Positions 1-64,000 of a stretch of 64,000 bases of DNA are shown piece by piece. The notes under the pieces were generated by a model. It did not search any database. It was not told where the DNA came from and was given only the letters and a program-made list of their open reading frames with translations. Every line of letters begins with the position of its first letter. Position 1 is the first letter of the stretch. Position numbers and translations under genes: made by a program. This stretch comes from Piedraia hortae CBS 480.64 (lineage: Eukaryota), in the NCBI GenBank assembly GCA_010093745.1, contig MU005976.1, positions 62,001 to 126,000 of the forward strand, in the 5' to 3' direction.

Positions 1-2
1 CT

Positions 3-1595
3 TCTCCATCAAAAATTGCTGGTCTGAGCACAACCTTCCCCTGGAGTGATCTCAATGATTTCACCATCAGCGAGGAAGACGAGGAACGCCCATCTGAGCG
101 TGCTCTTGCAGCTAGGATCGCTCGACATACTGCAGCTGGGTCAAACGACCGCTATGCGCTTGCCGTCAAAGACCTTGTCAAAACACTGACCGATGTGCAA
201 GAAAAAGAGCCGTACTGGGAGGATCTGAAGCAACTCGATCTTCACCACCGGTCTCTTTCGTCGCTTGTCGGACTTGAGGACTTCTGCCGACGTCTGGAGG
301 AAATGGACGTTTCTCAAAACGACCTGACGCAGTTGGACGGTGCACCATCAAGCATCAGAATCCTCCGAGCATGTCACAATCGCCTGAGCAGTATAACACA
401 CTGGGGGCAGTTGAGCAACCTGCAGTATCTTAACCTCTCCAACAACCTGCTAGACAGCCTGCACGGCCTCAGCCACCTGGTACATTTACGCGAGATCATA
501 GCTGACGACAACCAAATCACCAGCATTGACGGCATCTTCGCACTCGATGGCCTGTTAAAACTCCGCCTGCGCCGCAACAAACTACAACGCATCGACTTTG
601 GCACTTCTTATCTCAAACGTCTCACAGACCTCGACCTAAGCGACAACGACATCAGCATCGTCGAAAACATCGATCGCCTGGACGATCTCACAACCCTCCG
701 CTTAGACGGGAACATGCTCCCAAGTGGCGTGCGCACATCACACTCCATGGCCAAACTCAAAACCCTCTCCCTCCGCGACAGCGGAGTCGAAACCCTCTCC
801 GTGGGTGTCTTCCCAGGTCTCCAATCCCTTAACGTAGACGACAACCGTCTCCCCACCATAACCGAAATCTCCAACCTCCACCTAACTGTCCTCTCAATGC
901 GTCGCCAGACCCTCCCTCAAGCCACCCCATTGTCAATCCTCTCCCAACCCCTCGACACCCGCATCCTAAACCTCTCCGGCAACGTCCTGCAAGCCCTAAA
1001 TTTCACCCACAGCTTCCTCGACCTCCGCACCCTCGAACTTGCAAGTGTGGGGCTACAATCCCTGCCCGAGGATTTCGGAATCTTAATGCCCAACCTTCGA
1101 ACTTTAAACCTCAACTTCAACAATCTAAGCGACATCCGTCCACTAGTCAATATCCAGAACTTGCAGACCCTCACCCTCTGCGGGAACAGGATCGATAGGC
1201 TCAGGAAATCAGCGGCGACGCTGTCTAAACTCCCAACGCTGAGGGAACTAGATATAAGGGATAATCCACTTACTAGGGGGTTTTATCCCCCCGTTATCAC
1301 GCAGCTTAGGGAGGGTTGTGTTGCGGTTGCTACATCCACGGAGGAGGTTGATGGGGATGGGGATGAGGGACGGTACTCCCTCCCCCCCGCATCCCAAACA
1401 GAGGATGTATCGCATATGGGCAAAAGCGACGATGAGACAAAATTGAGAAGACGGGTGTATGGGTTATTGGCCGCGCATAATTGTTCACATTTGGAGAGGT
1501 TGGATGGATTGCCGTTTGAGAGGGAGTTGGTTGGAGTTAGAGACGAGGTTTGGGAGAGGTTACTTGAGTTGGGGGTTGTGAGGAGGTCGAATTGA
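3..1595 (+). CDS. cdc11: Leucine-rich-repeat septation-initiation-network scaffold (Cdc11/Nud1/SepK-like), 5'-truncated by window edge
   Basis: Frame is open from base 3 (…DRYALAVKDLVKTLTDVQEKEPYWEDLK…), followed by many LxxLxLxxN repeats and a C-terminal LDIRDNP…LERLDGL LRR cap; family assignment from recall of Cdc11/Nud1 architecture. Confidence 0.75.
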   Translation, partial: SPSKIAGLSTTFPWSDLNDFTISEEDEERPSERALAARIARHTAAGSNDRYALAVKDLVKTLTDVQEKEPYWEDLKQLDLHHRSLSSLVGLEDFCRRLEEMDVSQNDLTQLDGAPSSIRILRACHNRLSSITHWGQLSNLQYLNLSNNLLDSLHGLSHLVHLREIIADDNQITSIDGIFALDGLLKLRLRRNKLQRIDFGTSYLKRLTDLDLSDNDISIVENIDRLDDLTTLRLDGNMLPSGVRTSHSMAKLKTLSLRDSGVETLSVGVFPGLQSLNVDDNRLPTITEISNLHLTVLSMRRQTLPQATPLSILSQPLDTRILNLSGNVLQALNFTHSFLDLRTLELASVGLQSLPEDFGILMPNLRTLNLNFNNLSDIRPLVNIQNLQTLTLCGNRIDRLRKSAATLSKLPTLRELDIRDNPLTRGFYPPVITQLREGCVAVATSTEEVDGDGDEGRYSLPPASQTEDVSHMGKSDDETKLRRRVYGLLAAHNCSHLERLDGLPFERELVGVRDEVWERLLELGVVRRSN

Positions 1596-1970
1596 CGTGG
1601 TCAGGAGGGGATGATAATGGGGAGTTTTGTTATGGATTGGCGTTGGGGCATACATAGGTGGGTGTTTTAATGATATTTCACTTTTTCGGTTGTCATGGAA
1701 TGTTAAGGGTTTCTCTGTAGATGGTCCGATGCTTTATACTGTAGAGGTGTCATGTGGCGTCGGCGGGATCGTGGTCTCATGGAATAGAACTTTTGGTTAA
1801 GGGCCTCCCCCCCTTTTGCCCGTCACATTAGTGGAATGTTGCGAGTCATTGAAAAGTCAACCCCTTATTTTCCTACCTAGCGTTACGAGAGAATCCTACA
1901 CAACCGCTTGAATTCCCACATGCGCCAAGCCCTTTTCCCCCTATTTATATTTTGACTCCATCAATTTCCA

Positions 1971-3100
1971 CTACCTATTCTCCTTCAACTCAGCTCTATT
2001 CTCAGCCAGAAGCTGCCGAATCATATGTCACCTTGAGTTAGCATCCTTTAATTTACTGAGCTGTGCGTTATATGCGTTCTTTGTCCTTCTCACGCGTCTC
2101 GAAACTTCATAAACTGAGGGCTTTAGTACCTCGCGAGCGTGAATGAGATTTTCGAATTCAGAAGCTGTCCAGAAACTACCAGAATCTTTTTTCAACATGC
2201 CAACTTTGTTCCAATGCTAATATTGAAACTCATGCGAGCTTTGGTAGTTTTTAAGGGGTAGGAGTTTATTTTTGGTGGGGTTTTGTCCGGTTTCGTCAGC
2301 GTCAATTTGTGCGCTTTCTGGGGGTGCGGAAGGAGGAGGAGGAGGAGGAGGAGGAGTGAGGCAGTGCTTGGTTGAAGTGACTTGCTTGCATGGTTTCGTT
2401 GCTGAATTTGGCGCGCGCAAGTCTATCTCTACGTAAGAGGTAATAGTTTGTTCGGGGGGATCAAGAACAGATTTTGATCTTGGTGTGTTTGAATGAAGGG
2501 GTTCGATGGTGATTGCCAAGAAGAGATTGTCCGATCAATGCAAGTGGTACGGAATCCGCTGAGCTCGAGCGTAGTTTTTGCTTGGCTGGTCGGAAAATGC
2601 TTGAGGCCTTCACTGGTTCGCCTTCGTCTTGGGGCATTCGTTCCAGACCTGCAGTCGAGGTGTCCGTGATTTCCGTCCCAACTTCTTTCTCCTTCAATCT
2701 TGGAGCAGGTTCAGTCGGCGCGATCGGCTGGCTTTTCTCGGTATATTCGGTACTTTGTACTTCCAATTGTCTCTTAAGCCCACTAACCGCATAAATCCGC
2801 AACCCTACTTCGCTTTCGCCATTTATTCTGGTGTCAGTCTCACCGAATGCGTCTCCACTATACTTTGCGAGAATGATAAAGTACTGTGCTTCTTCTTCGT
2901 CGCTGTCTAGATCGTTATAATCATTTTGACAGGATTCATCCTTTGGACTTGCGATGGCACAGAGCGACTCCGACACTACGATCCAGCGGCCAGCTCTACA
3001 AGAACAAGCGAGAGTATTCAAACGTCGGGCAAAAACCGCAGAAGACAAGCGCCGAGCCAACGATCTTTAGAAGGCTAGAGGTGATTGGAGAAGGCTGAGG
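1971..3100 (-). pseudogene. Decayed Myb/SANT-like DNA-binding protein gene, copy 1
   Basis: ORF pieces 2461-3060 and 2217-2519 (frameshift) continue in frame past TAG 2217-2219 into WTASEFENLIHAREVLKPSVYEVSRRVRRTKNAYNAQLSKLK (Myb-like helix-turn-helix), then a TGA; homologous to copy 2. Confidence 0.55.
2331..2356. repeat. (GGA)n microsatellite (poly-Pro on minus strand)
   Basis: aggaggaggaggaggaggaggaggag seen directly. Confidence 0.9.
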
Positions 3101-3206
3101 CACCACGTAAGATGTGCAGTCTCGGTCAAAAAGTGTGTGTAACTGTGTACATCTCTACATGCTAAGAGCTAACGCAACGTCTTCCACAGATCCACAGCTG
3201 GCCAGA

Positions 3207-3385
3207 CCGCATTTGCCGAGACCACACGATGACGTGATCTCGTCACAGGGGAAAACTCCTCTATGAGGCAGAAATCCCTGCGAAGCCTCGGGCGTTCTAA
3301 CTACCACCGATCTATCTCATCTGACACAGGGCTCACCGTGCTACCACGTCATACCATGCCGGACCAACCCGCCTCGTCTAAGTTT
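3207..3385 (+). repeat. Dispersed non-coding repeat, copy A
   Basis: ccgcatttgccgagaccac … tcgtcacaggggaaaactcctctatgaggcagaaatccctgcgaagc aligns by eye with 20046-20211 (+) and 9200-9420 (-). Confidence 0.7.
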
Positions 3386-3899
3386 ATTGAAAGGTTTCTG
3401 GCAGTTGTTATAGGGCTGTCGTCGGTAGGCAGAGCGGCCCATGCCGCTGATGCATCACGTTGGCGTTCAATAGTCATTGGAGCTAGACATCTTTATAGGA
3501 AGATATCTCAGTCTCGTTTCCGCTGGGTTGATCTGAGAGTCACCTTGATACTAGCAGCCCCACACGGTCGCTCCCACCTCGAACTTACACCAATCTTGGC
3601 GTGGATCACGATATGTTTCGACGAGTAAGCATATGGAGGAGGAGCGGAGGAGGTGGTTACTTAGGTGCCCCTTGGAAGGTGGAATCGTTCCCTCGCAACG
3701 GATTATATGGGTATTGGTGCTCGTGGACCCGTAAGAAATTGATTTACGGTTATCATCCATCTACTACGCGTCACTATCCGGTCAATTTGCCAAGAGTGAG
3801 CGTGTGAAACACACATACAGTTATAAGTGGGTTGGTCTTTGCTCGTTAGGTCAAAGATGCGTCATGTTCAGGTACATACAGGTGAGTGGAGACGAGATT

Positions 3900-5330
3900 G
3901 GAGTTAGAGATCCGCTATGAAGGGAATCCGGCGTATGCAGTCTGATACCAGGTTTGACTGTAAAACTGTCACTCATTCCCTTAGAAATACAATCCAACTG
4001 TTCGACCCTTGGATATGCAAACTTTCCAAACACTCCCAATTAATCCAAGCCCACGCCAAGCCCTTTCTCCATTTGCAATTTTTCTCTATGAGTTGCCATT
4101 CTCTACTTTCTTGTAGCTCGGCCCTTTCTTCTGGTGAAAATGGCTGCACAACCAGTTGTCTTGTGATGGGATTTTTAGCCTTTTCCATTGTATTCTGCAT
4201 ACCTCCGAAGTTCTTCCCAGGTGTTTTGCAATTATTAGATAGGAAACCTCTAGCTCCTCACGCTCATGGATGAGATGTTTGAGCTCACAAGATATTCAGG
4301 TACTGCGATGTCGGGAAGTCTTAGAACCCATGCGAGATGAGACCAGTGATTTTCAGCCGGAGGACACTTGGTGTAAACTTTTGCTCTTTTTGATGCTCTC
4401 GCAGGTTGCTGATATCTCTCTTCTTTTGCTCGGCATTGCCGCCGCTGTCGCGTCGGTATCTTGATTTTTGTCTTCTTTGGTTGGACGGCTCATCTCGTCG
4501 TCTATCGAGGCTTTAGGTGTATTTAAACCGGCCTCTTTGCAGAAGAAGGGGAAGTGCAAGGCTTGGTCGAACTTTCCTGCTTGCGAGACTTTGATGCTAA
4601 ATTTGAACCCTTTTTAGAGTCATCTTTGTCGACTTTTACGTTGGCGACACTGTTCTTTTCTGAGTCTGGAGCCGGAACAAGAGCCGATATGGCGTTGTGT
4701 TTAAGCAAAAGATTACGATCGCGATCAGCCAGTAGAGATCGTCTGATGATCGCAATTGGCACGGAATCCTCCGAGCTCGAGCTTAATTTGTACTTGACTG
4801 GTCGTAAATCTTTGGCCCTTCGCACATGTTCCCTTTCGCCGAGTGACGTTTAATCCGGTCCTTTGATCGGGATGTTCATGAATCTTTCCTCGTCGAGTCT
4901 CGTACCATTTTGTCTAGGTTTTGCCGGAGCGTTCGGTTTACTTTCAAAGTCTTCAAGCTTCACTCTATACCGTTGTCCGGAATGTCTATTACGCTCATGA
5001 TATATAGCATCTTGCATGTCTACTTCGCCCTTTCCATTTGCCCTAGCTTCAGCATCAATCTTGGAAGGAAATACGTTTCCGCTATATTTCGCGAGATGGC
5101 AAAGTATTCTTCACCACTGTTCAGATCCTGGTCATCGTTTCTACAAGATTCATCAATTGGGGTTGCGATAGCACTGGGGTAGTCTACCAGGACAGTCCAG
5201 CGGCTTTCACAGGTTTTCTGCGATAAAAAGGGATGGGATGATTCGATATCGGATGCAAAGTGGAGGAGAAACGTGCCTAGTTACAGAGTCTTGGAGTGCT
5301 CGACGATGATGAAGGTGGAGCGAAAAAGAT
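3900..5330 (-). pseudogene. Decayed Myb/SANT-like DNA-binding protein gene, copy 2
   Basis: Fragments SAIATPIDESCRNDDQDLNSGEEYF and LRPVKYKLSSSSEDSVPIAIIRRSLL match copy 1 (CAIASPKDESCQNDYNDLDSDEEEAQYF; FRPAKQKLRSSSADSVPLALIGQSLL). Myb-like repeat T*ISCELKHLIHEREELEVSYLIIAKHLGRTSEVCRIQWKRLK has TGA (4296-4298) at the Trp position; several stops and frameshifts. Confidence 0.6.
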
Positions 5331-5867
5331 GAGGGAGGTGCTGCATCGCATCATACAGCGCCGGACCGACCCACCTTGTCCACGGTCATGAGGCAAAGAT
5401 AATGCCTGAAAAGATAGAGCGTTCAAGAACTTGATCGCTAGGTATCTCAGGTGAGTGTATTCTTAGGTTCGGGGCTGAATCTACATATGGCTTTGGAAGT
5501 CGTCGTCTGTCGGCATCCGTAGTGCATGTTTGTTTTGAATAGAAAGATTGGACGACTGTGGAGGGGTGAAAAGATGAATTATAAGTCAACCTTCTTTCTC
5601 TCAAGGACTGACTTTATATACAATGAATTCCGATGCTCCCAGCCTTCCGTTGAGGTGCCCAACCTCTTTCCAACCTCTTCGCCAGCCTTTTCTCTAGCCA
5701 CCCCAACCTCTGCAGATTATTTGTCTTAGTGCGTAGGGCAACTTGGTGCTGGAAGCTACCGAGAAGCAACATGACCAGCGTCGGCTTAGTCACAACAATG
5801 TTCTGTTACGTCACTGCCGGTGTTCGTCCACGCGGGGTAGCTGACGTCAGCAACACCTGCACCCAAC

Positions 5868-7229
5868 ATGACGCTGCATTGCCAGAAATGTCGGGTAGAG
5901 CTGCGGTTGGACTCTTCGCTGCAGGCTCTCAATCCTGCGTCCTTTAAGATCCTCTCCGAGGCGGCGAAACCCGCGAAACTGCAGCCGGCAGAGCTCACTC
6001 CGCGCACCGCAACCGCACAAGAGCGCCGACGTCGCTATGATGAGGTCTCGCAACAGGCCGGGCCGCCTCTATACAAGAGAGAAGTCTCTTCATCGCATAT
6101 GGCCAAGGGTGACATGTCGTTTGTCAACGTCACAGATTCGATGACGGGCGATCAGGTTGTCAGGTCGCAAGAATACAGCCACCCAAAGACGGATGCTCGA
6201 AAGATGGAAATGGCCACGCGCTTGTTTGAAGTGCTGTCAGCACGCTCTGACATCGACCACCCCATTTGCCAAGATTGCACCGAGATTCTGCTGGAGGGAT
6301 TGCAGGAGCGCCAGGCCAGCGCAGTGCGGGAAAGAGATGCATACTTAGGCTTTCTAAAGCAAGCGCAGCAGAACATGCCCACCGATGAAGACACTAAAAA
6401 GACAAGGAAGGAGCTGGAAGGTGCCCAGCTGGAAGAGAAGAAGGCACTGGCTGAACTTGAAGTTCTCGAAGCGGAAAAGACGCGGATGGAGGAGGAGCTT
6501 GCGGCACTAGAGGCCGAGGCCGAGGAAGTAGAAGAGGCTGAAGAAAAGTTTTGGAGGGATCGGAACGCATTTGCCCAGGAATTGGCAGATTTTCGCCAGG
6601 AGAGGGACAGTCTCCAGGCCCAGTTGTCACACGACAGTAAACTGCTAGAATCTCTGCAGAAAACGAACGTCTACAATGACACCTTCTGCATTGGTTACGA
6701 TGGGCATTTTGGCACAATCAACGGACTACGGCTGGGTCGTCTGCCCGACCATCCCGTAGATTGGTCCGAGATCAATGCTGCTCTTGGTCAAACTGTGCTC
6801 CTTCTGGCGGTTGTCTCTGAGAAGCTGGGCTTCACAATTCCAGGCTACCGCTTGGTGCCTCAAGGATCAACGTCGAAGTTGATTCTACAAAACCCCAAGG
6901 CGGTAGTCACGGGTGCTGGGAAAACCAAAGGTACCGTCCACGAACTATATAACAGTGGGCACCTTCCATTTGGGCTGCATCTTTACGGCGGTTTTGACAG
7001 TGCCATGATAGCCTTCGTTGAATGTGTTGCTGCGGTTGGAAAGCACGTCGAACGCACTGGTGTCAAATTGCCGTATGAAATCCAGATTTCCAAAGACTCA
7101 GCCCGTGTTGGCGGGATGAAGATTTGCCTAGGTGGCGTTGGAAAAGAGGAGTCGTGGACCAAATCGTGCAAGTATCTGTTGACTTGTTGCAAGTTTCTTC
7201 TAGCATTGGTCAGTCGGTCAAGTGCTTGA
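5868..7229 (+). CDS. atg6: Autophagy protein Atg6/Vps30 (Beclin-1), 453 aa, intronless
   Basis: CQKC N-terminus, DIDHPICQDC, long coiled coil, KTNVYNDTFCIGYDGHFGTINGLRLGRL, WSEINAALGQ, WTKSCKYLLTCCK motifs. Confidence 0.96.
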   Translation: MTLHCQKCRVELRLDSSLQALNPASFKILSEAAKPAKLQPAELTPRTATAQERRRRYDEVSQQAGPPLYKREVSSSHMAKGDMSFVNVTDSMTGDQVVRSQEYSHPKTDARKMEMATRLFEVLSARSDIDHPICQDCTEILLEGLQERQASAVRERDAYLGFLKQAQQNMPTDEDTKKTRKELEGAQLEEKKALAELEVLEAEKTRMEEELAALEAEAEEVEEAEEKFWRDRNAFAQELADFRQERDSLQAQLSHDSKLLESLQKTNVYNDTFCIGYDGHFGTINGLRLGRLPDHPVDWSEINAALGQTVLLLAVVSEKLGFTIPGYRLVPQGSTSKLILQNPKAVVTGAGKTKGTVHELYNSGHLPFGLHLYGGFDSAMIAFVECVAAVGKHVERTGVKLPYEIQISKDSARVGGMKICLGGVGKEESWTKSCKYLLTCCKFLLALVSRSSA

Positions 7230-7893
7230 TCACCACCCGTAAGGATCATGGCGTTCTTCGTCACAAACGTTGATGGCCAAGTCGCGGAAAGTTTGCGCAG
7301 CGCAGACGGGAAGAGCAGAGCCAATTAGTGATAAACTTGTAAAAGCCGGTCTTGCTGTCCTATAAAAACAATAGAGAACAGTCAGGCTGCAGTGGAGCTG
7401 ACATAGCGCTCTGTCTTGGCACCTCTCGAATTGGAGCCTCGCCTTTCAGAGACTGTTCCGCAACGCACCTCACGTGCGAAGACTCTGGGTCAAACGACAA
7501 GAAAGTTCAAACAGCCCGCGCGCGAACAATTGGTGCTAGCCTTCATAGCTTATGTAACAATACCGGAGGTGATGTAAATCTTGGTGGATTTGCATAAAAG
7601 TCTTGATTATCCTGTGCCTTTCAAGCGTTTCGCTGGCACGGCGTGACAAATAGAATAACAAACAGCCCGAAAAAGAAGCTTAACAACTTGGCAAGTAGTT
7701 CTCCAAAAATAAATCAGGCATCTGTCTTCAGTCCCCCGCCCTTTCCCTCCCCGACACCATGAAGAGAAACACAAATAAACCCTCTAAACCCCGAATGCGG
7801 GCGAGTGCCTCTAAAGCAAGCCAAAGCCATATGCAGTGCAAAAGATGAGCTTTGCCGCTCCGTACTAAACGATACCTGAAAAGCCATCCGCTG

Positions 7894-8488
7894 ATCCGTT
7901 CCCGCAGAGGAACAAACTGAAAAAACTAGCGCCCGCATCTCACCTCGCAACCAAGACAATGAGTTCGAGCGTTACGAAGTTGAGCGTATTATGACCTATC
8001 TGAAGACAACAATCGAGCGCTTCGAGATTCTTGCCAAACAAATCAAGCAACTGCCTACCGACGCTGGAAAAGAAGGATTCACCCTCCCACATCGCTTAGT
8101 AGGAACTTCCTTTGTCGACTACAGGAACGTTATTAATCGAGATTATGGCGAGGAGAAAGGTCCCGAAGTTTTTGCGTTTCTACACGACTATGCTGCTAGA
8201 GCGGCTCCGATTTTATTGGATGTGTTGCGAGAGGCGTATGAGAGGGGCAAGGAGGAGAAAGTTGCTTTTAAAGCGGCTTGGTTGGAGTAGGCAAGTGTGT
8301 TTGTTGGAGAGGCTAAGGGACGGAGAAACCTTGCGCGGGCATCGGATTTGCCGGCGGGTCTTTGCCCCGTCTCATCGGTTGGTGGTCGGCGTGCCAGGGC
8401 GTTCAAGGCATGGCGGGTGAGGTTGAAAGAATCGGCAGACGTGAGAAAATGGCTTCGAGCTCGTCGATGTCTTCGCTTACGAAATTGA
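7894..8488 (+). pseudogene. Orphan protein-like ORF interrupted by an in-frame TAG (8288-8290); function unknown
   Basis: ORF 7991-8290 continues in the same frame as ORF 8297-8488 (AAWLE*ASVFVGEAKG…); protein-like composition but no recognisable motif. Confidence 0.3.
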
Positions 8489-9199
8489 CCGAGACAACTA
8501 GTCCAGTGGCATAGAGTGTTGGATGAGGTCAAGTAGATGGTAGATATTTCGCGTACGAGTCGTCGATAACAGGGATCTCGATGCCTTTTGAAAATGTGTG
8601 ATGTATTATGAAAGCTAGGCATTAGTCATGTTAAAGATTTTAGGGTATAAGTTAAAGAAGCACGAGGTGACAGCCACCGGTACGCCAATCTCCTTAGCCA
8701 GAGGATCCGTATGCTCTCGAAGATATTGGCAGTATTAGTGTGGAAGCATCACGTCCCCATTACTTGAATCTGAGTTGGATTGATAGCTCGCTCAAGAGTT
8801 GTTGGTCGATTACCTAATCAACTCAAAGATTCCAGACAGACAACCCAATTCTGCTTTGGTTCAAACTTCAGCAAGCGAACTCAGTTGATGCATTTAGTGA
8901 GCCAAGATAAATTATACACTTGCATGGAGGTCCATCGGAGCTACAGCTGCGGTTTTATGCTTGCTGTCAGAAGGATGTGGCACCCACCATGACCAGGATG
9001 CTAGACGGAAGTCGAAACTGTTACGGTGTTCAGAGCAAAGGGTTAAAAAAATCCCAACAATGAGGACAATCCGAACTGCTATCTACTGGGAAGCTAGGAT
9101 ACTATAAACCAATCCAGAAGCGCCATCCATACGCGCGTGGTAGCGAGCGTAGCTATGAATAACCAACAGGGCGCATCGGTGTATCAAATTCCCTTTGCG

Positions 9200-9575
9200 C
9201 TTAGGTGGCGCGGGTCGTCCCGCGCGCACTCACAGCCTCGCCGTAATAGAAATTCCTCAGGATTTCTACCTCTATAGAGAAAGTTTTCCCTGAGACGGAT
9301 CATTGTCTTGTTCATGCTTAAGGGCATGGTTTGCTGACGTTGTCCTGGCGATTGCGGTTAGACTGAGGTAGTGTGGAGAAGGTTTCGAGCCTCACCTCAC
9401 ATAGATTTAGACATCTACATTCACCTTTTAATCAGAGTTGAGTGTACATATTTGTATTTGATCTACGTTCCGCTTTATTCCTCGGAGGTTCACCTCTCCG
9501 ACACTTGCCAATTCAGCCGGGGACGTTGCGTACAGATGATTTATACATGATTCAGGTCGCCGTAGGGACGCATGA
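9200..9575 (-). repeat. Dispersed non-coding repeat, copy B (inverted)
   Basis: Reverse complement atgtagatgtc…cacactacctcagtctaaccgcaatcgcc…agcatgaac…ccgtctcagggaaaactttctctatagaggtagaaatcctgagg aligns with copy C. Confidence 0.7.
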
Positions 9576-11060
9576 CGGAAGGTTGAAATCATGTTTATCG
9601 CGGTATTTGTTCGTCTCGCTACCGAAGAAGCAGCACAACCTTACAGATGTTTTCGTGTGCATGTGTGTTACAAATTATAAAAACCAATGAGTACTCAACC
9701 ACCTCGGTCTCCAACGCGGAGCCTTCCGCGGCGACCTGCATAACCGTACCAGTTAGGTTTAAGTCCCACTTTTTTGATTTATGCATGATTCTCGGGCCGA
9801 GCCGTTCCACAAACCTTACGGATTGTCGAAGACACACAGTATTGCATCATCATCAACAACTCTAAACAACTGCGTTCGCAAACATCATCAGAAAATTAGC
9901 CAACCAGTATTCCAGTTTCCCGCGAATTCTCAAGTCAACAACCAGTAAGTTCCGGAGTCTCTCTTGCTCTGCATCTGAACTCCTCTGCGCAGGATGCGGC
10001 GATGCCAAGCAAATAGGGTTAACAGCTTGTCGCCGGGCTGCTTTCGACTCTCTAGAAGAAGAAAAATGAGGCCAGCCTCAACTAAATTCGCAAAGGACAA
10101 GCGGAGTATCGCCTTACCGTTTACTGTCCGCGCGGCCGTCACCTTCCCGTCACCCGCCACTTCGGCGTTGGCGACCAGTCCCATCCACTATCAAGCGATT
10201 GGGATGCATCTTGTCAAGTTCGCCAACAACTCTGTTGCTTGTGGGTTGCCATCACCTTTGCTGTGGCTCGCTCTCGCCTTTGGGCGAGTTGTGGTTTTAT
10301 TAATCCGACTCGAGGACTAAAGCCTAAGGAGAGGCGGACCACGCCTGCCTGGGCAGCCAGCAAGCGTCTGGCAATCCCAGTGTGGAGCGAAAGTTCCAGC
10401 ACACTGCGGCGTGTGTCAGATGGCCAGTTCAACTGTGACTGGTCGCATTTCTGGTTTTGTCTTGGTGAGTTGTAACCTTTCTTGCTTCTTAGATTGTTGT
10501 GTTGTTTTTGATGGCCGAGGTATGTATCCATCCTCTATGGTGTATTGACAGCAGGAATCTTTAGACCATGTAAATGAAATACATAGCTATGATATGTACA
10601 TCTTTCCCCATGTTGCTGTCAGAATACATCTTTCTGGAGATAGAGCTCCGGCTCAGCGAGAATATAAGCTCCTCTTCGGAGATACGAAGTTGTAGGCTAA
10701 AGTTTTTGTTCTGTCTATGTACAGCAAATAGTATACAAATTTCACCATCAGTTTTGGGCAAAGAATTGTTGTGCCAAATCTTGCCCAATCCTTTGTATCC
10801 TCAATCGGGTGATGTAGGGCTGGTCCCCGTCACAAATCATGTTCAGATGCAGAGGCTGATTCCCGCATATCGTAGTTTCATGCATGTTTCTTCTCATCAT
10901 GCACGTAGTGCATCGTCCCCTCCGGGATTCATCTCTGGCCTAGTATTTAGCTGAGTCATTCCCCCGAAGAGAGAGGGGGATGCACCCCTATATTCGTTCA
11001 CGTCATTGTTCCCCTTACTTTCATTGTATCCTCGGCTAGTTCTTTGCTTAGCCCGAGCTC

Positions 11061-11087
11061 GCTGCCATAGCTGCCATAGCTGCCATA
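11061..11087. repeat. Tandem repeat (GCTGCCATA)x3
   Basis: Three perfect 9-bp units seen directly. Confidence 0.9.
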
Positions 11088-11790
11088 ACTGTCTTCTGCG
11101 CCAGGCAGAGCCGCTCTGGTCGTGTTGCCGTCCTCGGTAACTTTGTACTTTTGGCAGAAGCATTTGTGGGCTTTGCAGAGGGATTGAATGAGTCTGAAAA
11201 ATCATATCTTGCTGTTCGCCGGGTGTTGAGTGTGAGATAGTAGCATTGTACAAAAATGGAGCAAAATCTCTTAGGTGTCTGGGACAGAAATGTCTTCCGC
11301 ACGCCCTATGCGGCACAGATAACTTCACTGGAGTAAACATAGCGACTAGGCGAAAACACATAATTTGAATGCATCCATTGCTTGGGCTTCAATTGGATAG
11401 TCTGGGCGAGAGAGAAAATTCGGGGATTAACCTAGTACCATGTTGGCAATGATGCTTTGACAACGGCCATAGAGAATTTAAACATCATGCCACGCGGGGA
11501 TCGGGACGAATGGAATTATATGTCAGACCTCTTGACACGAGTTGGATTATCCAGACTTTTCTCCATAATCTATTGATGGATAGCATTCGAATGACAGTAC
11601 GTGCACAACACTTATCGTTACACAATAGCAACGCATGAAAGTGGAACTGACTTGACATAACACGTTCAGAGGTCATATTCATGAATACGACGCGACGTGA
11701 CGCCCCCACGTCGACTTGCTTCTATTTGTTCCGCTTCCGCCTCTTCCACCTCTTCCACCACATCCCGTCTCGGAAACACTTCAGCTCATC

Positions 11791-12552
11791 ATGTCCAGCT
11801 GCACTGATCCAACTGCTGCCATGCGCGGATCCCACGAGGACATCGCGAAGGCAGTCGGTAAAAAGGCCCTGTTGGAGCTCGCTGCTGAAGCCAGAGCTTC
11901 GCGTGTTCCGGGTGAGCCTGTGCCTCCCGTATTGCAGTAATTACTCCCCTCACAATGGGCCCCAAATATTACTTCCAATTCTAACGAGACCTTTTCTAGT
12001 AATGTGGTCGGCACCGTGGACCTCGACATCATTATTAAGCTCCAGACGGTGGGTGAGAGGGCCATCAATGTGGAATACAATCCGAAACGCTTCACTGCGG
12101 CGAGGATCCGCCTCCGTGAGCCGAAATCCTGCACGTCAGTCTTTCCCAATGGCATGCTGGTTGTGGCTGGAGCAACGTCCCGCGCGAACTGTCGTCTTGC
12201 TGCGCGTAAGATTGCGCGCATGATGCAAAAGATCGGGTTTAAGCCACGTTTTTTGGGCTTCAAGGTCACCAACATGGTAGCGAATGCCCATCTGGGCTAC
12301 CGAGTTCATCTGCATGCACTGAAGGTCTCTCTGGAATTGGATGAGCATGTCTCGATGTGCTTCTTTGAACCTGAGTTGTGCTGTGCCCTGACATACCGAC
12401 TCGACAAGCTTTCAGTGGCCGTGTATGCCACTGGAAGTGTGGTGTTCGGTGGCGCCACCTCTGAAGATGGTATGGATGAAGCTTATAAGCATATTACCAG
12501 TGTTGCTCATTTTTTTCGCCTCGGGGAGGCCACAGATACCCAGCAATATTAA
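11791..12552 (+). CDS. Diverged TATA-binding-protein-like factor 1 (232 aa; exons 11791-11936, 12000-12552)
   Basis: Intron 11937-11999 (GTAATT…CTAAC…TAG) joins PVLH|NVVGTVDL. Both TBP repeats present: EYNPKRF, FPNGMLVVAGA, AARKIARMMQKIGF, FKVTNMVA, FEPELC, VYATGSVVFGGA. Confidence 0.9.
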
Positions 12553-13326
12553 TGGTCGCGGTCAGGAGATAGCGTGTTCGACACAGGATAACGGCCCATC
12601 GGTACAAGGTGTTCTTAAGGCATGGCGGGACTGGGTAAGCTAGAGCTCTCATGCTAGCTGGGCGTAGAAGTGTATACAATCTACAGACTAACTATTCTAT
12701 TCATGAAAGTTCTCTTTCCACTGATCCTGTATCGATTAACACTTGGGCCGTGCCCTTCTCGGAAAATTACATACTCTAATATCTTCAGTTTGCGTCTCAA
12801 GGACTGAAGCCTTAGGGTCTCAGCTAAGTGAGGAAGACGATGCATGTGTTTAGTAAGTGACTAATGGAGTGCTATCTTATGGCAAAGCGCGTAGAAAGCT
12901 ATAGAAAATGATAAACTGTAAACGAAACCCGCCAGCGTTCCTCAATGTTAGAGACCGAGGCGGGACCAAAAAAGAACTACCAAGTCAGTCAGATTCCAGA
13001 CTCCAACAATTATGCACCCAGAGATGTCGTGGACAATTCGTGCAGCTTGGAAGACTAAAAGCAAATAGATTGCATCTAATGCGCATCTCCTTCATGTGCT
13101 TATGCCTGCCCCGCTACTAACAGGAACTCGTGTGCACAATTCCAATGAGTGGAATCTTCAGATCAAATGTCCAGGCAAGCAATTGAGTTTGCACATACAA
13201 ATGTCTTACAAATGTAAAGTGTATAGTCTTGTACATAGAGGCTACATGTGGACTGCCCTTTCCTGTATAGAATATACACAAGGCTCAAGAGGAACCATCC
13301 CGCCCACAGCTCTGGATATGGCCACT

Positions 13327-14042
13327 TTACTTAGCCCGTGAGTCTCTTGAACGGCTTGTATCATCGGCAGAGCTGGACACTTTTACATGGCTTATGAGGA
13401 TCGGACGGATGAAGTCCAGCGCACGATCAATGTCTTCTTGGGACTTGGCTCCAGTAAAAACAATATTGCCGTTATCAAAAATTACCAGCGTCATCTTCGG
13501 ATCGAAGATTTTGAAGGTCATTCCTGGAAATAGTTCGGTTTCGTAAATTGTCTGCGCCCCATACTTACCAATGTTCAGCTTATTCAGATCAAGCCTAACT
13601 CCTAGAGAGCAAGCAGCAACTACGTTGTTAAGTTCGTACTTGTATAGACGAACCTTGTAGCCTATCCGCTGTAGGGATCGGGCGAACTTGCGTGCGGCGA
13701 GCTTGTTGTCCTTTGGCGAAGAGCAGCCCATTACGTTCATGATGCCGGTAGAGAACAGAAGGGCGGTCGCTGGCGGATTACGAAGACGCAGGATTGCTGC
13801 AGGAAATCTTTTGGGATTATATTCCACATTCCACACATTTTGTGCTACTTTGTGGAGGTCCAGGATGACATCCAGATCAACGCGAGCGGTGGTGTTTCTG
13901 GGGCGAAACATCAGTATTATGATAAGGGTATCTGAAGTCACTGAACTTACGTGATGTAGGGTGCCGAGAGGTCCTTTGAGGGGTCCAGTGATTCCAGTGC
14001 ACGCTTGGCCTCAGCGAGACATTTTCTGTGTGACTTCTCCAT
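13327..14042 (-). CDS. Diverged TATA-binding-protein-like factor 2 (about 220 aa; exons 14042-13951, 13897-13327)
   Basis: Intron 13950-13898 (GTAAGT…CTGAT…CAG) joins PYIT|NTTARVDL. Motifs EYNPKRFPA, TALLFSTG, AARKFARSLQRIGY, NNVVAAC, YETELFPG, LVIFDNGNIVFTGAKS; start codon less certain. Confidence 0.9.
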
Positions 14043-14822
14043 TGGCGCTGATAATATCTTCTGGCAGCAAGTCTTCTGGGTGCAGCTTCAGGATCGTATG
14101 ATGTGTTCAGCAAATGTTCAACGCTCCTGTATCAGTGCCCCTGTTTGTGCCGGCCTTGACGTAAGGCTCACATCCCCAGCATACTGCCATCATAAGGTGG
14201 TCCGAGCACTTATTGATTTTGCATGCACACTGGGAAAGCATGTGAAGTATGCTACATCAAAACAAAACTCTGCCCAGGGTCCGCAATATGATCAGATCTA
14301 TTCGACCGATCCAATACTGAAAAGAGGGGTTCGGACATTGCCTCAGACTGCAATAAAGGCTAGTCCATGAGAAGGGCACGTTTGAGAATATATAAATCCT
14401 GTTTACTAGTAGTAGAGCTGGATTGGCCCCAACTTGGGGTTGCGAGCCGCTGTGGTGGAGAACTTCTCCCAGCTGGTGAGTTTGGTCGAAGTGTTCTTGT
14501 TTGCAAGTTTTCACGAACAAGTAAATGACACAGCCAACCCCGCATCAACGATACACAGTTACCTAGCAAACCGCCCAGAAGCATCCGCCTGGTTCTGATG
14601 GGCCCGAAGTTACACAGCTGCAATAATCATCATTCATGTGGAACTGGCTATGGAGTATCAAATACTCCAACCCGCAAAAGAGCAGTTTATTCTACTTACG
14701 TCATTGGTTGGTTTCATGCATGCACGCCACTTTTACCCCACATTATCAGACCTCAGCCGCACGGCTCACAACCTCCCAATCTTCTTAAGTATAGCTTTCT
14801 CACACCTTTAACGGTGCCCAGC

Positions 14823-17800
14823 ATGCCCGAATGGCTGAGGCGATTGAAATCGAAGAATAAATCGCAAATCTTGAATGTACAATCGTCCACTTTCAAAGTT
14901 TCCACGTCACATACCTCGGCTTCAAGTTCGCAAACTTTATCACCTTCGCAGCTACATAATGCGCCGGTACAGACTCCAGCTCCAACAGTAGTTTCGGGGA
15001 ACCCTTTTCGAGATAAAAGCCAATTGATGCTTGACGCCCTTGCCAGTCTTCCCGCCGACGACCGCAAATTTGTGCAAGAGCTACTCGGTCCAAACAGTGA
15101 CGTTGTGAGAGACGTAGCGGTAGTGATGGCCCTGAGGGGGCGAAATCAAACTAAAAGGTCCGATCAGTATATTGTCGGGATGCAGAAAATGGCTTGCCAG
15201 ATGATGCAATTTGCGCCGGTACTTGACGTCGTGACGAATCTGAAACCGGAAGCTCTTAGTTTGCCGTGGGCCGGTGTTCGCTCTCTATTGATGGTAAGCA
15301 GCAAGTCCATAATTGTAATTCTTGGTAACATCATCTTTATAGGTGGCACAAAAGGTTTACGAGCACAGTGAGTCGCTTATGAAGGGAATCGAAACTGCGC
15401 TAGACACAAGCTACCTCATAAACGCATACTTTGACATATACAGCCAATTCAATGATACGGCCACGGTTCGGCATTTGTATGACAATATTGTCAGACTATA
15501 CAGCCTCATTTTGAAATTTTTGGCGCATGCCCATAACACATGCGACATGAACAGCATGGAACGAATGGTACACTCCTTAACAGGTGTGGTTATACCAAGC
15601 TTCAAAACTGATCACGACGAAATACTGAAGACTGTTGAATCACATGCAAAGCTTTGCAATCTCGAAGTGTCCGAGGAGCAGCGGGCTTGGGTTGACAAGC
15701 AACTGGAAGCGCTAAATAAGGCCCAAAAAGAGATCAATGATGGAGTCAAGAGCGTGCAGCGAACGCTGGATCTAAATGCTCTCCCGGTAGCTCCTGGGGC
15801 GGCTTATGACTCAATAGACTACCATAATGGTGACCAAATTGGCGAATTACAATTGTGCCTGGACGGTACCCGAGTCCATATCAAACAGAGGATACTAGAT
15901 TGGGCCACCACTTCCAATGACCAAAGGGTATTCTGGCTGTCTGGAAAAGCAGGGACGGGTAAATCCACGATTGCTCGAACCATTGCGCATGAGCTAGGGG
16001 AACAGGGGTTCTTAGTAGGGAGCTTCTTTTTCAAGCGCGATCGCGGTGAACTGAGCCGTGCGCGTAGTCTCTTTCCTACCATAACCCGTCAAATGGCGAA
16101 TTTCATACCCAGCATTGCCCATAAAATTGCTGCCGCCTCTCACGGATCACCTCCTGTTAATGAAAGGCCATTGACAAGTCAATTCGACACGCTTATTAAA
16201 GAGCCCCTTTCGGGGTACAGCACTGGTCTTGCGACAGATGTCAGGGTGATTGTTATCGATGCCCTCGATGAGTGTGAGGACTGGAGAGCGATAGATCACG
16301 CCATGACCCTATGGCCGAGACTTATTGCCCATACCTCAATGAACTTGAGAGTGTTTGTGACGAGTCGGTCGGATGATAAGATCGGAAGTAAGCTCGGCCA
16401 ATTAGGACCTCATGATCTCCAGCACGAGAAACTTGAAAGCTTGCAGACGAGCACTATCAAGAAAGACTTGACCATATACTGTCTTGACGAACTCAGGAAG
16501 CTTCGTGAAGAAAGCAAGCACGAGTTGAGCTACGATGAACTGGGAGATTCCTGGCCAGGAGAAGAAGTTGTCAATAAACTCGTTGAGATATCTCACCCAC
16601 TGTTCATTGCGGCTTCCACAATATTCAGGGATATAAGCAACAGTCCACGAAGACGAGTACGGCAATGGGTCGACCAGCTCAGTTTCACCGGTTCGAGAGC
16701 GCTTACCGAGATTTACTTGGACATCTTGAATCGAGCTGCTAGACACAACGAGGAGTGGGCTGATCAATTTCACCAAGTAATAAAGCCGATTGCTCTATTA
16801 CACTTCCCGCTCACCATTCCGGCACTTACAGATTTGCTGGGAGACGGAGACAACATGGCTGTTCCTAACGCTCTCAAACCTTTGAGTTCGGTAATCGAAT
16901 TTCCAAGTGGCAAAGATCTGAAAGCGGGCTCACGGGCTACAGTTCGGATATACCATGAATCGTTTCGAGCCTCTCTGGTGGATCCAACTCTCAAGGGCAA
17001 ATCTCCGTTTTGGATTGAGAAAGGAGAGACACACGCTACCCTCCTGAACAAGTGTATTGGCTTGCTCAAAAACAAGCTTAGCCGCGATGTGTGCAAGCAG
17101 CAAGATCTTGGAACGGAGCGCAAATTCGTGTCAGTCGAACATGTCTCCGAGCACATCCCAGAGTCGGTACAGTATGCTTGCCGCAACTGGGTCCACCATG
17201 TAGTTCATAGCAGTCAGACAATACAAGACGGTGGACAAGTGGATCGTTTCCTTCGTGAATTTTTCCTTGTTTGGACAGAGGCAATGGCTTGGCTGGACGA
17301 GCTCGGGGAGATGGTTCTAAGCCTCAAACAATTGCAAAAGGTCATAGACGTAAGTATTGTTTTCGTTGTCGGTTGGAGAGAGTGTAACTAATTCTTTTCA
17401 GACAAATTTCTCGCGGGGAGTGCAATATTTTGTCGCCGATGCTTTGAGATGGATTTCAGCACATCGAATCTTGATCAGCGACACACCACTCCAAACATAT
17501 CTCTCGGCATTAGCCTTTGCGCCAAGCAACAGCACCGTGCGAAACACCTTTAAACATGAAGTGGAAGCCCTCTTGCAAGTCTGGCCACCAGTAACCAGAG
17601 ATTGGGGCCCCGTATTACAAACGCTTAAAGGGCATACACGTTGGGTATCGGTGATAGCACCGTCGATGGACGGCAAAAGGCTTCTGACCACCGCTTTGGA
17701 TAAAACGGTACGTCTATGGGATGTTGAAAGCGGTACCGAGGAAGAGTTGATGGAATTTAACTCAGAATGCACCTTTTCAGTTCCCACTGAAGAAGGTTTT

Positions 17801-19474
17801 GCAATTATTGCCGAGTTGCGCGGAGGGTATTCGAGATGGAGATTGGAAGAAGACGTCAGACGCATCGATTTAAAGCTTCCTGGCGTTGCAAAATGCGTTT
17901 CTGTCTCTCCAAGTGGCCGATTTGCTGCATGGGGCCTCGATATGGGGGGAACCTATCTGTGGGACGGCGACATTGAGGCCGGAGAGTTGCTTGAGGTCCA
18001 ACCCTCTCCAGTGCGGTGCATGGCATTCTCATCCGACAACGAGACATTAGTGTCCGGGTCTTCCGATATCTGGAAATGGAACGCAAAATCTGGGCATAAA
18101 AAGATTTGCCACGTGGATGCAGACATTTATCACCTCGCCATTTCGCCGAACAACGTTTATGTGGTCTTTTGGTCCAATGGCGCATTACGTGTTTTTTGTC
18201 ATATTACCCAAGAGATTGATCAGATCATGCGAGTGGCACTGGGTGGGCTTCACTTTTCAACGGTTACTCCAGATAGTCAAAAGGTTTTGTTCTCGAACGA
18301 GCAAGACCTCTTCCTGTACGACTTTGGAACCAGATCTGCACCGACAAAACTGTCCTTAACAGGCTATTCCCTCATGGAATTGATATTTTCGCCTGATGGG
18401 AGAACAATCTGGGCTGGGGATATCCTTGGATCGGTGATTCAAATGGACGCAGAATTGGTGATGAAAAGTCAGCAGCAAGGTACTGGCACCGCTACTGTCG
18501 CAATGTCAGCGGATGGCAAAACACTCGCCTCATTGTCTCGGTATAATCAGCTCAGTCTTTGGAACACTGAAGCGCAGATCTGCAAACAGCGATTATCAGA
18601 TGAGCGACTCGTCAACTTTCCTGCATCTCGAAGCCTCCTCTTGATCTCATCAGATTGTTCGTTGGTAGTTGTGGCGTGCCTAAACTATACCCCGGGCAAC
18701 GCGTTGATGATATGGAATATCAAACTCAATGAACTGAGAGGGCTGAGACACAAAGCGGACAATATTTCTGCTATTGTGATCGCCCCAGATAGCAAGACTC
18801 TCCTTTGTGGTTTGCACAACGGTCAGATCTGGATCTATGACTTGAAAGGGGGCGTCCGGCAGAAGATAGTTGATGCGCATACGGACAGGATCAGAGAGAT
18901 CGTGTTTCATCCAGAAGGGCAAGGTTTTGCGTCGTTATCAAACGACAAAACGATCAAAATTTGGACTCCTCGTTCGCAAACACCATTGGTGCTAAGCGAC
19001 AAGCTCTGGGTGCATAGGGCATGTTTCTCGGCAGACGGTCATATGCTCTATACTCTACACAATAGCATTGTTGTCTCCGAATGGGACATCAAAAGGACTT
19101 GTAAGGTGCGAGAACTTGACAAGAAGATCAAGTATGATTGTTCTGGTTCCTTATTCCTGAATGGCAGCTTCGTGCATGCCAACTTCCTGCATTTCTTGCA
19201 CATGTTAGACGCCGATAAAGGCAATCAAGTTGAGACGCAGGCAGATATGTCGGGATCAACCGAAGCCCCTTCAGTGTTTGGAAACCGCCAAGTTTGGGCC
19301 TTGCAATCATTTCGCTACGATCAAGTGTGGATTACTGTTAATGGTCGGAAGATGCTCAAGCTCCCTGTTCAGCTGATTCAAGTCAATTGGGTTTCATGCG
19401 GGCGAACAATGGCAATTCCCAACAATGAGACAGGATTTACAGTATTAAATTTCACACGCAAGGTCTCTTTGTAG
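14823..19474 (+). CDS. NLR-like NACHT-WD40 protein (HET-E-like architecture), 1516 aa; exons 14823-15293, 15343-17349, 17402-19474
   Basis: Introns 15294-15342 and 17350-17401 are GT-AG and keep frame. Helical N-terminal domain (SLPWAGVRSLL), Walker A GKAGTGKST, Walker B VIVIDALDEC, FVTSR, YACRNWVHH, and C-terminal WD40 repeats (LKGHT…DKTVRLWD; HTD…DKTIKIW). Confidence 0.92.
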
Positions 19475-19959
19475 GGCAAAGTTGTCAATATGCCGGAACT
19501 GGCTTGAGATTCCCGCCAAGAGAACTACTTTGTGGTAGGATATTCATTGGCGATGTATATCATATTGAGTTGTCTTTTTAACAGGACGTATTGCACTGTG
19601 CTTTAATAGAATACTTCCACGACATCATATCATCCTTCTCCTTTTACTTCATGCACCGCATCATCATTGGCCTTGACTGTACCCGCAAGCCCATATCTTC
19701 GTATTTCTGAAGCGGCCTGGGTCCCCAATACCAGTGTCGCTGGACAGTGCGAATGGCTATGTGTGTAACTGGCTCTCCACGAGGGGACGTCAGAATAGAC
19801 ATTATGTACCGGTGGGCTGGTGACGTCACGTCATACACTAGCAGAGCGCATTCACCATGTCACATATGACATGACCCTGAGGGAAAAACTTTGTGAGGGA
19901 AAAACCTAGGGTGCAACTGGTAGTGTATGAGGTATCGCTGACTTGCTATGCAAGTGCCC

Positions 19960-20211
19960 CGCATATGCGCTAGCGGCGATGCTTGAATCCAACAAAAGTA
20001 TGAGATTATTTGGTAGGCAATGGTGTGTGAGGCACATGTATGTGTATGTAGGTGTGTTGAGGTCATGTGAAGCGCGGAACTTCACCTCACACTAACATAA
20101 GTCTAGCCGCATTTACCGAGACCACGTCACCGAGCACGCACAGAGCATGAACGGCACCGTGCCTCGTCCCAGGGATAACTTCCTCCTGTGGAGGTAAAAA
20201 CCCTGAGAAGC
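19960..20211 (+). repeat. Dispersed non-coding repeat, copy C
   Basis: atgtaggtgt…cacactaacataagtctagccgcatttaccgagaccac…agcatgaac…tcgtcccagggataacttcctcctgtggaggtaaaaaccctgagaagc. Confidence 0.7.
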
Positions 20212-20985
20212 ATCGACCTCTATCTAAGCTCGCAGATGTGACCCAGCTGTATTCTATATGAGAGGGTTTGTCGTCTTACAAAAAGACCTTTATCACTTTC
20301 GTTCTTCAGGAGCCAGTTGCTTGGCTCTGTGACAAGGCGGAATCACCTTAACAATGTCGCCTTCCTTGGCGGCTCAACATCTTGTGATAAGAAGTGCGCT
20401 GCTTGCCCGAGTAGCCGGCAAGTAAAAGTCAATTCCGTGCGAGACGCAAGCCTCGATCCACAGACCTGCGCAGGTAAACCCGAACAACTAGGTGGCTGGT
20501 TGGCGTGAGGTCGCTTCTGCCTTAGTAAGTCCATCATTTGCTATTTTTTCAGGCAAGTAGGTTGTTGGACTCATCAACGGAGGTACGTTTGTTTTTTCAC
20601 CGCTGGAATACTGGCAACATGGGGCTGCTACTGTACCCTGGAAGAGAATTGCTTAGAGGACTATAAAGGATTGGGGGAAGATTGATAGCTTAGACGAATG
20701 CAAGAGAAGAGCGAGGGCAACCTATGTCGTCAATGTAATGCTTGTGGTATGGACCCTCTCTTTGTTGTATCCCATTGCAAGCCTAATCTAAACGAGTCGT
20801 ATCCGCGCAGCAGTAAGCAGGCATATCCCAGACTCATATATACCTTGACTCAATCCGTCAAGCCTCTTCACCAGAAAAGAAGAAAAAGACAACTTACCTA
20901 GTCAACAGCAAACTCACCTACCAGTCGCCTTGTACATGATGGCGCTTCTGCCTGTATGCCAGCGCTTCCGCGCCGTACGGAATTG

Positions 20986-21012
20986 AAAAAAAAAAAAAAA
21001 AAAAAAAAAAAA
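20986..21012. repeat. Poly(A) tract, 27 nt
   Basis: Homopolymer seen directly. Confidence 0.95.
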
Positions 21013-22671
21013 CACCTGCTGGCTCCCCAGCCAGATGCAGCTCAGCCTGTCATCAATCTTGAATCCTCGAGGCCAAAGCTTAGAATGTGGTAGCCAATGC
21101 TTACCGCCGGCGAGCACTGTTCCCCGGAAGAGTGAAAAGAGCACCTGAAACGTGGGCGCAAATGCCAAAGTTTGGCGCATCCCAACCAGCGTGAAACTGG
21201 ATGGGACGAGTCACTGCCCCCTGGAGAGGGCGTGTGGCGAGAGGTTTCGGCCCTGCAAGCATCCACTGGATGCCGCAAGTAACTCTGTTAGTCAATCGGG
21301 TGTGTGTAGGCTGTTGACTCGTAGGAAGCCTGGCGACAAGGCTTTCATGTCGTTCTTGTCTCTTTGAAGTGCCATGATGCACGCAAACCATGGAAATCTT
21401 GATGGTATACTAACCTTGTGGGACGCTCTTGGTTGCTTTTTGTCAGAAGGGTCTTGATGGGCGAATTTTCAGGGTTTGATGGCCGGGACGGTGCTATGCG
21501 GGAAGCTATGAATATTGTCAGCGTTGACTCTTTGAATAGTTTTTGAGGCCACTGGGAGGCACAACCGTGTGTTGCCACTTTGGTAGCGTTGAGGCCAAAC
21601 TCTGTAACACAACGCTCTGTGTGCATTATACACCGATCGGAAAAGTGGGAGGCCGCCAAATGGCCTGAGCTTTTCCCCACCGACATTGTGGGTACCCCAC
21701 CCACACAAACACGCACACTTGCGAATTCTTTTTGCACACCAAACCTAGCACCAAGCAAAACCGCTCTCGTTGAAGCACTATAAGGACTCGAACTGACATC
21801 TGTACTAGTTACTCGCACATTCCCCCGAAACTGTCAAGTTAATGCCGTCGCCGCGCGGACACGGCAGCTCGAAAATACCAGAGAGACTCCGCAGCGTATA
21901 TCCAGTCGCAACCAACTCTTTTAAAACTCCACTCACCTTTATGAGATCAAGCGGAGTATCCGCACGGTCTTTTATAACCGGCTAACCGACACCTCCTACC
22001 GCTCGTCTTCTCTGACGAAGCGGCTTGTCCCATCCGGTTCTAGCCGGTTAGGATGCGGACCATGGCCTGGACTCACTTGCCGGCTCGACTTTGGATGTTC
22101 GGGTCGGCTTCACAGTGTATCCACAGTCTCGGTCACCCAGTTCTTGTCTGCACATGGGAACTGCAAACGCTCACTCAAGTCCCGTTTCGATAAAGTCATA
22201 TGCACTGACGAGGGACGGCCTGCACTCGCCTGGGCTGCCAGCAAATTGCCACGACAAGATTGTACAGGATCCACATCCTGCCTTATAGCCTCCAAGGACT
22301 ACGCCAACAATGCTTGAAGGGGACTAGTTGAGGTGGGATTGGTGACAAGGTGAGTTATAAGATTTTCCTTGAGGGTTTGCTGGGTTTCTGAGTGTTGGTT
22401 GAAAGGGTTCCTGCTGGGTGCAGATGAGGCAAGTGTTGAATCAGTTATTTGGGGTGACTCAGTGTTAGACCTTGTTCATCGCCACTCCAACGGTTAGCAT
22501 TTGTATGATCAATGGCATCTGTAGAATTAGCATATTACACACTTTCGATCACGGGTCTCACATCCTTTAGCCTGGAGGCTCCCCTATCGTGCCCATTGAA
22601 GGCCTGTTTTCCCCGTTTTCAACTACCAATATTCTGGCCCTCCACAGCGTTACATGCATGATTGAGATACA

Positions 22672-23784
22672 CTACCCATCACCTTCCTTGGGTGAATCCA
22701 CTTCCGATACAACACCACCAACCCTTTCCTCTTTATTACTGTCCTTCCAAAACCCCTCCCAATTGAACCTCAAACACTCATCCCCCCAACTCCACCACCC
22801 CTCGACAAGACACCTCGCAAAAGCCTCCAGAACCCTACCTCCCTCCCTCCCAATCCAAAGCCCAACCAACTCCCTGAGACACGGCTTCCGCGAATGCAAA
22901 TCAGGTACAGCGGCAATAACCCTCCTGCGAAGCATCGCTACCCTCTCCCTCTTCGCCACAAGCAAAACCTCAAACGGCCTCCTCCACATGCCCTGCAGCG
23001 GGGTGACACACTCCCCCTTGGCCGTAGTCTTCACCCAAACAACCTCTTCAGCGTGCGCTACACCTTACAGTGGAAACAAGATATCTAGCACCAGACGTCT
23101 GATCGAAGGTTTATTCGTGATCCACACAGCTACCGACCCGTCAGTGGTGAGGAGGTCTTCGAGGCGAAGTGAGCGGAGGAGATTATCTACTTCAAGAAGC
23201 GTACGCGGGACGGAATACATCCTTGCAGCCGATTTATGGCTCCTGCGGACGGAGCGGCTGGGCCAGGGTGGGTCGAGGATTATGAGGTCGAATTTTTGGC
23301 CAGAGGCAAAGGCATGAAAGAGTGTCGTTTCGCGACAGTCTGAGAGGGAGATTTTTGAGGATGGGGGGAGGATGTACACGCCTCGATTCTTGACGGAAAA
23401 GAGTTCGCCTGTGGAAGGGGTGATGTGGGTGAGAGGAAGAGGGGGAAGGGGAGGTTCGAGAGTAGAATGAGGGCGTTTGAGGCTCGAGGCCCATCGCGGT
23501 GCACACCAATCTCCTTGATGGGATTCGTGGATGGTGTTTAGTGCATGGGAGATTAGGGCGATGTGGTCTTGTGCGAGGCTTTCGTCTTCACCTGCGTTCG
23601 CTGCGAGGGTTGCTAGTTTCTGCTTTGCGGAGGGAGTTTTGGGCTCGGTAGAAGGATAGGGAGCTTCGAGAGGAGAAGATGAGAGGAGAGTACAGTTGCG
23701 GCCTTGGGCTGAGGCGATTGAGAGCGGGATGTCGAGCAAAATTATGGATGAGTCTGGGGTTTGGAAGAGAATTGGATTTGACAT
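22672..23784 (-). pseudogene. MT-A70 family (METTL4-like) adenine methyltransferase with one in-frame TAA at 23065-23067 (pseudogene or recoded gene)
   Basis: FDLIILDPPW catalytic motif and WITNK, then LFPL*GVAHAEEVVWVKTT…PFEVLLVA…HSRKP…LEAFAR…GWWSWGDE in the same frame (ORFs 23065-23784 and 22672-23034). Confidence 0.85.
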
Positions 23785-23802
23785 TTTCTTTTTTCTCTTA
23801 CA

Positions 23803-24264
23803 ATGGCAACGGCCTCTGAAAACTCCGCAGTGACCAGGACTAAGACGGCGGTCAAGTTTCTTGTTGACCCGAACGATAAGACAAGAGCGCGCCCTGAGAA
23901 GTTCCGTACGCGGACGTTTTTGCGCGGACTGCGGTACCTGGGGCTTTTCCTCTTCTGGAGAGCGGTGAGATATGTCAAGTATGCGGCTATCGGCGCAATC
24001 GCAGCTGCAGTGGGGGGTACGGTAATCGGTTCTATGGTGAGCGGTGCGGCCTTTCTGTTGGCGCCCACCGGCGTTGTTGGCGGAGCAGGAATGGGACTGT
24101 TATGGGCTTTTGCAAAATTCGGATGGCACAGGGCCAAGAGACAGATGAAAAGGGCTGAAAGAGGCGAACACGTTGACCCAAAGCAAGACGAGATGGCGGA
24201 TGCTGAGGGCCTGCCTGAATCTACTCAAACTACCGAAAGACAAATGCCCATGGATCCGTGGTAG
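23803..24264 (+). CDS. Hypothetical membrane-associated protein, 153 aa
   Basis: ATG-initiated ORF with a Gly/Ala-rich hydrophobic segment (YAAIGAIAAAVGGTVIGS…GMGLLWAF); coding-like composition. Confidence 0.7.
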   Translation: MATASENSAVTRTKTAVKFLVDPNDKTRARPEKFRTRTFLRGLRYLGLFLFWRAVRYVKYAAIGAIAAAVGGTVIGSMVSGAAFLLAPTGVVGGAGMGLLWAFAKFGWHRAKRQMKRAERGEHVDPKQDEMADAEGLPESTQTTERQMPMDPW

Positions 24265-24398
24265 AGTTCTGCGCCAAGCTTCCACATTACGCACAGCAGA
24301 ACATTTCTTCATCATTACGGACAAGAGAAAACGCCTCGGCATGCTACCTGTTCCCCCGTCCTCCTTTGCATCCCGACGTAAAATTACCCAGTTTCAAA

Positions 24399-25329
24399 TC
24401 ACAGGATTTTGCAATTGCTTCTCTTCTTCTTTTTCGCTGCGAAACCACCCGTCTGTGCGCCTCCAGCACTGGCTGTGCGCCGGTGTTTGTCATCTGCAAT
24501 CTGTTCAGGACCGCGCACAGCAATGTCAATAGCCGTGTCGAAGATCTCGTGCACGCCGTTCATCTCTTTGGACGAACACTCCATGTACATGGCACCCATT
24601 TTGTCAGCCACGCTGCGGCCTTGTTGCTGCGTGATGGGTGTGAGACCTTGCGCCTTAAGCAGCTCAATGCATGTACGCTTGTGGCGTAGGTCCGATTTCA
24701 GCCCGCAGAGGATGATGGGCGTGGTGGGACAGAAATGCAGAACTTCTGGGTACCACTAAACAGTTAGCATGCGGCCGATCGGAGTTTCAACTTTCCGTAC
24801 CTTGTCCAGCACATTGTCCAGCGAATTGGGACAGTCAATGGCAAAGCACACAAAGAGCAAGTCTGTCTCGGGGTAGGAGAGCGGCCGCAGGCGGTCATAT
24901 TCTTCCTGGCCTGCAGTATCCCACAACGCCAGCTCTACACCCTTTCCAGACGGCTTATGCTCGACGTTGGTGATATAATTCTCAAACACTGTCGGCACAT
25001 ATCTCTGCGCAGGAGTCAGAGGTTGCTGGAAAATTATTGGAATAAAAACACACCTCTGGGAAATAGCCCTGGCTGTAGCTGATCAGGAGACATGTCTTTC
25101 CGCAGCCGCCATCGCCGACAACGACAAACTTCTTGCTGTATTCCGGCGGAGCCGTAATGTGTGTGCGCGCGCCGCTAGACGCCGTGGTGCTGGCTGTGCC
25201 GTCGCTGCCGCGGGTTGAGCGGCGGTTGTAACTGTTGTCGCGCACGACGTAGGTTCTGCTACTGCTGTTCTTGCGCCGCGGATTGCTGTGGTGGCCGTCG
25301 TGATTTTCCACGGCAGAAACGGACTGCAT
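24399..25329 (-). CDS. rho4: Rho-family GTPase Rho4 (278 aa; exons 25329-25054, 25004-24801, 24755-24399)
   Basis: [54 protein letters not shown], polybasic KKKKR and CAAX CKIL; long N-terminal extension typical of Rho4. Confidence 0.92.
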
Positions 25330-26255
25330 CGTGCGAATTAAACAATGCTGGTCTAACTCAGTCTGGAAGCAACTGTAGCTGGAAATGTGGATGCGTGTGA
25401 AGGCGCAGCAGAAACAACACAAAAGATGTGCGACAAGGGCAACAGGCCTGTTGGCGCAGCAACGGCCATCGGGTCACCCTTCGGTCGCGTCTGCAGGTCC
25501 CATTGGCCCTGACGTCAACGCAATATACTATTTTCGGCCCATGACGCGTGTGATGGCTGTCACTCGGCCGGGGTGTTTTGTTTGCCAGGGTCAACATCAA
25601 CCACACTGTACGCTGAGCCCCGATTCCACCCGTGTTCTGCATCCAGGTGACATTACCAGATGTTCGACATGTGAACACGTCGCAATCTTACACCGTTAGA
25701 TTGACAAGGTGTCAAAGAGTCAGTCGTTGAGCTACGGCCAGTGTGACAGTTACACGGGAACGTAACCAAGATGTCGCCTCTAGTGAAATGACTCCTTGAT
25801 CCTATAGTTACCTATATACCTACTATGCCGTTGTTTCAAATTGTGCCTTCGGCTTCGTGCTGTTTTATATGTACCGCTGTGGATGCTTCAACAGGCAGCC
25901 ATCCACGACTTTCTGCCCATCTTTCTCACTTGTTGCGATAACCAGTGAAGTAGCTCAGGCATTTCCATGCCCTCGCAATGACACCCTCCAACACTCATGA
26001 AGTTATGTACCTATCTGGTTGACAGTTCGCAATGTGTACCCTCTCGGTGGAAATACGCTAAGCCGAATCCAGTAGCCTGTTGCTCAAGATGAAACTTGAC
26101 AGAGACCCCGGACCAGGCCTTGCGCTAGTGGCCGCTAAAAGCCGACTACCAAGACAGAATTTGCATGTGAGCGTTCACAATTTATCCGCTGCACCCGATG
26201 CTGTTGCTAGAGTAAAACGAGTTCGAAGCTGATCCTGCTTCGATCATACAGCAGG

Positions 26256-27818
26256 ATGAGTGCGATAAGCATGTCTACGGAAAAGAAAGAAACCATCCCA
26301 GACGCAGGGGTCCGAGCTCTGACTCACTACCAACGAAGAATGCCGCCATGGCGATTCGAGCTTCGACGCTCATTAATTCCCCTGGTTCGATGGGAGACTC
26401 CGTACATTGCCAAGTTCCAGGCGACATGTCGCACTTCTGTTCTCGACGCGTATTTTGCATTCACCGCCAACCTTGGAACTCATACTTTCTTCATGACAGC
26501 CCTACCGATATGCTACTGGTGCGGCTACCCCGACACCGGCCAGGCGCTGGTTCGAATGCTGGCGGCAGGAGTTTACTTGAGCGGCTTTTCCAAGGATCTG
26601 CTTTGCCTACCTAGGCCCCTCTCTCCTCCCCTGCAGAGAATCACCATGTCAGGGTCAGCAGCGCTGGAGTACGGCTTTCCTTCTACGCACACCACCAATG
26701 CCGTTTCTGTGGCGATATACAGTCTCTACAAACTTCACGTCTCACGGCCGAACTTGGACCATCATTTGTTCTTGTTCCTGAACGTTTTATGCTACCTCTA
26801 TGCATTTTCCATCTCGATTGGACGGGTTTACTGCGGCATGCATGGCTTCTTTGATGTTGGAACTGGCGCTGCACTGGGAGCCCTGATCGGCTTAGCCTGC
26901 GTCGCCTGTGGTTCGGCCTTTGACTCATGGATTCTAACTTGCCGCTGGGTTGAGGTAGCCCTGGTCGTAGCCGCACTTGTAGTAGCAGTGCGCATTTACC
27001 CAGAGCCGGCAGACAGTTGCCCCTGCTTTGACGACAGCGTCTCTTTTCTGGGAGTTATGATAGGTACGGAAGTCGGTGCATGGCATTACGCCAAACACCT
27101 GACATGGACTCATATACAGTCGGATACCCCCTTGGCACAAGCATATTCCTTTGCAAATCAAAACCCTTTCAAGGTTACTACCCGTGTTGTGGGTGGCATC
27201 ATGGTCGTCTTCGCATGGCGAGCCATTACCAAGCCATTGCTTTTGCGCTGGCTTCCTCCAATATTCCGCTTAGTTGATCAAGTTGGTGTTCGCCTGCCCC
27301 GTCGCCATTTCCTGCATGCAAGGGACTACACGAGCGTGCCGACATTGCGCAAGGATGATAACGTTCTACCTCCGGCTTCTGAGATTCCTGCCATGATATC
27401 TCAAATCACGTCCCCACGCAAACGAACCGTCTCTGTTGGGCCACAGTCGGAGGCGGATGCGCGTGAGTACGTTGCAAACCTCAGAGAGCGTCGCTCGAGA
27501 GGTCAGCCTGTTGCAGTAGGTTGGAAACAAGTAGGGAAGAAAGCCGAAGTCAACAATTCGGCTACTCTTGACACTGCGTCTCCTCTCGGGGAAAGAAGCT
27601 CCATCGTCAAGGGTGAGGTTGACCCTGCCATAATTCAGCAGGCAAGGGAACCAGACAACCCTGAGGTTGACGAAGACAGGGAAGTTTTCTCATTCCTCAA
27701 GAGGGCGCGCATTCGATATGATGCAGAGGTCATAACAAAGCTTATTGTCTACGCAGGCATAGGCTGGTTGGCAACCGAGGGCAATCCTGTCTGGTTCAGT
27801 TGGCTTGGACTTGTGTGA
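26256..27818 (+). CDS. lcb3: Dihydrosphingosine-1-phosphate phosphatase (PAP2; Lcb3/Ysr3-like), 520 aa
   Basis: KDLLCLPRP, EYGFPSTH, GRVYCGMH PAP2 motifs; PCFDDS; RYDAEVITKLIVYAGIG C-terminus. Confidence 0.92.
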   Translation: MSAISMSTEKKETIPDAGVRALTHYQRRMPPWRFELRRSLIPLVRWETPYIAKFQATCRTSVLDAYFAFTANLGTHTFFMTALPICYWCGYPDTGQALVRMLAAGVYLSGFSKDLLCLPRPLSPPLQRITMSGSAALEYGFPSTHTTNAVSVAIYSLYKLHVSRPNLDHHLFLFLNVLCYLYAFSISIGRVYCGMHGFFDVGTGAALGALIGLACVACGSAFDSWILTCRWVEVALVVAALVVAVRIYPEPADSCPCFDDSVSFLGVMIGTEVGAWHYAKHLTWTHIQSDTPLAQAYSFANQNPFKVTTRVVGGIMVVFAWRAITKPLLLRWLPPIFRLVDQVGVRLPRRHFLHARDYTSVPTLRKDDNVLPPASEIPAMISQITSPRKRTVSVGPQSEADAREYVANLRERRSRGQPVAVGWKQVGKKAEVNNSATLDTASPLGERSSIVKGEVDPAIIQQAREPDNPEVDEDREVFSFLKRARIRYDAEVITKLIVYAGIGWLATEGNPVWFSWLGLV

Positions 27819-28283
27819 CCGTAGTACGTATGATAATCCAAAAGCTATGTATCAATGATCACATTTGCTTCATGTGGACAGTCGTGGAGGTGATCAAACG
27901 TCAGCTTTCGACAGGACTCGAAAGGCCTAGATGATGCTAGATGAGTCCGGCGATGCGGTGTTGGGTGTGGGTTGACCCAAATAGGACTAGCCCATGCGGA
28001 TCCGAAGATGCGCGTGATAACTCAAATAAGCCTAGCGCCAAGGCCTGCGCGTCGGCTTTTATTTGCGTTGCTCCGCCTTTCACCCACACTCTTCATCAAC
28101 ACTTGAATAACGCACATCATCATCCCGCTCTCAAGCTTCCAACAACACGCTCCACACGTGAAGCCACAACAACTGACCAATACGTCACGTCAGGCCCTTG
28201 CCCGGCCACCCCCACTTGACCCAGCGCGTCTTTAACCTCTGCCATCAACACACCCCCACCACTTACGCTCCACGCGACTCAAC

Positions 28284-29784
28284 ATGTCGGCAAACAAGCT
28301 CGATCAATCTCTCGACACCATCATGACGGACAGCAACAAGAAGAACTCGCGCCCCGGCTTCAAGCGCGGCGGTCGTCATGTTAAGAGCAAGGCGAACCGC
28401 AAGACGGCCGCAGCGCCCTCGGGCGGCGTGCGCAAGGCTTCCGCATCTGCTAAGGCCGCCCCCGCTAAGTTGGCCAAAACGCCGATTTCGGGCGAAAGCA
28501 GGATCATAGTCAGCAATCTGCCGCAGGACGTGAACGAGTCGCTCATCAAGGTACGTTGACGGACTTGGACCTTGGCCCGCACGTGCGCCATCATATGGAG
28601 ACTGTACAATCACATTGGCTCCTTCCAAACCTTCCAAGAATGCGAGGTTTTCGTTCTTTTCAGCTGTGGCTCGCGTCTTCGGATCGGCCGCAAGTGGATG
28701 GTGGTCGGGCATCACAGGCTTGCCCTGCAAGTTGCACAAAGGTATCTTGAAAATGCCAAAAGACCAGTGAAAGCTGGTAGGGTCAGCAGCAGAGCCGGCG
28801 CCAGCGGTATTGTGGCGAACTTGCCATCTCTGTCATGGTAGGGGTGAAGACCTGCTTTATAAGCCACAGCGTGCTTCACCTTGGCAAAAGTGATTTACGA
28901 TGGCGTGCATCTTGGAGTGTCCCGTCAAGCTTACCCAGAGGTCTTGCTGCTCGTCTCGGGTCTGGGTCTCATAGGCTGCTCTCGAGGACGTCTGTAACTA
29001 CTTCTTGGCACTGGCCTGGATGCGGGTGGTGGTTGCTGGCTCTGCTGCTTGCCCCCTTTGTCGCGCATCGAGCTCTTGGCCAACGCCGATCCGGGAGACG
29101 CGAGCCTTTCGGCTTGGAACTAACATTGGTGGCGACTCGATGCGGGACGGTCGACTCGTTAAGATTCGAAACGGACTGACATTCGGTTGTTCAGGATTTC
29201 TTCAGCAAGGCCATTGGAAGTGTCAAGAAGGTGGCTGTCTCTTACGGACCAAATGGCCGCAGCCGCGGCGAAGCCACTGTGACTTTTGGCAAGCCGGATG
29301 CTGCCTCCCAGGCTCACAAGGACTATAACAACGTTGCTGTCGATGGCAAGCCCATGAAGGTGTGTTATGTCACAAGTATTGTCTCATGCAAATCCTAACA
29401 CGATCAGATCGAAATCATCGGCGCCATGGCGCCGGCGCCCAAAGGTCTCGCCGATCGTATGAGGTAAGTCTATCCAATGGCAACGATGTTTGCCCCTAGT
29501 GACCGCGTGACAGCAAGCCCAAGGCCAACAACGCAAAGGGTCAGCCCAAGAACCCGACCAAGAAGAACGAAGGCGGTCGCAATGCCCGCAACCGCATGTC
29601 AGGACGTGGCGGCGGCCGCTCTAAGCCCAAGACAGCCGAGGAGCTGGATGCCGAGATGGTTGATTACTTCGGTGGCGAAAACACCAACAACGCGACTGCA
29701 GCGCCCACTGCGAACGCTAACGCTAACGCTAACGCTGGTGCTATCGGCGAGACGGAAATGGTCGAGGACGATGTGGTCCTTTGA
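28284..29784 (+). CDS. yra1: mRNA export adaptor Yra1/Mlo3 (ALY/REF), 252 aa; exons 28284-28550, 29195-29359, 29408-29463, 29514-29784
   Basis: REF-N KLDQSLDTIM, RRM (IIVSNLP…SYGPNGRSRGEATVTF…VDGKPMKIEI), REF-C KTAEELDAEMVDYF; 644-nt first intron plus two ~50-nt introns keep frame. Confidence 0.92.
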
Positions 29785-29950
29785 TGTGGAAGTGGGGAAC
29801 AGTCATTCTTCCGGGTACAGAAAAGAAGTTGATATCCAGCCTAGCTTTCACTAGTGTCACGACGAACCCTCGGCTCAACGGTTGCCCCTCTTTACCCCGC
29901 ATGTCAACGCCTATATCAAAGCCGTCAGTGCCCGCTGGGAGTCAGCAACC

Positions 29951-31633
29951 ATGTCTGATCTCACCGTCGAACTCGAAACACCCGTCTCTGGCAAATGTAT
30001 GTTTAATTAACCCATATAGCCACCTGGTGATGCTAACATTGGTTGTAGTCAGCCAGCCCATCGGCCTGTAAGCTTGTCGTGGAGCTGGGCATCGTTGAAT
30101 CTAACGTCGTAGCTTCATCAACAATGAATTCGTAAAGGGCGCCGAAGGTAAGACGTTTGAGGTAATCAACCCCTCGAACGAAAAAGTCATATGTTCCGTG
30201 CACGAGGCCACGGAGAAGGATGTCGACACTGCTGTGGCGGCTGCCCGAAAGGCCTTTGAAGGCGAATGGTCCAAAGTGGCGCCGGCAGATCGTGGAAAGC
30301 TCCTGTGCAAGCTGGCCGACCTGTTCGAAAAGAACCAGGACCTGTTGGCGTCGATAGAGTCGCTTGACAATGGCAAGGCCATCAGCATGTCCAGGATGGA
30401 CGTCGGCCTTAGTGCTGGTTGTTTGCGGTACTATGGCGGTTGGGCTGACAAGATCCACGGCGCGGTCGTCGATACCGGACCCGAATGCCTCAACTACGTC
30501 CGCAGGGAGCCAATAGGGGTTTGTGGCCAGATCATGTACAAGCACTCACCCTTACTTTGATCGCAGCTGACGGATTTAGTCCATGGAACTTTCCTCTCAT
30601 GATGTGGGCATGGAAGATCGGCCCGGCCATTGCATGTGGAAACGTCGTTGTTCTCAAAACGGCCGAACAGACGCCGCTGAGCGCTCTTATGGCCGCAAAA
30701 CTCGTCAAGGAAGCGGGCTTCCCTGCTGGCGTTATCAACATCATCTCTGGGCTGGGCAGAGTGGCAGGCGCTGCCCTCAGCTCGCATATGGACGTCGACA
30801 AGATTGCATTCACCGGCTCTACCCTCGTTGGTCGCCAAATCATGAAAGCGGCAGCGTCGTCAAATCTCAAAAAGGTCACGCTTGAGCTCGGCGGAAAATC
30901 TCCAAACATTGTGTTTGACGATGCAGACATTGACAATGCCTTGGCCTGGGTCAACTTTGGCATTTATTTCAACCACGGCCAATGCTGCTGCGCAGGCTCG
31001 CGTATCTTCGTGCAAGAGGGAATCTATGACAAATTCCTTCAAAAGTTCAAGGAGCGAGCGCAGCAGAACGTTGTCGGCGATCCCTTCGACGAGAAAACCT
31101 TCCAGGGTCCCCAAGTGTCTCAAATTCAATTCGATCGCATCATGGGGTGAGCAATCTTCCTCCTTTGTGGTTTTCAGACTGACATCCTTAGCTACATCAA
31201 GGAGGGTAAAGAAGCAGGCGCAACGGTCGAGACAGGCGGCGAACGCAAGGGCGATGTGGGATACTTCATTCAGCCGACCGTTTTCTCCAACGTGACCGAG
31301 GACATGAAGATCTACAAGGAGGAAATCTTCGGTCCCGTCTGCACCATCTCCAAGTTCAAGACCAAGGAAGATGCCATCCGTGTGGCTAACTCGACGAATT
31401 ACGGTCTCGCCTCGGCTGTGCACACCAAGAACCTCCACACGGCCATCGAAGTTTCCAACGCTATCAGGGCTGGTACGGTGTGGGTCAACTCGTACAACAC
31501 CCTACATCACCAACTGCCATTTGGTGGCTTCAAGGAATCCGGCATTGGTCGCGAACTTGGTGAAGCTGCTTTGGAGAATTATCTCCAGACAAAGACGGTA
31601 CAGATTAGGCTCGTTGACGCTCCATTCCCGTAG
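29951..31633 (+). CDS. aldA: NAD-dependent aldehyde dehydrogenase (498 aa; exons 29951-29996, 30049-30067, 30113-30535, 30580-31146, 31192-31633)
   Basis: [54 protein letters not shown]. Confidence 0.95.
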
Positions 31634-31736
31634 ATCTTTTTGTACATATGACTGTATGTAGTGATGAATTGGTTGTGCGATTGAATGCCTCGGCCCAAGG
31701 CTGCCCTGCATGGAACACCGCACTTCCAACCATCAA

Positions 31737-32591
31737 ATGCGCCTCCTTACACGTATCCACCTACGCCAACTCCCAACAACATATACCCTTCCCCTAAAGC
31801 GCAACATGTCCCTCGACAAATCCATCTTCAACGCTGACCTCTACACCTCCCTCCACCGCTTCTGGTTCGGCGACAGCTCCAACCGTGATTACTCCCAAAA
31901 CGCATCCAAATGGTTCGGCATGGGCCAGACGCCCGCCCAGAAAAAAGCCTTTGACAACGAATGCGCTTCCCATTTTTCCCGCGCTCTCGAAAGCATTTCC
32001 CCCTCCAAATACCCTCTACGCGAATGGCAAGGCTACGACCAAGACCTCCAACACGCCCACGAAATCGCCGCTCCCTTCCTGGCCCAACTCAAATCCCCAC
32101 CCAAAACCGAGAACTCAAACGAAGAAACCCTCTTATCAATGTGCATCCTCCTCGACCAAATCCCGCGAAACATCTATCGGGACAAGCAAACGCTGCCGCT
32201 GGTCTATAACCACTACGACCGCATCTCGTTCGCGCTCGTAAACGCATCAGTTGATGTTATCCGCACGACCTTGAAAAAGGTTGGTGGAGGTGGGAGGCAT
32301 CCGATGGAAGTCATGTGGCTGTGGATGCCGTTGTTGCATTCAGAGTACCGCCCCGCGCATGAGCTTGTGGGGGAATTCGTGCGGGATGTGAAGAATCGGT
32401 GTGCGCCCGACTCGCAAGAGGTGAAGATGATGGAGATGGCGGAGAAGAGTGCGGTTGATCATAGGGAGATTGTGAAGAGGTTTGGAAGGTATCCGCATAG
32501 GAATATTTCGTTGGGGAGGGAGACGACGAAGGAGGAGAAGGAGTATCTTGTTACTGCGGATACGTTTGGTGTGAGTCAGGATGGGACGTGA
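31737..32591 (+). CDS. DUF924-family protein (start uncertain: 31710, 31737 or 31807)
   Basis: FWF, ILLDQIPRNIYR, MPLLHSE, HREIVKRFGRYPHRN…LGRETT motifs characteristic of DUF924. Confidence 0.85.
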   Translation: MRLLTRIHLRQLPTTYTLPLKRNMSLDKSIFNADLYTSLHRFWFGDSSNRDYSQNASKWFGMGQTPAQKKAFDNECASHFSRALESISPSKYPLREWQGYDQDLQHAHEIAAPFLAQLKSPPKTENSNEETLLSMCILLDQIPRNIYRDKQTLPLVYNHYDRISFALVNASVDVIRTTLKKVGGGGRHPMEVMWLWMPLLHSEYRPAHELVGEFVRDVKNRCAPDSQEVKMMEMAEKSAVDHREIVKRFGRYPHRNISLGRETTKEEKEYLVTADTFGVSQDGT

Positions 32592-32640
32592 GGGGATGGT
32601 ATTGGGTTGGGGGGTTTTATGGTATGAGGTGGAACATTTT

Positions 32641-35087
32641 CTATGAGCAAAGCTTTGGGGTACTTTCGTGTTCCTTCTGCAGACATACGTATGTCAATCT
32701 GCGGTGTAACCATGTAAAATTGATCGGGGACTCGTAGGATGTCAATGGATCGGGACTATCTGGCCGATCATGCATCCAAGTTTGATTGTCTATCTTCTCA
32801 GCCAGTTGATTAACCCTATCATTGATTCCTTCTTTCGTCAGTCCGGGAGTAAAATGGTAACGAACATTGGCGGCCTGAATGGACTCAGTCCAGCGGTTCA
32901 TGCGCCTATTTTCGCCGCGTGCGTTCCACTTCTCCGTGAGGAGGCGATGGTCGGTGAACAATTCGACAGGCGTGGTGTTCGATTCAATGTAGGGGCGGAG
33001 TGCGCGTATAGCGCGGACGACGGCAAGAAGCTCGCGTTCAGAAGTGTTATAGTTACGTTCCGCGGCCGAAAGACCTTTGGATAGAACCGCGATGGGTTTG
33101 TTGGCTTGAAATGCCATAGCCCCTGTGGCAAAACCCAAGGCATCAGTATAAATGCGCATGGGCTTGTTCGGGTCGTGAAGCTGCAAGGGCGTGGAGTTTG
33201 ATAGGCAGTGCTTAACGGCGAGGAACGCGTCATGGTGCTGGGTCGTCCAAAGAAACGGCTGGCTTGTCAGGGAGTAGAGCGGGGCCGCCGCGTCGGCGAG
33301 CCCCGGCGAGAATTCGCGAAACCAATTTGCGGTGCCGAGGAACTGTTGCAGTTCGCGGGTTGATTGTGGCTCCGGCCAGGAGGACATTGCCGCGATGTCT
33401 GGTTAAGGCGCGATATGATCGTGGGCGATCGTGTGCCCGAGGTACTTGACGGAAGTGAGTCCCAATTGGGCCTTAGTTGTGGAGTGTTCGAGGCCCCTGG
33501 ATTCCAGCAAAGCGAGCACCGCTTCGAGCTTGGCCGTATGGTCGGCGTGGTCGTTCGTGTGTATGATAATATCGTCAATATACGCAGAAGCGAAGGACGC
33601 GACTGGGAGGAGCAAGTTGTCTATAAACTTCTGGAAAATGGGTGGCCCGTTCGTGATTCCAAAGGGCATAACGAGGTACTCGTAGCATCCGTGCGGCGTT
33701 TTGAAGGCGGTAAAACGTTCTTGGCCGGGTAGGACGCGGATGTTGTAGAATGCATCCTTTAAATCGAGAACAGAGAAGACTTGTCCCGAGGCTGCCTTGC
33801 GAAGGAGGTCCATTAGGCGCGGCAAAGGATATTTGTCTCGTTTGGTGATGGCGTTAAGTGGACGATACTCCACACACATACGTAGGGAGCCATCTTTTTT
33901 GGGGACGAATAATGGGTTACAAGTCGCGGTCGGGGAGGCGGGACGAATCCATTCGCGTTCGAGGGCATGGGTCACGTAGGCAGTCATAGCCCTATCTTCG
34001 GGGACCGAGAGGGTTCTGAGGCGTCCTCCATCCGTCATGATTCCTTCGGTTTGGAATGAGCATACAGCCAGTTCTTGCGTAGATGCGAAGAAAGGTTCAC
34101 CGAGTATGGCTTCCTCGTGCAGGTTCGGGACCAGGTAGAAGGTAAAGATGCGGTCGTCCACGGTCAAAAGTATTGTAGACAAATTGGTTGCCACCGTCTC
34201 GCCCACGATGCCCTGTATGGACACTGTGGTTTCTTCCGACGGGCCGTCCCAAAGGGACGCCCGAAGGCAGTTGAGTTCTGCGCCCGAGTCGAGGAGCGCC
34301 GTTACTTGTTTCCCTTGGACGTTGAGTTCGCGGCGACGGCCTTTTTTATCAGGCCGAGGGATGGCACTGATACTTCTCAACATCACAAAAGTGGCGGGAC
34401 TAGTGGTGGCGAGACAAGGGGTGGCGGCTCCTGAAGCTTTGGTGCAGCTGGTGGCGGCACATGTGTATTTGGTGCATCCAGTGGAGGAACATTGCCGAAT
34501 GGAAAATCTAGGTACGATGCGTATCTGTGTGGCAGTTGTCCAGTGGATGCATTATAGGGTAGGGCAAAAGCTGCTGGCGCATTTGAACGTGCCATTGGCG
34601 GTGGTGGCATGTACTCTGACGGCGTGCGTGGACGCGGTGGTAGACCGTGCTGCGGAATAGCCGGACATGGCGCGTTTCGGGAAGGGGCTTGCGGTAGTGC
34701 CGACACGGAGAGTGTAGTAACGTTTAGGTTAAGAGTCGTGAGTATTGGTTGGCGGTACGTAAAGGTAGGTTGAGATTCGCGGGTGGTTCTGAGAAGGGGC
34801 TTGCGGACGACTGAATGATGAAAACACTGCGTTTCCTGGCAAAGAATTTCGAGGTTGGCACGAAGGATGTGGCCGCAAACCCCCTGCCGTCCCACTCCAG
34901 TGGTTCCGGCAAAGTGAGTGGGAACACCAGCTGTGTGACAATCTTCCCTGTTCCTCCCTGTGTACATGCCTCTTGTTCTTAAGAAGACCTTGAGGGCCCG
35001 TCTAAACGACACCGGCACTTGAAGGAGCGCTGACGAGTCAACGGTGTAGTCGTAGTCCTTAGAATTCAGTTCCATCTTAGTGGCCAT
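32641..35087 (-). mobile_element. Ty3/Gypsy LTR-retrotransposon remnant: gag-like ORF, protease, RT, RNase H (integrase missing)
   Basis: Protease ALLDSGA; RT FVPKKDGSLRMC, VLDLKDAFY, MPFGITNGP, YIDDII; one in-frame TAA at 33403-33405; RNase H YTDA…ERELLAV…FTDH; similarity ends near 32840. Confidence 0.92.
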
Positions 35088-35183
35088 ACCTGCAAACCCG
35101 GGATGGTCGTCACCGGAGTCCGAGTCCTCTTCGTCGGTTTCCAGCCACTCTTCGCAATCTTCTTTGAACGCGAAGAACAGATC

Positions 35184-35447
35184 TTAGTCAAACTGTCCCC
35201 TTCTGGGACAGGTATGCTTGCTGTCTCCGTCCTGCTGGGGCTTGGTGCAGTCGATGGACCGCACGCTGCTGGGGAGAATTTTGTGCAGAACGCCGACATA
35301 CTGCTTTACGTTCATTTTCCCCACCGCATAATCGAATCGGCCGATACCCGCTGCTGACATGCAGCCCAAAATTATGGTGCTTCCACTGCCATACTTAACG
35401 TTGCCCTTGACATTATCGATGATTGAGGTGACTATTTCATCGTCCAC
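35184..35447 (-). mobile_element. Tc1/mariner DDE transposase fragment (catalytic region)
   Basis: VKYGSGSTIILGCMSAAGIG…GKMN…Y…L…QQDGDSKHT matches Tc1 'VKHGGGSVMVWGC…QQDNDPKHT'. Confidence 0.8.
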
Positions 35448-35481
35448 ATTTGCACCTCCAGATGTGACTTTCCTGAGGCCT

Positions 35482-35845
35482 CTAGTTTGACGACTTTTTG
35501 GTCGGGTTCGTCACGTCATCATCTGCCTTGGGCTGAGTGTCTATTGCAACTTTCGGACAATTAGCTCTGATGTGCTCTGGGCTCGCGCACCCAATGCACA
35601 GGCTCGCGGCCACTCGCTGGTCTTGAATCGACATCGGAACCTTCCATTGGGGCAGACCATTTGGTAAGCGGGAAGCCGAAATGGAAGTGGAAGACTTGTC
35701 AGAGGGGGATTGACTTCGAACGGGTCGTGTTCTCATTAGACAAACGCACATTCTTTACGAAGTCAGCAAAAGAGTCGAATTCGTGAACAGAGATGGCGTT
35801 CTGTAACGCTGAAGTGAGCCACTTTCGAAGCTTCTGGAAGTTACG
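35482..35845 (-). mobile_element. Retrotransposon gag C-terminal fragment with CCHC zinc knuckle
   Basis: CIGCASPEHIRANC (CX2CX4HX4C) near the end of the ORF. Confidence 0.75.
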
Positions 35846-36060
35846 GCGACTTCCTTCCATTGGACCCAATCCCGTTCATTATGGTTGCGCCAGGAAAGAT
35901 GACCCACTTCCAGTCCTTTACGATCCACTCCAGGTGTTCATCGGTCCACTTCGGGCGAGCATTCATCATCTTCTTCCTTCAGAATGGCGTGCCTGAATCC
36001 GCCCTCTGCCTTTCATCCTTGTCTTTTCTGGTGATCTGCTTCTTTCCGTTCCCATCTGCG
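35846..36060 (-). mobile_element. Tc1/mariner transposase fragment (N-terminal part of catalytic domain)
   Basis: Minus-strand translation KWTDEHLEWIVKDWKWVIFPGATIMNGIGSNGRK resembles Tc1 'WA..H..W…DW..VIFSDE….GSDGR'. Confidence 0.65.
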
Positions 36061-36258
36061 CGTTTTGCTACTTGCAAGCGGAAGTGAGCTTTGGTGAAAC
36101 GTCCTTTTAGTTGCTGTCGCAAAGATGCTTCAGCGTATTTCGCTTTTGGCGCTTCTGTGCGTTCATTGTGAGAGAATCTGGACCATAACTTATAGCCCTA
36201 GATTCGTTTCGTTGACCGCTTCTCGAACAGAACAGTTCGAGACATTGTTGTCCAAACC

Positions 36259-36640
36259 TCATACGGCCTTGTTATCTATGGTTGCGGCTCCACCTCCACC
36301 ATTCTCTTTGGCGGAGACAGAGCCGCAACCACGCTTACATGAGATTCGACAGATCTTTGGACGGAGTTTTCTTGAGTCGTATCCCACGAGATAGCCTATC
36401 ACCGAACGAGGTTCAAGCTTAAGCTTCTTGCCAAATCGCCTCTCATATTGGTGCACGTGGGCGTATACGCGCGTGTCCGACTGCCTAGCAAGTCAGGACC
36501 TTGAAGGCCGTCTTCCAGCTTTTCGCTTCCTGTGACGATAGGTATGAGAAGATAAGCAGCAGGAGAGACCGGTTCCAGCCAAAGGTCTTGGGGCAGGTTA
36601 AGCTGATGCATACTCGCTTCAAGGTCCTGGCTACATCAGA
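36259..36640 (-). mobile_element. Ty1/Copia integrase-region fragment
   Basis: NLPQDLWLEPVSPAAYLL and KLEPRSVIGYLVGYDS, typical of the Copia integrase C-terminus and SH3-like segment. Confidence 0.75.
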
Positions 36641-36924
36641 GGCCAAATCCAGTTCTCTGGTGCTTATAATGGACCCAGCATGCTGTTTGGTCTTTGTCGC
36701 TGGTCAGCCTGTCTAGGTTTTGCAATATTTTCACCCTTAACCTTGAGCTCCTCATAGGCCCTCCTGACGTTGCCCTAACAAATCTGGTGACTTTAACACG
36801 TTCGCCGTGTTCATCAGTACTGATTCCAACCCCGGTAAACAATCGTGGTATATCAGCATTTTCGCTATCAACCGGAACTTAACCGTATTGAAGCAGTCCC
36901 TCGACAATCCAATCATGCTGATAG

Positions 36925-37762
36925 TCAATAAGACGGAGTGTCGGCAAAGTATCGTTGGCGCTTGTAGTCCAATGCAAGAGCATCTAGAAATGGATCAAGG
37001 AATCTGTCCACCCCCTCTCTCCAAATTGCATTCAACATATTCACACCGCATGCGAATATATACTCCCAGTATTCAGGCCATCCCCTGGCCGGTTCCCAGT
37101 CAACTATTCCTGTATTTTAATCACCATGACCAATGATGTTGTCGCTGCTTAGATCGCCGTGCGTAAAAACTAGTTTTGAGCTAGCGCGATCTTGTACGGG
37201 CACGAATTCAGCAAGTCCAGGAATATAGCCAGTGTTACTGGCATCGATGCCATTTCGAAAATCAAGGCGAAAAGTTTTCATGGTCAGATATGGGCCTCTG
37301 TAGTGTGGATTGGATAATCGGGGATGACGATCAGGTGTGCCGTTCACGTCTCCAATCGAAAAGCTGTGGGGAGGTTCTATACTTCGAAGCTCATTGATCA
37401 TTTCCTTTAGCTGACGGAGTAAAGTGGTTTTCAACTTGGCTGATGGACCTTCCACCAAGACATCGTGTAGAGATATGCCCTGGATCTTTTCCATTACGAT
37501 GTAACTTGATCCCCTGTACGTGAATGCGAGAAATACTTTTGGTGCAAGAATAGAAGTATTTTGCCTCACGAATTCCATTGCTTCTGTCTCGCGTAAATGC
37601 TTCATTTCACGGCGTTTGATGCAGACCTTAAGCCAATTGGATATGGAAGTATGTGTATGCCGTCTTGCTCCAAGCCATCGTAGTTACCTGGAATTTCGGC
37701 CAAGCTAATACTACAAGGCGGCGGACAAGGAAGCTATCGATAAGCGGGCCATAATATGGCAT
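36925..37762 (-). pseudogene. Aminoglycoside-phosphotransferase (APH)/kinase-like pseudogene
   Basis: EAMEFVRQNTSILAPKV, YIVMEKIQG, VFTHGDLSSDNI, in-frame TAA at 37117-37119, then GIVDWE…WPEYWEY; frameshift near the 5' end. Confidence 0.82.
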
Positions 37763-38101
37763 CTTGGCGGAAGCACTGCGGTCCCATTCGCCTCGGAAAT
37801 ATTCCGTCGGCTAATGGAGCCCGCTTACTAAGCATGTTGTGATGTCACTCAGCAGAGGATTGCGGGATCGGAAACTCGTGAAAACTCGCACATGGACTTA
37901 TCGGGCTGATCTTCTTCGTTGTGATCCCATGACATCAGTTTTCAACCTTCTAACCTTTGGGCAACAGTATGAGCAAGGTGTCGCCGAATAGGCTAGGTTT
38001 ATGCGCCGAGCCGTCAACTGCTTGGGATAATCTGAACACTATAGCTGCAACTCTGTTCGAGCAAGCAAGTTACTCCCATTATATTCGTTTAAATGAAGCG
38101 T

Positions 38102-39677
38102 TCAATTATCAATAGATTTGTATCTTACATCCCACCAAGCTACACCTTCATTTGTCGCGAAGGTATCTAGAGAGTTGGCTTGACCGCTCTCCGGCCAAGG
38201 TCTCCAAGGACCAACTAGACCCCAACCAAGCGTGGGCAAAGCCACAAGATTCCCACCAGCGATCAGAACCGGTAGCGTGTATCGCATGCTGTCTGGCAGA
38301 GTCCTAAATCGCTCAAGTTTTTCCCGTGAAAACACCTTCCGCAGGGTTGCATTGTCACCAGCACTTAAAAGTCTGACACTCACATCATCGCACTGATAAC
38401 CTGTAGGGAGCGAAACACGAATCCAAAACCTGTTATCCCAAAGCATCCACTGGCTCGTGCTTCGACCTTGTCCCTCATCAGTCAGAGACAGCTTCAGGCT
38501 TTCACTCTCCCCGCGTCGAGGGCGCGCCCGATGCAATTCCAAGAATGACGTCCGTCCTTGCACTGCACTAGCCCACTTAATCTGCACTCCCGCAACTTGA
38601 CAGGGAGCCCTTCCAGGATCAAAGCCATAAACATTCTTCAACGGGACATGTGTCAGCGGCGAGACTGTTTCTAGCGCAATTTTCCAGGCAATCGCCTTTA
38701 CTAGCCCATTCTCTTCTTTCCCGAAGCACTCAGCAGAGAGTCGCGCAGAGCCCGTAGCCGTATCAAGAACAAACTCCAAATCGCGAAGCAGTCGTTTAGC
38801 CTTCTCTTCCGCATGAGCATAACTCCCCCCAACAGTCTCAGCAAGACGCAATAAACTTCCCGTCCGCAGTGCGACAGGAAGCTTCTCTTCTTCGCGAAGC
38901 AGCATCCTAATTGCATTCCTTGATGCCAAGCTCGCGTCTGCATTCGTTTCATCCTCGACCCACTTCACACTTCGTTCCACACAATAGTTTACCAACTCCT
39001 TCTTACGAAACCCCAACAACGGCCTATAAAGCGTAACACCCCCAGTAGACACCTCCAACGGAGGAAACCCACCTTTCTCCCTTGAACAAAGGTGCGCAGG
39101 CACTTTCCTTGCCGTCCTGCTCTTATGTATCCCAAACATCCCAAAACTCTCCGGAAAAGGCGCACAAGCTTGGATTCCCCTCAGCCCCGTACCACGATAT
39201 CCATTGATCACCCGCTGCAGAACCGTCTCGGCTTGGTCGTCCGCATGTTGCGCAACGAGCAGTTCAGTCACTCCGTGTTTCTTACAAGCACGGCCCAAGG
39301 CTCTGTAACGTTCTCGTCTCGCGTAGGACTCGATATGAACTATTTGATCCAGACTTTGTGGGATTGTGAGGATCTCCGGGTGGAAACCCATGCGCGAGAG
39401 CTCGTCGGAGACGATTTGTGCTTCGTGTCCGCTTCCTGGGCGGAGTTGGTGGTCGACGATGTACGCTAGTAAGGGCCGGTTAAGTTGGTTGTAGGTGGAA
39501 CAGAGACTGGCTAGGGCCATGGAGTCGACGCCTCCGCTGATGGCGAGTGCTGGGTGAGATGCGTTAGTTTTGTGGGTTTTTGGAGGATGTGAGGGATGGA
39601 AACTAACCGATTGATCGATGCCATTTGGGGGATATGAGCGATTGGAATTGCTGTTCGATCTGTAGGGCCGTTCGCAT
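38102..39677 (-). CDS. tilS: PP-loop tRNA(Ile)-lysidine synthase-like protein (505 aa; exons 39677-39608, 39549-38102)
   Basis: Intron 39607-39550 yields LAISGGVDSMAL (PP-loop), VDHQLR, ARRERY, QHADDQAETVL, RPLL, WVEDETN, SRNAIR. Confidence 0.88.
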
Positions 39678-40276
39678 CAGACTGTAGGTGGTGTGAGGTT
39701 GAAACGAGGTTGGTTGAATCCCAACCCTAATTTCGCAGGGCGACTTTGTCGGAGTCGGTTGAAAGTTCTCTCACCGTCTGCTGTTTCAGATACACATGAT
39801 AGTTTTGAGGAGACTTCGTATTCTGGCAGAACTTCGGCTTGTGCTCCGATTAGCAGGCGGGAGTGTCCGGAAGGCAGAAATTTTACAGTGGGTAAACTTT
39901 AAGAAGCAAAATGTTTTTGGCTTTTGGGAAGTACATCAGCACTGTAGCTTTTGAATAGATGGGTGTTGGAATATGGTACGCTAATCAGGGAAAACGATGA
40001 AAGGTGGGAATCACATCCTACTAAAAACATGTGAAGATTCTAAGATAAACAGGAAACTAACAGCATCCCCATGTGGCTTTTCGAAGTGAACTCACGCACA
40101 ACCGTGCTAAACTACCTCTATCGCGACTTTCCGACGTTCTACAGGGAATCGACGAAGGTGCGGTGTGAAATTGAGGTACTGTCTAAGGTATCTCTATCTT
40201 CTGCGGTCGAGCAGCGAGGAGCCGCTCTTGAACCTTAGTTCTACATCACCTCTTCCAAGACACACACCCATTCAAC

Positions 40277-41275
40277 TCAAGCCACGTCCCCCGTCATCCT
40301 AACCCTGTACCAGGTACAATCCCCGAATCAACTAACAACCTAAACCTCTGCACCCAATTCCTCGCACCAACATCATACTTCCCCGTCCCCGCACAAACAT
40401 ATGAGTTCTTTGGCAGCTGACTCCACCAATGCGCCATCCCCTCAACCTCAATTCTTACCCGCGCAGCTTTACGAGCCTCCTCAACCTTATCCTCAGGCGC
40501 CTCGGTCCGGAACTTCATACGCCTCGGCGCAGCATTGATATCCAACGCCCCTTGAACAGGGATATGCTCTACAATCACCTCTTTCGGGAAGATCTTGATG
40601 TGGAGTTTGATAGCCAGCTGGGCTTTTATCTGCCCGTGTTTTGTGGGTGCAGTGCACCAGCAATCGCCCGCTTCGTGCCAATTTTGGAGGGCGGTGATGA
40701 GTGCTTTGCCTTTGGAGGTGGTTGAGGATGTGTAACGTCAATCAATTCGTGCGCCGAGAGCGGGGGAGAAGAAGTTGTGTTCTGTGAGGGCGCGGTGGCG
40801 GTTTTGGATTATGTGGTTGAGTGTTTCGGCGTCTTCGAGCGTGGTGCGTGCGGACTCGGCTTGCGGTGGAGAGCTTCTTGGTTGTGCGAGCTTCGGATTG
40901 GGCGATTTTTGTGTGGATATGTTGTTTTTGGGCGGAGATGTGGGTGGTGATTAGAGAGCGGAGTTGGAAGGTGGTGAGGCGTAGTGTATCGTTTGAGTTG
41001 GCAGGAGGTTGGAGGTGTTCTAAGCCGATGCCGAAATGGCTAAGGAGGTGTTTGTATGGTTTGGGAATCTGGTAGGTGAACGATGGGACCAGTTGGCCTC
41101 GTTGGCCCAGTGAGAGAGGAATGGACAGAACCGCGAACGCAACGACCAGGGCCAGGAAGATATAGATAAAAAATAAATTGACGGGGAAATGATGAGCGAT
41201 GGAGATATTCCTCTTGGAAAGCTGTGTGTAAACCCAGTGTTGAGAACCGATATCACCCCTTGGAGCTACAGACAA
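40277..41275 (-). pseudogene. SUN-domain (Sad1/UNC-84-like) nuclear-envelope protein pseudogene
   Basis: TM segment, then after a frameshift NFFSPALGARID*RYTS (TGA 40738-40740) …ALQNWHEAGDCWC…AQLAI…EVIVEHIP…AAPR…YDV…VQRF, and in another frame CTWYRVRMTG; fungal SUN-domain motifs. Confidence 0.75.
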
Positions 41276-42088
41276 CTGCGCAACGGTCGTGTTATTCTAC
41301 GAAGGGAATTCATCACACGAAAAGTTTGCTCTAACAAACGTTCGCCTTTGTAGGTTTGCTTGTGACAAGATTATGCTTGGAGGTAGAAAACATAGTCCCA
41401 TCCTGATACTGTAGGATAATTTTCACCTAGAACACAGCTCGAACTGCTCATGTCGATCCCGAAAGTGGTTTGCTCTGAAAACCTAAAAGTCACCCTTACA
41501 CGATTAATTGATTGCGCAAACCTTTGTATCCAGCCTACCATGATGCAAGCGCTCCAAAGAATAATCGTATTTCGCCTTCCTTTGCAAGAATTCACTACTC
41601 TGAAAAGTCTACCTTACAAAAGTATATGGCTTCATCAGAAAGAGGCACACTACCTTTTTCCGCAGATCCAGCTTTCCATCTTGCGCTTTAACAGTCGCAT
41701 CCAACTACCCAAAACCGCAGGGACCCCCCAAGATGTGAAGACGACCTACCACATTGTTTGTTTGAAATCGCACTGGTGCAACAAAAATTTTCCTCAGACG
41801 TCGATTCGCAGAGGAGCACTTCTTCGCTGTGTCTTACAAAAATCATAGACTTCCCAGCCTCTAATCTAAGAATGGCAATCCACGCAAAACGCCAAGCCCC
41901 ATGCGCATCGCTTACCTACGTGAACGCCCGATCTATAACAAAGATGGCCAGTACTCACGAGAATGCAGATCACAGACTCCTAGTCAACCAACCTTATCGT
42001 TACCCACAGCTCACAAACAACAAGTCCATTTCAAAACTTCAGTCTCATCACACAAAATTCTCATTAAACCCGCCCTCGAAAAGATTAT

Positions 42089-43759
42089 CTACACCACCAC
42101 AATCCCTTCCCACCTCAACCTCATCTCCCCCAAATCTACCTTCGGCAGAACGCCATTCGTCCAACCACATAACCCCGCATGGGCTTTAAGCCTAAGCTTA
42201 TCTATCTCCACCTCCTCATCCTCCTTCCCCTCACTTTTAACCCTCAACTTCCCCCTAACTCTCCTGTACATCGAAGACTCCTTCAACTCTGCCTCGCGCG
42301 CGGCCCAGTGAGCAGGCCTCTTGCCCGGCGCTCCGGCCTTAGCATCATCACCCCTCCCCTTCGACCCCCTCCTCAACTCTGCCCCATACCTCTCAATCGT
42401 TCTGTACGCCTCCATCAAGAGCCTCTCATGATACTCCTTCTCCTCCTGCAAATTCAAGACTTCCTTCCTAAGGACCTCAAGATCATCTTCTGCCATCTCC
42501 TTTTCCACCTGCAGAAGCTCATTCTTTTGTTGAAGCGATATTTTTTCGTCGAGATAGATACGGTTGCGCTCGTTGGCTTCCTCAAGTTTGGACTTCCGCT
42601 CGAGGCAATCTTGCAATTGTTGCTCGAGGGAGCGGTCGTCAGGCTGGTCTCTAGACTGGTTGTTGCTGCTTGGGTTAATGGGTTGGTTTGAAGAGGAATG
42701 GGTGGCTTACTGTTTGATTGTTCTGTTGAGGTTAGAGATTTCGTATTGGAGGGATTCGATTTGTTTGTTGTAGGCTTTGGTGATGGCTTGGTTGGTTTCC
42801 TTGAGGGACTCGTTGTCTTCATTGAGGTATCTGCATTTGTCTTTCAGATGGTCGAGTTGGGCTTGGAGGAGGTCACTCTCGAGTTTGTAGTCGTGTTTGA
42901 ACTTCGCGAGTAGTTCGCTTTCTGGGGCAATGAGGTGTAACATTGCGGCTTTTTCTGCGACGGTGACTTGGGAGAGGTCTTGGTCTTGGTTCCTGATGCT
43001 GAGATTTCGACCCGGTACGCGCGGGATGTGGGTGGTAGGGGAGGTGATTTTGACCTCTTCTGGTTTTTGTGGTTGCCAATACTCACGGCCACGGGAGGGG
43101 GAGCGACTTCGGCGGCCTTCTGCATCGGTTGGCATGGGTTTGTAAAGCGATATTTCACGGTCTTTGTCGAAGACTTTGTAAGTTTCGCTGTTCCTGCCCC
43201 AGCTGGTTTTACCGGGGTTGGTAAAGTTCTCGCCATCGAAATCGAATGCACGATCGATTCCCTTTTGCAAGAGTTTCTTGTCGCTGCTGCCCACGCTGTA
43301 GGCGAATGCCTCGTTGATGAATTGGGCACGTTCTTCGGGGTCGATGCCCTCGTCTTCTTGGCAGATGACCACTTGGGTTTCGGAGGGCTGCTGGAGTGCT
43401 TCTGAGTCTGCTGCCCCTTCAGATGGTTCAGACTGCTCTGCATGCTCTATTTGCTGTGTTTGGTCGGCCTGCTGGGTTTGCTCTGTCTGATGAGACTGCT
43501 CAGCCTGCTCGATCTGCTCCACTTGATGCGGCTGATCAACATCACCAGCGTCATGCAAGTCTTCCAGGCCGTACCTCTCTGCCTGGGGGTCATCTAGTGT
43601 ATTGTGTTGTGGACCTTCAGAACGCTCATCGAGCTGGTCCTCTTCCTGACCCTCATCAAAAAGTTCATTCCACAATTCAAGATCGTCATCCTCCACTTGC
43701 AGATGGTGCTCTTGAGGAGACAAACCATCATGATTATAGGTATTAGAATTTTCAGCCAT
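42089..43759 (-). CDS. Hypothetical acidic coiled-coil protein (541 aa; exons 43759-42711, 42665-42089)
   Basis: Two same-frame ORFs joined by a 45-nt intron 42710-42666 (GTAAGC…TTAAC…CAG) that removes the TAA; E/Q-rich N-terminus and heptad-rich C-terminus. Confidence 0.65.
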
Positions 43760-44391
43760 TGTGATTCCGTTCCAGAAGATACCTGAAGAGTAAGAAAGAT
43801 CTGGCCTTGGAAGTCTGTTTTATAGCCTTGTTCCTGTGACGAGTGAAGTAAACTTGGCTTGGGGCAGTATGTGCCGACTCGAGTAAAGTGGTCGAGGCCA
43901 TGTTCTTTGTTTCGTCAGTGGGCTTTGTTGACCTGTACAAAAAGAAGGGAAGTCTTTGACAAGGAACTTGACAAAGATGGAGATGGGCTCGATTTATCAG
44001 ATGGTTCGCTGTCATGGAAGAAAACGGAGTTACAATTGCTTTGATGTGACAAAGAAAAGTTGCTTGTGCCGGGCTATAGCTATATGCGGATAGGAATTTG
44101 ACTACAGACTAGTGTGGTGTGCGTTATCTAGACCTGCATCTTTCAACACTCGTACGTCATGTGGATGTACCTGTGGAGATAACGGTGGGTGGCGACTCAC
44201 TAGTGACCAACTGCCCGTGAGATCAGTGACTACATTCAGCTGCTGACCGAAGCTATTGCCAATTGCCAGCTGAAGTTTGGTGAGATTTCATGACTCAGTC
44301 GTGGTAACCTGTTGGTGGGGCATGGAGACCAACATGACGTAGCACGCGGGGGCAAGGCTCAACGTGCCCAACTGCGAACAAACACTCAACA

Positions 44392-46796
44392 ATGTCTCGC
44401 GAAACGAGCCTCCTATTGACCTTCTTAGCTGTGCTGCTGCTTCTTACGCCGCAGGTGGCAGCATTCGGGGCGGGTAACATAGCGTCCATCTCCAAGCTTG
44501 AAGGACACAATTGGCGGCATGGCGACATTGAAGACACGCTCAAGACTGTAGCATTCATAAAAGGTCACAAATGGACATCGATGATGGTAAAGCGTGTCTA
44601 CTTTGGCAACTGGCTGCGTGATTATTCCCAAGCAGTTGATGTCGGAACCCTCAAGGGGGTCCCGGCAGATACAATCCGCGTTCTGGTCTGGGTTCTGGCC
44701 TTTATGGCGTTTGGCTACGCAACAGAAGAATTTGAAGTGACCGCCGAACGTCTTGGCTGTTATAGACCCGAAGAACATATTGATAACCCTAAAGACTATG
44801 CCGATAATCAAGATGCCCGTCAGTTCGACAAGCGTCTCCGCGGACCTGTAGATCCGATAGAACTGGCCATTGACCCAAACACTGGAATGAAGAATTACAT
44901 TGCAAATGAAAGCGGTCATTGGTCAACTTCTCTGGGATATGTCAAGTGGAGCTTCCTTCGCAGTATCCACTACGGACGGCAGTACACCAACGGCGGCGAT
45001 CGAGGGCGTAAAGAAGATCTTTATGAAGCGCTGAGATGCCTTGGCCAAGGTTTGCACTGTCTAGAGGATTTTGGCGCCCATTCGAATTATACCGAGCTGG
45101 TGCTCCGTGAAATGGGCTTTGACAACGTCTTTCCTCACGTTGGCACTCAGACGGCTATCCATCTCCATGGAAAAAGAGTGTTTCCGTTGGTAGGTCAGTT
45201 CCCCCCCAACCACAGGGCTTTTATTTTGATGAGTATTAGGTAACGGGAACCTTTGGCGGAGTAGATTTCCTCCACAGTGTCCTTGGCGAGGCCACTGATC
45301 ACGTACGTATTATTCAGCAAATATCATTATAACTGACAATTTAGATCTCCCAAAGCGAGGTCGATGAGACCGAAGTGCAGAAGCTAGATGCAGCACTTGG
45401 TCAAGCTGCAGCACTTACAGGGGCAGGTGGCGGCGGCGGCTCTCGCAGTTTCGATGGCAGCAGCGGTGGAAACAGCAACATGACTGACTTTACAGACGTG
45501 TTATCCAAAATACCGGGAACACGCGGCCTAATTGAGGAAGCAATGCAACTACAGTCCAGCTCAGCCGAGCAGGCAGCCCAAATCGAGCAACAAGGCTCCT
45601 CACGTGCTGCAGCAGGCGGTCCCGCCGTCAACGTTGACGTCCAACAAGTTGTCACCCGAATCTATCCCATCCTCGCATTCCGTGACAAAGTCATGCGTAG
45701 TGTGGATGCCTTTGTTTCGAAGATCCCGGGATTAGAAAAGATTATCGACACCATCAGCGAGAAGCTGACGCTATTCATCATGGGATTGTTGGCCCCTTTT
45801 GTCAAGCCTCTAATCGCAGCCGCAAGCAATGCGTTGAAGGAAGGCAGCGGCAGCGTCGTCAGCAGCAGCCAGAAGCAGCAGTTTCTCGTCTGGAACGATC
45901 CCACAAGCAGTGACCCCACGCACTCGATGCTGTCCAAAGACCATTTCTCCAACATCCTGAACCCTCCAGCGGGGGAGGTCGCATCGGTAATCCTTCAGTA
46001 CGTGGTCCCGCGCGTGCTTTACGCTTGGGACAATACGAGCGCCTCGACGGATGAGATTATGCACGATATCTCGCGCGTCTTCCACCACCCGGCTGCGCGG
46101 GATATGAACTGCGAGGTTCACAGGAACATGTTCCACGTGGTGGAGCAGTGGGTCCGGAAGCGGTCAGATGGAGGCCGTGGTCTGAATGACATCTTGAGCG
46201 CGGATAGCGTGAAGAAGGGCCATAACCACCAGGTGCAGGATTTTAAACAGAGCTTGCAGCCGCTAGAGCAGCAAATGATGCAGATGCAGGCTATGAGTGC
46301 CAGGGCGCAGGCGCAGACGACGAGAGGCGGGATGGACGGGCAGGATGATTATGGTCGAAAGCAGTATGACCAGCAGCAACCGGGGTACGGCCAGCCATAT
46401 GGTGGGCAGTATGGGGCTCCTCAGCAAGGCTACGGGCAGCAGTATGGCGAGCAATACGGACAACAGCATGGACAACAGCATGGACATCAGTATGGCCATC
46501 AGTATGGCCAGCAGTACGGACAACAGTACGGACAGTACCCAGCTCAATATCCTCCGGGACCGCCGTACCCCGAAGGACCACAGTACGGACAGAATGATCC
46601 GCAACCGTACGGTCAGCCTCAGCAGCATCATCATCACCATCAAGACCCTTACAATCAGCAATCATACAACCAACAGTCCTACAATCAAGATCCCTACAAT
46701 CAGCAAGGTTACAACCAAGGCTACAGTTCTCACGGCCATCACAACCACAGTGGTGGATACGACCCGAACCAAAACTACAACACGTACAACTACTAA
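44392..46796 (+). CDS. het-c: HET-C domain protein with Q/G/Y-rich C-terminus (770 aa; exons 44392-45189, 45240-45302, 45345-46796)
   Basis: Signal peptide, AFGAGNI, WRHGDIED, RVYFGNWLRDYSQ, YRPEEHIDNPKDY, GLHCLEDFGAHSNY, PLVTGTFGGVDFLHS, DPTHSMLSKDHF. Confidence 0.95.
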
Positions 46797-46847
46797 ACCC
46801 CCAAACAACAATCCATAGAGTTTCCCCTACATAGTACACTACCCAAC

Positions 46848-48331
46848 CTATTTCCTCTGCGCAAACCTCATCTTATTCGCGCCAATATCAAAAACTGCAA
46901 CCACACCCCTCAAAAACGTATCCCCCAGAATATGCACCCCATCCATCTCCTGAATCCCCAGCACACACATATCAAACCTATTCCTCGAATTCTGCAGCAC
47001 CAAATCTTCTTCCTTAAACCCAAACCTCCCTTTCCCCAGTTTAACCGTAACACTCGGCTGTGAAGCATTACAGGGGACATACCACATCGCCGTCAATGCA
47101 TCGAACACACTCCCCTCGAACGCCCGTGCAACATTCCTCGCCACCTCCGCGGAAAAGTAACTCAACGTCGTACCTGAATCAACTATAGCCGGAAAATCCC
47201 TCCCCGCATGAGCATCATCCGTAGACACATCCCCAACATCAACCGTATAATACGTGTACGTATTCTCCGGCCTCGGCAAATTAAAAAGATTATAGATCTT
47301 CAGATCTGTTGTTGAGAAGTTTCCATGAGATACCCCCGGGGGCAAACCGCCGAGAGAGAGAGCCCCCCCTTCTGAGTCCAATGCAAGGGAGAATAAGGGG
47401 GGAATGAGGCCGCGGCCCGCAGCGGTGAAGATGAAATTCGTGTATGAGATGTTGTTTTTACCGCGGAGGTCGTGGGTTGGGTCCGACCCGCTAAAAGCGC
47501 TGGTTAGGGAGGGGTAGGCGAACCCGAGAAGGCCGGAGGTCGAGGAGTCGCCTTGCCAGAAGGCTGTTGTTACCTTGGAGCACTGTTAGGGGGGTTGACT
47601 TTGGGGAGGGTTATGGGAGGGTTGCTCCGCGGGGACACCTTGGGAACACCTTGGAAATCTAACGAGGACACCGCGGGTATTCCACAGGAACCCACAGACT
47701 CCCCTAGGCTCCCCTCGGGCAGGATGACTCACCAAAGCCGCAGTTTGATTCGCAACGTGCACACCACCAAGACAGATATCCTCGCGACCCATCACCCCCG
47801 TGACGAATTCGCCATCGCCGTACGAGACGTTGAAGTTCTCGTTTGGGATTTGTCCGCCGGTAAAGGTGGCTGGACCGAGGGGGCCAAAGTTGCAGGACGA
47901 GAGGGGGAGACTGTCGTGGAAGCGACCGATGCATTTTAGGGATGAAGAGGCGAGCCATAGATCGCTCGACCCGGTGTCGAAGATTACGGAGTAGTCTTTT
48001 CCACCGAAGTTGAGGATTGTAGAGTAGCCTGAGTTTTCGGCCGTGGCGACTAAGGGTGCGGTTCCGTTGGTTGGGCGGAAGATTGTTTGGAGGGCTGGAG
48101 AATTGTTAGAATTTGGTGGAGATGAATGGATGACTTACCTCGCGATGCGTGGGATGATTGTTTGGTGCTTTGGAGGGGGATGTGTTTCGTCGTGTGCACG
48201 AGTTCGGTCAATGGACAGTTGGTGCTGGAGAGAGTCCTGATTGTGCCGAACTTGGAGTTGAAATGCTGTTTAGCAGGGAGTGGATTGGCCGCGGCCAGGG
48301 AGATAAATAGAATGATCTGATGGAAAAGCAT
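46848..48331 (-). CDS. Secreted A1 aspartic protease (426 aa; exons 48331-48139, 48094-47733, 47573-46848)
   Basis: Signal peptide; VIFDTGSSDLW, SYGDG flap, GLLGFAY, IVDSGTT, ILGDTFLR; introns of 44 nt and 159 nt. Confidence 0.9.
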
Positions 48332-48523
48332 GGTGCTGGAGAAGCGAAGAAGAACGAAGAGAAGAAGATATAGGACTACTCACTCGATGTAAGGCGGGCG
48401 GTCTGAAACACCGGCCAGGCACATGGCCGCAGGCAAGGGAATGCAGGAACACGATGCAACTATTACCTTCAAGTTTGGGTCTTTGTCACGCAGATCCAGC
48501 AAGGGATGCGGCGTGCATAAATT

Positions 48524-49939
48524 CTATGTGTGCAACACCATGTTCCAAATAGCTGCCGCCGTCACGGCAAACAAGACGGCGAGCGTCACGTATGCCATCC
48601 AGGCTGGGACGATTATCGGTCTTGGACTGTTACTCGCACACAGTGCTTGGATGACCTCGTCGAAACGCGCCACCATCTTTGTTCGCGAAAATTCGTCCAC
48701 AACCCTCTCGCGACCTCGGATGCCCATTTGTTGCAATGTAGCAGCCGACGACGGGATGAGCGGTTTGCGCATCACTTCTGTCCACTGGTCGATCCGATTC
48801 GGAGACCGAAGCCAGCCATTTCTGCCATCGTAGATTGTCTCCAGCGGTCCTCCCGTGTTGGTAGCCAGGACAGGCACCTCAGCCAGCATCGCCTCCAACG
48901 GCACGATGCCAAAGTGTTCGTTTTCTGGAGTGTAGATCAACAGACTTGCCTCCCCTAGAAGTCGTCTTTTAAGCTCGTCCGGAACTGACAGCAGAAACAA
49001 AACATCGACGTCTCTCTGTGCGAGTGCAGCGGCCTCCTCACCGCTGACAGTTTCATGTTGCAGCTTAAGCGAGTCCGCGAGAGATTGCAGCGCCTTGTGC
49101 GTCGTGTGATTCTCCGCATTCCTCGGATCGAAGCCGCCGGCGAGAACAAGCTGCGCCCGGCTCCGATCTGCATCTAGACCGGCAAAAGCCTTGATTGCCA
49201 GACCAAGATTCTTCTTGCCTTCGAAACGGTTGATACTTAGCAGAGTTTTCTTGTTGGGCCAGATGGGGCCAGCTGAGTCCTTTGCGTAATCCGTATCAAC
49301 ACCGGGATAGATGACCTTGAGATTCATCTGTCGCATGCGTTTGAAAGTGGATTTGAACACAGATCTAGTAAACTTGCTGTTGACGACAATGACGTCCGCA
49401 GTCGAGCTGCTCCATTCTTCAAGAGCGTCAAAAGGTAGGCGATACAGTTGCTTCGCGTACTTGACTAGACCTTGGCCCTTTTTTGCGAGAAGCAAGTCTG
49501 GGAAATGACCATAGAAGATCACTTTGGTCTTGGGCAGAGCCCAGCGAAATAGAGGAATACATGCGCTCAACTGGTCAACGATTAGAACGTCCGGGTTCAG
49601 CGAGGACATTTCATTCGATAATATGCACGTTCTGATGGTTAATATGAGCTGGCGCAGGATAGCAAATAGGATGCTAAATGCGCCAGAGAATGGCAATACA
49701 ACATTGCCGCGCACGCGTACATCTAGAGTTCCTGCAGAATTACTTAGTCTTTAGTGCGGTCTTGGCAGTAATATACCATCTTTGGCCTCTTGGAAGCAGT
49801 GGGACTTATCGCAATGCGAGGTAAATATCGTTACTTTGTGGCCGTCTGATTGCAAACCCACGGCAGCGTCGATAACAAGTCGCTCAGCGCCTCCGATGCC
49901 GAGATCCGGGTGGATGAACACAACGCTCTTACGTGTCAT
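48524..49939 (-). CDS. alg2: Alpha-1,3/1,6-mannosyltransferase Alg2 (456 aa; exons 49939-49777, 49731-48524)
   Basis: [53 protein letters not shown]. Confidence 0.95.
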
Positions 49940-50040
49940 TGTAATGGCAAAGTCAATCAACCAATCAAGGATAGCCCCCACACAAAAACTAAATTCAAAA
50001 TTCGAAACGCACAGAGTATATGATGATACGATACATACAC

Positions 50041-51348
50041 TCATAAGTCCCGCTCAATCACAGTGTAGTCTTCCATTAGCCCCAGGCCTTCGCTCTGGGC
50101 AAGCCGCAGCTGGATGTCCCTGCAGTGATTGACCACAATGGCCAGCGCCAGGTTGCTCCACACGTCGTGGAGCGGGTCGTGGTAGTCAAACTTGGCTACC
50201 ACGTGCACGGGAAGGCGGGTATCATCGGGGCGGTATGCCACCAGCAGGATGTGGTAGCCGGTGGCGATGAGGCCGTATATCTGCGGCACAGATCCAGGCC
50301 GTCGTCGAGGCGGGGTGCGGCGGGACACCAGTTCGTAGTGATATTTCTGGTGGAGTTTGGCCATCTTGGCCTGGATTTTTCGCGCCATGGCGTCCACATT
50401 CCCACCGCTGGGCTGGGCCCAGAAAGTCAGCATGGGAATGGCCTGATTTGGGTCGACGCCGGCTTCCCTTTGCACTCGCCACGTATATGTCCGCAGCCTT
50501 CTCACCACTTCTTGCTCGTGCGAGCGTCCGACAGAGTCTGAGCTTCGGATCAGCCCGCCTATAGACATGATCGGCCTCAGAAATATATAGGCTCCACCTC
50601 TGCCGCTGCGCGTACTGCTGACGCTTTTTATGGCGGCTTCCCGGTCGTCGCCAAAGAGAATCTTGGGCAGATAGCTGAAGTCGTCCCGGAAATCCCTGGG
50701 CATCAACGGCTCTAGACCTCGCATTGCAATCTTGTGATGCAGTTTGATGTGGTCATCTCCCCAACCTTTTTCGGCCATCCTTGCGGGATCGATGCCTTTT
50801 CTGGCCAATTCATCGGTGAGTTTTGCATAATTCAATTCCAGCGAAGGCGTCGCCATGTAGTGTAATTTGGTGGGGGAGAGTACTTTGGGTGGCTTGATCT
50901 TGAGTTTGGTCGGCTGGGCAGCAATCTCGTTGGCGTCGAAGACAGTCGACAACTCTCCAAATTCAGTCTCATGTTCATCTCCGTAGGGCTCGGCGGTATC
51001 GACGGGTTGGTCACCGTATTCTACCACACCGTCCACAGATTCCTCCTCGTCCCGAGGTTCCTGCATGCACTGTTGGTAATTGTGCAGATCACGGGATTTT
51101 TCCCGATCATTGTCGTCCAAACCACCGTCCTCTTCCTGTCTGAGTTCTGCTTGGCCGTCTTCTACATCGTCTTCTTCGTCCACGGAGTCGTGGCCGTTGA
51201 TGTCCAGCATCGCCACATGCTCGTTTTCATCTGCACGTTCCTCGTCCTCATCTGTGTGTTCCTCGTGCTCATTGCCGTCTACTTGCACATCCCCTTCAAC
51301 CTCATCGTCGCTCTCGACTCTTGGAAACCCGCGAAATGCCCAGCCCAT
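50041..51348 (-). CDS. Hypothetical protein, 435 aa (acidic N-terminus, globular C-terminal domain)
   Basis: Long ATG-initiated ORF with coding-like GC3 bias; no motif recognised. Confidence 0.75.
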
Positions 51349-51747
51349 GTTGACAATAAAAGAGTCGATCGTGCGGTGGAGGCTTTGTGCGCCATGGGCA
51401 AGCAGACAGATATAGACCGGCCATGACCGCGACCGGCCATTTCCCCAGCGTTGGACTTGTCCTGACCGGAAGGAGAAGAAAGCCGTTGTGCGGCTTGATC
51501 CAGCCGTCCGGAATAGGCTTGGCGTGACAGCGGGCGCTAACCGAAAACGGCAATGACTCGCCCCGCGCGCGATGCGACGACGACGACGGCGACAGTTTCA
51601 ACGAGCTGACTATAAACGTGATAGCACGCGCGTGACCGGCATTTTTGGTTTCTGTAGATTTTTCTCCTGTCACCTTCTGCTCTCCACGCTGCACGAAACC
51701 GCAACTGAACCTAGTATCAGCTTTCCGTAGCTTCAAGCGTCGCCGTT

Positions 51748-54321
51748 ATGGCCTCTGTTGATTGGTCAGGCATGGATATTGACGCGGTCGCCTCAAGCAC
51801 CGCCGTTATGGCTCCCGCCGATTCGTCCGCCATGGACATTGACGGCCCCAGCTACTACGGGAATCGCAAGCGTTCGTATACGGAATATGCGACAGACGGT
51901 GGATCACAGCTTCTGCCCCGCGTCTCCGCACCTGCCGCCCCGCTTCCCTTTTCCACCGCGTACACGCTCTCGTCGATGGACCAGGCCGGTGCGCCCGCTC
52001 AGTACAGGCCCGCACCGCCCCTTTCGCGCCAGCCAACTTGCAGCGACCTTGACCACCCGCCAGTCGGCTGCACTTCGACTTTCTGCACTCCCGCTCAGCT
52101 CGCTCTTGCTGAGCGCACCCTTGCTCCGTACAGTCCCGCTCAGCACGCGTCCGCCCCCGGCGACTCTGGTGCCGCGCCCATCGGCAACGCCCGGCACATT
52201 GCGCCATTGAGGCGACGCTCCCCAGTCCACATGGAGGCGGCCCCAAACGCTCCTCCGACCGGTGGCATCAGCATTGAAGACGAGCGAGACGATGGCAAGA
52301 TCGTGCAGCTTGCGCGCCGCTGCGTTGGCTTCGTGTCGACTCTGGCCTCAATGACAGCGCGCATCGCCGTATCTGCCGCGACGCCGGTGTACATCATGTC
52401 GGGATCCATGTGCCAGTGGGTGCGCAATTGCCACTCCCGCACGCGCGTGGTGGCAGTCGAGACGACGCCCAACGGCTCCAAGAGACGCGCCGTCGAAGAT
52501 TCCAACCGCTTCAGCGACTCCGAGGGACGTCGCGCGGCCAGATCAGCTAAAGCTCGCCGCAAGCGCATGCCCGGAGCCTTCCCGGTCTCTCCCAGATTAT
52601 GCTCTCGAACTCCGCCCTTTCAACACACCCCTTTGCCCACTCCGTCTCCCTCAACGTTCCTGTTCGATCCGCTTAGCGTGCACAGCCCGCTAGATGACAG
52701 CAACACCACCATCAACAGCGCCAACGATCCGAACCCCGACCCCATCTACGCGAAGCTGCCGCAGTCGGTTCGCCAGGGCATGAGGAAGTTTCGCGCACAG
52801 AAGCGCAAGAAGCAGACCAAGGACAAGACCAAGTCGCCCAAGCTGCTGTCCCCGCAGAATGACTTGAACAAGATCAGGAAGTCGAACAAGGACAGTCCAG
52901 CCGATGCTGCTGCCAAGAAGGCCGTCAGAGCTGCCATCCGGCTTCAGCGGAAGATCAGGGGCACCGACGATCCTGATTATGTCGACGAATACGGTCTCAC
53001 AGAACGACAGATTCTAGAAGATTCAAAGAAACCGCTCGGCTCAGTTCGCTACACCAGCAGAGAGCAGATGTATAGGGACCTCATAGCCCGTTCCAATCGC
53101 CAGTTACTGGAGGGAAAGGCATTGGAGCGCTATTGCCGCAAATACCGTCCCAACGAGGACCCCAAGGACGTCTTGAACGATCCCATGGACATTAGAAATC
53201 AGTATAAGGCGCTAAAGAGATTCGAGCGCGCGACCAAGGTGGATGAGGAGATCAAGAAATTAATCGAATACGACATCAAGGAATACGTCCATCTGACGGG
53301 TGAGTCGCTGGAGGCCATTCTCAACTGCTCTGTCCTACGCAGCACGATAAGGGCCGATCCCGAGCGCTCCCTCGGCGAATATGCCGAATGGGAGAAGAAG
53401 TTGGAGAAGGCACGCCGCAAGGTTCGCCAGGCCGAGGACGACGCGCTCCGTAAGGCCTGGGCTGAGTCCGAAAAGGCCGCTCAGAGACGTGAAGAAAAGG
53501 CTGCTCGTGCCAAGAAACTCGAACAGATCAAAGCCGAGAGGAAGAAGATTGTGCCCAAGTCGGCCAGAGCTCCATTGATCCAGACCCTCAGCCAAGAGCG
53601 CAGCGACAGCGTGTGGAAGGCAATGAAGTACCGTAACAAGGACCAGGTCCTCAGCACGAGTATGACGGGCGTCGAGCTCACGCGCAAGGATTTTGGTACC
53701 CTTTTGGCCCGCACCAGCCAGGAGATCTCCCATGAATGGCTCAACGACGAGATTGTCAACGCCTTCATGTCTGCCATTGTGGAGAATCGAAAGGCCCACG
53801 ATAAATACGACAAGGAATCCGGCAAGGCACCTGCCCTCGCCGCGTTTCAGACGGGCTGGTACAATACCTGGAAATCCCGTGGCGTCTCCGGCATTGCACG
53901 TTGGAGTCGCCGCATGGGAATCAAGGGTAACAAGCTCTTGGGAGCAGAACATATTTTCTTCCCCATCAACAGCGGGGTTCACTGGACCCTGCTGTTGATC
54001 TCCCCAAAGTCCAGGACCATCAATCACCTGGATAGCATGGGGAGCAAGAGCGGCGAAATGCTACAGTTCGCTAGAGAGTGGCTACGGATGGAATTGGGCG
54101 ACGCCTACGTGGCGTCGGAATGGACCGTGGCCAAGGGGTCGAGCAGTCGGCAGGACAACAGCGACGACTGCGGCGTCTTTGCCTGCTTCAACGCCCTTGC
54201 CGTTGCCGAGAAGCGCAGCTTCGAGGACGTAACGGCGGAGCAGATGCAGGACGCTCGCAAGATGTTGGCAGCTCTGCTGCTCGACCCCTTGGCCTGGCGG
54301 GAGTTTGGCCTGACGCATTAG
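51748..54321 (+). CDS. ulp1: Ulp1-family (C48) SUMO protease, 857 aa
   Basis: EWLNDEIVN, FPINSGVHWTLL (His), LDSM (Asp), QDNSDDCGVF (Gln, Cys). Confidence 0.9.
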   Translation: MASVDWSGMDIDAVASSTAVMAPADSSAMDIDGPSYYGNRKRSYTEYATDGGSQLLPRVSAPAAPLPFSTAYTLSSMDQAGAPAQYRPAPPLSRQPTCSDLDHPPVGCTSTFCTPAQLALAERTLAPYSPAQHASAPGDSGAAPIGNARHIAPLRRRSPVHMEAAPNAPPTGGISIEDERDDGKIVQLARRCVGFVSTLASMTARIAVSAATPVYIMSGSMCQWVRNCHSRTRVVAVETTPNGSKRRAVEDSNRFSDSEGRRAARSAKARRKRMPGAFPVSPRLCSRTPPFQHTPLPTPSPSTFLFDPLSVHSPLDDSNTTINSANDPNPDPIYAKLPQSVRQGMRKFRAQKRKKQTKDKTKSPKLLSPQNDLNKIRKSNKDSPADAAAKKAVRAAIRLQRKIRGTDDPDYVDEYGLTERQILEDSKKPLGSVRYTSREQMYRDLIARSNRQLLEGKALERYCRKYRPNEDPKDVLNDPMDIRNQYKALKRFERATKVDEEIKKLIEYDIKEYVHLTGESLEAILNCSVLRSTIRADPERSLGEYAEWEKKLEKARRKVRQAEDDALRKAWAESEKAAQRREEKAARAKKLEQIKAERKKIVPKSARAPLIQTLSQERSDSVWKAMKYRNKDQVLSTSMTGVELTRKDFGTLLARTSQEISHEWLNDEIVNAFMSAIVENRKAHDKYDKESGKAPALAAFQTGWYNTWKSRGVSGIARWSRRMGIKGNKLLGAEHIFFPINSGVHWTLLLISPKSRTINHLDSMGSKSGEMLQFAREWLRMELGDAYVASEWTVAKGSSSRQDNSDDCGVFACFNALAVAEKRSFEDVTAEQMQDARKMLAALLLDPLAWREFGLTH

Positions 54322-54361
54322 GCGTCGGGCTGGGGGTTAAGGTTGAGGTTGGGAAGGGAGG

Positions 54362-54419
54362 NNNNNNNNNNNNNNNNNNNNNNNNNNNNNNNNNNNNNNN
54401 NNNNNNNNNNNNNNNNNNN
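54362..54419. other. Assembly gap (58 N)
   Basis: Run of N flanked by G-rich sequence. Confidence 1.
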
Positions 54420-55226
54420 TTGGGTAGCATGGCATTGGGGGCAAAATTGCAGCGTTGGGATGATACGACGGGACGAATTGGCATGATGGAATGATGGAAT
54501 GATGGCATGACAAACGTAGACTGTACAATATGCACGCGATGTGCTGTAATACGGAATCTTGTAAACTTCAAAGTTTTGTCATATTTTCCATGGCGTTACG
54601 TGCGGCCGCGTGGAATGCTGGACTTTATCCTTAACCAACTCACCATCACTACAGCCGTCTAGACTGGAAGAAAGACATTTTTGTTTTGTAGAACATGGTG
54701 AGTTCGGTCCAGAAGCTCCTCAATGATCAGCATGTGGCCCTCTGCCGCCAATTTCGCTTGGACGGCAAGGAGCACACAGACACAACCTAACAGTGCCCCA
54801 CTGGAAAATAGGCCCAGTCCGCACGTTCAGACCGCACGTTTCACATTCTTTTAATTAGACATGTCAACGGCCACTGTCCAAAGTGACGAGGCCGTTTAGT
54901 GTCAGTTCATGACAGGAAGACTGACTTTGATCCCCAAGTTGGCCGAAGAGCAAGTGACAACACCATGGACACGTATCCTATGATCAATTGAACCCCAAGA
55001 ACATGCTCGATTACGAAGCTGTTGCCAAACTGTCTGGTAGCGTCCTACATATACCAATTCAACTGATCTATTTCCCTCCCATATTTGGCCACCATCAGGG
55101 TGAAATGAACGACGGTATTCCAACGGTAAGTCGTCGTTCCTCCAAACACGCGCACGAGCAAATGCTCGACTACACGTAGGTATATCTCTCCCACTCCTCC
55201 CATCCTTCTCTCATCAGTTTCCCTCA

Positions 55227-55256
55227 CCTCCTCCTCCTCCTCCTCCTCCTCCTCCT
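55227..55256. repeat. (CCT)10 microsatellite upstream of the aspartic protease
   Basis: Seen directly. Confidence 0.9.
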
Positions 55257-55341
55257 CATCACAACCTCCTGCCCTAGACGGTGCACTTTCTCTCCTTTAC
55301 TCAAATCTTCACACTCATTTTTATCGACGACCATCTTTACG

Positions 55342-56976
55342 ATGCCTCAACAACTCACCGCTTGGGCTCTTGCCATACTCATGAGCACTGCTGCCATGGC
55401 GGCTCCCACTCCAGGACACCCAAAGGTCCAGAAACGAACCGTTACCGTTCCCGTCCATGCTCGTATCCACAACACTCGCAGCCCCGTGGAGGAATTGCAC
55501 CGTACCTTTGCCAAGTTTGGCTTCGATCCCGCCTCTCTTCCCAAGCTCGATGCTCAGGCTAAGCAAAACTGGGTTGCCCCCGGCAAGGCTCCTTATGGTA
55601 ACAGGACCTGTGAAGATCCTTCTAAAGCCCATCGCTATGACGCTTCCGACCCATTTGGCTCTGGAGGCGAACCAGGAGGCTCTGATCCTTTGGGCTCCAG
55701 TGGATCTGATCCTTTGGGCTCCAGTGGATCTGATCCCATGGGCTCCGGTGGATCTGGTCCCATGGGCTCCGGTGGATCTGATCCCATGGGCAGCGGGGCC
55801 AGCCCTTATGGTGGCGGTGAACCGAGTTCTGGAGGTCCCACAGGTGGTGACCCCTCTGGCTCCGGTTCTTCACCTGCTGGTTCTGGAGCCCCTGCCCCCT
55901 ATGGCTCAAGCGTCCCTTCTGCCAGCCCATCTGCTCCTCCGCCATATGGCTCAAGCCCACCTGCTCCCATGAGCACCGGTTCTGGCAGCAAAACCGGCAC
56001 CGTCGCAGCCACCCCGGACAAGGATGACGCCGAATACCTCGAGAACGTCAAGATTGGCTCCGAGTGCCTCTCCGTCAGCCTTGACTTTGACACTGGTTCG
56101 TCTGATTTCTGGATCATGAGCACCAAGACCAGCAATGCTGGTGAAGGCCACACTCTTTTCGACCCATCCAAATCGTCCACCTGGAAAGACTACCAGGGCG
56201 GTTCCTGGCAAATATCTTACGGCGACGGGTCCACGGCCACCGGCACCGTCGGCTTCGACCGCGTCGACATTGGCGGAGTGGTAGCCGAACACCAAGCCAT
56301 CGAACTCGCCGACAGTGTCTCTGAACAATTCGCCAAGAACCCCAAGACGAACGGCCTAGTCGGCCTCGGCTTCGGCAACATCAACACGGTCAAGCCTGAG
56401 CAGCAGAAGACGTTCTTCGAGAACGTGCAGGGCAACCTCGACCAGCCCGTCTTCACCTGCGATCTGCGCCACAACGAAGCTGGATCCTACACCTTTGGCT
56501 CCATTGACAACAGCCACGGCGACATCCACTGGGTTCCCATTGACAGCAGCAAGGGCTGGTGGCAATTCGACACCAAGTCCTACAGCATCAACGGCCAGAC
56601 CCAGCAGTGCACGACTTGCCACCAAGCCATTGCCGATACGGGCACCTCGCTCATGCTCATGGACCAGGACATTGTCGACAACTACTACAAGAGCGTCGAG
56701 GGAGCTCAGAACGATGAGAGCCAGGGCGGTTATGTCTACGACTGCAATGCCAAGCTCCCTGACTTTGGTGTTGCGATTGGCGACTACATGGCCATCATCC
56801 CGGGTAGCACTCTTTCTTATGGTCAGAACGGCGACAAGTGCTTTGGTGGTCTGCAGAGCAACAAGGGCCAGGAGACACAGATCTTGGGTGATGTCTTCCT
56901 TAAGCCGTTCTTGGCGGCCTTTGATGGTGGTCAGAAGCGTTTCGGTGTTGCTCCCAAGCAGCCCAAGGGGTATTAA
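55342..56976 (+). CDS. Secreted A1 aspartic protease (aspergillopepsin/penicillopepsin-like) with G/S/P-rich repeat insert, 544 aa
   Basis: Signal peptide, propeptide, LDFDTGSSDFW, ISYGDGS, GLVGLGF, AIADTGTSL, ILGDVFLK. Confidence 0.93.
   Translation: MPQQLTAWALAILMSTAAMAAPTPGHPKVQKRTVTVPVHARIHNTRSPVEELHRTFAKFGFDPASLPKLDAQAKQNWVAPGKAPYGNRTCEDPSKAHRYDASDPFGSGGEPGGSDPLGSSGSDPLGSSGSDPMGSGGSGPMGSGGSDPMGSGASPYGGGEPSSGGPTGGDPSGSGSSPAGSGAPAPYGSSVPSASPSAPPPYGSSPPAPMSTGSGSKTGTVAATPDKDDAEYLENVKIGSECLSVSLDFDTGSSDFWIMSTKTSNAGEGHTLFDPSKSSTWKDYQGGSWQISYGDGSTATGTVGFDRVDIGGVVAEHQAIELADSVSEQFAKNPKTNGLVGLGFGNINTVKPEQQKTFFENVQGNLDQPVFTCDLRHNEAGSYTFGSIDNSHGDIHWVPIDSSKGWWQFDTKSYSINGQTQQCTTCHQAIADTGTSLMLMDQDIVDNYYKSVEGAQNDESQGGYVYDCNAKLPDFGVAIGDYMAIIPGSTLSYGQNGDKCFGGLQSNKGQETQILGDVFLKPFLAAFDGGQKRFGVAPKQPKGY
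55678..55797 (+). repeat. Coding minisatellite, about five 24-bp units (GSDP[L/M]GS[S/G])
   Basis: ggatctgatcctttgggctccagt-type units in tandem. Confidence 0.9.
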
Positions 56977-57330
56977 ATGCATATATCCATAGAGGTTTCT
57001 GATGACATATATGGAGCTTGCTGATGAAATACATCCTCTTCCAATGTGCGTGACAGCAAGCAATTCTTTGCCTAGACTGTTCAAGCTATGTCTGTGATAC
57101 CTACCTACTTAGTTTCATCCTCACTCCAAGCCCAATTGCCCATTCTGAGGTCCCTTACCCCACAAGCCCAACAGCCACTACGCCCAAACAGGGATAACCT
57201 CATAACGTCGCATCATTCTAACCTCGGCACATCTTACGTCCGTCCATTATCAGCAGCCATCCATCCATGATCCCTCCCTCCCTCCCATCCCCAACCCAAA
57301 GCAAACAATCTTCAAAGAAACAACCCAATC

Positions 57331-59808
57331 ATGCCCAACGACTCCACCCCCAACAAAGTCATCACGCTTCCCCTCCTCCCCCTCCCCCGGAGCATAGTTC
57401 TCTTCCCCACCCTCGCCGCCCGGATCCCACTATCCCAACGCCCCGACCTCGCCGCCCTCCTAACCCACCTATCCACAACCTCCCCCTCCAACCCCACAAA
57501 CTGGCTCATCGGGGCAATCCCGCTAAACCCAACCAAGTCCCTAAATCTCTCCCTTCCAGAAACAAAAAAGGAACACCTCTTCACGCACGGCACCACGGCG
57601 CGAATAATCGCAATGCAGAACCGTATCGGGTCCGAATTCCACCTCATAATTGAAGGAATACAACGCTTCAGACTCTTGGGGGTGGAGAAAGAGGGTGCGT
57701 TTCTCGAAGGAAAAGTCGAACTCCTCGTGGAGGAACCACAGGCCAATGGAGATATGATTATGGAGTTGAGGCAGAAGAGTCGTGAGGTTGTGGGGTTGTG
57801 GAGACCGAGGGTGCTGCAGGAGGTTGTTGCTCGGAGGGAGGATGCGGGGAAACTTGCTGATCTGCTGGCGACGGTGGGGGGGTTGGAGAATGGGGAGTTG
57901 TTGAAGGTGCTTGCGACCCTTGAGGTGAAGGAACGGGTGGACTTTGTGCTTGAAGCTGTTGGGAAGAAGACTGCCGCAGCGGCAGGGGAGAGGAGGGTTG
58001 TTCAGAGGGTTAGAGGGGAGGGTAAGAGGGGTTTCACACCAAGGATGCCTGGGGAGGAGGATGAAATGGATGATTTAAACGAGTTGAGGAAGAGGGTGGA
58101 AAAAGCGGAGTTGTCGGCCGAAGCGAGAAAGGTTGCGGAACGGGAAGTTAAGAGGTTGAGTAAGATGAGCACCGCGCAGGCGGAATACCATGTTTGTAGG
58201 GCATATGTTGAGAATTTGGTGGAGATTCCGTGGGTGAAGGAGACGGGGGGGAGGTTTGATTCCGGGACGTTAAAGAGGGCGAAGGAACAGCTTGATGAGG
58301 ATCATTATGGATTGGAGAAGATCAAGAAACGCTTGGTGGAGTATCTTGCTGTGTTGAAGTTGAAGAGTGGGGTTAATGCCGAGTTGGAGAAGAAGGTGGA
58401 AAAGGCGGAGAATGAGGATGTTGCGGGGGAGTTGAGGAGGAAGAGGATGGTTGATAAATCCCCGATTTTGTTGCTTGTGGGACCACCTGGCACGGGGAAG
58501 ACTTCGCTGGCGAAGTCGGTGGCTGCTTCGCTTGGGAGGGAGTTCCATCGAATTTCGCTTGGTGGGGTGCGTGATGAGGGGGAGATTAGGGGGCATAGGA
58601 GGACGTATGTGGCTGCCATGCCGGGGCTGATTGTGACTGGGTTGAAGAAGGTTGGGGTTGTTAATCCCGTGTTCTTGCTGGATGAGATTGATAAAATCGG
58701 GATGGGCAATCATCAGGGCGATCCTTCTGCTGCGATGTTGGAGGTTCTTGATCCTGAACAGAACCATACGTTTGTGGATCATTATGTGAGTATCCCGATT
58801 GATCTGAGCAAGGTTTTGTTCATTGCTACCGCAAACTCGCTCGACACTATCCCTCCGCCTCTGCTGGATCGGATGGAGACCATTCAGCTATCAGGATACA
58901 CCAGTATTGAGAAGCAGCAGATTGCTCGACGACATCTTCTTCCAAAGCAGGTTACAACAAACGGACTCAACGAAGGAGACGTCAAAATGTCCGATGCTGT
59001 TCTCGAAAAAATCATCACAGCCTACACGCGCGAAGCAGGCGTACGCAACCTTGAGCGCGAACTCGGCAGCGTATGTCGCGCTAAAGCCGTACAATATGCC
59101 GATGCGCAGGACTCGTCTCAGCCATCGAACTACAATCCCGTTGTTGAACCCCAAGACCTGGAACCTATCCTCGGCGCTGAAAAATTCGAAGACGAACTCG
59201 CCTCACGTCTCAACCCACCAGGAATCGTCACCGGCCTCGTTGCCTTTTCCAGCCTCTCTCAAGGGAGCATCCTCTTCATTGAAGTGGCTGAAATGCCAGG
59301 CAACGGCCAGGTCCAACTCACTGGCACTCTCGGGGGCGTTCTTCAAGAATCCGTTCATGTAGCCCTCTCATGGGTAAAAGCCCATGCATTCGAACTCTCG
59401 CTAACAACCTCCCCGGACGAGGATATCATGAAATCGCGGAATATCCATGTCCATTGCCCCGCGGGTGCAATCCCCAAAGATGGACCCTCAGCCGGTTTGG
59501 CGCATACCGTTGCGATAATTTCGCTGTTTTCAGGTAGGCCCGTCCCGCCGAAACTGGCCATGACGGGCGAGATTAGTCTTCGGGGCAGGGTTCTACCCGT
59601 GGGAGGCATTACTGAGAAGTGTATTGGTGCGATGAGGGCTGGTGTGGAGAAGGTTCTGCTTCCGGAGATGAACAGAAAGGATGTAAAAGAGCTGCCACTG
59701 GAGGTGAGGCAGGGTCTGGAGATTGCGTTTGTGGGTAATGTCTGGGACGCGTTGGGTCATGTTTGGCCCGATAGGGCATGGGAGGGACATATGGATAGTC
59801 GGTTGTAA
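57331..59808 (+). CDS. Peroxisomal Lon protease (LonP2/Pln type), 825 aa
   Basis: LON N-domain, GPPGTGKTS, LLDEIDK, PKDGPSAG (catalytic Ser), PVGGITEK (Lys), C-terminal PTS1 SRL. Confidence 0.95.
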   Translation: MPNDSTPNKVITLPLLPLPRSIVLFPTLAARIPLSQRPDLAALLTHLSTTSPSNPTNWLIGAIPLNPTKSLNLSLPETKKEHLFTHGTTARIIAMQNRIGSEFHLIIEGIQRFRLLGVEKEGAFLEGKVELLVEEPQANGDMIMELRQKSREVVGLWRPRVLQEVVARREDAGKLADLLATVGGLENGELLKVLATLEVKERVDFVLEAVGKKTAAAAGERRVVQRVRGEGKRGFTPRMPGEEDEMDDLNELRKRVEKAELSAEARKVAEREVKRLSKMSTAQAEYHVCRAYVENLVEIPWVKETGGRFDSGTLKRAKEQLDEDHYGLEKIKKRLVEYLAVLKLKSGVNAELEKKVEKAENEDVAGELRRKRMVDKSPILLLVGPPGTGKTSLAKSVAASLGREFHRISLGGVRDEGEIRGHRRTYVAAMPGLIVTGLKKVGVVNPVFLLDEIDKIGMGNHQGDPSAAMLEVLDPEQNHTFVDHYVSIPIDLSKVLFIATANSLDTIPPPLLDRMETIQLSGYTSIEKQQIARRHLLPKQVTTNGLNEGDVKMSDAVLEKIITAYTREAGVRNLERELGSVCRAKAVQYADAQDSSQPSNYNPVVEPQDLEPILGAEKFEDELASRLNPPGIVTGLVAFSSLSQGSILFIEVAEMPGNGQVQLTGTLGGVLQESVHVALSWVKAHAFELSLTTSPDEDIMKSRNIHVHCPAGAIPKDGPSAGLAHTVAIISLFSGRPVPPKLAMTGEISLRGRVLPVGGITEKCIGAMRAGVEKVLLPEMNRKDVKELPLEVRQGLEIAFVGNVWDALGHVWPDRAWEGHMDSRL

Positions 59809-59917
59809 TTGCACTACTTTCAACCTTAGATAAAGCGTGAACAACATCCTTGTGCCACACTACTACCCTAAATCCTGCATAGCTGTGCTCGTAAATGAGG
59901 TTGATTGTGGTGGCGCA

Positions 59918-59928
59918 GTATATATACT
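59918..59928 (+). promoter_or_regulatory. TATA element about 25-30 bp upstream of the SRP RNA gene
   Basis: gtatatatact upstream of GCTGTAATGGC; consistent with a TATA-assisted Pol III promoter (inference). Confidence 0.45.
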
Positions 59929-59949
59929 CCACTTTCTGCGTTGTTAGTT

Positions 59950-60221
59950 AGCTGTAATGGCTCAACGGTGAAGAGCTGGCTTAGCAATCAACCCTAACGG
60001 GGGATTTACCCCACAGTTGGACGTGCCCAGTTCGAACTCGGTGGAGGCTTGTCCACTCGCTTCGGTAACGAGCGATGCTGGTGCAGCCCTAAGATCCTGG
60101 AGCACCCTTCAGCCGAGCAATCGGGCAGAGAACTTCAGACCATGGAGTGGCGGTATTGGATCACACGTTTGATTGATGGGCTGAGAGTTGGATATACCGG
60201 TTGCAACGCCAATTTTTTTTT
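59950..60221 (+). ncRNA. Signal recognition particle (7SL/SRP) RNA
   Basis: Fungal Alu start GCTGTAATGGCT, B-box-like GTTCGAAC, helix-6 hairpin tcgcttcg-GTAA-cgagcga (60057-60075), helix-8 cagccga-GCAA-tcgggcag (60110-60128), T9 Pol III terminator 60213-60221; about 265 nt. Confidence 0.85.
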
Positions 60222-60395
60222 CACCAATCCACAACATTTGATGTAGACATCCGATGGCTGTTGGATACGCGTAATCGTACATGTGACTTGATGACGATGT
60301 TTCGCCGAGGTATCATACATAATTGCCGGGTTCGTTTGACAGTGGTTCGCTTTTGCAGGTACAACCAACCTCTGAACTGAGAATAATCTAACAAA

Positions 60396-61796
60396 ATGCC
60401 ATTCGGACATCTCCTCGACAGAGCGCAGCAATGTAAGCTTCTCCCAAAAATAACCATTGCATTTGTTGACACTCTAGATTTGGATCGTCTCCAGCAATCT
60501 GACAATCCCCAACATCATCAACCTCAACAACAAACAATGGACCAAACAATGACGCCCCCTCCCACATCTTCCCAGCCAACAATCCCCAAGCTAAGGAAAC
60601 AACCTGTAGTACTGGGGTTGCTTAATGACCCGGGGTTGAATAGGGACTCGATAGCAGCCGCTTCGGCTAGGTTCGGGAATAGAGTCCTGTGGACGTGTAG
60701 GGATACGCAATTGATGAACCCTGAAGGGAAGGTACAGCAGTGGCCCGTTATAAGTAGTACTGCTTCTTGGACGGATTTTTGGCCTCAGTCTGGGGAGGGG
60801 GGCTTTGGGGAGGAGGGAAAAGCTATAGGGCAGCAGGAACAGCAGCCCCTGGAACGGGCGACGGAAGGAGGACAGCAGGGACAACACTGCCGCCCCGGAG
60901 GCTGCATTATCCACCACTGCCCGCATGATAGAGACGCATTTAGACACACGGCCCTCCGCGCGTACGGGACGAACTCTACGCAGCAGGCTTTTTTTCCGGT
61001 GCTGAAGGGACAAGGCGCGCCTCCGGCGGGGGGATGTCACGATGGGAACCGCTTCGCGATTTGGCCTGATGCTGCGCCGCTTGTGGTGCATGCTGATGGA
61101 CAGGGGGGGACAGCGTACTGCTGGATCAAGAATGCGGTTATTACTAACCAGCTCGCTTCGCTTGTGGATGATCCTGCCACTGCGTTGCATAGGATCGAGT
61201 ATGATGCTTCGCGGCACTGTGGGGACGCTTTGCCGGATGTGAAAGTTGTGGATGTGAGGTTTTGGGGGGAGGGGGAGATTCCGTATGGGGTTTATGGGGG
61301 GGTTGTGCACGATGGGTGGGCGTATCTTTATGGTCAGACTTCGAAAAATGTGGTTGCGCTTGCGCGCGTGAGGGTTGATGAGGTCGAGGATAGGGGGAGG
61401 TATGAGTACTTCGTTAATGGGAAGTGGACGGGGAAGAGGCCCGGGTTAATGGATGGAGGGATTGGGATAAAAAATTGTTCTGCCGGGGGGCAGGGGACGT
61501 ACTACTTCTCGCCGGCTTGGGGGTGTTTTGTGTGGATTGGTGGCTCAAAGTTTCCCGGCGCGCAGTTTTGGGTGACGACCGCTCCGCGGCCGGAGGGGCC
61601 ATGGATACAGCCGTTCATGTTTTGGGAGGGAAAGAATGGGAATCATGGTCTTGGGGCGTATTCGCTTCAGGCGAACCCCGCGCTTGTGAATTGGGAGAGG
61701 GGGAATGGGATTTATTTGACGTATACGAAGGAGGACGATTTTGAGGGGGATGGGTCCGTGTATACGACGCCGTTGGTTTGGGTGGAGTGGGAGTAA
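60396..61796 (+). CDS. Hypothetical protein, DUF4185-like beta-rich domain (true start possibly 60537)
   Basis: Long ORF with WTCRDT, YLYG, ALARV, YEYF..G.W, TAPRPEGPW, YSLQANP, YLTYTK; family call from recall only. Confidence 0.7.
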   Translation: MPFGHLLDRAQQCKLLPKITIAFVDTLDLDRLQQSDNPQHHQPQQQTMDQTMTPPPTSSQPTIPKLRKQPVVLGLLNDPGLNRDSIAAASARFGNRVLWTCRDTQLMNPEGKVQQWPVISSTASWTDFWPQSGEGGFGEEGKAIGQQEQQPLERATEGGQQGQHCRPGGCIIHHCPHDRDAFRHTALRAYGTNSTQQAFFPVLKGQGAPPAGGCHDGNRFAIWPDAAPLVVHADGQGGTAYCWIKNAVITNQLASLVDDPATALHRIEYDASRHCGDALPDVKVVDVRFWGEGEIPYGVYGGVVHDGWAYLYGQTSKNVVALARVRVDEVEDRGRYEYFVNGKWTGKRPGLMDGGIGIKNCSAGGQGTYYFSPAWGCFVWIGGSKFPGAQFWVTTAPRPEGPWIQPFMFWEGKNGNHGLGAYSLQANPALVNWERGNGIYLTYTKEDDFEGDGSVYTTPLVWVEWE

Positions 61797-62094
61797 ATAC
61801 CTGGGACGGGGGTGTGGTAGGGATGATGTTATGAAAGTTGTTGTTGCTACCTACTTACGAAAAATTGCTGTGCGGTGCTGTGCAGATTATGTTGTGGTTG
61901 TCACTGCTGCATGTTTCGTGCAGCTGCAAACCGCTGCAGGGATTAACCGGCTCCATCCGAGACCAATCAAATTGCGTCCGCTGCCGGACGCGTCGCGACA
62001 CGTCTTCCCATCCACACGTGAAGACAGCTGCCCACGTTCCACTCCTTCCTAATTAGTGCATGGCATAGCTGTCAAATGTCCCCAAAACGATAGC

Positions 62095-64000
62095 ATGGAG
62101 GATCCAGAGCTCCAAGGGGCCACCGTCGCTGCTAATGGCCGGCCGCCGTCTCCGGTCCTGTTCGACCCGCAGACGGTTATCAGATATCTCACAAACGTGC
62201 TACAAGTCACTCTAGGAGCCACAGAACGCCAGCTCTCCGCCCCCGGAAGCCTACTCCACGACTCAGAACTCCCTCATACCCTCGCCAAATGTCAGCGTTA
62301 TGCCTTCGAGCCGCAGACGGCGCTCTACGTGCTCAAACAAACTCCGGAATCCGACGATGAAGACGAGGAAGCTTTTGTCTTGAGTTCGGAGATCCTCTCC
62401 AGCTCCCGCGCCGTTGCGTGTGTTGCCTTCTTGAAGCGCCCGGTTCCGCTCTCGCAACATGTTCCCATTAGTCGGCAGATTTCGGTTGTCAATTTGCCAT
62501 TATCAGGTGATTCTGAGGCTTCAGTGTCGCCGTATGAAGGGCTGCATTCACTAGTCCGCGGAGCTTTGACACCGCTTTTTGAGGCTGCCGCGAGAGGCGC
62601 CGAGAGAGATAACCTACGGCCAGATGGAGATGCGAGGATGGGGATCTCCGGTGCAAGGAGGAAGTTGGCTGATTTGGAAGTCAGCTTGCAGAATTTGCAG
62701 CAGAATATTGAAGTTGAGGCTCCGCGGCTGCAGATTCATCCCATAGTATTCGAACGGTTGGAAGCGTCGGGAGGTAATTTGCAGATTGCTATGACGGATG
62801 TACCAGAGTCCATTATTGGCGACTCGAGCCTGCTGAACAAGCTGCAGAGCATGGCCAACGACTGGATCAAGCAGATCAGAGACTTTACCAAGATTGCTGA
62901 TGAGAGGCCTGTTGGTACGACGACGCAGGAGAAGAATTTCTGGCTCGCAATGGAGGCCGCTCTCGATGCCGTAGAGAAACAGCTTGCCGGAGGAGGCGTG
63001 TTGCTGACGATGAAGATTTTGGAAAAGGCCAAGAGACACGGCATAACAGCCAGTTTCTCCTCCGATACCAAATTGAAAGAGACAAAGGATATGGTGCAAA
63101 AGTACAATTCCCTCTTCCACGGGTTTCCCGTGGAGAACCTGCTCTCAGCCACGTCGGTAGCCAAACTGCGTGATGCACTAGACGATCTATTCATTCACCT
63201 GAACAAGAAGCTGCGCCTGACTCCATATCCGATTCAAAGGGCCTTGCCACTGGTGGAAGCCATCTCGGCCGACCTGGACAAGAGGCTGCATGATCTTCTT
63301 CCAGGTCGAGCCCTCATGCACATGCCCTTTGATGAGTTTTTCAACGTCATCTCTCAAGTGCAGGAAATTTGGTCATACTGGGATGAGGATCTGAAGGAGT
63401 TTACCAATGTTGCCCGAGACGCTACGAGACGGCGTAGTGGCAAGTTCATCCCCATTAAAATTACAAAACGCCATGATCGCACGCAGGATAGGCTTAATTA
63501 CGTCCTGACTTTCAGGGAAAACCATGAGCAGCTGCGAAAGACGATTGCGCATGTGCTCGGCCCGGAAGATGGTGTTCCAGAGGGAACCAACCAGGGCCCA
63601 AACGACTTGGACGGGGTAGATGCCATTCAGGAGATCTCACAGGCATATCTCGCCGTGCAGGATGTAGATGTGCTTGATATCTCGCCCGAGGGAGAGCGGT
63701 TGTGGATGCAGGCAGAGGCAATCTACAACGAGCGAACGGCGCGGGTTGAAAACTCCATCATCGCCCGTCTGCGAGATCGTCTGGCAGTGGCCAAGTCGGC
63801 GAATGAAATGTTTCGCGTCTTCTCCAAGTTCAATGCCCTCTTCGTTAGACCGAAAATCCGTGGTGCGATTAGCGAATACCAGGTACAGCTGATCAATAAC
63901 GTCCGCGATGACATTGAGATGCTCCAGCAGCGATTCACCCATCAATACGGTCAGTCTGAAGCTCATGCCATGGCCCAACTGCACGACCTGCCGCCCATCT
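62095..64000 (+). CDS. nudA: Cytoplasmic dynein heavy chain, N-terminal part (runs off window)
   Basis: Open frame from ATG 62095: SPYEGLHSLV, RKLADLEVSLQNLQQNIE, LNKKLRLTPYPIQRALPLVEAISADL, NEMFRVFSKFNALFVRPKIRGAI. Confidence 0.95.
   Translation, partial: MEDPELQGATVAANGRPPSPVLFDPQTVIRYLTNVLQVTLGATERQLSAPGSLLHDSELPHTLAKCQRYAFEPQTALYVLKQTPESDDEDEEAFVLSSEILSSSRAVACVAFLKRPVPLSQHVPISRQISVVNLPLSGDSEASVSPYEGLHSLVRGALTPLFEAAARGAERDNLRPDGDARMGISGARRKLADLEVSLQNLQQNIEVEAPRLQIHPIVFERLEASGGNLQIAMTDVPESIIGDSSLLNKLQSMANDWIKQIRDFTKIADERPVGTTTQEKNFWLAMEAALDAVEKQLAGGGVLLTMKILEKAKRHGITASFSSDTKLKETKDMVQKYNSLFHGFPVENLLSATSVAKLRDALDDLFIHLNKKLRLTPYPIQRALPLVEAISADLDKRLHDLLPGRALMHMPFDEFFNVISQVQEIWSYWDEDLKEFTNVARDATRRRSGKFIPIKITKRHDRTQDRLNYVLTFRENHEQLRKTIAHVLGPEDGVPEGTNQGPNDLDGVDAIQEISQAYLAVQDVDVLDISPEGERLWMQAEAIYNERTARVENSIIARLRDRLAVAKSANEMFRVFSKFNALFVRPKIRGAISEYQVQLINNVRDDIEMLQQRFTHQYGQSEAHAMAQLHDLPPI

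Follow-up and report, generated by a model that had tools for sequence, protein, structure and literature searches.

The window, a stretch of 64,000 nucleotides of the genome of Piedraia hortae CBS 480.64, harbours two TATA-binding protein (TBP) genes, here called A and B, which were the only TBP loci detected by a tblastn search of the window. Both are full genes with PF00352 found twice in each, and they lie tail-to-tail with a spacing of 774 bp (Table 1). The original prediction had proposed this arrangement, together with one phase-2 intron per gene at a matching position before the first conserved Asn, and reading frames free of internal stops and frameshifts; the gene models and reading frames bear out each of these points. 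The codon split by the intron, just before the conserved Asn, is CA/T (His) in A and AC/A (Thr) in B (slashes mark the intron), and the junction peptides are HNVVGTVDL in A and TNTTARVDL in B, as had been read before. The product of gene B is 100% identical to P0001, an annotated protein of P. hortae CBS 480.64, with residues 1-31 corresponding to exon 1 at 100% identity. Exon 1 of gene A fits the protein P0122, of which residue 1 aligns at position 11791 and which has the same junction (PVPPVLH/NVVGTV).

Table 1. Features of the TBP gene pair, in positions of the window.
Feature	Positions	Strand	Description
Gene A	11791-12552	+	232 aa, complete two-repeat TBP gene
Gene A exon 1	11791-11936	+	ATG at 11791; 48 codons and 2 bases; non-canonical N-terminal segment
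Gene A intron	11937-11999	+	63 nt, GTAATT...TAG, phase 2; predicted
Gene A exon 2	12000-12552	+	full two-repeat TBP core, short tail, TAA stop
Spacer between the A and B stop codons	12553-13326		774 bp; 3' ends of both genes
Gene B	14042-13327	-	220 aa, complete two-repeat TBP gene
Gene B exon 2	13327-13897	-	full two-repeat TBP core, Ser-rich tail, stop
Gene B intron	13898-13950	-	53 nt, GTAAGT...CAG, phase 2
Gene B exon 1	13951-14042	-	ATG at 14042; 30 codons and 2 bases; predicted N-terminal helix
Probable long 5' leader of B	14043-14631	-	on the same RNA-like contig as B; extends into the beginning of the NLR gene, which runs divergently

No repeats were found in the spacer and no Rfam family was detected in it (search of positions 7000-15000). 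The sole pairing between A and B in the repeat search was a 57-nt stretch, 72% identical, that encodes the conserved NVEYNPKRF, and a pairing limited to this extent argues against recent gene conversion.

Gene B is transcribed and spliced, and at least one of the extra copies is therefore expressed. A contig of the RNA-like run X2 (record 12) skips the intron of gene B exactly (13897 to 13951, CT..AC on the + strand), whereas a contig of the DNA run X1 reads through it unspliced. In run X2, two GT..AG introns in the adjacent gene are spliced out as well, and X1 skips none of the three; as X2 skips introns that X1 retains, the predicted transcription and splicing of gene B are borne out. Record 12 covers exon 2 of gene B, continues over positions 13951-14631, and ends at 13320 within the spacer, with the reservation that contigs of either run are uninformative on transcript ends and strand. 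Over positions 9793-13131 run X2 is free of contigs, and it says nothing about the expression of gene A.

The canonical TBP of P. hortae CBS 480.64 is P0412, a protein of 258 aa encoded on a different contig (190,301 bp). Its core is identical to that of Acidomyces at 163 out of 167 positions (97.6%), and shares 92.2% identity with that of a budding yeast. A third extra copy, A2, corresponds to P0122; it is 83% identical to A, was read as protein, is annotated at full length (230 aa), and lies on the contig of A and B outside the window. At least three extra diverged copies (A, A2 and B) are thus present beside the canonical TBP. The original prediction of extra, fast-evolving copies in addition to a canonical TBP elsewhere is supported by P0412 on another contig. 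Its description of a convergent pair holds for the tail-to-tail order of A and B, but the set is at least a trio, with A2 on the same contig. The reading that A and B are sub-functionalised housekeeping TBPs of a genome lacking a canonical copy can practically be dismissed, since P0412, which its source names as a protein of this strain, is fully canonical.

The exon-2 products of both genes matched the Pfam TBP family (PF00352) in two stretches, with 1.3e-34 and 118.3 bits for A, and 5.9e-47 and 157.9 bits for B, at a curated cut-off of 22.9 bits; with two tandem TBP repeats each, both genes thus lie well over the threshold of the family. The comparison of B with yeast TBP (1tbp_A) gave 2.9e-40. 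In the AF2 models, A and B have the saddle-shaped alpha/beta fold of TBP. The model of the A core (pLDDT 92.7) superposes on human TBP (7egb_P/1cdw_A) with an rmsd of 1.2 A over 175 columns, and that of B (pLDDT 90.3) on 1cdw_A with 0.9 A over 177 columns. The best PDB matches are TBPs, with target-normalised TM-scores of 0.96 for B and 0.91 for A, and recovery of the saddle is expected of models built on TBP alignments. The model of B also contains an N-terminal helix at residues 2-17 (pLDDT 76-81).

In TBP, two Phe pairs kink the TATA box (PMC3142196, available text). According to the alignments, B possesses all four DNA-kinking Phe and both minor-groove Asn, with the motifs ELFPG and VIFDNG. 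A and A2 possess both Asn and two of the four Phe, the second-lobe pair being replaced by Cys and Tyr; A has ELCC and VYATG where B has ELFPG and VIFDNG. The second lobe of A and A2 also carries an insertion, a deletion, and changes at neighbouring DNA-contact positions. All three extra copies retain the basic helix H2 motif, KLAARK.AR..Q[KR]IG, and the TFIIB-stirrup motif, E-x-E-L. The roles of individual residues, including the partner contacts of helix H2 (on the TFIIA/Mot1/NC2 side) and of E-x-E-L, are partly general knowledge. The loss of both second-lobe Phe in A and A2 is presumably as in TRF2. In the first lobe of B, Val to Thr, Val to Asn, and Thr to Met changes fall at what we take to be DNA-contact positions, and for this reason TATA competence of B is not assured.

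Identity of the core to canonical P0412 is 38.8% for A, 40.6% for A2, and 42.5% for B, and A/A2 share about 37% with B. The strong departure from the canonical core and from each other that had been proposed for the two genes is thereby confirmed. Canonical TBP cores of fungi are 92-98% identical to one another, and A, A2 and B do not show this Spt15-type core conservation. In a word-index search, the matches of B following its own protein were 38-46% identical, and the next near-full-length matches of A reached at most 41%. A full HMMER scan of 1.84e9 representative proteins revealed no closer relative of A or B, the 150 best matches having identities of 45% or less. In a set of 443 other TBP-family proteins, the score against canonical TBP was in no case exceeded by that against A or B. 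Conservation is far stronger in the first lobe than in the second, at 96.4% against 78.8% between A and A2 (p 7e-4), and 49.4% against 35.7% between B and canonical TBP. Forty-two fungal-invariant columns are changed in both A and B, nine of them to the same residue, and most of these nine are conservative swaps; the shared changes are no more than suggestive of a common ancestor of A and B.

The codon and phase of the intron in A and B correspond to intron 1 in 11 out of 12 canonical TBP genes of filamentous-ascomycete type, taken from metagenome contigs. The second canonical intron (EYNPK/RF) is absent from both. An intron shared in position and phase with the canonical genes points to duplication of the resident gene at the DNA level, and supports the earlier proposal of such a duplication rather than retrocopying. 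In AU tests, an origin of A, A2 and B within Pezizomycotina was not rejected (p 0.657), nor was a position beside the canonical TBP of P. hortae (p 0.612). The protein trees suffer from saturation (branches are 7-10 changes per column long), so that placement is limited to this non-rejection. The grouping of A/A2 with B received support of 97/95 in one tree and 96 in another, values that carry a long-branch warning. Placed singly, B fell beside an amoeba and A beside a chytrid, both without support.

Acquisition of the copies by horizontal transfer from a non-fungal donor is suggested by the best foreign matches of A, which are plant and oomycete TBPs (37-41% identity, word-index search). Nonetheless, A stands no closer to these than to eukaryotic TBPs at large, the intron matches the canonical filamentous-ascomycete-type genes in position and phase, and the AU test leaves the Pezizomycotina origin unrejected, which makes a foreign donor extremely improbable. 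Common descent with the animal TBPL1 clade was likewise not indicated in a set that held no named TBPL1 sequence: none of the 443 proteins is closer to A or B than to the canonical TBP, the intron is shared with fungal canonical genes, the AU test is compatible with an origin inside Pezizomycotina, and the trees do not resolve the placement.

Selection on A, A2 and B is indicated by the pattern of substitutions. In a neutral simulation run to the observed identities, the 167-codon core stayed free of stops in 50 and 56 out of 3000 runs, a survival of about 2% per gene with indels not yet counted. Sixty-one columns show conservation of at least 98% across 51 other TBPs; A retains the residue at 39 of these, compared with 25 out of 106 elsewhere (p 4e-7), and B at 41, compared with 30 out of 106 (p 1.7e-6). 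Nineteen listed differences between A and A2 comprise nine synonymous, two non-synonymous and eight intronic changes, counts that are biased towards constraint because they cover only stretches at least 90% alike, which correspond to the conserved first lobe, and leave five further differences unlisted. The introns of A and A2 differ at 8 out of 63 positions. Run X1 contains a DNA contig of 125 nt, apparently derived from A2, which crosses the intron of gene A without gaps, and eight of its nine differences are intronic. The searches found no orthologue of B that would serve a dN/dS comparison.

The extreme divergence, the lack of detected orthologues elsewhere, and the position next to a fast-evolving NLR-type gene would also fit copies that are non-functional or nearly neutral and heading to decay. 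This is very unlikely, as the frames and splice sites of A and B are intact and A2 is annotated at full length (230 aa), stop-free survival under neutrality is low, and the retained residues are strongly concentrated where TBPs are universally conserved; in addition, synonymous changes exceed non-synonymous ones between A and A2, their introns differ, and B is spliced in the RNA-like run. The same splicing, frames, retained sites and nine to two ratio agree with the original prediction of intact genes rather than young pseudogenes.

Similar to canonical TBP (Spt15 in yeast; P0412 in P. hortae), A and B possess two PF00352 repeats and the saddle fold, both minor-groove Asn, the first-lobe Phe pair, the E-x-E-L stirrup and the helix H2 motif, and their intron 1 has the position and phase found in canonical genes of filamentous-ascomycete type. 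In contrast to the long low-complexity N-terminal domain of canonical TBP, the extra copies have short segments of 31-49 aa, predicted to be helical in B. A and A2 differ further by loss of the second-lobe Phe pair and by an indel there, and the second canonical intron has no counterpart in A or B.

The metazoan TLF/TBPL1/TRF2 proteins resemble the extra copies in their core identity of about 40% and fast evolution, and presumably resemble A/A2 in the loss of TATA-kinking residues with retention of TFIIA/TFIIB-type motifs. The copies of P. hortae are taken to be of independent fungal origin and not orthologous to them, given the resident-gene structure and the absence of closer proteins among the 443. 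In the available text of PMC3142196, TLF/TRF2 is described as about 40% identical to the TBP core, as not binding TATA, as binding TFIIA and TFIIB, and as absent from yeast. The same text presents insect TRF1 and vertebrate TBP2/TBPL2/TRF3 as lineage-restricted duplicates with TATA-type binding that serve particular polymerases or cell stages. These offer the best analogy for B, although the TBP2 core is about 95% identical to that of TBP, compared with 42% for B. Haloarchaea, with TbpA-F, possess several diverged TBP paralogues per genome as P. hortae does, but they belong to a different domain of life and archaeal TBPs work with a different partner set (TFB). Plants and Mucorales have more than one TBP gene per genome, near-identical to each other, with for example two clusters each in Phycomyces, Mycotypha and Rhizophlyctis. 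The listed duplicates of this type score like canonical TBP against B (43-44% identity, E ~1e-36), whereas the extra copies of P. hortae are far more diverged.

With moderate confidence, we read A, A2 and B as lineage-specific TBP-related factors that were duplicated from the resident TBP, diverged extremely, and were kept by selection alongside the canonical TBP, to which the housekeeping work would presumably be left. As B keeps the four Phe, the two Asn, E-x-E-L and helix H2, it is probably a DNA-bending, TATA-type-competent alternative TBP. Its remodelled outer surface and N-terminus suggest that pre-initiation complexes assembled by it would draw on different partners or regulators. A and A2, with both second-lobe Phe replaced and indels in that lobe, probably work like animal TRF2/TLF, without canonical TATA bending; they would still engage TFIIA/TFIIB-type partners and serve or modulate a subset of promoters. 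We infer all partner and promoter roles of A, A2 and B from their sequences.

The extra copies could instead act mainly as negative modulators or decoys, which titrate TFIIA/TFIIB (or Mot1/NC2) away from the canonical TBP. This would be consistent with the helix H2 motif and the E-x-E-L stirrup being kept in all three copies as other surfaces drift, with the far better conservation of the first lobe, and with repression by TFIIA sequestration, reported for TLF in the available text of PMC3142196. B keeps four Phe and two Asn, DNA-contact residues that a pure protein decoy would not need, and we regard a decoy role as unlikely. The retained DNA-bending residues of B would also suit a polymerase-specific substitute for TBP in TFIIIB or in the Pol I core factor, for which insect TRF1 (Pol III) is a precedent (PMC3142196, available text). 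Such a role for one of the copies seems improbable, as the canonical TBP is fully conserved on every surface and nothing suggests that it has surrendered a polymerase.

The preferred reading of selected, lineage-specific factors can be extended, with considerable doubt, to an independent ascomycete counterpart of the animal TRF system. In this extension, B would be the TATA-competent member and A/A2 a duplicated, TRF2-like, non-TATA member, with complementary changes to the DNA-contact sets in lobe 1 of B and lobe 2 of A, and each would possibly drive its own promoter class or stage, such as hair-nodule or ascostroma formation. The suggestion of the original prediction that transcription is redirected to a special class of promoters or a stage is likewise speculative.

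Textbooks present TBP as the classic case of a frozen basal factor. In a survey of fungal transcription factors, TBP is one of the families that stay at one or two genes without expansion (PMC5415576, available text), and TBP-related factors have been placed in animals and 'not in yeast' in the available parts of PMC3142196 and bioRxiv 10.1101/2025.10.03.680374. Our literature search met with no report of filamentous ascomycetes that possess diverged TBP paralogues, a weak negative that includes the available parts of PMC6672047, PMC7221094 and PMC3597702. The genome of P. hortae, with 16.95 Mb and 7,572 genes, is given as the smallest of the Dothideomycete class (PMC7082219, available text), and two supplementary files of that paper contain no occurrence of PF00352, TBP or TATA. 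The smallest genome of its class hence keeps three extra TBPs whose distance from TBP equals that of animal TRF2, and which clearly arose within the fungus. If functional as initiation factors, they would represent a separate origin of diversified core-promoter factors, and one that is genetically tractable. They would then provide a natural experiment on which TBP surfaces are free to change when the essential work falls to a canonical copy, on the speed of evolution per lobe, and on loss of the second-lobe Phe pair as a repeatable route to a non-TATA factor.

The neighbouring accessory genes had been described as decayed, which was not confirmed. On the side of gene A, the open reading frames of at least 110 aa in the 7.3-11.4 kb stretch gave no Pfam match. 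On the side of gene B, the adjacent NLR-type (NACHT-WD40) gene is intact, and forms a single frame of 1591 codons at positions 14598-19474 after removal of two RNA-supported introns, with its first ATG at 14598.

Two complete, convergent genes of the TBP domain family, A and B, are present in the window, both with full-length open reading frames and with 774 bp between their stop codons, as the original prediction had it. In each gene, a phase-2 intron interrupts the codon just before the first conserved Asn, with the splice junctions ...VLH|NVVGTVDL in A and ...YIT|NTTARVDL in B. Two TBP repeats each were detected by Pfam PF00352 in exon 2 of A (1.3e-34) and of B (5.9e-47). B matches yeast TBP 1tbp_A with an E-value of 2.9e-40, and thirty-six distinct PDB sequences at E <= 0.001. 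AlphaFold2 models, built on TBP alignments, reached pLDDT values of 90.3 (B) and 92.7 (A core), and superimpose on 1cdw_A (B, 0.9 A over 177 columns) and 7egb_P (A core, 1.2 A over 175 columns). Search of the window with tblastn revealed no TBP locus besides A and B.

Features of the window, with positions as window coordinates
Feature	Position	Strand	Remarks
Unassigned stretch between the Atg6/LRR side and A	7.3-11.4 kb		no assignment from Pfam
Gene A	11791-12552	+	ATG 11791, TAA ends 12552, one intron, 232 aa
Intron of A	11937-11999	+	63 nt, GTAATT...TAG, phase 2
Gene B	14042-13327	-	ATG 14042, stop 13329-13327, one intron, 220 aa
Intron of B	13950-13898	-	53 nt, GTAAGT...CAG, phase 2
DUF7708-NACHT-WD40 NLR-type gene	14598-19474	+	DUF7708, NPHP3_N/NACHT, WD40 repeats; divergent from B
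Ty3/gypsy-type retrotransposon remnant	32644-35183	-	protease, reverse-transcriptase and RNase H ORFs across adjacent frames
Het-C heterokaryon-incompatibility gene	44338-46793	+	two ORFs, Pfam positions 2-262 and 282-559
Assembly gap	54362-54419		58 N, directly past Ulp1-protease-domain ORF (51715-54318)

Besides an ordinary TBP, the genome of Piedraia hortae possesses at least three extra ones. The annotated protein P0001 ('putative TATA-box binding protein [Piedraia hortae CBS 480.64]'), encoded on a 287,431-bp contig, is identical to B at full length (100%). The same contig encodes P0122 ('TATA-box binding protein-like protein', 230 aa, same strain), which is 83% identical to the A core. 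On the window P0122 maps to the A locus alone, at only 74%, so its gene, A2, is a third copy outside the window. Both versions are present in one DNA data set, in which short contigs of the DNA sequencing run X1 differ from A exactly at the positions expected for A2. The intron of A2 equals that of A in length and position. For the canonical gene, canonical fungal TBP genes were taken from metagenome contigs and one of them, L050, was used as query. Among the 120 matches listed, the closest named ones belong to Dothideomycetes, and they include P0412 ('TBP-domain-containing protein [Piedraia hortae CBS 480.64]', 258 aa, E 3.7e-127), encoded on a separate 190,301-bp contig. Its core is identical to that of Acidomyces in 163/167 positions, and shares 95.8% identity with a Sordariomycete and 92.2% with a budding yeast. 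The expectation that a canonical TBP lies elsewhere and that A and B are additional was thus borne out.

Over 167 core columns, identity to P0412 is 38.8% for A, 40.6% for A2, and 42.5% for B; A shares 37.6% with B and 87.3% with A2. The word-index search with B (1673 matches among 1770 candidates) gave as next-best matches after B itself, among the 120 listed, canonical TBPs of all eukaryotic groups at 38-46% identity. With A, the next near-full-length matches did not exceed 41% (66 matches among 383 candidates). A full HMMER scan of 1.84 billion representatives with A gave 3173 matches at E <= 1e-3 and four at <= 1e-30, with none above 45% identity among the best 150 of the 3173; B ranked about 26th, at 37%. 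For none of 443 other TBP-family proteins was the score with A or B higher than that with P0412. A, A2, and B fall within the TBP domain family, but belong neither to the orthologous housekeeping TBP nor to the animal TBPL1, TBPL2, and TRF1 clades, to which they may at most be similar in their way of working. A limited literature search, with sources available in part, found no prior description of such fungal TBP-related factors. An unusual lineage-specific expansion of TBP is well supported as real.

Two runs of the same organism cover the region, X1 (DNA) and X2, labelled 'RNA?'. A single 1259-nt contig of X2 spans 13320-13897 and 13951-14631, exactly skipping the predicted intron of B. X2 also skips two GT..AG introns of the neighbouring NLR-type gene (15293-15341 and 17350-17401), while one unspliced X1 contig runs through 12207-19800. 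X2 thus shows the pattern of an RNA data set, meaning that B is transcribed and that its annotated intron is removed.

Several observations point to selection on the extra genes. Reading frames and splice signals of A and B are unbroken, and the annotation of A2 gives a complete protein of 230 aa. When neutral substitution (indels ignored) was simulated from a canonical core until identities matched those observed, the 167 codons remained stop-free in 50/3000 (B-like) and 56/3000 cases (A-like). At columns conserved at >=98% in 51 other TBPs, A keeps 39/61 residues, versus 25/106 elsewhere (p 4e-7), and B keeps 41/61 versus 30/106 (p 1.7e-6). Nineteen differences between A and A2 were listed from stretches >=90% alike, with five more outside this list: eight are located in the 63-nt intron, nine are synonymous third-position changes, and two are non-synonymous (R69K and P98T, both agreeing with P0122). 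Identity in lobe 1 versus lobe 2 is 96.4% versus 78.8% for A-A2 (p 7e-4), 48.2% versus 29.3% for A-canonical, and 49.4% versus 35.7% for B-canonical. These values point to unequal constraint, with lobe 1 more conserved than lobe 2.

In the alignment, B retains all four TATA-kinking Phe, both Asn, the C-terminal stirrup E-x-E-L, and the basic helix H2 motif KLAARKFAR..QRIG. Both Phe of the first lobe, both Asn, E-P-E-L, and H2 are likewise kept by A and A2. In their second lobe, Cys (ELCC/ELCS) and Tyr (VYATG) take the place of the two Phe, the last strand has Gly/Ser for Thr, two residues are deleted, and 3-5 residues are inserted. At positions which we take to be DNA or partner contacts, B has non-conservative changes in lobe 1 (Val->Thr, Val->Asn, Thr->Met) and A is changed mostly in lobe 2. 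According to one review, the Phe pairs kink the TATA box, and animal TLF/TRF2, at ~40% identity to TBP, fails to bind TATA but does bind TFIIA and TFIIB (PMC3142196). From the pattern of Phe and contact residues, B would act as an alternative TBP that bends DNA and presents changed surfaces to its partners, and A/A2 would resemble TRF2 and not bend TATA in the canonical way.

For the origin of the extra genes, introns were compared with those of twelve genomic canonical TBP loci on metagenome contigs, filamentous-ascomycete-like in N-terminus and core and including one near-duplicate pair, L066 and L067. In eleven of them, a phase-2 intron falls inside the Gln codon preceding the Asn of QNIVATV (ca|gt...ag|a or g, then AAC), matching A and B exactly in position and phase. 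This match indicates that A and B derive by DNA-level duplication from an intron-bearing fungal TBP gene, in agreement with what had been proposed. A second intron (phase 0, between EYNPK and RF) is present in 10/12 loci and missing from both A and B; L074 lacks both introns, and the second site of L045 is unreadable. The common loss hints that A and B may trace to one already modified copy. A second possible sign is that nine of the 42 fungal-invariant columns altered in both changed to the same residue. A third may be the grouping of A/A2 with B, supported at 97/95 in one tree and 96 in another, under a long-branch warning and with saturated branch lengths of 7-10. Placed singly, A or B each joins unrelated taxa without support. 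In AU tests, a position of A/A2/B within Pezizomycotina (p 0.657) or beside P0412 (p 0.612) was not rejected. A subgroup of canonical ascomycete-type TBP genes (L074, L049, L069, and L072; N-terminus MDPNSL...) has neither of the two core introns shared by the other genomic loci; in their place, L074 carries one at a site further upstream. Loss of introns from TBP genes is therefore not confined to the additional copies of P. hortae.

The neighbourhood was annotated with Pfam on 54 long ORFs, and an LRR protein and Atg6 were found upstream of A and B. Neighbouring genes had been described as decayed; this does not hold for the NLR-type gene, which forms a single intact frame of 1591 codons after removal of its two RNA-supported introns. 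The RNA contig of B ends at 14631, about 30 nt beyond the first ATG of this frame, and thus both transcription units may overlap head-to-head. The division of Het-C into two ORFs fits a single intron rather than a disrupted gene. At 8965-9405, summed contig depth is about 1000-3700 in both X1 and X2, versus about 13 in the flanks, with many variant contigs and assembly breaks at 8964/8996. The segment is single copy in the window, matched no Rfam family, showed no terminal repeats, and is probably a multi-copy transcribed genomic repeat.

Follow-up and report, generated by a model that had tools for sequence, protein, structure and literature searches.

What becomes of TBP when one fungal genome carries it in several diverged forms? 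In ascomycetes the protein is regarded as a general factor that exists in one copy and hardly varies. Piedraia hortae, a hair-colonising fungus (an ascomycete and Dothideomycete of the order Capnodiales), departs from this picture. A tblastn search of the window, i.e. the whole stretch of 64,000 nt that was analysed, finds two TBP loci, termed here copy 1 and copy 2, and only these two. The annotated protein P0002 of P. hortae CBS 480.64 (230 residues) must therefore be the product of a third gene. It probably sits on the same scaffold, as P0002 and the proteins of the window are listed on contigs of equal length (287,431 bp). Do these genes encode factors that work at promoters, and if so, at which?

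The two genes of the window lie tail-to-tail, 775 bp apart. The reading frame at 12000-12552 on the + strand is exon 2 of copy 1, an intact two-exon TBP-family gene with a spliced frame of 232 codons. Its parts are as follows.

11791..11936, + strand: copy 1 exon 1, with the ATG at 11791, as read from the sequence
11937..11999, + strand: copy 1 intron, 63 nt, phase 2, GTAATT...TTCTAAC...TAG, inside the codon before N69, as predicted from the sequence
12000..12552, + strand: copy 1 exon 2, with the whole two-repeat TBP core and the stop codon TAA at 12550-12552

Exon 1 encodes a 48-residue N-terminal tail and two bases of codon 49 (His, equivalent to yeast Q68). This tail can be aligned to the start of P0002 and is unrelated to the N-terminal tail of canonical TBP. 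The intron is of the canonical GT..AG type with a CTAAC branch site, and its predicted removal recreates the junction PVL-H-NVVGTV that is present in P0002. Pfam PF00352 matches copy 1 in two stretches (E 2.4e-33, 114.3 bits, the cut-off being 22.9). The upstream exon and its intron are additions to the first-pass annotation, as are a deletion in the stirrup, an insertion before strand S2' and the third paralogue outside the window.

Several other features of the window deserve mention. An Atg6/Beclin gene is found at 5868-7229, and the 4.5 kb or so between it and copy 1 (7300-11790) hold no open reading frame longer than 154 codons, so that this part is either gene-poor or made up of intron-rich genes. 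On the - strand at 33403-35087, RVP and RVT_1 reading frames represent a retroelement fragment, and there is a strong positive GC skew at 32001-34000. A reading frame at 45375-46796 (+) matches the C-terminal part of the Het-C domain (E 1.8e-91), the N-terminal part being probably in an upstream exon.

Which residues of canonical TBP has copy 1 retained? Yeast residue numbering was fixed by phmmer alignment to PDB chains, in which residues 2-172 of the reading frame lie on yeast TBP 71-238 (1rm1_A) and on human TBP 169-336 (E 2e-32 against the human TBP core). A MAFFT alignment with canonical fungal TBPs and an hmmalign table give residue states that agree with it. HMMER, MAFFT and hmmalign alike uphold what the first-pass annotation had read by eye, namely that F99 (in NPKRF), F116, N69, N159 and E186/E188 are kept and that F190C, F207Y, T124A and T215G have occurred. 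N69 is the first full codon of exon 2 (12001-12003). The claim that the DNA-kinking Phe pair of repeat 2 is lost also stands, as the alignments put Cys and Tyr, not Phe, at 190 and 207. The replaced codons, located from the alignments, are these.

12166..12168, + strand: GCT, Ala replacing canonical T124
12379..12384, + strand: TGC TGT (TGC at 12379-12381), Cys-Cys replacing canonical F190-P191
12424..12426, + strand: TAT, Tyr replacing canonical F207
12448..12450, + strand: GGT, Gly replacing canonical T215

The four positions that are Phe in canonical TATA-binding TBP thus read F, F, C, Y. All four Phe are present in 253 of 271 gathered TBP homologues, a set that consists of the best hits of searches and is biased toward top matches, and the F-F-C-Y combination is found there only in copy 1 and P0002, a pattern that goes beyond chance. 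N69, N159, T124 and T215 contact central base pairs in TBP-DNA crystal structures; copy 1 keeps both Asn and has Ala and Gly for the two Thr. The list of changes extends beyond that of the first-pass annotation to P191C, I194T, V203S, L205A, L114S and Q158T, and to the loss of conserved lysines (K120M, K211S, K218T). In addition, the C-terminal stirrup carries a 2-residue deletion relative to the normal one, and five residues are inserted ahead of strand S2'. On the conserved side are the motif F-E-P-E-L (E186-P187-E188-L189), V71 and V161, and the basic residues R98, R105, R107, K138 and K145 of helix H2 and the stirrup, with K133R. If invariant positions are defined as those at least 95% identical across 168 canonical TBPs, the core has 90 of them, and copy 1 is changed at 43, of which 18 lie among the 49 of the N-lobe and 25 among the 41 of the C-lobe. 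Its identity to canonical TBP cores is 36-42%, and it thus lacks the near-universal conservation of the core, which is put at about 80% from yeast to human (PMC3142196, in excerpt).

Set directly against canonical TBP (yeast SPT15, the human TBP core), copy 1 has in common the two PF00352 repeats, the saddle, N69/N159, F99/F116, E186/E188, L189 and the basic H2; it differs, among others, at positions 190, 191, 207, 124, 215, 114, 205, 120, 211 and 218, and in its shorter stirrup, its insertion and its unrelated tail. The saddle is seen in an AlphaFold model of the copy 1 core built on a 10-row alignment, which is confident (pLDDT 91.4) and shows the ten-stranded, four-helix pseudo-symmetric arrangement of TBP. 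The best PDB matches of this model in Foldseek are TBP-DNA complexes (TM 0.88-0.89, rmsd 1.1-1.3 Å), and all of the top 40 are TBP chains (TM 0.80-0.89). A full-length model of P0002 has a pLDDT of 84.2, with an N-terminal tail that is helical at a pLDDT of only 53-66. Formal alignment and structure model together therefore return the residue states first listed by eye, on a confident TBP fold.

What would such changes mean for DNA binding? In excerpts of the structural literature, the C-lobe Phe pair is described as kinking the TATA base step 1-2 and the N-lobe pair as kinking step 7-8 (PMC3142196). The Phe at the lobe position corresponding to 207 is more than 90% conserved, and its change to Tyr affects TATA binding; bacterial TBP-lobe homologues have Tyr or His there (PMC7221094, in excerpt). 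The same excerpt names two C-lobe glutamates (C.L3.2 and C.L3.4) as contacts of TFIIB/Brf, and a basic N-lobe patch as the shared docking site of TFIIA, TAF1, Mot1 and Brf1/2 (PMC7221094). E186/E188 of the yeast numbering correspond to the TFIIB-contacting glutamates, and they are kept in copy 1. Likewise R98/R105/R107/K138/K145, with K133R, would make up the basic patch, if the positions are mapped as we infer.

The reading preferred here, to which a rough probability of 0.45 is given, is that copy 1 is a putative lineage-specific fungal TBP-related factor whose upstream DNA-kinking surface has been remodelled. The protein is predicted to fold as a normal TBP saddle. Its N-lobe would be largely in working order, with the F99/F116 wedge for the downstream end of the TATA box, the Asn pair and the basic H2/stirrup surface. 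The DNA face of the C-lobe, on the other hand, would be a rebuilt one, with Cys/Tyr in place of the F190/F207 wedge and with P191, I194, V203, L205, K211, T215 and K218 changed. A protein of this kind could hardly form the canonical, double-kinked TATA complex and would still meet the partners of TBP. It would then bind other core-promoter DNA, either weakly or with a changed preference, or else titrate TBP partners, and it would act beside a putative canonical TBP and two other paralogues.

The first-pass annotation had proposed a non-TATA-binding factor or decoy that still binds TFIIA and TFIIB. This idea has a basis in the sequence, as the C-lobe Phe pair is gone, the TFIIB-contacting glutamates and the basic H2/stirrup residues are kept and the fold appears intact. 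Binding of TFIIB by copy 1, however, cannot be assumed: it is left in doubt by the stirrup, which is two residues shorter, in a C-lobe where 25 of the 41 invariant positions are changed.

How far does the likeness to TRF2 go? As described in the excerpted text, TRF2/TLF shows about 40% identity with the core of TBP and binds TFIIA and TFIIB but not TATA (PMC3142196, PMC8461331); it lacks three of the four Phe and stems from a duplication on the bilaterian stem (PMC8461331, in excerpt). Metazoan TRF2/TLF/TBPL1 and copy 1 can be likened on paper as fast-evolving TBP paralogues that have lost intercalating Phe, and to that extent the earlier label 'TRF2-style' holds. It holds as an analogy only: TRF2 has lost three of four, whereas copy 1 has lost two of four, the C-lobe pair alone, and one of these is now Tyr. 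TRF2 is bilaterian and copy 1 belongs to a single fungal lineage, a comparison made by description only. An independent origin is to be expected, because the host is an ascomycete and TRF2 arose by a bilaterian duplication.

The Tyr at 207 raises a different prospect, since it is still aromatic and some DNA wedging may for that reason survive in copy 1. Could copy 1 then be neither a non-binder nor a decoy but an alternative TBP that bends DNA at AT-rich or TATA-like boxes, though with a changed preference or less tightly? Tyr207 would serve as the wedge and Cys190 would be tolerated. Besides the aromatic side chain, such a protein would have at its disposal N69, N159, V71, V161, F99 and F116, all retained, and a saddle whose geometry is unchanged in the model. 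There is also a precedent for altered reading. In excerpts of PMC1636458, positions 194, 203 and 205 face TATA base pair 2 and set specificity, and TBPm3 (yeast TBP with I194F, V203T and L205V) accepts TGTA; changes at these positions are known to alter the recognition of TATA without destroying it. The same three positions are changed in both window copies, as I194T, V203S and L205A in copy 1 and as I194T, V203T and L205V in copy 2 (two of three identical to TBPm3). TBPm3, however, was made in the laboratory, has its four Phe intact and can still bind TATA, whereas the changes in the window are natural and stand among many others. In copy 1 these include seven on the C-lobe DNA face beyond those at 190 and 207 (P191C, L205A, K211S, T215G, K218T, Q158T and V203S) as well as L114S, K120M and T124A in the N-lobe, and the reported effect of Phe to Tyr at this position on TATA binding (PMC7221094, in excerpt) also counts against this reading. 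A DNA-bending alternative TBP is accordingly considered rather unlikely.

Returning to the TBP-related factor, comparison with P0002 shows where copy 1 has been free to change. The two proteins are 82% identical, with 41 differences over 230 aligned positions and one 2-residue indel. They have C190, Y207 and the stirrup deletion in common, so these states arose before a duplication and are still present in two genes with open frames. The differences are unevenly spread: the N-lobe has 4 in 87 positions and the C-lobe 18 in 81 (Fisher p = 0.001). The tail that precedes the N-lobe differs at 12 of 49 positions, as counted by eye; since it has diverged as well, the conserved block is the N-lobe itself. 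This block may reflect either purifying selection, with a C-lobe that is free or diversifying, or a gene-conversion tract over the N-lobe. Among the C-lobe positions that differ are 191, 205, 213, 215 and 218, which face the DNA, and these fit relaxed constraint as well as specialisation.

Might copy 1 and P0002 then simply be young duplicates that drift toward loss, with no function, C-lobe changes that represent decay and a frame that is open by chance? Neutral mutation was simulated to the observed divergence between the two, and the frame stayed open in 304 of 2000 runs, which makes an open frame weak evidence of selection. The heavy toll on canonical-invariant C-lobe positions in copy 1 agrees with decay, as do the continuing divergence of both copies at DNA-facing positions, the position of copy 1 in a gene-poor stretch with an NLR gene adjoining, and the failure to find a relative above 45% identity outside the species among 1.84 billion representative proteins. 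Yet there are two copies, both open, and the splice signals of copy 1 are canonical; its model is a confident one; the residues for partner contacts are all kept; and the uneven divergence is unlike the uniform spread that neutral decay predicts. Decay without function is given a real but minor share of the probability. RIP was considered as a cause of the divergence and is ruled out by the indices of the copies in the window (TpA/ApT 0.54 and 0.77; (CpA+TpG)/(ApC+GpT) 1.49 and 1.20).

Copy 2, on the opposite strand, has the following structure.

13951..14042, - strand: copy 2 exon 1, with the ATG at 14042
13898..13950, - strand: copy 2 intron, 53 nt, phase 2, GTAAGT...CAG, in the codon before N69, skipped by a contig from public run X1
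13327..13897, - strand: copy 2 exon 2, with the TBP core (Pfam PF00352), a C-terminal tail and the stop codon

Pfam PF00352 matches copy 2 with E 1.2e-47 and 160.1 bits, and the spliced translation is identical to the annotated protein P0007. Run X1, which is not on record as RNA, gives a contig over copy 2 and none over copy 1. The contig skips exactly 13898-13950, joining 13897 to 13951, and this exact removal of the intron implies that copy 2 is transcribed and spliced. It extends 431 nt past 14200 and would reach the start of an NLR gene on the opposite strand. The latter, at 14598-19474 (+) and directly upstream of copy 2, consists of three slightly overlapping reading frames that approximate to one fungal gene, with a weak DUF7708 match followed by NPHP3_N/NACHT and then WD40 repeats.

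In the first-pass annotation, copy 2 retains T215 and each of the four Phe but has T124M and P187T (EPE to ETE), and hmmalign bears this out. Copy 2 further carries V71T in addition to its changes at 194, 203 and 205. It is changed at 20 of 49 invariant positions of the N-lobe and 17 of 41 of the C-lobe and is 43% identical to canonical TBPs, its best non-self matches being at 38-45%. By their sequences, then, neither copy 1 nor copy 2 is the canonical TBP, and copy 2 may itself read a non-TATA box. The pair within which a division of labour had been envisaged is, with P0002, at least a trio, and copy 2 is no more a canonical TBP than copy 1.

Where did these genes come from? The intron has the same position and phase in both window copies (phase 2, within the codon that immediately precedes N69). 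This argues for duplication, at the DNA level, of an ancestor that already had the intron. Beyond the species, orthologues are hard to find. An exhaustive phmmer search of 1.84 billion representative proteins gave 3173 hits at E<=0.001, none of them above 45% identity except the query, and no copy 1 orthologue outside P. hortae was found there (best non-self match <=45%). Of 70 candidates that a word-index search put forward for copy 1, 6 were hits. A profile built from 8 divergent TBP-like proteins gives canonical TBPs scores that match those of its own members, and it added no clade member among the best 120 of its 802 hits at E<=1e-10.

Phylogenetic trees offer a scattered picture. FastTree joins copies 1 and 2 at a support of only 0.33 and places them among protist TBPs; a quick IQ-TREE run gives an unresolved star; a careful one sets copy 1 beside a paralogue from Acrasis (90/79), on branches of maximal length (stem length 10). 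Taken at face value, the FastTree placement and the Acrasis join would point to horizontal acquisition of the TBP-like genes from a protist or virus, in place of divergence of fungal duplicates. These joins, however, connect the longest branches and are for that reason likely artefacts. In the careful tree, moreover, a weakly supported group (69/85) unites copy 2 and a TBP-like protein from the Dothideomycete Salinomyces thailandicus (P0004), and an AU test does not reject (p = 0.40) a clade of the three Piedraia copies with P0004 and its relative P0128, a group that was named after the trees were seen. This result is compatible with a Dothideomycete paralogue clade and does not demonstrate one. 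The shared intron likewise sits poorly with transfer. Third-position composition of the two window genes is native (GC3 0.59 and 0.53, as compared with 0.50-0.73 in neighbouring genes), and a search of 7000-20000 for mobile-element flanks found no repeats, direct or inverted, of at least 25 nt. Horizontal transfer is therefore regarded as very improbable. As the FastTree and IQ-TREE trees are dominated by long branches, no origin is drawn from them.

The Salinomyces protein is a second, divergent TBP-family protein in another Dothideomycete, with Leu at both T124 and T215. P0128 has five derived residues in common with copy 1 (T111S, T112C, V203S, S209T and R220E). The two differ from the Piedraia copies in that they have all four Phe and a full-length stirrup, and they are 35-41% identical to the window copies. 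Dothideomycetidae may hold an unrecognised lineage of TBP paralogues.

A wider proposal can be made for the three genes together: that P. hortae runs an independently evolved TBP-related-factor system of at least three paralogues, the first in fungi, which tunes non-TATA promoters and is convergent with TRF2. In each of the paralogues, apparently on one scaffold, the DNA face would have been remodelled in a different way. Copy 1 and P0002 would be without the upstream Phe wedge, and copy 2 would represent a natural TBPm3-like triad with T124M and V71T added. The docking surfaces for TFIIB and for the N-lobe regulators would be retained in all of them, and as a set they would steer or adjust transcription at non-TATA core promoters. 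A system of this extent is a speculative reading and is held to be doubtful.

How does this sit with what has been described for fungi? In the excerpted text of a survey of transcription-factor repertoires in Fusarium and other ascomycetes, the TBP family has an expansion index of 1, i.e. it is single-copy (PMC9934661). The notion of expanded TBP genes on Fusarium accessory chromosomes is contradicted by the same excerpt. A 2025 preprint (10.1101/2025.10.03.680374) sets yeast apart from animals, in which several TBP paralogues with non-redundant functions have evolved. A literature search found no paper describing fungal TBP paralogues of this kind. Copy 1 thus joins a class that is already known, the TBP paralogues, as a new, lineage-restricted member; the proteins are already publicly annotated under generic names.

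If the copies are decaying duplicates, theirs is an ordinary case. If the reading as divergent TBP-family genes is true, three of them in one fungus constitute a natural experiment in the re-tooling of TBP. And if copy 1 is functional, it would represent a natural separation of the two DNA-kink roles of TBP and would offer a tractable parallel to TRF2 outside the animals.
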